Shown piece by piece: positions 1-64,000 of a stretch of DNA of 64,000 bases (positions are counted from its first letter, which is position 1; every line of letters starts with the position of its first letter). The DNA lies in the NCBI GenBank assembly GCA_017654855.1, contig CM030334.1:744001-808000 (forward strand), given 5' to 3'. Under the pieces are notes generated by a model, which searched no databases, had not been told where the DNA came from, and was given only the letters and a program-made list of their open reading frames with translations. The position numbers and the translations under genes were made by a program. This DNA is from Podospora anserina. Its lineage: Eukaryota.

Positions 1-105
1 CAATCTGAACACTCCAAATCCGCAAGAATAGATCGAAACAACTGTGTGATCCGTGTCAGCGGAAACCTCCCCGAGGCAAGTATTCATAACCTGTTCTGTT
101 ATACA

Positions 106-1232
106 ATATCGGGACCTGACTGAAGAAGACCGCCGCAGGAAGCGCGAGCACTACCGAATTATTCCCCATTCCCGTACAAGCCTCAGACCGAACACTCCCT
201 CGAGGTAACGTGGAGCGGCCACCAAGACATCGGAATTAGCCCCCTACCAATCGTTATTACCAGAAGATGCTTCGGAGGAAGGCTATCGCCGGTCATGGAG
301 GTCGAGTTTCCCGCGGCCGTGTCCGGCAACATGACGGCTATTCTCAAGCTCTTCGATCCCCGACACCCCCCGACGTTTCCCATGGGACAGAGAGGGCTTC
401 TTCGACCCCATGGACCCCATGACCAATTGGCATGGGAAGATTTTGTACGAAAGGACAAACTAAGGCCGTTCCTCGACGAAATTACGGCAGTAGAGAAACA
501 AGGCCTGTGGTCCGCATGGTATGAGCTAGGCGACGAAGAACCGCAATCACACGAGGCATTGGGTAGATACGAAGCAGGCCTGTATCGCACAACATTGGAG
601 GAGTTCGACAGCGAGACAAGGGCGTATGGACGGTTCAGGGATCTGCAAGGGAAATGCATTCCAAGGCTTTATGCCCACGTTTTCATCCAGGCGCAAACGG
701 CTGATCCAGCCCTGGCTGGACGACCCGAGTTCAGCATCTTCGGTATTTTCATGGAATCCATCCGAGGCTTCATCCTAGAAAAACTCCCAGATCTTCCCGC
801 CTCCGACGCTCCGCCCAAGGAGCTCTGGAAGACGATTGTTCAAGATGCTGTCTACGCAGCAAACGAGATCAATAAGCGAGGTGTGGTCATGCTTGACTGT
901 AGAGCTGGCAACGCCTTGGTAGAACACGACACGCATCGTGTTGTGATTCACGATTTGCCCAGTGCCAATTCCGCGACGAGGTAGAAGCCATGTATGCAGA
1001 GCAGAAAGCAGAGGCCGAGGAGGGCGACGAAGAGGAAGACAACGGGGGGGAAGCTCATGAGTGGGAATCGAGCGATGGTCTGCCCCGCAACTACGAAGAA
1101 TACGTCCGCTTCCATGGGAATTCATTTGCCATCGGAATGCCTCTCACAACCAAGATTTTGAGAAAGGCTGGCGTCGATCTAGAGCATAGCATCCGCTATC
1201 TTTGCCGGGATAAAGAGGTGGATGTCTCTTAG
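106..1232 (+). pseudogene. Fungal protein-kinase-like gene, disrupted
   Basis: ORF 295-984 has E..AY.R...LQG..IP.LY and a catalytic-loop-like MLDCRAGN. One missing T near 955 breaks HDF(AQCQFRDE), which would join ORF 990-1232. Upstream, the same frame has ACA-ATA at 103-108 (probable lost ATG) and TGA at 121. Confidence 0.65.
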
Positions 1233-1586
1233 TCTTTCCGGACAGATTTGCGATAGTTTGCTTCACCGCCTCATGTCGGTACTGTTGGTTAATGAAGTGG
1301 CGAAGTCGGCTGTGCTGTTGCTGACTGGAGTTGGCCCGAAAAAGGTGGCCCTCGCAGACTGTTGGCAGAAGATCTTTGCAGGACCAACCGTTCAGTGTGT
1401 GAGGTCGTCTGATACGACAAGCTTCACCCCACCTCCTAAGCATCTCCAGGCAGAACTTACAGCCAAGCCACCCTGCTTATTAACAGCGGCAGTATAGCAA
1501 AGGACTATTTAACGTGCACTCGAACCGATAACTCTCTGAACTCACACACTCTCGCTACTAACCAGACACTGAAGACTGTATCCATC

Positions 1587-3430
1587 ATGGCTCAATCAAG
1601 GGAGTTAGTAGACCCATCAGCGGTGGTCAATCGCTATCGCGCGTTCGATAGATGGCAAGTAGCCGATCTCCCACCTTCCTTTTCGCGAAAATTCCTAACG
1701 AGAACCATCACAGGACCAAGGCTGGTAGTTCCACCCGCAAGGACGTCTTCCTCCACACGCACCAAATCATCAAAGAAATCCATCCCGACCACCATGTCAC
1801 CAGAGCGAGACCAGGAGGCGAGATGGACCTGCTAGGCTATGCAGCCGCAGGTCACGCAACCGCCGTTCAGGACAACTACAACCCCTCCGGGACCAATGAC
1901 GTGCCAACCCACAACGTCCCCGGCTTCTACCTTGACGCTGTCCGCGCCTACAAAGCCAGCCCCAAGCCCTTTGACCGACCAGGAGGAACCCTGATTGACA
2001 AGATCTATTTCGGCCGCTGGCTCTACACCTGGCAAGACTTGACCTTCATCCTCTACAAATGCGTCGTCCAAAACACCGACTGTGGCAACGATGTCATGCA
2101 TTACCTCCTCGCTCCCAACGACGCAGACAAGGTAGATGAGCTTGGCCACCACCTCGACACTGACAGGCTTCTTCTCGCAGCAGGCGACTGGTCATGCACT
2201 CTCCACAACGAGATATACGTCTACGATAACGGCGACTGGATCAAGGACCCCCTTCTGTGGCAGAGCGTGCAGGGTGCCTCTTGGGACGATGTGATTCTGG
2301 AGTCAGCCATGAAAGACGCCTTGATGAGAGACGTTATTGGTTTCTTCGACACGAGAGATGTCTACCAAGACCTCGGGCTCATGTGGAAGAGGGGCATCAT
2401 CCTCCACGGCCTTCCTGGTAACGGAAAGACCGCCTCCATCAAGGCGCTGATTAACTCCCTCGAGGCCAGAGGCAAAGAAGACGGCTCTAAGAGAATTCCA
2501 AGCCTGTACGTCAAAGCCTTTGACAGCTCCATGGGCGGAAAGTGGTCCATCCGGTACATTTTCGAGCACGCCAGGAAGATGGCCCCCTGCGTTCTCATCT
2601 TTGAGGATTTGGACTCGTTGGTGTTGGATGAGTACAGGAGCTACTTCCTGAACGAGGTTGATGGACTCGAGTCCAACGAGGGCATCCTCATGATTGGAAG
2701 TACGAACCATTTGTCCAAACTCGATCCTGCAATTGCCAAGAGACCTAGCCGCTTCGACAGGAAGTACCACTTCAAGCTGCCCAACGAGGAGACGAGGAAG
2801 AGATACGCAGAGTACTGGAGGAAGAAGCTGGAGAGCAAGCCGATCGTGGCAGACAAGTTTGAGGAAGAAATTACCTATCTTGTCGCCCAGTTGACGGACG
2901 GATTCAGCTTCGCCTACATCAGAGAGCTGTTCATGTCGTCGCTTCTGGCGCTTGTGCGCGGCTTCAATCCTGACGTTGTGGAGGAGGATCCCAAGGAAGA
3001 CGATGCTGGTGATGAGAGCTCCTCGACCGCCGGTGACGGCGTAATTGTTGAGAAACCCGCAATCGTGGGAGAGGGCAATGCCGGGATGGAAAATACCGAG
3101 GAGCAGGAGAAGACTGGCGAAAAGACTAAAAAGTCCAAGCCCAAGCGGGTGTTCCCTGTGCTGGATATACCCGAGTATCTCCAGGACAACCTGCTGCTCA
3201 AGATCATCATATCCCAAGCAAAGATCCTTTTTGAGGAGATGGACCGTGACGATGATGAACAGAAAGAGAAGGAAGGGGACGGTGATGGCGCCATTCGGAG
3301 GATCCGAATGAAGCGTGGTTTACCGGCACCACGGATGCAACTGGTAAGCGGGACCACTGCTGCTAGCCCTCCTGCTGATTTCGCTCCTGATGATTCCGCT
3401 CCTGATGACACGGATCTCTTGAGGATGTAA
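1587..3430 (+). CDS. AAA+ ATPase (proteasome-activating nucleotidase-like fungal family)
   Basis: Walker A GLPGNGKT, Walker B VLIFEDLD, SRH STNH..LDPA...RPSRFDRK. Exon 1 (1587-1654) joins the long ORF through a predicted GC-AG intron at 1655-1713. Confidence 0.9.
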
Positions 3431-3531
3431 AGAGCAATGGTGTTGTGAGCAATCAATCTGAATATACGCATGCTATCAGTCTGTCAAGTTAGAAAATGAG
3501 ATACCTATACGAAAGTACAGCGTTCACTGTT

Positions 3532-6500
3532 TCATGCCCTCTTCCTCTGTGCCCCTGCCCCCCTGGGCACTCGAAACATCCAATAAAAGCCCAATGCCGC
3601 CACAATATTGACCACAATGTACACCCACACAATGCCGAAATCCCTCCACCTGGTATCATAACTCAGTTCAAACCTAGCCAAAAAATCATCCGTTGAACCC
3701 AACGGACAATAGCCACACAGATCCAACGCATCCCCGTTCAACACCCTTCCCCCAGCAGCCTGGGCAAACGGCCCCAGAAACTCACCACACGTCATGTTTT
3801 GCGGTGGCACCACATGCAACACTTCATAGTCCGCACAGACAACATCTGCCCCCGCGACAGCAGTCGACATATGCCCCCGGCCAGATACGTCGCCGGCGAG
3901 ACCCGGTACATAAACTTCCAAAATGCGGGCAAATCCCCTGGCAGCACGCCAATACCACAAAACAAGATGCAAAGCACCCACAACAGCGTCGTCAGCACTC
4001 CCGCTTCTTCAGGGAGATCAATCCACACAATCGCAAAGTGGGCGACGGTGCTCGTGAACAAGAGATACTCCCACAGGAACAAAAACACCAAGAACCCCCT
4101 GATGGTCTGGTCATCGGGCGTGGAGTTGCGGACAAATCCAACGGGGTAGTACCAACAAAAGAATATGATGACCTCCATAAGTGTGCTCCAGCCCAGTTCG
4201 ATCAGGACATTGGCCGTCACAAAGGTTGTCCAGTGGTAGACTTTGGAGAGTCGTTCGCGGGCTTCGTAGAGGTTGCGCTGGGGTATGAACATGGGCATAA
4301 TCTGCTCATTGTAGTGCATGAAGAGCACGAAGAAAATAAAGATGGCCCAGAGTTGGTTCTGCAGGCCCTGGATTGAGTTGTTGGAGGGATAGCTGAAGCC
4401 AAGGTACAGGGACTGTTAGGTGATTGTCAGGGTTAATCCTCACAAACACGGTCAAGGAGTCTCACCGAAAGCGTGAACAAGGCAACTTTGGACCAAATGT
4501 ATGCTGGAGATCGCCAGAAATACTTGATGATGCGGAGAGCGACCTCCCAGAATTAGGTTGAAAAGGAAGAGACAGATTCCTGATGCCGGCTTCCACGATC
4601 GTTGGTCTTGACCGCGCCAGCTTGGTCCGAGGCGAGAGATCGGAGTCGTGCAAGTTCCTGCTTGACACTTTGATACCCCGGAGAGGAGCACCAGACATGA
4701 TGCCAGTCGATGGTAGAAGCATCCTCGTCAGGTGGCTCGATGACCTGTAGCATCCACTCTGCGGAGTTCTCACCTTCTGCAATGGGTGGTGCCCCATTTT
4801 GTTCGAAGTATTCAATGAGAGTCGACGCGTTTGGACCCAAGTCTGTGTTTCATCTAGGGGTGAGCCTTTATCAAAGGGAAGGGCAGTGTAACCTACCGCC
4901 GAAGTACACCGTTCTCCCACCAGGGGCAAACAACAGGAGACGGTCAAACTGGTTGAACAAGATAGCAGAAGGTTGGTGGATGGTGCAGAGCACAGCTTGC
5001 CCGTTGTTGGCGAGCTTTTTGATTAGCGTGGAGATCACCCAAGAGCTTTGTGAATCAAGCCCCGATGTGGGCTCGTCGAAGAATATCAGCAGCTGCGGCC
5101 GGGCTGCCAGTTCCACCCCGATTGTAAGAAGTTTTCTTTGCTCGATGTTGAGACCTTCGCCAGGCACACCGATGATGGCATCCGCGAAGTCTTGCATCTC
5201 TAGCATATCTATTACATGATCAACGTAGAGCAGCTTTTCCTTTCGCGATGTCTCAGCCGGTTGTCGAAGAATAGCGCTGAATTCTAGCGCCTCTCGTATT
5301 GTCATCGTACTCAGGTGTAAGTCCTGCTGTTGTGCGTAGCCAACCTGATGTTGAAATGTGGCATCGGTCGGGACCCCATCGATAAGTGTGTCGCCTGTCA
5401 CGACACCAACTGAAACACGGACGGCGAGTGTATCAGTAATGTGGTCTTTCCAGCCCCTGAAAACCCCTACAGTGGACCTCTTGTTAGTACATCTACCTCT
5501 TTCCGTGGATGGAGGAGGCCTCGTGAGGTCCACGGAAGAGGAAGTGGTACGTACCATGAGAATTGTAGACACTCCGGGCTTGACCCAACATCAACGTGGT
5601 CAAGCAGCCGGTGCTCCTCGCCCTTGATTTTGATGTCGTAACAAAGATCTTCCCAATGGAAGATTGACCTCCCTCTTGTGAGGCCAGTAGAGCCAGGTGC
5701 CAAGGTTCCCTTTTCTACCGTTACCACATGTTGTTCCTGGGCCAAAGCCTCGGTATCCGAGTCGACTGAATGCCGTGGGCGAGAAACAGCTCCAGCCCTC
5801 CCGAAAACAAGTACCTTCCCTCTGGTTTTCGGCGGTCGTGCAAACTCGGCGGTGGCGAGATAGACGGCAAAGAAAAGGATCATGAACCCCACGATAATCG
5901 CCACGTTTCTCCATTTGTGCTCATTCCAGTAATTAAACGACAGGTTAATGTACTTAGTCACCGCGGACATGAGAAGACCCCGGCTCCGCACCAACAACAG
6001 AGCAAAACTGCGAGTGAGGCGGCAGACCTTCGTAGCCTGGGCCTTGCGGTATCATACTAGCACACGGAAATTCCCTCTCATGAGATTCGTTTGCCATCAA
6101 GGACTCAAAGGCATAGCTAAGAGGTTGATAGAGACCATCCATCGTGACCAGTTTGGCATGTATGCAGTGGGCAAGGTAAAGCCCGTGTAAATAATCAATC
6201 CAATACCGAGAAGGGCGCTCGGTATCATGGCCTCCTCAAGGGAGCGGGTTATGCTGGCCAAAGTGCGAAACATGGCCGACAGAGTAAGCGTCGATAGGAG
6301 GGTAATGAGACAAAAGAGGAAGAAGGCGCTGACCTCCCGTCTAAGATGAGCCGTAAAGTAAACCATTATGTTGAACACGAACATGTTGATAATCTTGTAA
6401 GGGAGACCGCAAAGATAGCTGGCAAAAGCTTGTGCCGATTGATGGTAAAACGCGTAGCGATTATGCTTCTCGACAACGGGGCGTTCGGCGTAGATGGTGA

Positions 6501-8119
6501 TGACCTCAAGCTGGCTAGCGAAGGCGTTGAACATCAATGAAAAGAAGATGATACCGCCCCGGTAATAGAAGCTAGAGGAGTCTTCTTTGAGGTTGTAAAA
6601 CATGGTTCCCAGGACTATGGCTATGATCAAGAAGAAGACCAGCGACGTAATCGTGAAGGCAGGGTCGGCCAACAGTCTTCTCCAGGCACGCCAATACGCC
6701 AAAGCAACCTGTTGCGAGTATGAAATGATATACGGTGAGTTCGTGCGCTGTCCTTTGGCCTGCTCCTGTCGTCTGGATCCGCGATAGTCGGTGAGCCGTA
6801 TTTGCTGTGGGTGCTTCTCTTCGTACACCATTAACTCCTGCAATAGCTTCTGCCTTTGCGGGGATTGAATCCATCTTTGCTAAATTCATCTGGCGTTCGT
6901 GGCACCAAGTTCTCGTAGCCTGGTTTGGGGCGTCGTTCGTGAGGGCTTGTCATTGATGTCAAAAAGTCAGGGACTGTTTGTCTGTCGGGGCACTGAAAGC
7001 CCAAGTCCTCAAAATATCTCTTTGCGTCCTGAGCCGGGCTGAAAAAGATCTGTCTTCCCTCGTATATAACCGTGACACGATCAAACAAATCGTATGCGGA
7101 CTGGGGAGCTTGGTACAGCGACACCACAGATGCAACATCGCAAAGGTCAGCTTGGAGGCGCAAATTCCGACAGAAGTTGATGGCATTGGCACTGTCAAGC
7201 CCGCGGGTTGAGTTGTCCCAGCACTGAAGCTTGGCTCATGTCAGTGCTGCCTCTGCGATGCTGACCCGTTTTCGTTTACCCCCACTGACCCCTTTAACAT
7301 CCTCGTCGCCGACTCGTGTGTTTACGGTATGTGTCAGCCCAAAGATGGCCATCATGACATCGCGCCTGATTAGAGCGAGCTCCTGACGTGTGAAACCCCC
7401 AGGTACGTGACGAACACTGCGGGCCAAGCTGGCGAAGGACAGCGTTTCGCCGACGGTAAGATGAGCTAGGTGGACGTCAAGCTCAGCATTGTAAAGAACA
7501 TCACCCCGAAGGGAGCCGCGAATGTGTTTCGGGTGAATCCCTATCGAGGAGCACATGTGTTAAAAGCCGAACCAGAAGGTGGGGACGAGGATGGTTGGCA
7601 AATACCTCTATAATTCAGGTAAGACTCTGGATCGATCTCCAAGTCTGCGGTTTGAGATGCGAGCGTCTTGAGCAAAGTCGAACAGCCAGCTCCCGGTGGT
7701 CCCAACACAAGAAGCATCTCTCCCCCTTCCACCACCCCTTCAAAGCCCTCAGAATTCGTTTCGGGGTGTTGCTTCGGCGGTTGTAACGAACCGCACAGGT
7801 TCTTGACTACCTCCACCACAACACTTGAGACTGACTGCTGGACCTGAGTCCCTGTATTCCAGCCATGGACGTTTGGATTTTGAAAAGCCACACCAAGGGC
7901 TCGGTTGGGCGCGCATTTAGGGTCCCCCTCGGAGAAGTTGATGAATTCTCTGGTCCAGGCACGGGCGTCAAATATCGCTGCTTTGGGGTCGAGCATGCTC
8001 CCGGGTATGGGGTCGATGGGGCCATTGCGAGTATTCAAAGTTCCGCTGATTCGTTGCGCGAGTTGCTTCAGTTCTTTTGTGGCATCCTCAGGTTGGGGCT
8101 GACTGGGTAGTTCGGCCAT
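3532..8119 (-). pseudogene. PDR-type (ABCG) multidrug ABC transporter, multiply disrupted
   Basis: PDR motifs are spread over many frames: [76 protein letters not shown]. There is an in-frame TGA at 7236-7238 and frameshifts including inside the NBD2 Walker A (~5430-5465). Confidence 0.9.
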
Positions 8120-8652
8120 CGTCGTAGGCGTTCAACGCGGAAAGGCTGAAGGGTGTTGAAGCTCGGGTAGCGGGTGCCATGGTAACGGGAGCCATGGTAA
8201 CGGGAAAGGGCAGCGGTGAGGCTTTTGAGCACCCCGGACCAGCAACGCGATAGGCAGATGACAGAGCAGTTGGTCGTCAAGCTTGCTCTTGCTGTGAGAA
8301 CGAAAGAGAAACAACCAACAAACTCCTTGGCACCCCTGTCTGCTCTCAGATTAGACGCGCAACGTTGATGTCTCCGTAGAGAGGCAATGGAGATACAACC
8401 GTGTTCAAGTTGCATTCGCTTCAGGAATCTCTTCCATGTTCTGCTCGGGGCGAATCCCTCCGCATCCTGAAATCGTCAGTATAATGTCCGAGACGGAGCA
8501 AACGAGCAACCGCCCCGAAGAATATGTCCACTTACGGCACTCGGCTCAGGTCTTGGCTCCGGCGTTGGCTGTCTTGGCTCGGCGAGAGCGGGACCCCAGC
8601 GCGGCCATGCCCAACGACAACGGAGGTTCTGGCGATTCTCAGATGGGCAGAT

Positions 8653-8988
8653 TGTGACGAACCCCTATCCAGAACCTCTGAAAAGGATGCTGGTTGAAGG
8701 TACTTCTGAATAATCCTAGTTCGGTACAGTTAAACAGTGTACAATAAATGGCTTATCTCAATCACAATAACTAAAATACTAACGATCATAATTTATATTA
8801 CATACTACGGAACTATTTATCTATACTAGCCAGTTCCTTCGTATATATAGACCTTAGGACCGTGGACCGTTGACTTACAGACAGTCCTCGGTCCACTCCT
8901 GATTGGCCGATGCTAGACCGTGGACCGTGAGCCCCGCCGCGGTCCCCGGTCCCCATCTTATTAGTCCGTTCTGTCCACCTGGACCGTA
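8653..8988 (-). mobile_element. Truncated Ty3/gypsy LTR (U3 type 1)
   Basis: Starts TGTGACGAACCCCT like the other family LTRs. It matches 49903-50301 but stops at ...GGACCGTA and joins internal sequence directly. Confidence 0.85.
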
Positions 8989-9070
8989 CTTAAGATATAT
9001 AATATTATTTATACTTAGGTCCCTTTATACTTTTTAACCTCGTAGTATAGTATATAGTACGTCGGCTATT

Positions 9071-9486
9071 TGTGACGAACCCCTATCCAGAACCTCTGAA
9101 AGGGATACTGGTTGAAGGTAACTTCTGAATAATCCTGGTTCGGTGCAGCTAAATAGTGCACAACAAATGGCTTGTCTCGATCACAATAGCTAAAATACCA
9201 CGATTGTGACTTGTCATTGCATACTGCGGAACTGTCTATCTACACCAGCCAGTTCCTCCGCGTATATAGACCTCGTGCCAAGCCATGATCAGTCTCCCAA
9301 GACCACTGATCACCTCTGCTCAGTCTGCTCAGTGCCCTGAGCATACTGATCATCTCTGCTCAGTCTGCTCAGTGCCCTGAGCACACTAATTACTCGTCCT
9401 CCACTGTAATTAGCTTTCTTATACATTCTCCCGATTGGCTCCTACTCCCGTGGCCCCACAACCCGTCCTGCACCAGGGTTGTAACA
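9071..9486 (-). mobile_element. Solo LTR, Ty3 family (U3 type 2), 416 bp
   Basis: TG...CA ends with CTATT TSD at 9066-9070 and 9487-9491. Same length and type as 51542-51957. Confidence 0.95.
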
Positions 9487-10777
9487 CTATTATATTAAAG
9501 GTATAAGTTCGATTCCCGTCGAAGTTTTATATCTAAATTTATAAATATAGTTCGTAAATTTAAATACTAGCTTCTTAGTTACCCCGCCGGTAATATATTT
9601 TTAACTTTTTTTTATTACGGTAAAAGCATATAATATTAGTTAGGCTTAAATTCCTTTATACTTATTAATTTCGTAGTATAGTAGGTAGTATATTGATTAT
9701 TATATCGAAAGTATAGATTCGATTCCTATTAAGGTTTTTCCGTATTTAGATTTATAGATATATTTCCGTGAACCTAAGTACGGTTTTTTATTTTTTTAGG
9801 TTTTAATCGGTTTAAATATTACCGGTAAAATACTTTTTATTTATCCGGGTAATTAAGGTTTATTTTTAATTTTTATAAATTATTTATAGGCGGGTATCTT
9901 AATTAATTAACTAAATACTTTAATTAACTTTTATTAAATTATAAATTTAATATTTTTTTTATATTATAATTTTTTATCCTCCGTTACTACCTATATATTA
10001 ACCTTATTTACCGGTAGTACGGGTTTTAAAAATAAAATATAAAAAGTATATATTTATAAACGTATTATATTAAATAACTTTAATTCGAATACCGTTTTAA
10101 AATTTTCCTTTTAACCTTAAACGGGCCTACTCTCCTATAGTCTAGCTTCTTGCTAGGTCTTTTAATATATAAATTATATATAAAAAAGAATATTATATTT
10201 CTCTCTTTAAAGTAAGGTTCTGTGACGAACCCCTGTACAGAACCTCTGAAAGGGATACTAGTTAAAGGTAACTTCTGACAATTAGTTCGGTGCAGCTAAA
10301 TAGTGCACAACAAGATATCTCAATGTAAACACTAGCTACCGTAAATACAAGCTTAAATTACATACTGCGGAACTATCTATCTACACTAGCCAGTTCCTCC
10401 GTATATATAGACCTTAGGGCCGTAAGGTGCTCGCCCTGCTATAGGCCCGATTACTCCTAGCATATTACATCTGCATTGTACTCGTCGTGCTATACCTCTA
10501 ATTATCCCTAGTATCTTGCATCCTGCAGACTACTCGTAAGCCTTAGCGCTATAGCACTTTTGCCTAGCCCTAATCGGCTTATTCCCTGATTTCTTAAATA
10601 ATTAATTAGGGGCGACTTGCGCCCTATATATAGCGCGACCTGCCGTTAGGTTAATTATAATATAATGCTCCTTTTCCTAGGTTAACGCCCCGGCGACCGT
10701 ATTTCTAAAATAATTACCGATCTCCCTTTTTTCCGTATCTTTACTATAAATTCCTCTCCTCTCTTATCCTAACCGTT

Positions 10778-11393
10778 ATATTTAATCGTATAAGGAAATC
10801 GACTCGTACGAGTACCGACCGTCGTTATAATTAAATATATTTTTTTAAAAAGTTTAATTTTATTATACTTAAATATACTTATTATAAAGAGAATAATCTT
10901 TAATATATAGCTTCCCCTCGATACGACCGGTACCTTCCGTATATTAATTCGAGTCGTTCCTATTATAATATTTATAGCGTAAATCGTAAATTTCTTTTTT
11001 AACTTTCCCTTCCCCTTTCTAACTATTCCTATAGTCCGTCTTTTAATTAAAAAGAAAAAACGTTTAAATACCAAAAAGTAAATTACTTTAAATAAACTTT
11101 TTTATTTTAAAATATAATTATATACCTTTAAAGCTCGAGCCTTTATTACTTTTCGTTACAAATCTCGGCTCTTTAAGGAGGAAAAGAGAGAGTTTTTCGC
11201 GCGGCCTACTACCCTATATAGCCCGCCGGTAGCGGACGCTTCCGCTATTCCTTCCGATCTTTCCTTCCTAGATCCTTCCTTAGGCTTCGACTAGCCGCTT
11301 AACCTTTCCCTAAACCCGGATATAGCCGGTCCTTCCTTTTTAACCTCCTAAAATATTACCGCTAATATACTTTTTATTTCCTAAAGTAATTAA
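10778..11393 (+). pseudogene. RIP-destroyed antisense gene in Ty3 element: Zn(II)2Cys6 cluster + coiled coil
   Basis: TAY codons at 10874, 10883, 10904, 10931, 10940 and 10961/10964 give C-x2-C-x6-C-x8-C-x2-C-x6/7-C if TGY->TAY is reversed. A 49-nt intron lies at 10986-11034 (GTAAAT...CTAAC...TAG). Confidence 0.7.
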
Positions 11394-14300
11394 AGCGTAT
11401 AATACTATTTATATTTAATCCTCTTTATACTTTTTAACCTTATAATATAGTATATAGTACGTCGATTATTATATCAAAAGTATAAATTCGATTTTTATTA
11501 AAGTTCTTTAATCTTTATATTATTATTATTTAACGGTAATTTAGAAATTCGTTTTTTTTATTTAAGTTTTAGTCGGTCTAAATATCGTTAATAAAATTTT
11601 TTTTATTTATTTAAATAATTAAAGTATATCTATAATTCTTACGAATTATTTATAGCCGGATATTTTAATTAATTAATTAAATATTTTAATTAACTTTTAT
11701 TAAATTATAAATTTAATATTTTTTTTATATTATATTTTTTTTTTATCCTTCGTTACTACCTATATATTAACCTTATTTACCGGTAGTATAGGTTTTAAAA
11801 GTAAAATATAAAAAGTATATAATTATAAATATATTATATTAAATAACTTTAATTCGAATACCGTTTTTAAGATTTTCCTTTTAACTTTAAATAAGTTTAC
11901 TTTCCTATAATCTAGTTTCTTACTAAATTTTTTAATACGTAAATTACATATAAAAAGGAATATTATATTTCCCCCTTTAAAGTAAAGTCCCTCGAGCCTT
12001 TTAATATTATAGTATTTCCGTATCCTTTCCCTTATAAACTCTAGTTTTTATTTAAACTTATTATAAAATATATATAACTTATTTATTTTAACCTTAACCC
12101 TAAATACTTTAACGTTAAATCCTTACCGTAAATTTACTTTATATTTAAAGTTTACGAAGAACGGTATAACTTTAATTATTTTAATTAATAATATATTATA
12201 TACTAATTATATTATAAATAATAATTTAATTTAATTATTTTATTCGAAATTAATATAATTCCGTAAATATTATTTTATAATTTAATTAAACCGTTTCGTT
12301 TAACCGTCCGTTTAAAGGTAATAAACTAAAAATATTTTACTTACTACCCTTAATTTCGTTATTAACACTTTTTAAAACTTTAATATAAATTTAATATCGC
12401 GGTCTATAATAAACTTTTTTAATTTTATATATATTAATATAATATACCGTAATACTATATTTATTAATTACTTTACCGACTAAATCTCTTTATAAAGTAA
12501 AAAATATATTTATTTAATAAACTTATCGACTACCGTTAATATATTATTATACTTAACGCCGGTTATTATATTTTTAAACTTTAATAATTTAATAATAAAG
12601 TTTATTATAACTAAACTTTATAATCGTTTTACTATTAATAATAACTTTAGAAATCTATAAAGCTTATACCTTATAACCCTCGTTTTTTTATATATATAAT
12701 ATAATTAAATAATTTCTTTAATATTATTTTTAATCCTTAACTAATTAAAATACTATTTAATTTTTTTTATAATCTTTATAATACTTATATATTTTCCGAA
12801 CTTTAATTTATAAATCTCTATTACTAATATTATTCTATTACTTAATATTACGTATACTCGATTCTTATACTATAGTTTTCCTTAACTATCCTTTTAAATA
12901 TTTTATAGCTCTAACTTTTTTTATTAATATTATTTTATAATATCGTTACCTAACTTCCTTTAATATTTATTAAAAATAATTTTTTTATAATATATTACGT
13001 AATATTTTATTTATAACTATAATAAATACTTAAAAGTACCGTTTAACGCTTCCTTAAATAATAATAATAATTCTTTAAGTATATCCTTATAGTAATCGGC
13101 TCGCCGGTTAAATATATTTACCTTAACGTTCTCCGAACCCTTTTTATAATTAATTTAAAAATTAAATTCCGAAAAAAACTTAAACTATCGTATTTACTAT
13201 ACGTTAAGGACCTTCGTAATAGTAAAGTACTATAAATTTTTATAATCTATATAAACCTATATTTCGTATTTAATATTATTAAAATATAACTTTTATTCCT
13301 TAAATATTTTAATAATAGTAAGTAACTCCTTATTATAAATTAAGTAATTTTAACGTACCTCTTCGAACTTTTTTAAAAAAAAAGTTACCGGGTATAGCTT
13401 ACTATTATCGTTTCGCTACTTTAATTATCTACCGATCGTATAGTTTAATATATCCGCCTCGACTTTAAATAATCGATTAGGGTTTAGTAATTTAAATACC
13501 GGATCTTTTAAAATAGTTTCTTTTAGTTTCTAAAAGGCTTACTCCTTTTCCTACCCCTACCGGAACTCTATATCCTTTTTAATTAAGTAATTAAATAGCC
13601 GCGTAATACTTACGTACCTATAAATAAATATTTAATAAAAATTCGTAAACCCTAAAAATTCTTTAACGTATATTTATAATTACGGTATAAACTAATTTTT
13701 AATTACTATAATTTTCCTAAATTTTATACGAATTTTATTTAACGATATTAAATATTTTAAATATACTATTTTTTATATATAAAACTCGCTTTTTTTTTAT
13801 TAATTAAAAGTCTAGTTCCGTATAGCGCGTCGAATATCTTTTATATATATCGTTTATATTCCTTTAAAATACGTAAGTAAATAAAAACGTCGTTAAAATA
13901 ATATATTATTATTTTATCGAAGTACTTTCGGATTGTATAATTAACGAAAAATTAAAACGTTATAGGCGTATTAGTTAATTTAAATAATATTACGAAATAT
14001 TCGAAATAACTATAGGGTATATAAAATACTATTTTCTATTTATTTCCTTTTTTAATCCGTATATAAGCGTACCTGATAAATATATTTAAATATATAAAGT
14101 ATCGTACCCCTACTAATTAATTTTATAACCTAAATATTAATAGTAACGGGTAACTATTTTTTACCGTTTCGTTATTTAATTAACGGTAGTTTATATATAA
14201 TTATAAACCGCTATCCTTTTTCGGTACGAAGAATATAGGGTATTCTATTAGCGATATAGATTTCCTAATATATCCTTTCTTTAAATTCTCGTTTAAATAC

Positions 14301-16068
14301 TTCCGTAATTCTTTACTTTACTTATCGTTAATATAATAGACTTTAAATAGCCGTAACTTAGCTCTTTCTTTTAACTTAATCTCGTAGTCCTACGGTCCTC
14401 GCTCTAAAAGTCCCTCTAAATATTTAGCCGTAAAGGCTAAATATTTTTAATATTCCACCGGTACCGCCTTTTTCTTATTTTTTTCTATATAATTATAATA
14501 AATATACTTATTAATCTCCGATATCTTTATTAACGTCGTTAACCTTACTTCTTTAATTTTACTACCTATATCGATAGAGTATATTATTATTTTTTAGGTT
14601 CCTTACGGTAGTATTATAGAGGGTATTTATCCTATACTTTATTCTATATATATATTTAATTTCCTATCGTTAATTAGATATTTTTAAGGTTTTTTTAGTC
14701 GTAAGTAGCTACTATCCCTCTAATCGATATCTAAATTATAATTTTTATATTATAATTATTTTAGGATTATATTTTTCGAGGGTCCTATATTTATAATATT
14801 AAATATAATTAAAATTATTTTTTTTTCGATTATAATATCTAAAAATAATATTTCTCTATAAACTTTTTACATCGGAAATAATCCTTATATAACGATTTAT
14901 TTTTTTTTTCTTTTATAGTATTTTAATTTAATATATAAACTATAACGAAATTAGGTTCGTTTCTATACTTCCGTTTATTAATATTATTATTTAAATATTT
15001 TTTTAATATATTATAATTTAAAGGTATTTATTTTTTTTATTTTTTTTTATATAGTAACGACTTTATTAATGAGTACCGGGTCGTTATTTTATACCTTTAC
15101 TTTACGCTAATACTTCCGAAAATATTATTCGTAATCCGTTAAAAGTTACCGGCCCCCGCGAAAGGCCGCGAATCGTTTCCTAAATAATTATATTGTTTAA
15201 AAACATCCTTTTACTCCGGGTTATTTAATAATATAAAGTCTTTTAACTATACCCGCCTAGCTTCCTCCTATCTTCCGTCTTTTACGTATTTAATATTTTC
15301 CTATATATATATTCGATAATAGTTTTTTTACTTAATCGTTTACCTAAATATTTTTATTTAATAATATTATTTATCTTTTTTTTATAAATATAATACGTAA
15401 TTTAGGTTTAGGTACTAACCTAATATTACTTTTTCTTAAAAACGTATATTATCGTTTATATTTTAACTATTTATATATTTAATATAGTATTTTATATACT
15501 TTAATATAAATAATTAATAATCGTATAGCGACTTACTTTAATAATATTTTATATATCTATATATAATATATTAAAATTAAAGTATTTTCCGATACTCTGG
15601 ATACCTAAAATAAAGTTATACTATATTTCCTTTATAAAGTATATACTATATAAATATAAATATATTTTTTAGTAACTTCGCGATTCCGATATTAATAATT
15701 TTTTTACCCTTTTAATATTTTTTTCGGCTTTTATATATAAGTTTTATAAATAATAATATTTCTTACGAAATAATAATCTTATATTTACCGTATTACTTTT
15801 TTAATATTATTTATTTAGTAAGTCCTTCTTACTATATAGCGTTATTATCTTTAGCGACTTCCGTAACGATTTTTATAGTAATTTATATTAGTCGATCCTA
15901 AAATACTAATATTTAAAGGTCTCCTTCTTTATATTCCGCCTTTAACTTTTTTATTATTTACCGTAGCCCCTAAAACTTTACTTCCTTTTATTCAGCGTAT
16001 TAATTAAAGTTTTTTTCGAAATTTATTATTTTATTTTATTAATACTTAATAATTATAACCTTTATAAC

Positions 16069-19000
16069 TGTTAAAATACAGCACTTATTTGTGGATTTTA
16101 CAATATGTTCTTTCTCGTGGCTTACAGCACTTAAAGGCTTCAAGCCACAGCGCCCATAACGCCCACAGCGGTCACAAGGAACTACAAAGTTTTTATACAA
16201 GCCACTATAGCTAACTAAACCGATAGAAGTTGTGGGGATTGATAAGGAGGAAAAAGAGGTTTTGGATGCCTATAAAAGGCTCCCCTCTTAGTATATTTAG
16301 AATAATCTTTTTCTTTCTTAAGTTTAAGTTAAACAGTCAAAATCAATATACTAATTTACTACACTTTTGTAGGGCATAGTTCCCTATACTTGCTTTCCTT
16401 CGGTGCTACCTTACACCGTCGTACCTCGCAGTCTAAGAACCCTAGAGTCTTTAGGTAATTACTTCCGACCTACCTAGAAGGTATATAACTAGCCTGCCGA
16501 CGATATATTTTAATAGGTTATAAGCCCGGACTTATATTTAAGCTTTAGCGAGTTCCTTTATTTTACGTTTCTATAGTAGTTTTTTACCGTAAACCCTATT
16601 CTTATAGGCTACTAAGCCCTAGAATTGGAATACTTAGCTTTATATTTATTAACCAACGCCCTACTTTCTAGGCTTTCGTCTTCTATAATAAATAAAGAAA
16701 TAGGGAACGTCCCCCCCCTTCTTAACTTACCTTTAAGTATCGACCCGACCGTTTTAAGTTAGTAAATCGTTACCTAACTAAAAGCCCACTTTAAAATTTA
16801 GTTTAATAAATTTATAAAGAAGCTAAAAGATATAGTTATTCGTTAAAATAAAAAAATTATTACGTTATAGGTTTCTATTAGAAACTCGGTACCTCGTTTA
16901 AAGGACTCCCTCACACTAATACCTTCGGCTGTACTTACTTCCGCTTCCTTATTATCGATACTTTTTACTCCGCTTACGGCTACTATTTTTTTAATAAAGG
17001 ACCTTAATAAACAAACCCTTTAATTAATTAAAAAAAATAAGCTTTTAGGGCTTAATAACTATCGATAATAAATTTAAGCTTTTATTATTTAACTAAAGGT
17101 TATAGAAATCTTAAACTTTATTAATAAGCCTACCGAAGTTATTAATACCTTAACGGATATATTTAAAGCTTATTTAGTCCTTACTATCCGGAATACTTTT
17201 TAGTAAGGTCCCTTTTAAACTATTAAAGTAAAGGATTTTCCGGCTACTATTTTCCTACGCCTATAAATATAATATACCCTAGCTTAATTAATTATTCGGG
17301 ATAAGTTTTATAAATCTTATTACTTACTAAAATTTAATAGCTCCTTTATAGTAATGGAATTTAACGTTAAATTTAATACTTTTATTTCTCGGCTTAAGGG
17401 CTTAAATATAATTATTTAGGAAATTAATTAAATTAATTATTATTTAAATACTTTAAAATATAGTTTTTTATAATAGTATAAGCGCTATAAAGCCTTAATT
17501 TATTATTAAATATATTTAAGCCCGGCTAAACTATTTAATTTTTTTTTCTTTTAAAATAACTTTTTTATAAAAACCCGGAACTTAATTACTTCGGTTATTT
17601 AAGCTCTTATAGCCCTATAGTCTTAGTATTTTAAAGCTTAAAAGAATAATAAATCTCTTAAAGATAAGTTTAAGAATTCTGGATTTTTAAGGGGTTTAGG
17701 GGGTTTAGGGGGTTTAGAGAACTTTAAAGGCTTTATAGATTTAAAAAGCTCGGGAAGTTCGAAAAAAAAAAAGAAAAAAGATAAGTCTAAAAAATATTCC
17801 TTATAGGACTTCTTACCTTTAATAAATATTATAGAGGTCTCTTTCCTAATAGGTTTTAATCTTAGTACAGGATTCTATAATATCCTAAAAAATCCCTCCT
17901 TTAGTAAAGGAAACCCTGTAACTTACGTTTATAAGGGCCTTCGAAGCGTATAGTTTTTTAATACCGGCTTTACCGTTTATATATATAATAAAAGAAATTT
18001 TTTTACGGATTTTTTAATATTCGAAAACTTAAGTTCGGTTTAAATAAGGGGCGGCCCTATAAGCTTAGTAAACTAAAGTATTATAAAGGTTTATTTTTAT
18101 ACCGGAATTAAGAACGGAAGGGCCTATTATTTTATAGTTTTACTTTCTAAAACCCTTTATATTCCGAATTTCCTACTAAATATTATAAGTAAAAAATACT
18201 TTTACTATTTTAAAAAAACTTTATTTTATTAAAAAATCTTTAATACTAATAAAAGGTTTATTATTTTATTCGATTTCGATAAATCTAGGTTTTTTCTAGG
18301 AATTAAAGGAAAGAGCCGCCCCGGAAAGTATAGTTATTAATATAACTATAGCGCTTACATTAAAAATTTTAGTAATTTAAAGGACTTTAAAATTCTTACG
18401 ATCTTTAAAGAATTTAAAGCCCCCGAAATTCTAAAGGGGGTTAAAGATTAAACGCTAGTTATTCTACCGGCAAGGCCTTCTAAAGAGTTTTTTAAAGAAC
18501 CCTTAATAATATTTATCGAGGCTATTATCCTCTAATATATACGGTTAAGCTATATAGGCCTTACCCTTCTAAAAAAAACCTTTTTAATTACCGAAGGAAT
18601 ACCTAACCTATAAAAGATCCGGCCTAAAGATCTTATTTATAAGAGCTGTAATACCGTAAAAATCCTTTACAGGCCCTTTAAGTAGGCCGTTAATAACCTT
18701 TTATTTACTTTAAGCCGGATTAAGGGAAATATTATTTCGATTAAACCTCTTTTATTTACGAAAAAGGTTTACGCCCTTATTTTAGTAGATCGGAAAACCC
18801 GTTACCGTTTCGTTCGGCCCTTAAGGTTAAAAGAAAATACTATTTAAAAGACTTACTTAATAATCGAAAGCTTAAAGAACTTTTTTTATAAGTACTTAGG
18901 GTACTTCTATTACGACGGGGGAAAAGAAATCTTACCTTTAAAGGCCTATTTCGTAGAGAAAGGTATTAACTTTAATACTTTAAGTCCTAGAACCCTTAAC

Positions 19001-21780
19001 TAAAACGGTTTAGTAAAGCGTTTTATTTATATTATTCTTAACCGATTAAGGGCTATAGTATTTACTTTAGGCTTCCCGCCTACTCTCTAGAGTTATATTA
19101 TTTAGCCTATAATTAAAATTATTAATAAAACGGTATAATTTTTTAAAGAACTTACGCTTTATTAACTTTTCTATAATAAATTATTTTCTAACTAACCGGC
19201 CTATAGGCCTAGCCTTTTAAATTATAAGGCTATTAGTACCGAGGTTACGGTATATATCTCTACTAAGAGCCGGGTTTTAAGAGAGAAGTTTACGCTTAGA
19301 GGAATTAAAGGCTAGCTCTTTATAGTCCTCGGCCACTAAACTTATTTAATTTACTTAAACCTAAATAAAATTATTTAAACTAGCTTTATAAAGTTTTACG
19401 AAAACCTTAAAACTTAATTTATAGGGCTACCGAACTTTATTAGTTTACTAAAAGTAGTAAACCGGTTTAACGATTTAGAGAATAAACTAGATATTTAGAC
19501 CCCTGTAGAGGACCCTATTTAAATACCGGATCCTGGAATTCCAGTACCCTCTACTACTATTAAAATCCTATTACTTTAAGCGATTCGGGAATAACGTAAA
19601 GAGTTTAAGCCTATCGACGAAATAAATTATATTAAACTTATTAATTATTTAATCTTTAAATCCCTAAAAACCTTAATAGTTTAATCTACGGCTACGTTTT
19701 TAAAGCTTAATATCTTTAAATAAATCTTAAAGTACCTTAATAAAAATTAATAATTATAAATAATATTTATAAAAATATAATAGTTTTTTATAACGAAAAC
19801 CTTTTATTTTATTAACCGCTTAAAAACTAAAAAGCGGTTAATTACTAATCGTTAAATCTTTAAAAAAAAGAAAAACCCGTAGGGTATTATAGTAAAGTAT
19901 AAAGTACGGTTAATTACCCGGGGATTTTAATAAGCTTTGGGAATTAATTTTTTATAGACTTACGCTTTTACTATAGGCCTTCTAACCTAAAGGATTATAC
20001 TAATTATTACTATAGTATTCGATTAGGATATTAAATAAATAAATTTCGTGGAAGCCTTTTTAAATTCGGAGATCGATTTCGATATATATATCGAGCTTCC
20101 GTAGGGCCTAACCGAGTTTTCTTATAGTAATTTAGCCGCTATAACCCTATTTAAGAGAGCTAGCTAGGACCCTATAGAAAACTAAATTATATTTCTAAAA
20201 AAGTCTTTCTATAGCCTTAAGTAAGCGTCCTACTTATAATAATAAAAGGTTTTTATAATAGCCCGGGTATTAAGTTTTAGACTATTAATTTTAAATATAA
20301 TTATTTACTTTTACTTAAATTATATAATTTTTTTTATTAATTACGTTAATAATTATTTATTTATAGGCCTATAGTACTTATAACTCTAGGCTTTAAAGAA
20401 AGTAATGGGTAACTACTATAATATCGAAAATCTCGGCCCGGCTCGCTATTTTTTAGGTATTTAAATCGAACGTAATAAGTTAAATCGTTACTTTTAGCTT
20501 TATTAGAAAGTTTATATTAGCGAAGCCGTTAAATACTTTAATATTAGTACTAAACCTATACTTCTTTCCTTAAGCCTAAGGTTTATAGGATATAATAATA
20601 AGTTTAAAAGCCCTATAATACCTATAGAGTAATACTTTTATTAATAACTAATCGGTATTACTATATATACTATAGTCTAAACGAAGTTTAATATAGCCTT
20701 TAGTATTTAATAGTTATTACAGTACCTAAAAATACCTACTTTAATATACTTTAAGGTTATTAAATCCTTTCTTTTTTATTTATATACTACTATAGATTTA
20801 GCTATTAGTTACGGCTCGAATAAGGATTTAATACCTATTAGGTTTATAGATAGTAATTAGGTTAAGTATAAAACTAGTGTTAAATTAATATATAATTAAT
20901 TATTTATATTTACTAAAGGACCTATTAGTTAAAAGTCTAAAAAAGCCTTTACGGTTTCTTTTAGTACCTTAAAAGCCGAGTTTATAGGGCTTGTAGAAGG
21001 CTTTAAGGAAGCTATATGGCTTAGGGGATTATTCTAGGAGATCGGTAGGCCTATTTACTAGCCTACCCCCTTATTATGTAATAACGAAAGCTCTATTGCC
21101 ACTACCTATAGTAATAAGTATAACCGCCGAATAAAATATATATTTATTAAATTCTAAGGGGTTAAGGAAATTATAATTACTAAAGTAATTACTATTACTT
21201 ACTTACCTATTAAGAAAATACTAGCTAATAGGCTTATTAAAGCTCTTCCGGTAACTTTATTTAATAAATTTACAGAGCTCTTGAATCTCACTAGACCGTT
21301 CTAGCTACCCACGCATTACGGCTGTAGAGGGGGTATTAAAATATAGTATTTATTTGTGGATTTTATAGTATATTCTTTTTCGTAGCTTATAGTACTTAAA
21401 GGCTTTAAGCCATAGCGCCTATAATACCCACAGCGGTTATAAGGAACTATAAAGTTTTTATATAAGCTACTGTGGCTAACTAAACCGGTAGAAGTTGTGG
21501 GGATTGATAAGGAGGAAAAAGAGGTTTTGGATGCCTATAAAAGGCTCCCCTCTTAGTATATTTAGAATAATCTTTTTCTTTCTTAAGTTTAAGTTAAACA
21601 GTCAAAATCAATATACTGGTTTACTACACTTTTGCAGGGCATAGTTCCCTATACTTGCCTTCCTTCGGTGCCACCTCACACCGTTGTACCTCGCAGTCCA
21701 AGAACCCCAGAGTCTTCAGGTAATTGCTTCCGACCTACCTGGAAGGCATACAACTAGCCTGCCGACGACATATCTCAACA
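16069..21780 (+). mobile_element. Full-length RIP-degraded Ty1/copia retrotransposon, 447-bp LTRs
   Basis: LTRs at 16069-16515 and 21334-21780 with ATAAC TSD. PBS GGTTATAAGCCC at 16516 and PPT AGAGGGGG. Copia domain order: WH.RLGH/integrase (~18530) before RT K.K.RL..RGF.Q (~19895) and RNase H AD.LTK (~21225). Confidence 0.93.
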
Positions 21781-23743
21781 ATAACCTTCGGTCCCCTTAA
21801 TATAATAGTTATTATAACGATTTTTTTTTTATTTAAATTATTTAAATACCTAATAATCTTTTTTAAAATATTTTATTTTACTATAATTAAAATATTTACA
21901 GTTATTTCTACTTTAGTCCTAGCTTTACGGCCTTTATTATTATATAATATTAATATTTATAAGTCCCGAATATATAATACCGGAGTAATTAATAATTAAG
22001 TATTACTATTTACGTTTATTATTAGAGCGGTAATTTCCGTAATAACCCCGATTATTATAATTTTTTTTTTATACGACGCTAGAATTATTTATCGTCGATC
22101 CGTATAGCTATAGCGATATACTTATCGATAGTATTAAGCCTTTCCTCCTTATATAACTTATCCTTTACTTTTTTTTTAAAGCTATTATAAAAAATTTATA
22201 TTAACCCCTTATCGTTAATCTCGCTATATAAACTATCGATTTTAAATTAAGTAGTATATTCCGTTACTGAACGTATTTACCGTAAATTTATAAACCTCTC
22301 TTATACGCGCCTACCCTTATTGTATTTCCTAAATATTTTTTTAAACTTTACTTTAAAAACTCGGTAATTTCGAAAATACTAAATAGTAATTTCCTTCTAA
22401 TCCTCTACCACTACCTTATAATAATTATTAAAAATAAATTCGAATTAAATAAAAGCTTTATCCTTAAGCCGGGTAGCTACGTATATTACTTTCGACTCTT
22501 CTATATCGAACTATTCCGGGTAATAACGAAAGTAAATTTTAAATTAAATTAAAAAACTTTTAAGCTTTACCTTTCCGCCTCTATAACGCTCTAATACCAG
22601 AAATTTAATTACGTACGTAGGCTTAACCGCCGAAAAAGTAAGAACCTACTCCCTAGTTTACTGGGCTTCGGCCTTAAACTTTTTAACGCGATCGATAAAC
22701 TATTAAGCTATAGTAACCTTAGACCTAGCGTTTACCGTGGAAGGTCCCTCGATAGTTAAGTTAAGCGGGACGCCTTTTATTTAAACGTTTTCGGGTTAGG
22801 CTATAGTAGTAAAAAAATGCTTTTAATTTATCCGTAATAGAGTTAAAGTAAGTATATAACGTGTAATAAACCCCTATACAGAACCTTTAAAAGGGATATT
22901 AGTTAAAAGTAACTTCTAATAATTAATTCGGTATAGTTAAATAATATATAATAAAATATTTTAATATAAATACTAATTACCGTAAATATAAATTTAAATT
23001 ATATACTACGGAACTATCTATTTACACTAGCTAGTTCCTCCGTATATATAGACTTTAGGGCCGTGAGGTGCTCGCCCTACTATAGGCCCGATTACTCCTA
23101 GCACATTACATCTATATTATACTCGTCGTACTATACCTCTAATTATCCCTAGCATCTTGCATCCTGCAGACTGCTCGTGAGCCTTAGCGCTATAGCACTT
23201 TTGCTTAGCCCTGATCGGCTTATTCCCTGACTTCCTAAATGATTAGCTAGGGGCGACCTGCGCCCCACATGTGGCGCGACCTGCCGTTAGGTTAACTGTG
23301 ACAGGTTCCTCGAGCTTTTTAATATTATAGTATTTCCGTATTTTTTCCTTTATAAACTCTAATTTTTATTTAAATTTACTATAAAATATATATAATTTAT
23401 TTACTCTAACTTTAGCCCTAAATACCTTAACGCTTAATCTTTACCGTAGGTTTACTTTATATTTAAAGTTTATAAAGAATAATATAGTTTTTATTATTTT
23501 TATTAGTAACGTATTATATATTAATTATATTATAAGTAATAGTTTAATCTAATTATTTTACTCGAAATTAATATAATTCTGGAGGTACTATTTTACGATT
23601 TAGTTAAACCATTCCATTTAACCGTTTATGTAAGGGTAGTAGGCCGAAGACGCTTTACTTACTATCCCGAGCCTCATTATTAACGCTCTTTAAAACTTCG
23701 ATACGAATTTAATATCGTGGTCCGTAATAAATTCCTTTAATTA

Positions 23744-24375
23744 TATTAATATGTAGGTACTACTAAATGCCCTACTTACTGCCCTACAGATTAATATTAT
23801 AGTGGGCAATACTGCTATAAGCAGTAATGGAACTTCCCGGCTTGGATCCCTTTAGAATATTCTTTATAAGGGACCCTTGAAGGCTTATAGGGCTACTGTG
23901 GCCTAAAGCTTAGTCAATGGATACTAGAACCTTCCAAAGTGGCTACAGGCTTACGTAGTAAGTTGCTACAATAGTGTGATTTATAGGGCACTTCTGTTAC
24001 CGAAGGTTCTATAGATTTCCGTAAGTTTACACTAGACCCACCTAAGCCCACCAAATACCCTAAAGTAGTATAGGGGCTTCTAGGGCCTACAGGCCCTACA
24101 GTAGGCCTACGAAGGCCTATATATAGACCTCTCCTCTCTCCTGTAGAATAGTTCTCTTTCTTTCTTTAAGGGCAAAAGCTTAAGGCTAAGGCCAAAAGCC
24201 AAGGCCAAGGGTAATAAAGGCAATTCTTATTCTTTATACCTTACTGTATTACAGTGCTTTACCTTCCTTCGGCACTGCCGTCGTATCCTCCCGCTTCCGC
24301 TTGCGCACTGCTGTATTTTACAGCAACCCTATATAGGTTCTATATTATAGGCCTATCAGGGCTCACCAGCTAACA
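23744..24375. mobile_element. Solo LTR of ~630-bp family, no matching TSD
   Basis: Aligns end to end with 59051-59672 and 59769-60400 (TGTTAATGTGTGGGTAC...CCAGCTAACA). Flanks AATTA and AAATT differ. Confidence 0.9.
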
Positions 24376-24397
24376 AAATTAAAGTAAGTATATAACG

Positions 24398-24767
24398 TAT
24401 AACGAACCTCTATATAGAACCTCTAAAAAGGATACTAATTAAAGGTTACTTTTAATAATTAATTCGGTATAACTAAATAGCGTATAATAAGATATCTCAA
24501 TATAAATATAAAATACCGTAAATATAAGTTGTAATTATATACTACGGAACTATTTATTTATACTAGCCAGTTCCTCTGTATATATAGACCGGTTTATTAT
24601 TATTATTACTAGTAATAATGTCGATTATCACTCGTCGTTCACCGAAGGCTAGTGATAATCGTAATTATCACCCTTGGCACTAGTAATAATCCGACTTTTC
24701 CACTTTTCCGTTTCAGTAGTTAGGCGGGTCGCGCCCCGCGCTCCCCACTTATGTTAGGTCCGTGACA
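24398..24767 (-). mobile_element. Ty3 family 5' LTR (U3 type 4) with adjacent PBS
   Basis: Conserved family half to GTATATATAGACC, then a unique U3 ending CCGTGACA. Preceded by AGTATATAACG as at 22851-22861. Confidence 0.85.
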
Positions 24768-24843
24768 TGTACCGAACCAGGATTGTTCAGAAGTGCTTTC
24801 AAGCAGTGTCCCTTTCAGAAGTTCTAGATAGGGGTTCGTTACA
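24768..24843 (+). mobile_element. Inverted 76-bp terminal fragment of a Ty3 family LTR
   Basis: Reverse complement reads TGTAACGAACCCCTATCTAGAACTTCTGAAAGGG..., matching the family LTR end. Confidence 0.85.
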
Positions 24844-25483
24844 TTACTTTTACAGTAGTATAATTATTAAAGGAATTTATTAATAAAAAATGAAAATTTC
24901 AAATGCGTTTTTTAGTATGCTGTAATTGAGGTGATGGTAATGGCGAGGAGTATAATTCCCTTAAATGGAGTTTGTTTTATTAAACTTTGGGAAGATCGGC
25001 CCAAGCAAACAAAGCGGTTCAGTCGTTAGACGGGCAAATTACTGCTTGGCTTGAGTCGTTATAACCCCTGCGGGAGGCGCACCCCTTAATGACCCCTGAG
25101 TTTATGCGTAGGTACATTAACCCGTGATGCCTTGACTTTGATACAACACTGGTATCGCAACACAGTTAGAAATGAAAACCATCGTTCCTGTTCGTATCGT
25201 GGCAGAGTCGATGGCATTGAAGAAGTGGGTTGGCTGAATCCTCTTTATGGAGTCATTGACTCCAGTCTATGACGACAGTTAACATTCGTCATGGCATCAT
25301 CACGGCCGATGCCAACCAACAGAAAGCCACCACAGAATTAACTATACACAAAGGCCAAATGGGTCAACCAGTTAGAAATGGACTATTTCATCGCCCAAGA
25401 CGAACGCTCCCGTCAAGAACGGAAAGAAGACACCGAAGAAACACAAAAGACCATCACCACCGCCAACAACACCACGCCTCAAG

Positions 25484-26557
25484 ATGTCAAAGATGATGCC
25501 CACTCTGGAACTCAATCCTCACAAACGGATTCCCCTTCTCAAAATCAAAACACACCACCCCGATCATGAGCCACAGCTCCCCATTAGCGACACAAAGTCT
25601 CACCCCACCCGTCCATCAGCCTCCGACCTACCAGACCCCTCCCCATCAAACAACACCGGCACCATCTACTTCATCGGCACCGCCACCACCATCCTCTCCT
25701 GGCACGGCGCCCGCATCCTAACCGATCCCAACTTCCTCCACGCCGGCGACCACGTCCACCTCGGCCCAGGCGTCACCTCGGAACGTCTCACCGATCCCGC
25801 AGTAGACATCAACGCCCTCCCACCCCTAGATTACATCCTCCTATCCCACTACCACGAAGACCACTTCGACCGCCTAGTCGAAGACTCCCTCAGCCGCCAA
25901 TTCCCCATCATCTCCACCCCCCACGCCAAATCCTGCCTCACCTCCCCTTCCAAACCAGAGCCCTTCCAGAACGTCACTGCCCTGGACTTTTTCGACTCCC
26001 TAATCATGCCCATCGTTCAGCCCACCTCCACCAACAGCAACGGCAAAACCCCTCAAATCAAAGTAACAGCCATGCCAGGGAAACACGTCCCCCCCGGCCC
26101 CCTCGCCGTCGCCAACGACCTCCTCGGCGCTGTCCCACCCACCAACGGCTGGCTTCTAGAACTGGGATACACCACCTCATCCGAAACAGCACAAAACACC
26201 CAAGTAGGCTACAGGATCTACATCTCGGGTGACACCCTCCTCATCGACGAGCTGAAGCAGATCCCACAATGGCTTCACGGAGAAAAGATCGACCTGATGC
26301 TTGTCCACCTTGGCGGGACGACGATCCCGGGTGCAAAGATGCCGCTCTTGATGGTGACAATGGATGGGGTGCAAGGGGTGAAACTCATGAAGATGATGAA
26401 GCCCGACATCACCATCCCAATTCACTATGATGACTATGACGTGATGGTGTCGGGGCTGGATGACTTCAAAAAGGAGGTCAACGGCGCAGGGTTGCAGGAC
26501 AAAGTCGTGTATCTGGATAGGGGGGAGGAGTATCAGTTTCAGGTCAGGGGGCTATAA
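25484..26557 (+). CDS. Metallo-beta-lactamase-fold hydrolase
   Basis: Intact 357-aa ORF with ILTDP, SHYHEDHFD (HxHxDH), ISGDT and PIHYDDY. Confidence 0.9.
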   Translation: MSKMMPTLELNPHKRIPLLKIKTHHPDHEPQLPISDTKSHPTRPSASDLPDPSPSNNTGTIYFIGTATTILSWHGARILTDPNFLHAGDHVHLGPGVTSERLTDPAVDINALPPLDYILLSHYHEDHFDRLVEDSLSRQFPIISTPHAKSCLTSPSKPEPFQNVTALDFFDSLIMPIVQPTSTNSNGKTPQIKVTAMPGKHVPPGPLAVANDLLGAVPPTNGWLLELGYTTSSETAQNTQVGYRIYISGDTLLIDELKQIPQWLHGEKIDLMLVHLGGTTIPGAKMPLLMVTMDGVQGVKLMKMMKPDITIPIHYDDYDVMVSGLDDFKKEVNGAGLQDKVVYLDRGEEYQFQVRGL

Positions 26558-26721
26558 CTGAAAAGAAACAAAAAAAACTTTCAATGGTCTTAAAGTCAAT
26601 GTTCGTATTCGCTAGCAATAAAGATGATGGTATCATAACACTCCGTCCCAAACTACAACTAATTCGCACAAGCATTCTGTCTCTCCTTTGGCCATGGCGC
26701 TGTTGCGTCTATTCAGGGAGC

Positions 26722-27289
26722 TCAAGCCCTCATGGGGGCCTGTCCCTGATAGCCCATCTTGTCCGGCACACCTCCCTGCATCGCGTCCCTGCGCTTCTCC
26801 ACCTCCTTGTGCGACTGGATCACACCGCAGCAAGGGCAGCAGCAGGCGACAAGACAGTCGGTGCACCCGCTTCCCTCGATTCTATGCTTGGATCGGACCT
26901 CTCCACGCTGAAGGCATTCGAGACTGTGTTGCACAACAAGTCAGTACAGGTGCTGTTGGGAGAAAGCCATGAGGAAGAGGTTACTAACATCCATCCCCAG
27001 CCGCCACAAAAGTTCAAGCCACACCAGGCACATCCCCACATGCCACATCCGCTAGGTGAAGGGTTCGAGGGGTTCTCGAGAAGCTCATGAGTCTTGTTCA
27101 CCACTGTCCACCCATATGGTCAGCCACTAATCGATACACACCAAGCAATGGGTGAGGAGAGTTGAATGAATGGCAAGACTCACGAATACAAGGGCAGCAG
27201 CACCCCATCCAGAAGTGCCCACCAGAGCAACATCCACAGAGGCCATCTTGCCACTCTCCTTCCTTGATGACGGTGGGTTGGTGAGACAT
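26722..27289 (-). CDS. PLAC8 family Cys-rich protein (2 introns)
   Basis: Exons give W..GLCGCC...GCCCPC, then R..VR.K..IEGS...DCLVACCCPCC..IQ..KEV. GT-AG introns with branch-site motifs separate them. Confidence 0.88.
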
Positions 27290-29130
27290 GATGTGTTCGA
27301 TATCAGATCCGGTGGGCAACGTTACGTAGAGATGTCGTGTACGGGATAAGTACGAGAGGTAATCGGGTAACAACGGTGACGACGGTGTTCTTGGCATCAA
27401 CCAACAGGATCCGAGACAAGAAAAGAAACTCAATTCCAGTTTTCCTGGGGAAAAAGGGGGGAACTCGGTTCATTTTAAACCATTAGCCCTGGGGGTCGGT
27501 CTCTGTCGTTACACAGCAGCAGCAGCTGCTGCACCCTTGACTGCGCCATGTGTGAGGATCACACTTCGGACTGAGAGTTATTAGGTAGGAGGGGACAAAG
27601 AGGGACCCCGGCTTGCGGCTGATGAATGGGACCTGTGCTGTGATGGTCAGAAGGGAAATGATGTGTCGTTAGTTGACGGCTTGGGCTGTAATGTTGGCCT
27701 TGGCCGCGGCTCGTGATCATGTATGTCTAACCGTTTTGGAAAATGCGGTGCGAGACAACAGAGAAGGTCGCAGCCAAAGGCCTGCTGCCTCTTCGCATTG
27801 TTTTCTCATTTCAACGTCGAACCGCAAAGGTCTGCCAAGAGCTGGGGAAACGGCAGTGGCTTTTGGTTGTCTGGGAAGCTCGGTCTTGTGAAGGGGCGTT
27901 GGTGGGCTGGAGCCTTGCGACTCGGACTCGTAGAAGTGTTGGATCATCGGAGGATGGAACTTTGGTCAGGTATCGTGGCAAGCCAGCGACTCCTTGCCTG
28001 ACTGAACACCTTCATTTTGAGTTTCTCTGTATCCAAGAACTGTCAGCTTACGAGTCAGCTAAGAATTTTCTTCACCTCAATTCTCCATTCTAGAAATGTT
28101 TCCTCAACGAGGCTCGCAGCAGTTGATGAGATGGTGGGGCTTGGCTTTGGAACCATTGAGACCACCCGCACAACGCCCCCACAATTGACAGCAGATCATG
28201 CAGGGTCCCGTCGTACCTGATGGTTTGGGACCTCCCAACTGCGACCAAAAACAAACTGAACAGTTATTTCGTCGTAGAAAAAATCAGACTCGAAAGGGAT
28301 TGAGGTAGGTAGTCAATACCTACTGACCTAAGGAAGTGTCGGGGTCCTTTTTCATTGACAAAACACCCGAGAGCACCTTGCGGGGAAAGCAGATCACTGC
28401 ATTCCCCCCACAGGTAGGGCTGCTAGCGCACGGCCCAACCGCTGTGCCGGAAATAGCCCACTGTGCTACTCATCACTTAACGAGGCTCGGATGAATATCA
28501 ATGCCCGCTTCTCCATGAATGACATGATTGAGCCGCCAGCCTACCGCTGATGACCTCCGAAACAGATCTATATCTCCCAGTCGGCCGAACCACGGTTCCT
28601 CGAGAGATATACATGGAAATATCTTCTTGGCGTAACCAAGAGATGAAGCTCTCGATACGAAGGCCTGTTGTCAGGGTCACCAAGTGGGTGAGGGTAACAT
28701 GCGGTGGTATTCGCCGTGGTGTCACCTCAAGGCCGCCTCAGCCGCACCCCGGAGAGGTGACACAAAGTTCTGACCTCTTTGTCAATCTGAAACCATGCTT
28801 TGTTGATTGCAATGTGCCATAATCTATCTACTCATCACCACCATTACTTTTATTGACCTCGAAATATCACCACATGCGTTTCCGGGAGCCAACGATGTAG
28901 TCATGAAGTGAGGCCCTACACAATTACGAAGCCCCAGAACGGATATGCCCATGTATGGTTCAAGATCTCGTCACGGCTGGTCGCTGCAGGTGCATGTCAG
29001 GTCTGATACAGTGTATACGTTCGGATTGCTGCAATGTCTACCTCCATTGTCCCCCCATTACACAACAAAATTTACATCCATGCAGATCTTCTTTACAATA
29101 CCTATCCGCATCCCATCTTTACTATGCCAA

Positions 29131-32100
29131 CTAGTGATCAGCCTGCGATTTACCCAGATTCCCAACAAGGCAGGCCAACAACGCCAAACCCCCACCACCA
29201 CCAGGTTGTGAGCTCATCTCATTCTTTATAACAAACCCCTCCTCCACGGTGCACTCTCTTTCCTCAACACAGCTCTTTCCCTGCCCACACTCCTTCATCA
29301 TGACATGGTTGTTCTGATCGACAGAGTTCTCCTTCTCAGTAGACACCTCCCCCTCAATCTGCTTCTCCACAATGCACTCCTTCTCCTGAACAATATCCTT
29401 CTCCTGAACAATATCCTTCTCCTGAACAATATCCTTCCTCTGAACATACTTCTCCTCCAATACCTCGTTCTCGGGAGAAAACTCCTTCTTTTCACTATCG
29501 CCATCCGCATCGCGACACATCAGCCAGTCATATGCCTCTTGATTGATCTTCCGAGTGGTGGATCTGCGGTAAAACTCCTCGTTTCTCTTGTGCTGAGCGG
29601 CCAAGGCCTCGGTAGCCTTGCGGTGCAACAGAGCCGACTGATCGATCTCGTCCAGGTCGTCATACGCCATCGTGGGCCAGTCGTCAGACAACGAAGTAGA
29701 CCAATCCTCATTGTCGGGGATTTCGGCATGCAGCCAAACAACCTGTCCATTCCCGCTGCAAAGATCGTTCCCATCCCCATTCTCACTGATAGCGGATGGT
29801 GAGCGGTCCATGCAGGCAGCGTACATCCGGCGAAGATGCTCACTTCGGTGCTTGAAATGCTCGGAATACGGCATATCTCCAGACATCAGGATTATCTCCC
29901 CTAAACGCGCTCTGGTTAGAGCCACGCACAACCTATTAGGATCGTCAAGAAAATCAGTCGATCTCTCCTTCGAGAGATCCAAAAACACAAAGTCAGCCTC
30001 GTGGCCTTGCGAGACATCGACTGTACGAGCTTCCACCCGCTTCTGGGCCCATTGAGGGAGTGTCCTGAGCTCATTCTTATACCGCTGGAAGGCAGCCCTG
30101 TATGGCGATATTATGAGGATGGTGCCGGGCTCCATCCTGTCCGGCTTGCGAAAATGTTGATCAGCCAGCAACTCCTTGACACGAGCCATCACCCAAGCCG
30201 CGTGGCTGGGATTCCAGCATGATGTTCCCTCCGCCTTTTCTCCGACAGATCCTTTTAGATGAACAATGAGTCTCGGTACTCCGCACGGCTTATTGCCAAT
30301 GAGCCGGCTTAGATAGTTGCGGACATGAACGAGCGGGCGGTTTTCCGTTTTTGCTGTTCCCGAGACCATGCGTCCGTTGTACCAAAGACCGGATGCCAAC
30401 CGATGAAGGCTGCCATAGGCACGGTGATTGATCAAGAGTTCATGACGAATCACCCGGGCCCTGGCCGCGCGTTCCATCATCGAAATTTGCATTTGTCGCG
30501 CGTAGGGATTCTGAGAACCGGAGCCCGCAGAACCGACGTAAGGTACAGTTTGCCGATGATCGCCGCAAAATATCCAGGCGACCGGGTTGAAGTTTGCAAT
30601 TGCCACCAAGTTGCACAGCTCTCGGGCATGAGGCGACTCATCAAAGAACACCAAGTCGGGCTTGAACATGCCCTTAAAATGATTAGACGCAGCCACAGGG
30701 GTTGTCGCAATAAAGTCGGCGTCGGCTAGGGTGTCTCGGTACAGATCGTATACTAGATTGCGAAAACGGAGGGGGACCACGAGGCATTCCTCCTCACCGA
30801 ACAACTCTTCTTCCATGTACTTCTTGATCGGCTCATACTCCGTATCCTTGTGTGCTTCATAACGCTCCCAGGCCGCTTCGTCGAGACTCGGGGCTCTGCA
30901 ACTGGTCTCGGAGTTTTGTCCAGTGGTCATCTCTTTGACAGTCGCAAGGAATTGGTTGGTGAAGTCGGCATTGGCAATTCCGCCCGCCGCGGCGTCCTCC
31001 GCTTGGTTCAGCTTAGAGCTCCGGTTCACCTCAAAACCCCAACCCTTCATCCGAATGATCGACTTCTTCATGCCCAGATCTTGGTACAGGCGGACCATTC
31101 GGTTCGCAACATCGTCGACAGGACTGTTCATATCGACGATGAACAAAACTTTTGCCGACTCATTCGGACGCTTCCCAAATCGTACCATGGGCTCAGATTG
31201 AGCCATGGCGATAGTGAACAGATTGAAGTGCGTCTTACCCGCACCAGGCCCCCCTGGGAGAACACAAATACCGCATGGTAGATGGTCAAAGCCGTGAAGA
31301 TAAGCCTCCTTCTGCTGTTGGTTTAGCATATGAAACCTCTTGCCGAGGGGCGTCTCAAACCAGCCAGGCCGGTCAAGAGCCTTCTTCATGTGTGGCAGTT
31401 TGTCATGAAGGTTGACGCGGAAAGCAGGGTTTGTCAAGGTGACAAAGTAGTTGAATGCGTCCAGTTGTCGATCCGTCGCGTTCTGGTAACGACCATGGAG
31501 AGACACTAACGCTCCAATTTCAGAATCTTTGGTTGATTCCGAGGCGAAGAGATGGAAATTGACCTTGACGACGTTGGTTGGGTTCAGCTGAGAGACCAGA
31601 TCAATTTGGTCTGCAACAATCTTGTGATTGTGAGAATCGCGACGCAAACCAGAAGAGTTCCCAACCGAGGAGGCGATGGGTGAAATGGTTGATGATGAGG
31701 AGGCTGCTGGGGAGAGACGCTTGGGACTAGTGGCCGCCGAACCGGAAGATGACCCAGTAGAGTCGATAATGGGTTTGTCCAAGACCTCATGATGCTGTGC
31801 AGTCGGAACGATTACTTTGTATGCGGGAAGCTTTGCCAGCGGCGAGCTGCTCGATCCCAGAATGGCAACTAGATTCTCAATGCGAGCGACATCCCAGTAT
31901 CCGCTGAAAGTACCATCCGCAAAGGCGATTCTCACTTTGCCACCTCCACCTTGGGATGGCATCTTGCTATCGCCGTTGGAGCCTGGCTGAACGAGAAGGA
32001 GGTATTCGCTGCGCTTTGTGGTTTGCCGAATACGAGTAATGAGCCTGTTAAAAGGCCGTGTTAGTACTTGATAGAGCAGGGGGCTTGAATGAAGACAACA

Positions 32101-32243
32101 TACCAAGCATCGAACTTGAGGCCCTGCCCATTGATCTCATCGATCAACCGCGCATCTTGAAGGAACTCATGCTCCGTTCCAGCCTTGTGGATGCGCGCAA
32201 ACTCGGCGATGGAGCTGAAACTGTAAATGGGAGAGGACTCCAT
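29131..32243 (-). CDS. Superfamily 1 helicase, Upf1/DNA2/NAM7-like
   Basis: LNQQQ Q-motif, GGPGAGKT, FFDES, GDHRQ, SMMER, IISPY, TVDVSQGHEAD, RLCVALTRAR. Exon 1 (32243-32104) is spliced in frame via intron 32103-32045. Confidence 0.9.
29378..29446. repeat. 18-bp coding tandem repeat (EKDIVQ)n
   Basis: TCCTTCTCCTGAACAATA x3 plus degenerate flanking units in the helicase C-terminus. Confidence 0.85.
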
Positions 32244-33491
32244 GATGGTCGACTGATGCTGTATAGGTGTTGTGTTAGTGACTCAGGTCGCGTGCTTGGG
32301 ATTTGCGAAACAGGGAGCCTTCTGAGAGTCCGACAAGAGTGGAAGGGAAGCCGGCGGGGTGGTGGGGGAGAATGTCGTGGTTGTGCCTTCCAAAATGGAT
32401 GACGGGGATTGCGGTGGGTGAGATATGCGAAGCCCAATGGAAACCCAAGAGACTGAATTGCAAAAAGAGGTGATCGGAAAGAAGCAATCGATGTGGTGAA
32501 AAAACAACAAGAGACTGGCTCCTTTGGTGCTTGGGATAAAAGAAGAGAGAGGAGGAAGAAGGGAAGAAATTCCCACGCAGCCTGCCTTTATGGCACAGAA
32601 GAAAAAAAGACTGCTCCGCCAGAGGTCGTGGGGCAAGTCTGTCAGTCTATTCACTTATTCATTCACCCGCCATCACAATAGGTGATCTCCTATTGTGTTC
32701 TTGCTCTTGATGTGCTCATTGGCCATTTTAGTGGACGGCTGGGACGACTGTGCTCCGGAAGTGAACGAGGGTGCTCCGAGTGTGGGTGAAGGTGCTGCGT
32801 GAGTGGGTGAATGATGTCGGCGCAAGTGGGTGGATGTGGTCGGCGTGAGGGCAGGTTGCTTAACGCGGCTGGGAGCAAGTCGATCGGTCGTGCTCGGCGG
32901 CAGAGAAAATTCTTCAGTGGTTGGAAGCCAACCAAATTGCTCATCCTGACCAAAAGTTCAGACAAGATGTCGATGTCTGAGGTTTGGCAGAGCGACGGGG
33001 TATTCAGGTGGAATCATGATGCTTTGTTGGGAGGAAGACAGAAGTAGATGGAAAGAAGCAGGTGGAAAGTACCAGTATACTTAGGTGAAGTCGGTTCTTA
33101 TCCAAATGATAGATGGCCCTGGAAGACTTGGGACGATAAAGTCCCCGTATCGTTTTCACCAGCTGGTTTATTAACTTCAGGTTGAGCCACAACAGCCTGC
33201 TCATGTACAGTTTGATTTTGGCAACAGCAGCAGACAAGGAAGGTGCCAGTTTATCAGTCTGGCTGCCACAAAGGTTGAAATGCCAAAAGAAAAAACCAGG
33301 GGTATATTGCTAAATATAGAAAACACACTAACTATTGCTATCTTGCTGGGTGATCACAGCAGACTCCTCTCTCTCGGCCACTTCTATTATCCTAGCCAAC
33401 TTCCAAATAATCCATCTGTGTTTGAACTTTGAACTTTGATCCCCCATTATCATGAGCTCTTGCCTGTCATCATGTGCCATCACGATCATCA

Positions 33492-35369
33492 TCAATCCAC
33501 CAGTGCCGGCTGTTCGGACCTCCCTGCTTGACCCCCCTTCTCACGTCGATAGTAGTGGATATGCTGCTCGTCATGCTGATTGCCTCGGCGACGCTTGCGA
33601 AGGATGGCCGCAACAAACGCCCCGACCACACTGAGTAGCGTCAACACCAGAGAATACAACCCAATCAAGAAGCCAAGGATCTCCGAAGTCTCGCGAAGAG
33701 GCGGCCGAGCAAAATCCAACGGCATGTTGTTGTTGGGACCTTGCCTGTTGATGGTCAGCTCGGCACAGACGATCGTGTCCAACAACAGCACAGCTAGCAA
33801 AATGGCCCAGGGGATATTCCACAGGGTGAACTGAGTTGGCGAGGTTGTTCTGCTTTGGTATCGATGTCTGATTGTTCGGGACTGAGTCTGGTGAATGCAG
33901 GAAAGGATCTCCTGCGTGTGTCGACCACGAGCTTTGCAAGAGTAGCCTGGTGAGCTCCGGACATCATAGACGTACTCCCCTTGACCTGATTCGACTGACT
34001 TCTTGCCCTTCCTCTTCCTCTCCTTCTGGCGTAGACCAAGTGCAGCGGGGCCAAAAAAGCTGACAAACAAGATAAACAGGGCAACGGCCGTGGTGATGAC
34101 AGCGACGATGCAAACTCCGACGGTCCAGACCCGAAGAAAGGTGGCAAACCCTGCATCTGCGAAAGGCTTCTTCGGCGCCAGGACAAAGTAAACGGTTGGA
34201 ACATTGTCACAGGCGCCACCTTGCTTGTTGCCATTGCGGATAAGTGGCCAGTTTAGTGCCGCCGTCCCAAACATGTACATCGACCAGATGAAGAGCCCGA
34301 TGGCAGCCGTCAGCTGGTCTTTGTAACTGGTTGTCAGCAAGAAATGCCGGAAGGCATTCTTGGGTCGTCGTGCTCGGCGCTTGATGACGAGTTCTTCAGA
34401 CGCAATGAGGGCAACCTCATGCTCAGCGGCTCGGGCTTCGGCCACGGAGTGGTTGGAATGGACCAATGCCGCAACGTAGAGATCCCGGAGCTTGTCAATA
34501 TCGGCGCGGGTGGGAGCGGCTGCAATTTCCTCGATCAGCTCAGTGTTGTAGACTGTTGTCACGGCCCCTCCGTCGGTGTTGTTCCCCAGCTGAGAGCCGT
34601 CCTCGGCCGGGACCTCGATCTGCTCATGCCAGTGGGAGACGTAGTGCTGTACCGCATGAACAAGGGCTTCTTGTGCAGCGTCATGATCTGCGTCTGCTTC
34701 CTCCGCCGCCGCATGTAGAGCAAATGCTTTCAAAACATCGGAATAGGCTCGTGCTCGTGCCACATCCAGCTCTGTCACTGCTGACTGTCGACAACGCTGA
34801 AGACGCTCTCGATATTCTGTGTCGGTCTTGGCTCCCCGCCTCCCATCAACCACCAATGCCTGTCGGAAGAGAACAGTGAAGACGAAGTAGACTGGATACC
34901 AGAGCACGAGCTGGATCAAGATGGCGTAGTCAATGATAATCAAATTGTAGTCCACAACGTTGAGGAACATGGACAGAAAGAGGGACAGGGCCAGAATACC
35001 CCATGCGCCGTGCCAGAAACGGAATTGCTTGTCAACGCCAAACAGGACGGCAACAATGGCAGCGATATAAAGCAGGTAGAATCCAACACGAATTCCCGTG
35101 CCGATGAGCATCTGATCACCAAAGATATGACATGGTTGAAAAGAGGTCACCGCACTCAGTTCGTCGGTCCCCACGAAGCCGGTGCTGGTGATGCCCACGA
35201 AGTAGCCCATCGAGTGCAAGTGAGTGGTGATGTTGCTGTGGTACCAGGATGTGTTGATGATAAAGGATGGAGTTTGACTTCCAGGGAAACCCACAGGGAA
35301 ATGGACGAGGGGCTCTTGAGCGGGAACATGCTCGATCTCATGGAGGCTGCCGACTGGCCTGATAGCCAT
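33492..35369 (-). CDS. Multi-pass membrane protein of unknown function (true start may be Met at 35210)
   Basis: 625-codon ORF with an N-terminal G.GIRVGFYL motif, about 7 hydrophobic segments and a long helical loop. Confidence 0.75.
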   Translation of the reverse strand: MAIRPVGSLHEIEHVPAQEPLVHFPVGFPGSQTPSFIINTSWYHSNITTHLHSMGYFVGITSTGFVGTDELSAVTSFQPCHIFGDQMLIGTGIRVGFYLLYIAAIVAVLFGVDKQFRFWHGAWGILALSLFLSMFLNVVDYNLIIIDYAILIQLVLWYPVYFVFTVLFRQALVVDGRRGAKTDTEYRERLQRCRQSAVTELDVARARAYSDVLKAFALHAAAEEADADHDAAQEALVHAVQHYVSHWHEQIEVPAEDGSQLGNNTDGGAVTTVYNTELIEEIAAAPTRADIDKLRDLYVAALVHSNHSVAEARAAEHEVALIASEELVIKRRARRPKNAFRHFLLTTSYKDQLTAAIGLFIWSMYMFGTAALNWPLIRNGNKQGGACDNVPTVYFVLAPKKPFADAGFATFLRVWTVGVCIVAVITTAVALFILFVSFFGPAALGLRQKERKRKGKKSVESGQGEYVYDVRSSPGYSCKARGRHTQEILSCIHQTQSRTIRHRYQSRTTSPTQFTLWNIPWAILLAVLLLDTIVCAELTINRQGPNNNMPLDFARPPLRETSEILGFLIGLYSLVLTLLSVVGAFVAAILRKRRRGNQHDEQHIHYYRREKGGQAGRSEQPALVD

Positions 35370-35989
35370 TCACCAACCGGGGGGGGAAGGGGGGTCGACA
35401 CACGCATGTGCGACATCTGCAGCCCAATACGACCCCGGCTCCGAGATGGGTGAGGTGGGCTTGCTGTGACGAAGCTGAAGGGCAGACGGCCTCGGGCCCG
35501 TGATGGCGGCGCAAGCGGCAGGCGTGAGAGCCGTGATTGGGCAGTCCAGGTTGTAGATGCAGCCCCGCGAGGTTGGGCCAATTGAAGACTTGGCACTCCC
35601 TCTCGCCCGATCGGCATTGGGCAGTGTGCCCAACCTCATCCCTTCTGCAGCCACGAACAACACCACACCGCCTTGGACAACTCAGACCCACGACGACTCC
35701 AATCAGGAGCTGCCCCTCGTTGGCGGGCTGCAGTCGCATGCAGCGGGGTTCAATATTCGGGGCTTCAACTTCTAGCCCATCAGATGACGCCACGGACTTT
35801 TTGACCAAAAGAAAACCTGATGGTTCCTGCCAGGGTCACATCTTGGTTCCCAAAGAACTCTTAGCTCCCATGCTTTAGGATGTCGGCGTCTTGTTCCTGA
35901 GCAAGCGTGACTCGGATAAGAATGAGGCTCGCTGCCTCTCCTCTCTTGGCAGTGCTTTCGAAATCTGTACCTCCAACATCATTTTGAAA

Positions 35990-36933
35990 ATGTCGACAAG
36001 AAGTGTCCTTTTTGCAGGCCTCGAGCTCTTGGTGGTGGTCTGCTCTGCGCAAAAGAACGAGTTCTTCCGGTGGAACACACCGAGGGCAGCTGGCCTGGAA
36101 GGACCATCCCTCGATCGTCGTCAGACAACACCTCCTGGCTATCATCCCGAGTTTGGCTCATGCGGTAGCGGTACAACTTGCGAAAATGCCTGCGGTGCAA
36201 ACTGGCTGTCGTGCAGGGCGTCGACGGAGCTGTCGTTGTTCTGCTACAACCAAGTGGATCTAGGTCAAAGCTGTTGTGAGAATGGTTCAGGGCGTGCCTG
36301 TGACCGTGGATACTATTGCGCATGGAAAGAACTCGGCGGAAGAGTATGGTGCTGTGAAGATGTGAGCTGGCCACTGTTTGTTGGAGATTGCCGAAAGATT
36401 ATCTGACACCTGTTACCAGGGCCAAAGTCTGGAAGAATGCGGTGTGGGCGGAGGGACCACGTCTGCACCCCCTTCATCCTCCACGGCAACCACCTCGGCG
36501 GGCCCAAGCGGCTCAACAGACACCACAACCACACCAACGGACACAGAGAGCGACTTTCCTACCGCAACAGACAGTCAGTGTGCCCCCTCCACCGTCACCT
36601 CAAGGGAAACAACCACCGTGGTCTCAACCTTTGAAGTGACCGTCACTGTTGGGACTGGCGAGTGCAACACGGCATCAACTGTGACTTCCCCCCCAGGCAG
36701 CTCATCCTGGACCGACACCACGATAACGAAGCCACCAACATCCCAAACAACTCACAGACCTACGGTATGTATACGTATTAATGCCCTGGTTTGATGCCTT
36801 GCCATTCATTCGCTGACTGCTTGGGACTTAGAACTCAACGACGACCTCGCCTATCGTCACCGCAGGCAGCAGTGATTTGAGAGTCAATCTTGGCTCATTG
36901 GCACTTTTTGTGCTCGGAGTGATGCTGTACTAA
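35990..36933 (+). CDS. Secreted Cys-rich, Ser/Thr-rich, probably GPI-anchored surface protein
   Basis: Signal-like N-terminus, 10+ Cys domain, S/T stalk and hydrophobic tail (TAGSSDLRVNLGSLALFVLGVMLY). Introns 36362-36419 and 36765-36831 keep the frame. Confidence 0.8.
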
Positions 36934-37383
36934 AGTTGAATATGAAAGCTACCTATGTGGGTGCGTGAATATGACTGCAAATGTGTGAAATGACGACATG
37001 AAGATTGGCTGGCAGCTGAGGTTTATGTTCAGGTTGGATCCTTAGTTGATACCCGGGGGTTGATGGTTAGCTAATACATAAATTTTCTTTACTCTCCTTT
37101 TCTTTCTGCCGCTTATACTTGCCTCTGCTTGGCCTGATGGGTGTTGGGTTATCTGTGCCCTGCGATCTCAAACCCGAGCGGCCCCTCTGCATCACGGACA
37201 TTTCGTGCGACCAGTTTGATCATCCCGCATTTTGAATCGGCTAAGAGACGGGAGAGCTTCTGAATGCCCACCATGGATGGATTGCACCTTTCCGCAGTAT
37301 GTATAAGATGTTCACGCAACTGCGCATCGATGCCAACAAACTTTCTCGGTCCACCAAGTCATTGCATCATTGATTAGTTCAAC

Positions 37384-38363
37384 ATGCACAAACACGGAAT
37401 TCCTCTTCTCTTTGCTTCGCTGGTTACCTCCGTTTCTGCCCAGAGCTGCCGTCTTCACTTTGATGGCCGCGTTCCGCCAAGCTTCGGTGTCGCTGGTTTC
37501 GACACTCCAAATAACTTTTTCAGCGAGACCAATGTGCTCGGAGCTGGGCTCAGCTTCAGCCAGCTCATCCAGCTGCCCGCCATCTCTGCTTCTCTGGTGC
37601 GTTCATCTATCCCGAATCTGCTCCTTATGCGTGCGAAAGATACCAACCAGGAAGCAGTTCGACATTGAGACTATTCCCATAGAAGTGACCATCAGCGACG
37701 CGTCCATCTTTAACGGCCAGACTGGCTTCCGTCGCGCTGAGCTCCTTCCTGCCAGCAACTCTGGCATCGACGACAGCACCACAGGCATCAAGACCCTCCA
37801 TTTCAGCATAGGCAAGGACGCACAACGCCCGCTGAATTTGTCTCACGAATATCAGCTGGTGTTTCTTGAAAGCAACGACTTTAGCACCAATCAGTTCGTC
37901 TTGAAAACGGGCACCATTCTGGGCGGTGACACAGCTGTCGACCCTGATACCCTACAATTATTTGGAAATGTCAACCAAACCCCATCAAAACTTCTCTTCA
38001 GCGTCCCATTTCTGGACGGCGTTTTCCACAACTTTGCTGTTACACTAGACTTTGACACCCTGTGGGTCTCGCTCTACTATCTAGTCACAAGTCTTTGAGC
38101 TTATAACTGACGGACAGAACAACAGCACTACCCAGGTCTTTTTTTCAGCCGGCGGGGATCCCCTCGAGGTCGTGAACCAGGTCATCTCCAACGACGTCAG
38201 CGGGCAAGGACAGTTCCACTTTGGCTTGCTCAAAAAGCCGACTGATGCGGTTGGCGATATTACAAGAAACGGGTTTCAAGAAGACGGTATCGACGAGGGC
38301 ATCATCTTTGGCGGCATCTTCCAAGAGGACAGCTCGGCGGGTTGCGTCAGCTTGCGGCCGTGA
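37384..38363 (+). CDS. Glycoside hydrolase family 131-like secreted protein
   Basis: Signal peptide, FDGR, SIF..QTGFRRAEL, HEYQ, FHNFA, FHFG.LKKP. Introns at 37597-37657 and 38062-38125. Confidence 0.8.
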
Positions 38364-38592
38364 TCACCACTCCCTTCTCCGCGGAGTTTTTCAGCCATTT
38401 TCAAAACGTCATTCATAACCCCCAAGTGCCTTTTCTAGACAATTTTTGCACTCCTTTTATGGGCCTCAAGAGATATTCAACAGTTGGTTATTTCATTTTG
38501 GCTTTTCAGAACACATTAGTGGCTCCGAGAGCGCCGTTTTTGTTATACAGTATGATTGGGGTATCTCTAAATCAAAATTGTCGCTAATTATG

Positions 38593-40476
38593 TCACCGTT
38601 GACTTTCCCTGTCCGCCTCCTTTTCTTTATCCCTTTGCCGGTCCACAAATGGATTATCAGCAGGCATCTCGTATACTCCCGGTGAGTCCGGTGCCTCGCT
38701 GAACTCTGACAGATCCCGCGCCGTCCTCACGGTCCTCACACTTGTTACACTTCTCGAGTCCAGCTCCAGGACAGTGCTATCGCCTATCTCCACAAACGGC
38801 TTCTCCGGGTAAGGACATATTTTTGCTTCAACCTTGTCCGGGAGGCCTAATTCACTCACGGACTTCATTTCAGAATCCGACGGCTGCTCCCCCGATAGCT
38901 GCTGCGCCCCCCTACCCCGTTGTCTCCGCCGCCAGACAAACCAGCCAACAGCCGTGAGTAGACCAACAACCGCTAGGGTCCCAGTGATGATACCTGCCAG
39001 AGCTCCCGGGCTGAGAGTGGACTCGGTATCAGGAATCACAAGCTCCGGCCATTGTTTCCGCCAGCTATTGACGAATGCCTTGACGGGCAGACCGGTCATG
39101 TTTCGATCTGTGGGCTCCAAGGATCGTGTCACACTTCGTTCCATATCAGGGCCTGGGGCCTGCGCCAGAAACGTGACGTTTGTGTCGTAGTTGACGCCAA
39201 AGAAAGCTCCCTGGAGAAAAGCTCGGCCAAGTTCCCAGATGCCGGTGTTGTAGCTGTCGGTGTCGTGGCATGGAAAATAGGAGACCGGCTCGTCGACAAT
39301 CGGTGCCTCCAGTGTGAGATTGAGCAGTTTGAATGGGATTTTGATGGTGATGTTGGCTGCTGTTGAGTCGAGGAAGGTGAAAGCCATGTAGCCGCCAAAG
39401 TTCATCACCGTGTCGTAACGGGGGTCTGTTGTGTCCCAGAGATAATACCCGAGGTCTTCCTTCCATACAACAGGGAGCTTCGTCGCTGCGTTGGCGCACA
39501 CGGGAGGAGGGAGGTAGATGCCGGGAACTGCTGGGTTGGGAATGGCGATGATGCCGTTTTCTGATGGCTGCATGAATCGCGCGAGACCAACTCTGCTCGC
39601 TTCGTCTGGTACTGGGTTGGGCCACACGCTCCCGTCTTCCCTTTCCTTCTCTGTGGCGCCCTCGTATCCGATGCTGACGTCGATCAGATAGGTGACTGGC
39701 AGGCCGGTTGTCTTTGTGAAGACGCCTACGGGACCTATAACTCTGTTTTCTTCGTATCCCCCCAAGATTAATGAACCCCGCTGCTTCAGTGGTACGCTCG
39801 CGATGTGCAGCCCAAACGAGCTGGACGATATGAGACCGGCCTCCTTCATCTGGACCAAAACGCTTGTCCCGCGAAAGTTCAGGTCGCTCGGTCGTCCAAA
39901 GCCTAGGACCCCGACGGTCGGCTTGGACGTTCTGTTGTTGGGATAAGTGATGACGGATGAGTCCATCACATAGATCGTGGCTTGGACGTTGGCGTACCCG
40001 GGCTCCTCGAATCGCAAGTTGGTAAAGGTCATTGCGTCGACAACCATGAGGCCGGATGTCCTGTGGTTGGAGTTCAGATCTGCGAAGCGGAAAAGGGCCG
40101 AGGCGTTGTCTTCGGATGTGCCCTCGGTGATCTTGAGGAATGGTTCGGATGCGTTGCTGGAGCGGGTGATGTTGTACTTGCCACCAGCCTTGGTTGAGTG
40201 AAGGGCTACCATCGAGGCCGCCGTAGGCCAGACCGGCACAGTGGGACCCTCGAGAGGCACGAGGTGGGACTTGCGCTCATGGCTCCCGAGCAGGACGCCG
40301 ACAGCCTGCCATGGTCCATCTGGGCCGTAGGTACCTGAGCCAAAGATGTCGAAGTCGGTGGTGAAAGGCATGGAAAGAAATTTTGCGTCGGCAATGCCTC
40401 CCAAGGACAAAGCAATGAGGGTCAACAAGGTCGTTGCCCTCGATCCAGAAGCTGAACCCGCCATCGCTGTTATCAT
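38593..40476 (-). CDS. Membrane-anchored pepsin-like (A1) protein lacking canonical catalytic Asp motifs
   Basis: YGPDGPWQAV, GVLGFG, SFGLHIAS, GSLILGGY, LGRAFLQGAF, LAQAPGP, and a C-terminal TM followed by RRRQR. No DTG/DSG motif. Confidence 0.82.
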   Translation of the reverse strand: MITAMAGSASGSRATTLLTLIALSLGGIADAKFLSMPFTTDFDIFGSGTYGPDGPWQAVGVLLGSHERKSHLVPLEGPTVPVWPTAASMVALHSTKAGGKYNITRSSNASEPFLKITEGTSEDNASALFRFADLNSNHRTSGLMVVDAMTFTNLRFEEPGYANVQATIYVMDSSVITYPNNRTSKPTVGVLGFGRPSDLNFRGTSVLVQMKEAGLISSSSFGLHIASVPLKQRGSLILGGYEENRVIGPVGVFTKTTGLPVTYLIDVSIGYEGATEKEREDGSVWPNPVPDEASRVGLARFMQPSENGIIAIPNPAVPGIYLPPPVCANAATKLPVVWKEDLGYYLWDTTDPRYDTVMNFGGYMAFTFLDSTAANITIKIPFKLLNLTLEAPIVDEPVSYFPCHDTDSYNTGIWELGRAFLQGAFFGVNYDTNVTFLAQAPGPDMERSVTRSLEPTDRNMTGLPVKAFVNSWRKQWPELVIPDTESTLSPGALAGIITGTLAVVGLLTAVGWFVWRRRQRGRGAQQLSGEQPSDSEMKSVSELGLPDKVEAKICPYPEKPFVEIGDSTVLELDSRSVTSVRTVRTARDLSEFSEAPDSPGVYEMPADNPFVDRQRDKEKEADRESQR

Positions 40477-41220
40477 CGCCGTCGTGAGCGCGGTCGCCGC
40501 ATGAGATGGCGATAGTCGTCCGTGGCACCCCGCAAAAGGAAAGATTACCAAAACGAGCGACTGGGTGGGAATTGGGTGGTCGAGGGAGAGAAACACTCCA
40601 TGCGAGCAAGAGATAGACAGTGGGGAGGTCTCACGAGCCAAAGTCGCTTTATGCTTAAATTATTTCCTCGGAGCCTGCGGTGGAATTCAGGGGCCCCCTA
40701 GATGACACTGCGCCGCACATGTGGTGAAAGAGTGGAGACTGCTCCAATGCTGAATAAATACCCTGGAAAATAGTCAACAGGACAACCCTTCCCAGATGTT
40801 CATTAGGCATTGAATATGTATGGAGGGCCTATACAGACATCAAGAGGGGGTTCATGACTGTCGCGGGGCGTTTTTATTGTTTTTGAAGGCTTTGGTGCTG
40901 CATCGCAGTCTCCATGATTATGTCGTCCCCAACGAGACGCCGTTGGGACTAGGGGTTCCTAGCTAGCGGGACATCGCAAGATTACATAAGACAGCATTAA
41001 GCTGATTGGAGAGCGTTTTGGAAGGTGGAAAACGCCCAGGACAGGCTGGAACTGTCCCAAGCACTTAGATAAATTGGAGCATGGAGGTCTCTGTCAGCTT
41101 TGAGTTGCGTGGGAAGGTGGTATTCAAGATGACAGCGTTCGGTTGGCCGGAAACCTCGCTTCCCCATCATGGATCGGTAATTCGGTGTTCATATTTGTTG
41201 GTCTTAAGGCTCAAACTAAT

Positions 41221-43317
41221 CTACAGCAGGGCTTCCATGAGCTCGTCAAACTGCCTAACAGCACCAAGACCCGTAACACAATCGTACCCCTGAACGGCAG
41301 GCCACCCATCCTGCGTGCTGCCATCAGGAAACAGGCACCCATAGCTCTCGCCCACCATCACATCCCTAAGCACCGCCCTCACCTTTGCCGAATACAGCAG
41401 AGGGTTCAGCCAGCCGAGACTCTGTTTCCCCGCGCGCATCCTCGCGTCGTTGATCAAAGCCACCATGGCCGCCACGACGGGCGCGCTCGCGCTGGTGCCC
41501 AAGACCTCGCTCATTTCTCCACCCATGATGATCTGAAACCCGGACCCGATAGCGCTAATATCCGGCACCGCCCGCCCCGTGCTGTTGAAGAGCCCCACCC
41601 GTGGGTCACCGCGACTGACGAACCCGTCGACGTAGGGCTTGACGGCCTCGTCTTGCCAGCTGGGGCGGTCAAAGTAGTTGCTGAACCCCCCGGCGCTGAA
41701 GTCCTCTCCCGTAAACGGCGGCGCGACGTTGTCTACCGCCCCGACGGCGGTGACGTAGGGGCAGCTGGCGGGGAAGGTGGGGATGAACATTTTCTTTCGC
41801 CCGGACCCGTCGTTCATGACGCAGCGGGTTTGGCCTGTCCCCGCTGCTCCGCCGTCGCCGCTCGCGACAAAGGTCGAGACGCCCCGCGCTGCGAGGGCGG
41901 CGAATAAATCGCAGACTCGGAGGGCGTAGGGTCGGGGAACGGAGATCTCGTCGTCGGCGTAGCTGATGCTCAGGACGTGGGGGAGTTCGGCGTCTGGTTT
42001 GGCGAGGAGGGCTTCGAGGAACTCGAGGTAGGGCTCGTTGTCTGTTTCTTCGGGGGAGGAGGGGTTGCCGTCACGGTCGAGTTTTGTTCCTCTGCCTCCG
42101 GTGACGTAGTAGATGACATTGGTAGGGTACCCGAGCGCCATGGCGTACTCGACATCCAGACTGGCTTCTATTCCGGCATTGGCGGGGTCGTTTTGGGGGT
42201 TTATGCCGCCGTTGATGAGCTCGACTGTGAAGTTGTATGGACCGGTGGGAGTGGCGGACCGGTAGAGGTAGTCGGGTTGGTATTGAGAGAGAAAGTAGGC
42301 GACGTCGGCGTGGAGGATCCATTGTTCTAGGAAGCCCGCGACACCAAAGTTTATGGGGGAACGGGGGGAGGTGGCGGGGTTGTAGGGAGGGTAGGTAATG
42401 TTGTAGAGCTGCTTAATGCAGCGAGGGGAGGTGGCTACAAGGCAAGGGTAGTTGCCTTCGTAGGGCTCTTCCGGATCTGGGAGACCGGTTTCTTGGGGGA
42501 GCGCCGAGGTGATGGTTGGGATGCCTATGGCCCGGGAGGTGGTGGTTGGTTTCTTGGTAGAGGAGCTTGTCTTTTTGATGGTAGTGGTTGAGGTCCTTCT
42601 AGTGGTTGTTGAAGTTAGAACCTTCGGGGTGGTAGTGGATGTCCTCTTTGTGGTGGTCGAGGTTACTTTCTTGGTCGGGGTTGCTTTTGCGCTTGAAGCT
42701 GATGCTTTCTTGGTGGTGGTTGGCTTATTGGGAGTTGGCTTTTTGGTCGGACGACCTACTTTACGCGGGGGCATGAAGTTGGTTATGGGGTGCACAAAGT
42801 CGATGTAAGCACGGAGCCAGGATGGGATGCTATACGACAATGCCCTGAGAGCGGTGGTCCTGAGGACATTCTCGTCGTCATCGTCGGAAGAGTAAGTGTA
42901 ATACTTCAGATCAGCAGAGAACAAGTCCTTGACTTGTCGCGCTGTTGCCTCAAAGGAGAGCAAACTCCCCTGGACGTGGAAATTTTTGACTCCTGCGTTG
43001 GACCTTAGCCAGGATTTTACTGTTTCGATATTCTTGTTTTTGGGCTGGAGGTAAGTGTGGAGCTGCTCTCTCGAAAGATGGTGGTTGTTACCCCCAAACT
43101 GGCGTTGGTGTAGCCTTGCTTTGACTTCGGCAAAGCCAGGCTCTTTGAGGGCGATGGTGAGTGTGATTTTATCGGTGGAGGTGGCGTTGTGGTCGAATGA
43201 CCAGCCTGGTGGAATGGATTTGGCTTCGACTTTCTCAAGGATGACGGATGGAGAGGCGATGGTGGGATGGATGAAAGCGGCACCGCTCAGCATGGTGAAG
43301 AGAAGTGAGGGTAGCAT
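41221..43317 (-). CDS. Tripeptidyl-peptidase/sedolisin (peptidase S53)
   Basis: Signal peptide and prodomain, EASLD, SGDGG, GTSASAP, and Ca-site GYDCVTGLG. Confidence 0.93.
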   Translation of the reverse strand: MLPSLLFTMLSGAAFIHPTIASPSVILEKVEAKSIPPGWSFDHNATSTDKITLTIALKEPGFAEVKARLHQRQFGGNNHHLSREQLHTYLQPKNKNIETVKSWLRSNAGVKNFHVQGSLLSFEATARQVKDLFSADLKYYTYSSDDDDENVLRTTALRALSYSIPSWLRAYIDFVHPITNFMPPRKVGRPTKKPTPNKPTTTKKASASSAKATPTKKVTSTTTKRTSTTTPKVLTSTTTRRTSTTTIKKTSSSTKKPTTTSRAIGIPTITSALPQETGLPDPEEPYEGNYPCLVATSPRCIKQLYNITYPPYNPATSPRSPINFGVAGFLEQWILHADVAYFLSQYQPDYLYRSATPTGPYNFTVELINGGINPQNDPANAGIEASLDVEYAMALGYPTNVIYYVTGGRGTKLDRDGNPSSPEETDNEPYLEFLEALLAKPDAELPHVLSISYADDEISVPRPYALRVCDLFAALAARGVSTFVASGDGGAAGTGQTRCVMNDGSGRKKMFIPTFPASCPYVTAVGAVDNVAPPFTGEDFSAGGFSNYFDRPSWQDEAVKPYVDGFVSRGDPRVGLFNSTGRAVPDISAIGSGFQIIMGGEMSEVLGTSASAPVVAAMVALINDARMRAGKQSLGWLNPLLYSAKVRAVLRDVMVGESYGCLFPDGSTQDGWPAVQGYDCVTGLGAVRQFDELMEALL

Positions 43318-44298
43318 CTTGGCGGAGACATGGAAAGAAAAGAGGGAAATTAATTGTTAGACCGGCGTGTGGTTTGACATGACCCCTTGACTCTCAGCGG
43401 GGAGAGGAGGCGAGGCAAAGGATGGCCTGGGCAGATAAAAGCAGCCGGGAGAAGACAAGATCTTGTAAGCTTTCCACTGCACTTTTCAGTCAACAAACAT
43501 GTCAATCACACCCGTCATGCAAGGTACCGGTGGGTAGCAGTGGATTGATGCATCTTGTATATTACCCATACCCTGCAACCACCAAAATAGGAGGGTATCA
43601 ATCTATGTATCTTGTATTCCCGGAGCATGTGCAACCTCCTCATATTCATCTTTCCCACTCTCGGGCACATTATCAAAACTGTCCTTTCCCAGCTCTTCTT
43701 GGTCCGCTACTCAATAAATTGCTGGTACTTCGTGTAGCCCCTGTAAACGGTCCGCCTCCGAGCTCCAACGAGGCATCAACCAGCCACTTCAGCCGGTTAA
43801 TTAGCGGTTGTCCAGACCCGAACCCGGCAAGCTGGATGATTGGCCAATTGACTCCGATGCGAAAGGAAACTCGGTAGGCCAGATATTGGGGATGCCAGAT
43901 TTATCTTTACGTACCAGCAGATGGAACAAGACGGGTCCATCAGCGTTGTTCCGGGCCTCGTGGGGTTACTAACTCCGAGGATCAGGCGTTCACTTGTATC
44001 GTTGGTAGGTCGCAGTTTTCCGGCGATAGAAACGGGTAGCATGGTTGTATTGCCACCTCCAGGGTGATGGCTAGACCGCGGGTCACTCCTCCAAAATCGT
44101 GGGGAGCCTGTTCTGATCTATTTTAGGAGTCCCGGATGAGGAAGGCTGGGTGTTGAGGCGAGGAGCCGCCGAAGGGCTTTCACGGTCTCCATCTTGCTTG
44201 GACAGCCAGGAGGCAACCCTGGAAGAGGAGACCTGGTTTTCGGATCCCTGGCTGTTCTGGCTGCCGTTACTATTGTCGATGCCCTGGTCTCTGGAATA

Positions 44299-46254
44299 GG
44301 TTGGATGACCAGGAAATGGACCACATGTGGATCTGGTCCACCACCACCACACCAGCCACACAACCTTGTTGAGATTACCCCTGAATGATCACACTGGCCA
44401 CAACAAGACTAATATTGGGTCAATTTCTATGGGAGTTATACCAAAATGTAGCTCAATCACTGTCAGAGTCAGACATTGCATCTGCTTCTCGCTTGCGCCT
44501 GGTTTGAACCCGATGACGTGCGCTGCGCCGCACAGGCTGGGCTGGCTCTGGCTGCTCCACATCCTCCTTGGCTACCACTTCTTCCTCCACCACCCTCCCT
44601 TTAATGCGGGCCTCTTCCAGTTCACAGAGCCTCACAAACTTAGAATTCGAGTCTTCTCTATTCAACTTACGCCTTTTTCTTACCTCCTGGGCCTTCTGGG
44701 CGTTCTATTAGTACCTTGCCGCATCAGCTTTGTGGATAGATGCCTTAGATCTCAGTGTGAGTATAGTACTGGTGAGAGTCTTTGCCGCAAACCGTTTTCC
44801 GGCCGGCGTATAGTTCTTAAGTAGGTCCCTGACCTTCTTGGCCACCTAGGAATCCCCTACGGTATAGAAAGTAAGTGTTTTTAAAAAGAGATCCAACGGT
44901 ACTATAGGGACTACCACCTAGCTTAAAAAGAGCGGTTTACGCCTACGTATAGGCTATAATCCTATCCCACGCTAGCCGCTAATAATATTTTCTTTCCTAA
45001 AGCCCTATTTATAAATAAAGTTATATAGCCGGACTAAGTCGACTTTACCGTTAAGTATATAGTTAGTAAGGGCATCGTTTATAGTTATAAACCTCTTATA
45101 CGCTTTCTTTACGCTAAAAAAGTAACTAATATTAAGGGGTTAAAGGACGTAAGAGCAGTAGGGGGGTAGGAAAAGAAAGTAAATATTATTCCTATAGTAC
45201 AGGATTATAAAATTATTAGTAATATATAAACTATAATTATTATAAATAAAAAAATAAGGTTCTAATAAATCCTTAAATTTAATTTTTAATATAAAAACCT
45301 TTTTAAACTAACTAACAGTAAGGTTATTACTAATTTAATTATTCTTTAATATAATTATATATTAATCCTTATTTAATTAGTTTTTAAATTATTATTTTTA
45401 AAGGTCTTTACTTTTAAAGATAATTCCGGGGGGAAGGACTTTCCCGTCTTATAAAATACACTTAAATATAGTAGTCTAGGTCCTTCTTCTATTCTATTTA
45501 ACGTATATAGACTTTTTATTTTATTTCGAAAACTTAATAATTAAGCCGTTTTTTCTTTAGCCTTTTATTATACTTACCTTATTATAGTTATACTTATATT
45601 TATGTTTAATTTAATTAACGGTAAAATATAAGTTAAAAAACTTATTAATATTTTCCGGGGTAGTTTCGTTAACTTTAATATAATTAATTTTTTTTTAAAT
45701 TTTTTTTTTTAATATCGGAATAACGGTTAATAAAGTATAATACTTAGTATTTATTAACGGGGTTAGGATTACTTTATTTAACTAATAAATTAACCGTTAA
45801 AGTTTTTATATTAATATAAGTAAAAACGTAGTTAAGGCTTTCTTAACGAAGGATCTATTAAATAATAAAGTTTTTTTAGCCGTAAGAAAATTACTATTAG
45901 TTTTCATAAATAAAGTTCTTTAGTAGGGTACTATTAATGCGGTACTTTAAGGTGGAACGTGGAATCCTATATTTATTAAACGCTTTTCGCTAGCTTATAC
46001 CAGCGGCAATGTCTTTCTAGGCATTTTTAATATCCTCCTCGGTATATTTAGCCATTATTGGGTATCTGGAGCAAAAAAAAGTAAAAGAAAAGCTTTATTT
46101 TTGGTTTCTGTGGGTGGAATATAAAGTGTGTGTTGATATCGGGGGGCTTTCGGAGGTCCAGGGTTGTGGAGGGTTTAATGTGGGTAGATGGCTTGGGTAG
46201 TTCAAACTTACCTGGGCCACATCCATATGTGGTCCACTTCCTTGTCATCCAACC
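44299..46254 (-). mobile_element. Tc1/mariner pogo/Fot1-type DNA transposon, RIP-inactivated
   Basis: ~42-bp TIRs (GGTTGGATGAC[C/A]AGGAA[A/G]TGGACCACAT..) at 44299-44340 and 46213-46254, with TA on both sides. Transposase relic 46055-44453: MAKYTEED...IPRSTL HTH and LPP(H)CS(H)VL(Q)PL(D). Confidence 0.93.
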
Positions 46255-46313
46255 TATGACAGATGAAGGACCGGCAGATTTGGGCGGTGTGAGCTGAGGC
46301 TAGGACGACCTCC

Positions 46314-48088
46314 CTAAGCGCCACCTATGCTCTCTTCTCCTTTCCCTTCGGGAAGTCTACCATCTTGACCAGGCTGTTCCGGCGCCATCGCCGACTCGAC
46401 ATCCATATCTCGGGGCTTGGACTGTATCCCCCACGTCTTGTCCGTGGCTATCTGGTCGCCAACCTTCTTCAACAACACACCCACCGACACAGGGCCAATG
46501 ATGGTATTGAGCACAATGGCCCAAACGCCAACCACAAACGCCTTGCGCGTTAGGAAAGGCGTCTCGTTGAGGCCGATCTGGATGATCAGCAGCCCGATCT
46601 CCCCGCGCGCGATCATGGCCGTGCCGAGCAGCGTCGCCGGCGCCCAGCTCGCGCGCGCGGCCTTCCGCGCTCTCATCCTCTCGTGCGCAGGCGGTGCTGG
46701 CTTGGGAAATCCCACAGCTGAGAACATGTCCCAAGCTGGGACGACCAGACCAACGACCAGCTTGCTCAAGACCATCAGGATGGTGAAAACCACCCCTTTC
46801 CAGATCACCTCGCCGGTCCAGAGCTCTCCAAACGGGATCGCGAAGCCGATGCTGGCGAAGAATAAGGGCTGTAGGATGAACTTTTGGGGCCCACTGAGGT
46901 AGTATTCGAATGTGGTCACAAAGGAGGTCGTTTCTGGCTCAGAGGGGGTCTTTTCCCTGCTAGGCATGCTGCTGAGGAATGCGCCGGCGAGAAAGGCTCC
47001 AAACAGCATTGATGCGCCTGCAAAAGCGGCTATGGCCAGAAAGGCACACAGAACAACCGTCATCAGGAGAATGTTGGAGGTATTCTTTGAACTTTGACAG
47101 GGCTTCTCCAGAAACCGGCGAAACAGAGGACCTGCGACAAATATGGCAACCAGCGGGGTCAAGATTGCGAGCAAGCCACTTGCCAGCACCGGTCGGCCAA
47201 TGATCCATCCAAGGTTGACATCACCATCTTCTGCTATACCCCGAAGCTGGTGGATGACGCTCACTAAGACGAGGCCACAAACGTCATCGAGAACCGCGGC
47301 GCTGATGAGAATGGTTCCGATGCGAGTTTGAGAGTAGTCAGTATCGTTGGAGGCACTGTTGATGACAACGAAAGTGGTGCCGAGTGAGGTGGAACAGAGA
47401 GCCGTGCCGACGATAAAGGCTTCCAAGGGGGCTGGTGAAGTTAGGTTCGGTATGTCAAGACTGATGGAACACTTGAAGGGGAACTAACCATGACCGAAAC
47501 CAGCATACAACAGGGCAAAAGACAAGGCGATGGGGGTAAGAACTCCAAGGAGAGCGGCGATGATGCTCACGATAAAATTTTGTCGTAGGAGATCCAGTCG
47601 AATTGTGAGTCCGCCTGTGCACATCTTAGCACTTCTCAGGAGATTTGCAGGAATAGAAAACATACCTTCAAAGGTGATCAGCAGCAGACCCACGTATCCC
47701 AGGGCCAAAAACGTCTCCCGCCAGTTGATCTCGAGGATATTGGCCAAGGGGACACCGTAGACAAGACCAACGATAATTTGACCAATTAGGCCCGCGCGAA
47801 ATATCTTGTCGGCTAGCCAGTCGGACAGGGCTAGGAAGAGAAAGAAGGAGACGAGGATGAGAATCTCGATGACTGGTACATTTGGTTAGTCACTTCATAT
47901 GCTTGTTATTCGATGGTGGTCGAAGAGTGAAAGAAAATAACCGAGAAGTTTTTTTCACGTCAAATCTGTCAAGAAATGCGATATATATATCAAATGTGAC
48001 CAGAAACGCGTTAGACGGATGATGAACACGTACCATGAGGCTCATGATACGCCTGGAAATCTCCATCGGTGCCTCCTTCGGCCGCCAT
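46314..48088 (-). CDS. Cation/H+ antiporter (Na+/H+ exchanger family), 3 introns
   Basis: GLLLITFEGGL, STSLGTT, AAVLDDV.GLV, FFASIGF, MIARGEIG and many TM segments. Confidence 0.88.
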
Positions 48089-48531
48089 TGCTGCCCTGTC
48101 TGAGGGTCAAGATAAACGTCGAAGTAATATCAAGATGTGTCGCTTCGATTTGATCAAGTCTTGAAAAAGGAACGAGTCGTGAGAGTTGTGATCGAAAACC
48201 TCGGTTTGGTAGTAAAAAGGGGTGAAAAGTCGGAAGTTGAGGCTTGGCAGATGTCAAAATAGTCAATCGGGCCCACTGTTAAGGAATTAATATCTTGGCA
48301 GTAGGACGTGGGCCACTGGGTCCGGGCAACTCACCCTCGTACAACAACAGAATTGACACCTTTTTGGACCCCATACCCAATTTGACAGCAGATCCCACTC
48401 AGAAGATGGTTGCTTTGATCGTGCCAAGGATTACTTGGACCCTGGGAATAGTAGTCAACTTAGAACAATAAACAATAACAATAACGATGCCTGCGTAGCC
48501 CTGTGCTAAAGGCTTATTTTAGTAACGTATA

Positions 48532-48633
48532 TTATAAGCGAGTGACCCATATAAGCGAGTGACCCATATAAGCGAGTGACCCATATAAGCGAGTGACCCA
48601 TATAAGCGAGTGACCCATATAAGCGAGTGACCT
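48532..48633. repeat. 17-bp tandem array in left TIR
   Basis: ATATAAGCGAGTGACCC x6, contiguous. Only two inverted copies occur at 61182-61215. Confidence 0.95.
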
Positions 48634-50399
48634 ACTTCCCACCACACCGTAACAAACTATCCTCAATTATACCGCAACAACACTAGGAAGCAACTACAAC
48701 TATATTAAAAGCAGCTGAATCAGACTCTTTTGTAACCTCCTGGCACGTACGGATATTATGGCCAGGCTTGCCGCACACACCACAGCACCGAACCTTCGTA
48801 CGAGGCCCCCCTGCTCTACTGCTATCCGGCTATATTTCTTCCACTGCCTCCCCACTTACGGCCTTCTGATCCAGTAGATCCTGTGCCTCTTGTATAGTAA
48901 GTGACCCTCCAAGCCTCACACGTGTTTTTTTGGCTCTCCGGCGTTTACTTAGTACTTTATTAGCCTTACGGAGCGAAGAGACCTTTACACGAAGGAGAGC
49001 CACCTAATATATTATAGTCGTTATACCCTTAGTAAGCTGGTTTACCGTAATTAATATTAAAGTTAGGGAACTATTTTAATAATTAATAGTATAAGTCTTA
49101 ATAAATATTAATTATAAATTAACTTCTCGAGGGTTATATAGTATCTAGAAGACCTAAGGTTATATAGTGCCGGGCCGTAAATTTAGAGGTATTAGCGTAC
49201 GAAGCTTTATATTTAACTTAAAAAATACCTTTTCTAAAACGTATAGTATAAAGTTAATACCTATAAAACTACCTTATATATTCTTTTTTATTATAAAAGC
49301 GAAAAAGGCTTTACGGAAGGTATAGAGGAACTTAAGGTTACTTATATAATTAATATATATACGTATTAAGTCCTCGATCTAACGACTATACGTTTATTTT
49401 AGTAGCCTAAAGTAATTAATATCGAGTAATTAGAGAAGGTAGGAGGAGTATAAAAGTATATAGAGCGTAATAATATTATTTTATTAACAGTAACATTTAA
49501 ATTTAATCGAATAATAATTTTTATAACCGTCGAGAATTAATACTTATTATTTACTTTTTTATACGAAATACTATATAATAATCGAAATACTTAATTTAAT
49601 TTAAGCCTATTATATTAATAATTTAACTATTATCGGTAATTATAATACGCTAGGTAAACGGTAGGTTATACTTAGTATATTAGTTAGTAAAGTAGTATTA
49701 CGCGGCTAAAATAATAAACGCAGGGATAACTTAATTAAAAGTATTAGCTTTTTAAATTACCGTTACCTATTTACAGTTATTAAGCTAGGCTAATTTTGCT
49801 TTACTAAAGCCGTTCGAGATAGTAATTACTATACCCGCGAAAATAATACTTATTATAAACCTAGTCTCGTCGTAGTTATAAATATCATTATTTATAATAC
49901 CGTATAACGAACTTCTATACAAAACCTTTAAAAGGGATATTAGTTAAAAGTAACTTCTAATAATTAATTTAGTATAGCTAAATAGTGTATAATAAAATAT
50001 TTTAATTATAATAATTAAAATACCACGATTATAATTTATATTATATATTATAGAACTATTTATCTATATTAGCCAGTTCCTCCATATATATAGATTAGTA
50101 GACCGTGGACCGTTAACTTATAAACGGTCCTCGGTCTACTCTTAATTGGCCGATATTAGACCGTGGATCGTAAGCCCCGCCGCGGTCCCCGGTCCTTATT
50201 TTATTAGTCCGTTTCGTCCGCTTAGACCGTAAGCCCCGCTCGATCGCTCGGTCTAGCCCTAATTGATCGTTATAGCCCTACTGTTTTCTAGAACCGTAAA
50301 ATAATACTCCCTCTCTAAGCCGAAGCCCTTACGGCCTAGTCTTTTTTTACTATTAATAATATCGTAAGTCTTCCCTCTTTACTTGTCTTTACCTTTATT

Positions 50400-51051
50400 A
50401 TATTTAACCGTATATAGAAACGTTATTATAAAACTAAAGAATTTTCTGCCCTTACTTTACGAATCTTTTACTATAGTTCTACCATAATACCGTACTTTAC
50501 TTATTTTACCTCTAGAATCTCCTATATTAAAGTCTCCGGATTTTCGCGATACGCTAAGTATATACACCGTAAAATTCCATATAACGGTTCTAACGTTAGC
50601 TCCGCCCGTAAGTATATTTTTCTTTTCTTTTTATTCCGTAATTAACCGCTCAATAGTAACCCGAACGATAGAAGAGTAGGATAGGCTCGAGCGTAAGGAA
50701 TAAAAGTTTAAAAATTAATTCTCGTAACTAATTATTAAATTTATTTAAGTAAAATAAATATATTACTTTCTTTATATACGTAAAGAGCGTTTTTTTACGC
50801 GGGGTATTTAGGAGGAGGATACCCGGGTAATATAGTCCGTAATTGCGGCTCCGCCTGGTTTTTTACTAGGTGCTCCTACACGGCCGGACGCTGCTTAGGG
50901 CACCGTTCCGTAGTTTCTTTACGTTCTGGACCCTTCTTTAAGCCTTAATTAGCTTTCCGACCTTTTTTTCGATTCTAGTATAGCCGGTCCTTCCTTTTTA
51001 ACTCCGTAGGGTATTACTAATAGCGCGCCTTCTACTTCCTAAAGTAATTAA
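50400..51051 (+). pseudogene. RIP-destroyed antisense gene in Ty3 element: Zn(II)2Cys6 cluster + coiled coil (second, diverged copy)
   Basis: TAY codons at 50493, 50502, 50523, 50550, 50559 and 50580 give C-x2-C-x6-C-x8-C-x2-C-x6-C. A 49-nt intron lies at 50608-50656 (GTAAGT...TTAAC...TAG). Confidence 0.72.
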
Positions 51052-51259
51052 AACGTATAGTATTATTTATACCTAAGTCTTTTTATACTTTTTAACTTCG
51101 TAGTATAGTATATAGTACGCCGGCTACTATAATAAAAATATAGGTTCGATTTCTATCGAAGTTTTTATAAATTTAATAAAATTTAATAGGTTTTTCTAAG
51201 TTTAAATATTATTTTGCTCGTTAATAATACCCTTTTAACTTTTTTTTACGATAGTAAAG

Positions 51260-52070
51260 TGTGACGAACCCCTATATAGAACCTCTAAAAGGGATACGGG
51301 TTAAAGGTAACTTTTAATAATTAGTTCGGTGTAGCTAAACAGTATATAATAAGATATTTTAATATAAATATAAGATACTATAAATACAATTGTGAATTAT
51401 ATACTGCGGAACTATTTATAAGCTATTTAGTTCCTCCGTATATATAGACCTATGGATTATCTAGATCGCGTTCCTTAGCGGTAATCCGGATTATATCATT
51501 TACTTAAGGCTTACTATAATTACCGTGATCCTGTCGCTCCGTGTGACGAACTTCTATCCAAAACCTCTGAAAAGGATATTGGTTAAAGGTAACTTCTAAA
51601 TAATCCTAGTTCGGTGCAGCTAAATAGTGTATAACAAATGGCTTATCTCGATCACAATAGCTAAAATACTACGATTGTGACTTGTTATTATATACTGCGG
51701 AATTGTCTATTTACATTAGCTAGTTCCTCCGTATATATAGACCTCGTGCTAAGCTATAATTAGTCTTTTAAGACTATTGATTACCTCTGCTTAGTCTACT
51801 TAGTGCTCTAAGTATACTAATTATCTCTGCTCAGTCTGCTTAGTGCCCTGAGCACACTAATCACTCGTCCTCTACTGTGATTAGCTCTTTTATATATTTT
51901 CCCGATTAGCTCCTGCTCCCGTAGCCCCACAACCCGTCCTGCACTAGGGTTGTGACACTCCGCTTACCGGGATCACTATAAGCTTTTCGCTCCTCTTCCG
52001 ACTAGTCCGTAATGACTGGCTAGGGGCGCCCCGCGCCCCGTGCGTTAGTTCCTTACTAACGATTGTGACA
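51260..52070 (-). mobile_element. Solo LTR Ty3 family (U3 type 5), interrupted, no matching TSD
   Basis: TGTGACGAACC...GATTGTGACA with flanks TAAAG and GGTCT. Confidence 0.85.
51542..51957 (-). mobile_element. Solo LTR Ty3 family (U3 type 2), 416 bp
   Basis: CTCCG TSD on both sides; homologous to 9071-9486. Confidence 0.95.
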
Positions 52071-52908
52071 GGTCTTTATATATATATACCTTTACGTTTT
52101 TTATAATATTAATATTATCGATCGTTAATACGGACTATTATTATAATATACTTGTCGATAATCTCCGGTCGTTTTATTCGATATAACTTATCTTTAACTT
52201 TTTTTTAAGCCCGTTATAAAATAATTATATTAACCTTTTATTATTAATTATATTATAAAATATATTTATTTTAAATATTATAGTATAGTCGGTAATAAAT
52301 TAAGTTTATTTAAGGTTAGTTAGTCGTTTTTAGGTACGCTTACCCTCGTCGTATTTTTTTAAATACTTTTTTAATTTTTTTTTTAAAGCCTTTGTACGAT
52401 TTAAAGTACTTCTTAGTAATATCCTTCCTCTTGTTATACTTATTATCGAAATAGTTTTCTAAAATCGGCTTGAACTAAATAAATACGTTATCCTTAAGCC
52501 TAAACGCGGCGTATATTATTTTAAACTCCTTATCCGGGAAACAAAAAGGGTAGTACCGAAAGTAAGCTTTAAATTAGATTAGGAATTTCTTTAGCTCTCC
52601 TTTTATACCTCTATAGCGATCGGGTACTTCGAGCTTAGCACGCTCTCCCTCCTTACGTAAGGTACTAATCTTCTAGTAGAGTATAGTATTCTCCTGCGTA
52701 AGGGTATTATAAAAAAGGCGTAATTTATTTTTAAATTCTTAAATACGAGCGAGAAGCTAGTTAATAATAAGTTAAGTAAATACCCCTACTTAAGTATTAA
52801 CGTTTCCGACTATAGTATTAACTTAATACTTTTAATTTATTTATAATAAAGTTAAAGTAAATATATAACGTATAACGAACCTCTATACAAAACCTTTAAA
52901 AGGGATAC

Positions 52909-55900
52909 TATTAAGATAACCTATTGGAATAAGGTCGTTGAGAGCTTTGTACTATAGAGGTCTCAGGAAGGGGAAGTAATTACCTAAGGTCTTAGCGAGT
53001 TTCGGACTATACTACTAAATACAACGACGTAGTTATCGAAGGAAGAAAGTGTAATAGGAACTTCCTGCAAATATAAAGAAAAGTATATTAAAATATTATA
53101 GTTTTATATAAAGTATTATAAATAATTAATCTATTTAACTAACTTAATTTATTATTTTTCTTAAAGAAAGAAAAAAGTAAGAAAACTATTGCGATTAGAA
53201 GAGGGCTCTTTATAAGCACCTAAACTTCCTTATTATCCTTATCGCTCCCTATCGCTCGGTAACCCCAGTAGCTTAAATCTTTAGTTTAATAAAGTTATAA
53301 AGTAATAAACTTATTAATAAAACGCTTATATTACCTATAAAGCTTTTTATAGTTTAATTTTATAATTAATAAAATACTTATATTACTTATAAAGGTTCTT
53401 ATACTACGGTTTTATTATTCGGAGGTCCGGTAAGAAATCCTAGGAACTTAAAAACGCTCGAGCCTTTATAGGCGAGCCGTTAAAAGCTTAAGGGCGAGCT
53501 ACTATAGGCGAGCTATTAGAAACGCGAGTGAGGGAATTATTAAGAGTAATATAAGCGTAAAATTCTATAAATAAATATTGTAAAATCTATAAATAAATAT
53601 TATATTTTAATACCCCCTCTATAATTATAATACGTAATATATTAAAACGGCTTACTTAAGTTTAAAAGTCCTATACACTTAGTAAAGAGGGTTATTAATA
53701 ATACTTTTATAAGCCTATTAATAGGTATTTAATTAGTGGGTAAGTAAGTAATAATTATTATTTTAGTAGCTACTACTTCCTTAATTCTATACAACTTAAT
53801 AAATATATACTTTATTCGGTAATAGTATTTAATATTATATACCGTTTTAATAGCACCTTCGTTATTATATAGTAAAGGGGTAAGTAATTAAATAGATCTA
53901 TTAATCTCTTAAAATAATCCCCTAATTTATATAGTTTCCTTCACTCCTTTAATAAATACTATAAATTCGGCCTCGAGAGTACTATAAAAAATAATAAAAG
54001 TCTTTTTAGACTTTTAATTAATAAATTCTCCGGTAAAAATAAATAGCTAATTAAAGGTGGATTTAATATTATTATTATACCTTATTTAGTTACTATTAAT
54101 AAACTTAATAGGTACTAGGTTTCGGTTCGAACCGTAATTAATAACTAAATTTATTATAGAAAGTAAGTAAGAAATAAGTAATTTAGCTACCTTAAAGTAT
54201 ATTATAGTAGGAGCTTAAAAGTATTAAGAAAGCTATTAAATATTAAAAGCTATATTAGGTTTTATTTAGACTATAACATATATCGCTATATCTATTAATT
54301 ATTAATATAAATATTTCTCGGCTAGCGTTATAAGAGATCGAGAACTATTATTATTTCCTGTAAAGCTTAGACTTAATAAAAAAGTAATTAATTTAGTATT
54401 AACATTAAAGTAATTAGCAGCTTCGCTAATATAAACCTTTTAATAAATTTAAAGTCGCTGTTAAAACTTATTACATTTAATTTAAATATTAAGGAAGTAA
54501 CGAACTAAGCCGAGATCTTTAATATTATAATATTTATTTATAGCTTTTTTAAAAGCTTAAAGCTTAAAAGGCTCGGGGCTAATAAATAAATAATTATTAA
54601 TATAATTAATAATAAATATAATAAATTTTAAAAAAAAATATATAATTATATTAAAAATTAATAGTTTAAATTTAAAGGATTTAACTATAGTTAAAACTTT
54701 TTTATTATTAAAAGTAAGAAACTTATTTTAAATTATAAAGGGACTTCTTTAAAAGGATAATTTAGTCCTTTATCGGATCTTAATTAAATTACTTTAATAG
54801 TAAAATAGTATTTAAAGTACTATAAAAGTACTTACGTAGTCCTTCGGGTAACTTAATATATATATCGAAGTCCGTATTAAAGTTAAAAAAAGTTTTTATA
54901 AAATTTATTTACTCGATATTCTAATTAAAAATAATTATTAAAGTTAATATAATTCTCTAAATAGGAGGGCCGGTAGTAAATATATAAGTCTAAAGAAAAT
55001 CGATTCCTATAGTTTATTAGAATCTACGGACTATTAATCGGGCTTTAAACTTTATTATAATACTTTATAGGTTTTTTTTTTAAAGATTTATCGACTAGTA
55101 ATAGGTTTTTTTTTAATTTAAAAGCGGTTAACGAAGTAAAAAGTTTTAATAGTAAGGAACTAATATAACTTAATAAAAATTACTTTTAACTATTAATTTT
55201 TCTAAAGATACTTTAAAGTTTACTTAAAGGTATTAGGCTCTATAGTTTTAGTTTAAAGTATTATAGTTTTTTAGGTTTTAAAAACTAAATAAGTAATTAA
55301 TTTAATATAGTTTATTTTATTTATAGGTTAAAATCTTTTACGTTAGTTTTTAGTAACTTAAAGAAGAGGTATTTAATAATTATAGTAAGCGTAAAAAGTA
55401 TAATAATTTTAGGATCCGGTTTTAAAATAGATAGTTAAATAGGGGAATCTTTTAGATCCTCGGTAGTATTAACGATCTCTAATAAGTTTATAGGACTTTA
55501 TAGTCCTAAAATTTAAGTTTAAAGGTCTTTATAAAGTTTAATAAAGTTATTTTTAATAATTTTATTTAAATTTAAGTAAATTAAATAGGTTTAATAATTA
55601 AAAACTGTAAGAAACTTACCTTTTACTCCTTTAAAAGTAAACTTCTTTCTTTAGACTCACTCCTTAGTAGGGACGTATATAATAACTTTAGTCCTAATAG
55701 CCTTATAGTTAGTAAAGTTAGGTATATAAGTAAATTAATTAGGGAGTAATTTATTATAAAAAAGCTAGTAAAATATAATCTTTAATTAATTAAACCGTAT
55801 AATTAATTATTTTAATTATAGAACTAATTATATAGCCTTAAAGAGTAGGAGAAAGTCTTAACGTAAGTATTATAGTACGTAATTTATTTAAAATTATACG

Positions 55901-58900
55901 AATAGATTATTCTATAAAACTATTTTAATTAAGCGTGCGAGGGTTTAAAGTATTAAAATTAATACCTTTTTTAATAAAGTAGGTTTAAAGAGGGAAAACT
56001 TTTTTACTTCCGTTATAATAAAAGTAACTTAAATATTATTAAAATATATTTTTAAGATTTTTAATTATTAATCGAACGTTTATAATAATATTTTTTTTAC
56101 GTTTAAATAATTTAATTTATTTAAATCGAGTTTTCTTATCGATTAAAATAAAAGCGTAAAGAGTTTTCGTTAATAGTAAAAGCTTAATACAAATAATATT
56201 TCTTTCTAAACGGCTTAAGGTAAAAGGGGGGTTTTAAACTATTTATTTAGAAGGCCTTCGGAGGATTTTAGTAGCGTAATAATTTTTATAAATTAAGTTT
56301 TTAAATTTTAACTTTTAAAAGTTTAATATTCCTTTTATAATTAAGGAAGTTTTTTTTAAAAAATTTAAACTAATATAGTTTAAACGAATGTATTAAAGAA
56401 TCGTTAATTATATAAGTCTTACGGAGGGTCCTTTAGAAGGAAGTACCGGAGGAATAATAGGCGTAGGATCGATAACCTCCTTTAAAATATCTATATCTTT
56501 AAAGTTACTAAAAGTTTTAGTAAAATAAGCGTTAGATCTATAGATCTTTATTATAAAGGTCGAGTAATTATATTAATAATTCCTTTTAAGAAACTTCTAT
56601 CTTTTAATACTTAAAAAAAACTTAGATTTTTAGAAATTTAATTAAATAATTAACTTTCGCTTATTATTATAGATTTTTTAATTAATAAAAGTATTTTTTA
56701 AATCGTAAAAACGTTTTCCGCTTATAATATTTAATAAAAATCTAAAAATATAAAGGGCTTTAATAAATTTAATAGTAAAGAATTTAGGTTTTTTATTAGT
56801 AATTCTAATAAAGAAAACAATTTTTATAGTCTTTTAGCTTTATAACCTAATTAAATTATTATTTATTAAAATAATATTTAAATCTTTAGATTAATAAAGT
56901 TAGGTAAATAAGTCCCTATTATTATAAATATAAATAATAAAACCGGTATTGAATACTTAAGATTTTTGTAAAGTCTTATAAACGTAACTAGAAGGCTAAC
57001 TTTAATTAATAAAGTCTTTTAGTTTTTCCGGTATATTAAAGAACCTAGTCTTTAAGTCGAATCCAACTATAAAAAATATATTTATAAAATCCTTTTAATT
57101 AAAAAACTTTTATAATAAAACTTACGAATGTTCCTTTTTTAATTTATTATTATTTTTTTTACGTTTTTAATATTTATTACCGATAATGGGGGTACTAATA
57201 GATCCTTAATCCTTAAACTTATTTTAAAGCGTTTTACTTTCTTTAATAGTATTACGGCGTTAATTTTATAGTAAAGAAAGTACTTAGTAAATTATAAATA
57301 TTATATCCCGAATTTCGGCTAATAGGTTTTCCTAAAAGAAATTTAAATTTAAGTTTTTTCCGGAGATAGGTTTAAAGAATTATCGATAACGAAGTAAAAC
57401 TTTTAAGCGTTTATACTATTATAGAAAATTAGATTTTAAGGAATTTAAATAATAATTAATTTAATTAATAAATTAAATTATAATTTTTAAATTTAATAAT
57501 TTAATAATAAAAATATTAAACTTAACGTTAAAATTAATTATAAATATTATACTATCGAATTTTAAAGAATAATAAATCTTATAAAATTAAATTTTTAATA
57601 TTAATCATATTAAAGTATATTAAACTTTTAAACGATTAAAAATAATTATAAAGTAGTTTTTTATTTTAATAGTAACTAAAGGACTTTAAGTAAATAAATT
57701 ATAAATAATTAAAACTAAATAAATTTTTTAAATATTAAAAAGGATTAAAATTATTATTATTAGATTTTTAAAAAAAAACCGGTAACCTCGAGGATTCGTA
57801 ATTAAATAAAAAGGGTTTAAATCTATTAACGATAATTATTGGGACCCGTAAATCTTTATTTTTTGTTAAATTAAAAACTTTATTTAGCGAAGTCCTTCGA
57901 TAAGAGATTAGTAATTACCGGAGTAAATAATACTATAGTGGTTAATAGTATTAAATTATTATCCGAGATTATAGCGGAATTTAGAAGTATAGAAAGAGCC
58001 GTTAATAATTTATTAATTTAATCGTTCTAGGCTTAGATTATAGTCTAAAACTCTTCTATAATATTTTAAAGCCGTTAATTAAATTATAATTCGAACCGTA
58101 TTATAAATTATTTAATTTAAATATTAAAAATAATTTATAGATTTATAAAAGTTTAATTTACTATATTAAAGTTTATTTTTATTATAAAATCGTAAGTAAG
58201 GTTTAAAAAGTAAACCGTAAAAAGCTAAAGGTAACGTTAAAGGTTTATAATTTAGCTTTTTTTATTTTACTTTAAAAATATAATACTATAATATTCGCCG
58301 AAGTTAATAAATAAACCCGGGTTTATAATTTATTAAAATAATTTATTAAAATAAAATTATTAAGAGCTTTATATTATAGAGGTTTTAGGAAAAGGAAGTA
58401 ATTACTTAAGGTTTTAATAAGTTTCGGACTATATTATTAAATATAATGACGTAATTATTAAAAGAAGAAAGTATAATAGGAATTTCTTATAAATATAAAG
58501 AAAAGTATATTAAAATATTATAATTTTATATAAGGTATTATAAATAATTAATTTATTTAATTAATTTAATTTATTATTTTTTTTAAAGAAAGAAAGAAAT
58601 AAAAAAACTATTGCGATTAGAAAAGGGCTCTTTATAAATACCTAAATTTCTTTATTATTTTTATCGCTCCTTATCGTTCGGTAACCCTAGTGGTTTAGAT
58701 TTTTAGTTCGGTAAGGTTATAAGGTAATAAGCTTATTAATAAGACGTTTATATTACTTATAAAGTTTCTCGTGGTTTAATCTCGTGGCCGATAAGATACT
58801 TGTATTGCTTATAAGGCTTTTTATACTACGGTCTTATTGCTCGGAGGTCCGGTGAGGAATCCTGGGAGTTTAAAAGCGCTCGAGCCTCTATGGGCGAGCC

Positions 58901-59034
58901 GTTGAGAGCTTAAGGGCGAGCTGCTGTGGGCGAGCCGTTGGGAACGCGAGTGGGGGAGCTGTTGGGAGTAATGTGGGCGTAGAATTCTATAAATAAGTGC
59001 TATAAAATCCATGAATAAATGCTGTATTTTAATA
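52909..59034 (-). mobile_element. Full-length RIP-degraded Ty1/copia retrotransposon, 704-bp LTRs
   Basis: LTRs at 52909-53612 and 58331-59034 with GATAC TSD. PPT at 53613-53620 and PBS relic at ~58318-58330. The internal region is homologous (inverted) to 16516-21333. Confidence 0.9.
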
Positions 59035-59050
59035 GATACTAATTAAAAAT

Positions 59051-59672
59051 TGTTAATTTGTGGGTACTACTAAGTGCTTTACTTACTGCCCTACAAATTA
59101 ATATTATAGTAGGCAGTACTGCTATAAGCAGTAATAGAACTTTCTGGCTTGGATCCCTTTAGAATATTCTTTACAACGGACCTTTAAAGGCTTACAGGGC
59201 TACTGTAGCCTAAGGCTTAGTTAATAGATACTAGAACCTTCTAAAGTGGCTATAAGCTTACGTAGTAAGTTGCTACAATAGTGTGATTTACAGGGTATCT
59301 TTGCTACCGAAGGTTTTATAGATTTCCGTAAGTCTATACTAGACCCACCTAAGCCCACCAAATACCCTAGAGTAGTATAGGGGCTTCTAGGGCCTACAGG
59401 ACCCACAGTAGGCCTACGAAGGCCTATATATAGACCTCTCCTCTCTCCTATAAAATAATTCCTTTCTTTCTTTCCTTAAGGGCTAAAGTTTAAGGCTAAA
59501 GCCAAAGGCAATAAAGGTAATTTTTATTTTTTATACCTTACTATATTATAATGCTTTACTTTCCTTCGGCACTGCCGTTATATCCTCCTGCTTCCGCTTG
59601 CGCACTGCTGTATTTTACAGCAATTCTGTATAGGTTCTATATTATAGGCCTATTAGGGCTCACTAGCTAACA
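59051..59672. mobile_element. Solo LTR, ~630-bp family
   Basis: TGTTA...TAACA with AAAAT TSD. Confidence 0.93.
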
Positions 59673-59768
59673 AAAATAACTGTTAATAATTAGTTCGGTG
59701 TAGCTAAACAGTGTATAATAAGATATTTTAATTACAATAGTTAAGATACTACGATTGTGACTTATATT

Positions 59769-60400
59769 TATTAATGTGTGGGTACTACTAAGTGCCCTAT
59801 TTACTGCCCTACAGATTAATATTACAGTGGGCAGTATTGCTATAAGCAGTAATGGAACTTCCCGGCTTGGATCCCTTTAGAATATTCTTTATAAGGGACC
59901 CTTGAAGGCTTACAGGGCTACTGTAGCCTAAGGCTTAATTAATAGATACTAAAACCTTCTAAAGTGGCTACAGGCTTACGTAGTAAGTTGTTACAATAGT
60001 GTGATTTATAGGGCACCTCTGTTACCGAAGGTTTTATAGATTTCCGTGAGTTTACACTAGACCCACCTAAGCTTACCAAATACCCTAAAGTGGTATAGGG
60101 GCTTCCAGGGCCTACAGGACCCACAGTAGGCCTACGAAGGCCTATATATAGACCTCTCCTCTCTCCTATAGAATAGTTCTCTTTCTTTCCTTAAGGGCAA
60201 AAGCTTAAGGCTAAGGCTAAAAGCCAAGGCCAAGGGTAATAAAGGCAATTCTTATTCCTTATACCTCACTATATTACAGTGCTTTACCTTCCTTCGGCAC
60301 TGCCGTCGTATCCTCCCGCTTCCGCTTGCGCACTGCTGTATTTTACAGCAACCTTGTATAGGTTTTATATTATAGGCTTATCAGGGCTTACCAGCTAACA
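59769..60400. mobile_element. Solo LTR, ~630-bp family
   Basis: Same family. TSD ATATT/GTATT differs by one RIP-type transition. Confidence 0.9.
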
Positions 60401-61247
60401 GTATTATATATTGCGGAACTATCTATCTATATTAGCCAGTTTTTCCGTATATATAGACTAGTGGACCGTGGACCGTTAACTTATAGACGGTCCTCGGTCT
60501 ACTCTTGATTAGCCGATACTGGACCGTGGACCGTAAGCCCCGCCGCGGTCCCCGGTCTCCATCTTATTGGTCCGTTCCGTCCGCTTAAACCGTAAGCCCC
60601 GCTCGATCGCTCGGTCCAGCCCTGATTGGTCGTCGTGGCCCCACTGTCTTCCAGAACCGTAATATACCGTACTTAGCTTTAATATTTTATATAAGCGTAA
60701 ACTACTCGGTAATAACCTTTATATCCTCGCACTTAGCTCTTTAGTAATCGTATCTACGCGTAAAACGCGTACGGAACTATAGTTAGCGTTTAACGAAGTT
60801 ATATGGCCAGAGCTTACTAATAGGAGGCGCGTCGCGTACGTGTAGCAATTAGTTAGCTATATCTTCCACACCACGTAATCTTGGTAGGAAAGCTCGCGTA
60901 TATAGCTTAATAACGTATTAAACAATAGCATCCTCTTCGGATTAAGTAAGCTTCTTCGATTTGGGCGTAGTATCGCGTCGTGCAGGCCGGCCAGCGCGCC
61001 GACGCCCTAGAGTCTTACGATCGACTCCATAGATCTTGGCTGCGGCTCGTTCGCTTAGATTCTTATCGTTTTGAAGCGCTTGGAGGGCTAAAATTATGTG
61101 GGCTTCATTTGAATTAGAAGGCATCTTGGATGGTTGAGGAAATTGTTATTGAGTGCGAAGGTGCCATATTACGAAGGAAGTGGGTCACTCGCTTATATGG
61201 GTCACTCGCTTATAACATACGTTAGATGAAGATCACTGACTCATACA

Positions 61248-63847
61248 TTACAATAGTAGATACTCAGCAACCCTTGACTCAGTGGATAGGTCTAGACTTA
61301 ACGGTGTGGACATCTCCAGCCAACTTTTGACCTTAGTCAACTTATATGTCATCCACCTCAGCCCCTTTTCTTTCTTCAAGTCAGAAAGTGGCAAACACAA
61401 TTTATCCCTCCCATCCTCCCCCCAAAAAGCATCAGCCGCCCTCTCCCACACTTTCGTCGGCCCAAACACCATCTCTTTTGTGTAGTAAAAATGACAGTAG
61501 TTCGTCTCATTGACACCCCCAATGACACCCTCATTCCAACTCAGAAACTGAATCGGAGTCTCCAAATTGTCAAGCGAAACAAAATCATTCTTCCCGTTGA
61601 GCGACCCTGCCGCCTCACCACCACCGATCCCCGCCAATGACCTCTTCATTGCGTACCGCTCGGCCAGCAGCAGCAAATCCTCGTTTTCGGTCGAGTTGGT
61701 TGTGCTGTTTAGCTCCGGCGAGAGGACCAAGACCGCTTTGGCTGCCTCGTGCAAATTGGAAAAGTAAAAGATTTTTGCACCTGCCACACCACCCACGGCC
61801 TGCATGGGACCGGTGCTGGTGTTGTTTACTGTTCCAAGAGCAGGATCAGGTCGGCCGCCGACGACAACGGTCCTAATCTTGGCGTTGTTGGTGCCGTTGA
61901 CGCTGTAGAGGAGCCTTGCCAATGTCGCGCAGGTAGAGCTACAAGCGCCGTCGGTGAGGAGGACAGTATTCTCGACTGTGAAGGGGGAGGGAGGGACATT
62001 GGCTCCATTACCTGCGCCGGTGATGTTGAAGACATCTTCGGTTTGGTTCCAGGGATGGTACTGGTATGCTGTAAAGGTGTCGTTTTCGAGGATTACTGGG
62101 CCGAGAAGGGCATCGGAAGTGGTGAGGTTGAGGCCGGTTATAGGGGAGAAAAGATGGCCGGGGATGAGCTGTTCAACCATGCTGTTCTCGTGGAGGCTGC
62201 TCAGGGCTTTGAAGCGGGCGGGCTCATCAGGGTTGGGTTCGTCGAACGTGTTGGCGTCAAAGTTTTTGATTTCCACTGCGTCGGCACTCGAGACGTTCGA
62301 TATTTGGACGACGGACAGGGTTTCGCGTATGTTGTTGGCACTGAAGGCTGTGTGTTGGGGATAGCTGGAAGATGTGTTAACAGACGAAATGAGAGCGATC
62401 ATTGCCGGGATACCAACCTGAGCAAAGAGCTCGTAGGCAGCTACAAGGCCACCCCCGTTCTCGCTAACGTCAATGATCAACTTTGTCTTATTCTGCTCTC
62501 GAGACTTCGCAAGGAGGTTGGCGATGGTAGCTTGAAAATCCACCAAGTATGCCATAGGATCCATATCAGGCGGGGATAATTCCGAAAGGGCAAGCACAAC
62601 TACATCGTCGTATCCCGTCCCATTCAGAAAGTAGCCGGAAGTTATGTTGGAACCATTGTCTCTAACAGCTGGCCAAGGATAGTTGCTAATTGTTGGGGAG
62701 AGAGGCGGCAGGGTATTTGTACTGGACACATCGCTTGTGGAGGTATCGGTACTGGTCGAAGTTGGAAATTGTGGCGGCATTTCGGTTGTTGCTGGTGGTT
62801 CAACATCTATCGAAGCGTCGGGATCACAGAAACTTGTGTAAAAGCCTTCGCCAGTTCGCACACCAGTGAAGTTTGCTCCCATTCGAACAATGGCACGGAC
62901 TCTACCGTGACTTCCTGGCCATTTTCATAGGTCAAGGTTAGATTTTGTCCCTGGTAATCCATCGAGTTTGTAAGCAAAGTGCGATGATGAGGACCGGCGT
63001 AAGAGGGCATTCCGGCATTCCACATAGCATCAAGACTTTGGAAGTCTGAAAAACGAAGCTGCTGTTTCATCACATCTACAGCGTCCTTTTCATTGATTGA
63101 ACAATCGCGGGTGGGAGTTGGCTTCCAGCCAGCGTCCCATTTGAGCTAGTGCCAGATAGCTAAGCTAAGTGGGTGTTAGTCTCATACTTCAAGGCATCCA
63201 TGATGGGCGCGAAATACTCACATAAGTGGTAAAGTTTAGGAGTCGCAGTTCCGTTTACACTGATCGTGACAAGATCCTGCACTAGGATATTCGCAGAAGA
63301 AACCCCTGAAGACATCGGAAACAAACCTGAAGTGGCCGTCATGGGAAGCACCAATGAGTTCATAGATGGCCATGGCAAAGTCGTATTCGCTGGCATATTT
63401 CTCATCCCCAGATACTCTGCTGGCGATCTTGTCTAAACCACCCATGATGTCAACGGCTGCCAGATCGTACGACTCCGGTGGGCTTTTCAACCAAGGTAGA
63501 GTGCTTTGCCATTGCACAAAAGCGCGAAGGCTCTTGATCAACTTCAAAGCTGGTCGGGTTTGTTGGGCACTGTCATCAAACATGAGATGGCAACTGAAGC
63601 CGGCACGGAAGGCGTTGCTACTGTGGGTCAGTGTTTGTTTTCTGATGTATATAATTTTATCTGACAGCTCACCCATTGGGCTTGCTGAGAGCAGCGAATC
63701 TGTGATGGAGGCAATGGCTGCACAGGCCGTGGGAACTCCTGTCTGAGAGCCATCGACATCGGATGTACCTTGAGGAGCAAGTACAGCATTAGCGCTGTAG
63801 AATCTTGCAAAGCAAGAAGCTAATAGTGTCCAGTTTCTGAAGATCAT
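61248..63847 (-). pseudogene. Secreted peptidase S41 (CPAF-like fungal family), apparently frameshifted
   Basis: Signal peptide, QWQSTL.WLK.PP, HDGHF, KLIIDVSENGGG, LTDGACSSTC, VVVGGRP. Frame breaks near 62880 and 63100-63150 are not explained by clear introns. Confidence 0.72.
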
Positions 63848-64000
63848 GTTGAGCTGCAACTACAAGCAAACAGAGTGGTATGTTCCCATAGCACCAACAT
63901 GGCTCCTCGACGCACCATTTTCTATATTTCAACCACAGCGGATCGATGAAAACGGCACAAGGGCAATGTCAACAAATGCCTCGGCGCTCCAAGTTGTTCT

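Follow-up and report, generated by a model that had tools for sequence, protein, structure and literature searches.

In this stretch of DNA (the window, 64,000 nucleotides in total) a RIP-degraded Ty3 retrotransposon on the minus strand carries a reading frame on the opposite strand, in the interval from pol to the 3' LTR, in which six Tyr codons have the spacing of the Cys residues of a fungal zinc cluster. This raises the question whether the frame is the remnant of a gene, and if so what kind of protein the gene encoded. The initial annotation read it as a spliced antisense gene for a Gal4-type zinc-cluster protein. From that interpretation we retain the antisense accessory ORF, Tyr in place of Cys and the intron-like joining stretch, but neither a right end at 11393 nor a conserved TATA box. 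That a real ancestral antisense gene existed here is very probable. The best explanation, to which we assign a probability of about 0.55, is that the frame is the RIP-destroyed remnant of an accessory gene conserved in one clade of fungal Ty3/chromovirus retrotransposons.

The carrier, copy 1, is a Ty3/gypsy chromovirus as judged from its LTR ends, its 5-bp TSD and the order RT-RNase H, integrase, chromodomain. On the minus strand its 3' LTR is located at 10221-10662 (442 nt), with the PPT just inside at 10663-10678, and its 5' LTR (TGTCACAG...TTACA) at 22862-23303. The LTRs have TG..CA ends, and the 5-bp TSD GAACC was found at 23304-23308 and 10216-10220. The pol remnant (11565-16000, minus strand), which was aligned to P0002, has a G+C content of ~20% and is saturated with stops. 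Within it, RT-RNase H at 13163-13547 matched Pfam RT_RNaseH_2 (E 2.4e-16) and is followed by integrase, then by an SH3-like and finally by a chromodomain-like segment, the last of which ends at 11565; integrase and chromodomain were recognised by eye, and the integrase was also aligned to P0002. Copy 1 had inserted into an older copy on the same strand (copy 0, 9071-10218; pol tail 9623-10218, 3' LTR 9071-9488). The pol-to-LTR spacer of copy 0 is ~310 nt compared to 902 nt in copy 1, and it is without the antisense ORF. The copy 0 pol tail used as query found no relatives in the protein collection or among viral contigs. Copy 2 is truncated, with a minus-strand LTR at 49907-50303 and a pol tail fragment at 51050-51175. 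The element has a (CA+TG)/(AC+GT) index of 0.00-0.16 and a TA/AT index of 1.22-1.83, compared to 1.29 and 0.55 for the G+C-rich DNA of the window. This depletion of CpA/TpG and enrichment of TpA, confined to repeats, is RIP.

The antisense ORF of copy 1 was found where it had been placed, in a minus-strand LTR element, flanked by the chromodomain-like end of pol (11565) on one side and by the PPT/3' LTR boundary (10663-10678/10662) on the other. The plus strand from 10778 reads ATA TTT AAT CGT ATA AGG AAA, as originally described. Exon 1 (10778-10985, plus strand) is degraded by RIP and consists of the conserved start block ATA TTT AAT CGT ATA, an N-terminal part and the remnant of a Cys cluster; it has in-frame stops at codons 19 and 42, neither of which is present in copy 2. 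The cluster remnant (10874-10963, plus strand) holds six TAY codons spaced x2-x6-x8-x2-x6, in columns that are TGY in less mutated relatives. The Tyr codons are numbers 33, 36, 43, 52, 55 and 62/63, which reproduces in the frame from 10778 the spacing first reported (x2-x6-x8-x2-x6/7). A TATAAA noted upstream of the frame is indeed located 28 nt ahead of it in copy 1 (10745-10750), but is absent in copy 2. The proposed phase-1 intron corresponds to a 49-nt stretch at 10986-11034 on the plus strand, which begins after base 1 of codon 70 and has a GTAAAT donor, a CTAAC branch site and a TAG acceptor; on the sense strand of the element it is a polypurine run. Exon 2 (11035-11081, plus strand) encodes a short charged segment and ends with a TAA (11079-11081) common to copy 2. 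A low-complexity coding tail had been drawn on to 11393. We dropped this tail, since both copies have TAA at codon 85 and beyond it differ by indels, with copy 2 full of stops. The ORF thus most likely ends at 11079-11081, after 84 codons. Based on alignment between the copies, 11082-11564 is a spacer between the convergent 3' ends of the ORF and pol, of which 11237-11564 is well conserved between the copies and 11082-11236 is not and contains indels that are not multiples of three.

Copy 2 has the same arrangement on the plus strand and is less RIPed. Its exon 1 is located at 50400-50607 with a cluster remnant at 50493-50582 spaced as in copy 1, and has a single stop, at codon 6, with none within the cluster. 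A 49-nt intron-like stretch (50608-50656) with a GTAAGT donor, TTAAC and a TAG acceptor separates it from exon 2 (50657-50703), which ends in the shared TAA at 50701-50703. The two copies agree in the length of exon 1 (208 nt), in that of the intron (49 nt) and in the distance to the stop; the flanks have indels of 4, 26 and 6 nt. Compared to a paralogous contig (84-86% identity, three DNA runs), copy 2 showed, among the 40 best-supported of 277 rows of differences, one 8- or 9-nt indel within 50349-50772, and this indel lies inside the intron-like stretch. One run presumed to be RNA (X21) gave no coverage of 50250-51180, which speaks neither for nor against expression. The loop DNA of the two window copies is unalignable (23/72 bases identical, 34 transversions, local-alignment z 0.4), and the six Tyr codons are identical at 17 of 18 bases. 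Each copy has 2 stops per 84 codons against ~7 expected (P 0.011 and 0.027), and none of these is common to both, in contrast to the terminal TAA. TA dinucleotides follow one and the same 3-periodicity in the two copies (P 0.037 and 0.044), which the controls lacked. Among the six frames, the plus frame from 10778 gave the top BLOSUM sum for both exons. The differences between the window copies, with loops saturated, showed no third-position excess. Both window copies are dead.

In a metagenome scan, related Ty3 elements were found to carry this antisense ORF as well, at 1.1-1.4 kb downstream of their integrase core. Together with the two window copies, 13 full metagenome copies and a fragment in contig L047 were found, on contigs with five to six accession prefixes. 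Because the scan was seeded with peptide words in their RIP-shaped form, it under-samples intact relatives. In all 15 copies the ORF and the adjoining pol are on opposite strands and converge, and the distance of 1.1-1.4 kb past the integrase DDE-E was measured in 10 pol copies found by regex and in L075. The ORF was carried by 8 of the 32 related pol copies having at least 1500 nt downstream, and not by the other 24; the closest pol relative, L001, had no such ORF in 3.4 kb downstream. Pfam Chromo was identified just upstream of the ORF in L025, L002 and L006. In L025 it spans 1728-1878, with the first Cys codon of the ORF at 2337; in L006, where the element is on the minus strand, Chromo is found at 8552-8408 and the ORF at 7985-8131. 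The expectation that relatives would have the ORF between integrase/chromodomain and LTR is borne out in so far as it is antisense and downstream of integrase core and Chromo. Across lineages the ORF is ~80-105 codons long, with a start and a stop of its own, and in L025, L002, L016 and L075 a plus-sense ATG is located three codons ahead of the first Cys.

The relationship between the copies was supported at the protein level. With tblastn, copy 2 matched L007 (E 2e-7), L007 matched the L013 group (E 2e-4 to 7e-3) and copy 1 matched L056 (E 2e-3), and hhalign aligned the RIPed group to the less mutated group in the same register (P 2.7e-4). The profile score of L075 was weak (7.5 bits, E 1.3), and this copy was assigned by register, position and the common motifs MP[ST], CDV and LN; L075 and L047 were read by hand. 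L006 was misaligned by MAFFT in the small sets A4 and A6, which were both left out.

The relatives bear directly on whether Tyr stands for Cys. Nine RIP-saturated copies, with a local (CA+TG)/(AC+GT) of 0.00-0.14, have no Cys codon at any of 54 positions; all six are TAY. Of the six less mutated copies, L006 (index 2.36) has five of six Cys codons, L025 and L075 have four each, L002 three, and L045 and L016 one each (the local index was computed without L075). Column by column, Cys was found in 4, 1, 4, 3, 1 and 5 of these six copies. No column is therefore without TGY altogether: L006 alone supplies it for the second and L075 alone for the fifth. A complete set of six Cys occurs in none of the 15 natural copies. 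The four copies with the WNGJ prefix all have Tyr at positions two and five, and so does L006, which is un-RIPed, at position five. The claim that RIP turned TGY into TAY holds, since RIP-saturated copies have TAY in the very columns in which less mutated copies have TGY, and we consider it likely that the six cluster positions were all ancestrally Cys. Stops not attributable to C>T or G>A had been named as evidence against the RIP reading. This test is empty, because TAA derives from CAA, TAG from CAG or TGG and TGA from CGA or TGG, so that any stop can be obtained in this way.

A +1 offset separates the frames of cluster and helix, in the L013 group as well as in the window. Joining them requires an intron-like stretch of 1 mod 3, and the GT..AG stretch between them is 49 nt in the window and 58 nt in the L013 group, both 1 mod 3 and in phase 1. 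The WNGJ-prefix copies and L006 lack this stretch, and L007 has it in degenerate form. On balance the evidence leans slightly towards a real intron.

The Zn(II)2Cys6 signature is C-x2-C-x6-C-x5-12-C-x2-C-x6-8-C, accompanied by PROSITE-type loop rules, one of which expects a basic or polar residue in contact with DNA (R, K, H or Q) as fourth in the C2-C3 loop. The Cys positions of relatives and window copies follow C-x2-C-x6-C-x8..13-C-x2-C-x6..8-C. In most copies a small residue or Pro precedes the first Cys, a charged helix was found downstream of the cluster in all lineages, following a short linker, and the host is a fungus, all as in Gal4-type proteins. Of the 15 copies, 11 conform, with R, K or Q as the fourth C2-C3 loop residue, a count that represents lineages poorly because the copies are related; two copies have a stop codon there, and copy 1 and L016 do not fit. 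The C2-C3 loops of both window copies have few basic residues. The C3-C4 loop of L075, with 13 residues, exceeds the usual 5-12. Gal4-type proteins also differ from this one in that the latter is encoded by a retrotransposon and has ~80-105 residues without a middle homology or activation region.

Searches did not link the ORF to the family. Pfam Zn_clus (PF00172), which had been suggested as a check, matched no natural translation at E up to 10 (window copies, L006, L025, L002, L013, L077 and L075); the test is weak, as at least one Cys position is replaced in every copy tested. Phmmer and hmmsearch against PDB returned no zinc-cluster protein, and the window peptide 50418-50606 had no match in a word-based protein search or in PDB. 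Two other hits were set aside: P0001, the sole HMMER match of this RIPed peptide among 1.84 billion representatives, is an internally repetitive 285-aa sequence matched over four short stretches and was taken as spurious, and Kazal_C6 (E 0.079), the sole Pfam match over all frames of both spacers, was attributed to chance. The fold of the family has two short helices, each beginning with a C-x2-C pair, around two zinc ions. An AF2 model of L006 (alignment A3) has a short helix in the C1-C2 region (11-16), one in the C4-C5 region (28-36) and a third helix at 51-69. The pLDDT is 55-62 in the cluster, and the C-terminal helix is confident. Foldseek of the model against PDB found nothing at E <= 0.001. 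Thus the spacing fits the signature as claimed, but membership of the family is not established, since Pfam, PDB and fold searches were negative and no copy has six Cys. We regard a putative Gal4-type zinc cluster with DNA binding as having close to even odds.

These results leave room for a real antisense ORF encoding some other small Cys-rich or zinc-binding protein, possibly of the brtn family described below, whose task would not be to bind DNA in a sequence-specific manner but, for example, RNA or capsid handling, or control of silencing through the antisense transcript itself. The lack of any profile, sequence or fold link between a natural copy and Zn2Cys6 speaks for it, as do the Tyr residues at the second and fifth positions noted above and the extreme variability of the loops among lineages. 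Antisense ORFs at this position are stated to be of unknown function in the part of PMC7264820 that treats them. Peptides of the window and of L006 were found nearest to the same Ascomycota 'hypothetical protein' clusters (103-105 aa, no common Pfam family), for which scores of 0.82-0.85 provide a lead only. On the other hand, the spacing is exact for the Zn2Cys6 signature, every position is Cys somewhere, the fourth loop position is basic in the 11 of 15 copies counted above and the cluster leads into a helix, like Gal4-type domains; the damage in all tested copies is by itself enough to explain the failed profile searches. A different Cys protein is therefore an unlikely though serious alternative.

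In host Zn2Cys6 genes the cluster is typically N-terminal, and a captured 5' fragment of such a gene, with first exon, intron and the start of the second exon, could resemble what we observe without having any function for the element. The absence of the region from copy 0 and of the ORF from 24 of 32 pol copies fits a passenger of this kind. Against it, the ORF has the same place and orientation in lineages with unalignable loops and LTRs, has its own start and stop in only ~80-105 codons, and has kept six codons amid randomised neighbours. We find a passenger quite improbable.

RIP makes TA, hence TAY codons are common, and the window copies have 12 and 10 Tyr per 69 codons; the pattern might thus be a chance product of TA-rich non-coding DNA in the 3' untranslated region of the element. 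In six frames of 28.5 kb of AT-rich DNA the regex Y-x2-Y-x6-Y-x5-12-Y-x2-Y-x6-8-Y matched twice, and a C-or-Y version still matched only twice in the whole 64-kb window, compared to 0.18+0.07 matches expected from shuffles and 0.38+0.15 from block shuffles. Both matches are the equivalent site in two highly diverged copies, the second at 50493. The probability that copy 2 would show this spacing at the matching place, given its codon composition, is about 5e-6. In the MAFFT alignment of the window copies, Tyr one to three are shifted by one codon relative to each other, and if the last three are common by descent we estimate the coincidence at ~0.5%. As the sole other match in the window sits at the equivalent place in copy 2, as the pattern recurs in 13 further copies, and as less mutated copies have Cys codons in those columns and are linked to the RIPed ones by tblastn, chance is close to refuted.

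Just as remote is a feature of the sense strand, either a sense ORF, the third of the element, in the mirror frame (10769-11074, minus strand) or a cis-acting RNA or DNA signal such as an internal polypurine tract, with the plus-strand pattern as a by-product: the mirror frame is equally open in copy 1 (0 stops in 101 codons), so openness alone does not decide the strand, the 'intron' is the polypurine run mentioned above and 3-periodicity is blind to strand, but this frame had the lowest BLOSUM sums (5 and -2), for which it was dropped as a gene, with 0-1 synonymous differences, and would keep six Ile/Val and nothing else. Read in plus sense, relatives have the ATG noted above, three codons ahead of the first Cys, as well as Cys codons, and the frame change between cluster and helix makes sense on the antisense strand only.

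The preferred reading is thus that the element carried a conserved antisense accessory gene, predicted from the comparison of copies to have ~84 codons and to encode a Cys cluster and, after it, a short charged helix. The gene would have occupied the interval from pol to the 3' LTR on the antisense strand, converging on pol. Its product would have had an N-terminal part of ~30 residues, a 30-residue cluster C-x2-C-x6-C-x8-C-x2-C-x6-C, a linker and a charged helix running to the TAA, with the short linker broken by the 49-nt phase-1 intron. Such an intron could survive retrotransposition, as the genomic RNA of the element would be the opposite strand. RIP would then have changed every TGY to TAY and probably ATG to ATA, and added stops. 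By analogy to Gal4-type binuclear clusters, the cluster may have bound zinc and the helix may have dimerised, giving a minimal DNA-binding protein without effector domain that may have acted on the promoters of the element itself or of the host.

HBZ of HTLV-1 is an antisense, spliced bZIP gene of an animal retrovirus, with proven transcripts and function. It resembles the predicted gene in being antisense at the 3' end of a retroelement and in having an intron, a DNA-binding type of domain and a dimerising helix, the latter features being predictions for the window. The domains are unrelated, and the window ORF is known from sequence alone whereas HBZ transcripts are proven.

The genomes of Botrytis and Sclerotinia have a G+C content of ~42%, unlike the G+C-rich DNA of the window (52-55%). 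It is from these fungi that the closest precedent comes: the Boty element has an antisense gene, brtn, between pol and the 3' LTR (Zhao, 2011, Virology 417:248, as described in PMC7264820, PMC8365987, PMC4227169 and PMC5987419). Boty is likewise described as a fungal chromodomain-bearing Ty3/gypsy element with an extra gene antisense to gag-pol at the same place, and the name 'brtn-106' in PMC4227169 we read as ~106 residues. The comparison is by description, and the passages on brtn in these papers mention no Cys cluster, zinc cluster or intron. The newness that the initial annotation implied is reduced by this precedent at the same place (PMC7264820, PMC8365987). In plants, the LTR retrotransposons Grande1, RIRE2, Retand and PvRetro13 are also described with antisense ORFs between pol and the 3' LTR (PMC7264820, PMC11963269). 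These have the same place and orientation, are conserved within families and have a proposed regulatory role, but some of the elements are non-chromoviral, their pol-to-LTR regions are much longer and the accounts given there report no zinc cluster. No paper among the matches listed linked Zn2Cys6 or a zinc cluster to antisense ORFs of LTR retrotransposons.

If all parts are joined, a whole clade of fungal chromoviruses may carry its own spliced antisense Gal4-type zinc-cluster gene, encoding a minimal DNA-binding dimer without effector domain that would control the LTR promoter or occupy zinc-cluster sites of the host; brtn would be a member with an unrecognised cluster, and RIP would hide the gene from ORF and domain finders in most genomes. 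We hold this joint reading tentatively, at somewhat under even odds.

The practical consequence for this genome is nil, because both copies are dead. As a method, reading TGY for TAY in RIPed DNA together with partly mutated relatives can recover genes unseen in ORF tracks. Extra genes of LTR retrotransposons are described as rare and mostly of unknown function, with brtn the sole fungal antisense example named in the passages of the literature found. The same kind of gene is now present in a second set of elements from several contig sources, and its Cys pattern makes zinc and DNA binding testable. If the reading is true, a transposon carries a transcription-factor-like protein belonging to the largest family of fungal regulators, which would bear on how elements control their own expression and on how host regulators arise from, or are copied by, transposons.

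The window consists of fungal-type DNA in which G+C-rich stretches (~52% G+C) are interrupted by two blocks of AT-rich DNA (9-25 kb and 48-60.5 kb). Both blocks show the signature of repeat-induced point mutation (RIP), with a RIP index, (CA+TG)/(AC+GT), of 0.00-0.16 and a TA/AT ratio of 1.2-1.8; the corresponding values of the G+C-rich stretches are 1.29 and 0.55. The element structure was worked out from the junction sequences and by comparing the window to itself. The LTR element designated copy 1 is complete and lies on the minus strand, with LTRs at 10221-10662 and 22862-23303 (minus strand; TGTCACAG...TTACA), flanked by a 5-bp target duplication, GAACC. A minus-strand Pfam match (E 2.4e-16) places its RT-RNase H at 13163-13547, the frame that follows aligns to the integrase of P0002, a relative that is partly RIPed, and the SH3-like and chromodomain-like parts, read by eye only, end at 11565. 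These sequence features identify copy 1 as Ty3-type. Copy 0, an older relative (pieces at 23305-23752 and 9623-10218, LTR at 9071-9488), is interrupted in its integrase by copy 1, which itself holds an LTR element of another family (16071-21773; LTRs 16071-16508 and 21336-21773, 91% identical), so that 10216-23308 contains transposons nested three deep. The spacer from pol to the polypurine tract and 3' LTR is 902 nt in copy 1, where it holds the antisense ORF, compared to only ~310 nt in copy 0.

Other repeats surround these elements. A relative of the 16071-21773 element lies in inverted orientation at 52909-59034, with 704-nt LTRs (52909-53612 and 58331-59034, 82% identical) and an interior 69% identical to 18148-21371. 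Two tandem units of ~630 nt each, with a mutual identity of 88%, were found at 59050-60400; they are 88-94% identical to a stretch upstream of the copy 0 integrase piece (23744-24381). A ~200-nt module forming the LTR 3' end occurs eight times in a single orientation (8652, 9070, 10221, 22869, 24402, 49907, 51260, and 51542) with 72-85% identity, while the upstream LTR halves differ, a pattern suggestive of LTR subfamilies that arose by recombination and of several solo LTRs. Copy 0 has a ~30-nt motif (GGAATCGAA..ATATAATA) twice on the minus strand, at 9703-9738 in the pol tail and at 9493-9525 immediately before the LTR; the inner one is kept in copy 1 (11472-11507) and copy 2 (51110-51151). 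At least half of the words sampled from 10600-11600 were present in 20 of 24 listed public runs of the source organism (8 studies), and the RIPed copy 1 is therefore common to many isolates.

The plus-strand frame starting from the ATA at 10778 in copy 1 has Tyr at codons 33, 36, 43, 52, 55, and 62/63, and a 49-nt GTAAAT..CTAAC..TAG stretch interrupts codon 70 between its first and second bases, both as claimed in the initial annotation. A six-frame search for the Tyr spacing gave two matches in the AT-rich DNA, and still just two across the whole window when Cys was also allowed; shuffling predicts 0.25 to 0.5 matches over all AT-rich DNA. The second match, at 50493, falls in the spacer of the truncated and diverged copy 2. 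There the start block ATA TTT AAC CGT ATA at 50400 matches that of copy 1, exon 1 is again 208 nt, a 49-nt GTAAGT..TTAAC..TAG stretch follows, and the TAA at codon 85 is common to both copies. For equal spacing at an equal place, with the codon composition of the frame kept, P was 5e-6 to 3e-5. The DNA between the Tyr codons cannot be aligned between the copies (23 of 72 bases identical, 34 transversions, local-alignment z 0.4), and the six Tyr codons are identical at 17 of 18 bases. In MAFFT and block comparisons the first three Tyr are one codon out of register; under a pessimistic reading of this shift we estimate coincidence at ~0.5%. As judged from the alignments, the two copies are independent evidence for the pattern only in part.

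Where ~7 stops would be expected, each copy has two in 84 codons (P 0.011 and 0.027), and these stops differ between the copies. The 3-periodicity of TA dinucleotides, absent from control regions, agrees between the two copies, and the antisense frame has the highest BLOSUM sum among the six frames in both exons. No frame-breaking indels separate the copies within the ORF; the flanks have indels of 4, 26, and 6 nt. However, the differences between copies 1 and 2 show no third-position excess and the minus-strand mirror frame is equally open, both of which count against a coding reading. Altogether, the coding signs in the window appear mutually consistent, if modest. The ORF finder reported the codon-for-codon mirror as a 101-codon ORF at 10769-11074 on the minus strand; it was rejected as a gene, having no protein-level conservation and representing the mirror frame staying open.

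Scanning metagenomes with alignment A2, which covers RNase H and integrase, recovered 80 loci from related elements; its peptide words were RIP-shaped, which biases the sample to RIPed or AT-rich relatives. The antisense pattern was found 1.1-1.4 kb past the integrase DDE-E in L002, L007 (which has a second copy), L013, L016, L025, L045, L056, L057, L059, and L077. The L006 pattern is located downstream of an element on the minus strand, whose Chromo domain (Pfam) is at 8552-8408. A profile made from these copies then recovered L075 and a fragment in L047. Of the 32 pol copies followed by 1500 nt or more, 8 carry the ORF. With tblastn, copy 2 matched L007 (E 2e-7), L007 matched the L013 group (E 2e-4 to 7e-3), and copy 1 matched L056 (E 2e-3); a tBLASTn search of un-RIPed relatives had been proposed with the initial annotation, and the ORFs of the relatives lie beyond the integrase/chromodomain, antisense to pol. 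Alignment of the RIPed set to the less mutated set with hhalign gave P 2.7e-4 and an identical register. Based on these comparisons we put the probability that the antisense gene is real at about 0.9.

The L006 region 5000-11000 contains a tail-to-tail pair of decayed elements from a single Ty3 family, with the antisense ORF belonging to the minus-strand member. The contig is AT-rich (29% G+C) and has an index of 1.77, i.e., no RIP signature; its pol nonetheless has numerous stop codons.

In the nine copies saturated by RIP (local index 0.00-0.14), 54 of 54 cluster positions are TAY, whereas the un-RIPed L006 (local index 2.36) reads TGT TGC TGT TGC TAT TGC. L025 has four TGY codons, L002 three, and L045 and L016 one each, while L075 reads TAT TAC TGT TGT TGC TGT. 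Thus, all six columns have Cys in at least one copy, and a higher mutation load goes with fewer Cys. Since L075 has long loops and an LN motif in common with the L013 group, which is fully RIPed, the change from TGY to TAY is seen inside one sub-clade. With copy 2 and these less mutated relatives as evidence, both the original observation and the proposed origin of TAY from TGY by RIP were right. No single copy has all six Cys; Cys at the second position is found only in L006 and at the fifth only in L075, which has a weak profile score and a middle loop of 13 residues. Outside the six-position pattern, L013 shows a further Cys/Tyr polymorphism eleven codons ahead of the first position (8264-8262), with TGT compared to TAT in its sisters L077 and L056.

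WNGJ-prefix copies and L075 have an ATG three codons ahead of the first Cys. The window copies and L007 have a conserved N-terminal part of ~30 codons, starting near an ATA common to all four copies, which is compatible with a RIPed ATG. The predicted charged helical segment after the cluster was present in every lineage. An intron is likely but not certain in the sub-clade with a GT..AG stretch, because in the window and the L013 group the helix is in the +1 frame relative to the cluster and a phase-1 stretch of 49 nt (window) or 58 nt (L013 group) lies between them, while WNGJ-prefix copies and L006 have no such stretch. L075 has a shorter homologous stretch, and L007a has a 36-nt GTAAGT..TAG stretch containing its sole stop. 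Among the best 40 of 277 rows comparing a paralogous contig of the source organism to 50349-50772, the only listed indel (8 or 9 nt) is inside the 49-nt stretch. The ORF had been extended to 11393; its end is most likely the TAA at 11079-11081 common to both copies, the remainder being spacer towards pol.

The Gal4-type zinc-cluster signature consists of Cys spacing and a preferred residue in the loop. The claim of a Zn2Cys6 protein agrees with the spacing of the Cys positions, the R, K, or Q found as fourth loop residue in 11 of the 15 copies, and the helix that follows the cluster, but database searches gave no counterpart: no natural, damaged translation matched Pfam PF00172, PDB sequence and profile searches with the peptides did not find a zinc-cluster protein, and Foldseek gave no match with an AF2 model in which the cluster was of low confidence with helices at both C-x2-C sites. 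These failures are weak evidence, because every input was a damaged copy. We liken the ORF to a Gal4-type cluster and regard family membership and function as putative. In the ESM Atlas the window and L006 peptides had the same nearest neighbors (scores 0.82-0.85), Ascomycota clusters of hypothetical proteins that are 103-105 aa long and have no Pfam family; as a lead only, these clusters may represent the family in intact form. The protein P0001 (285 aa, four repeats) has a 10-of-11 residue run in common with the copy 2 peptide; it was judged unrelated and is probably a translated repeat.

Among the literature matches listed, no link was found between a zinc cluster and antisense LTR-retrotransposon ORFs. 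The Boty element of Botrytis and Sclerotinia is described as having a gene in antisense orientation, brtn, in the interval from pol to the 3' LTR (PMC7264820, PMC8365987, PMC4227169, PMC5987419), the same placement as in the window, and several antisense ORFs of unknown function are described at this place in plants (PMC7264820). The copies of the gene in the window are dead, and antisense genes between pol and the 3' LTR are a kind already known from Boty and plants.
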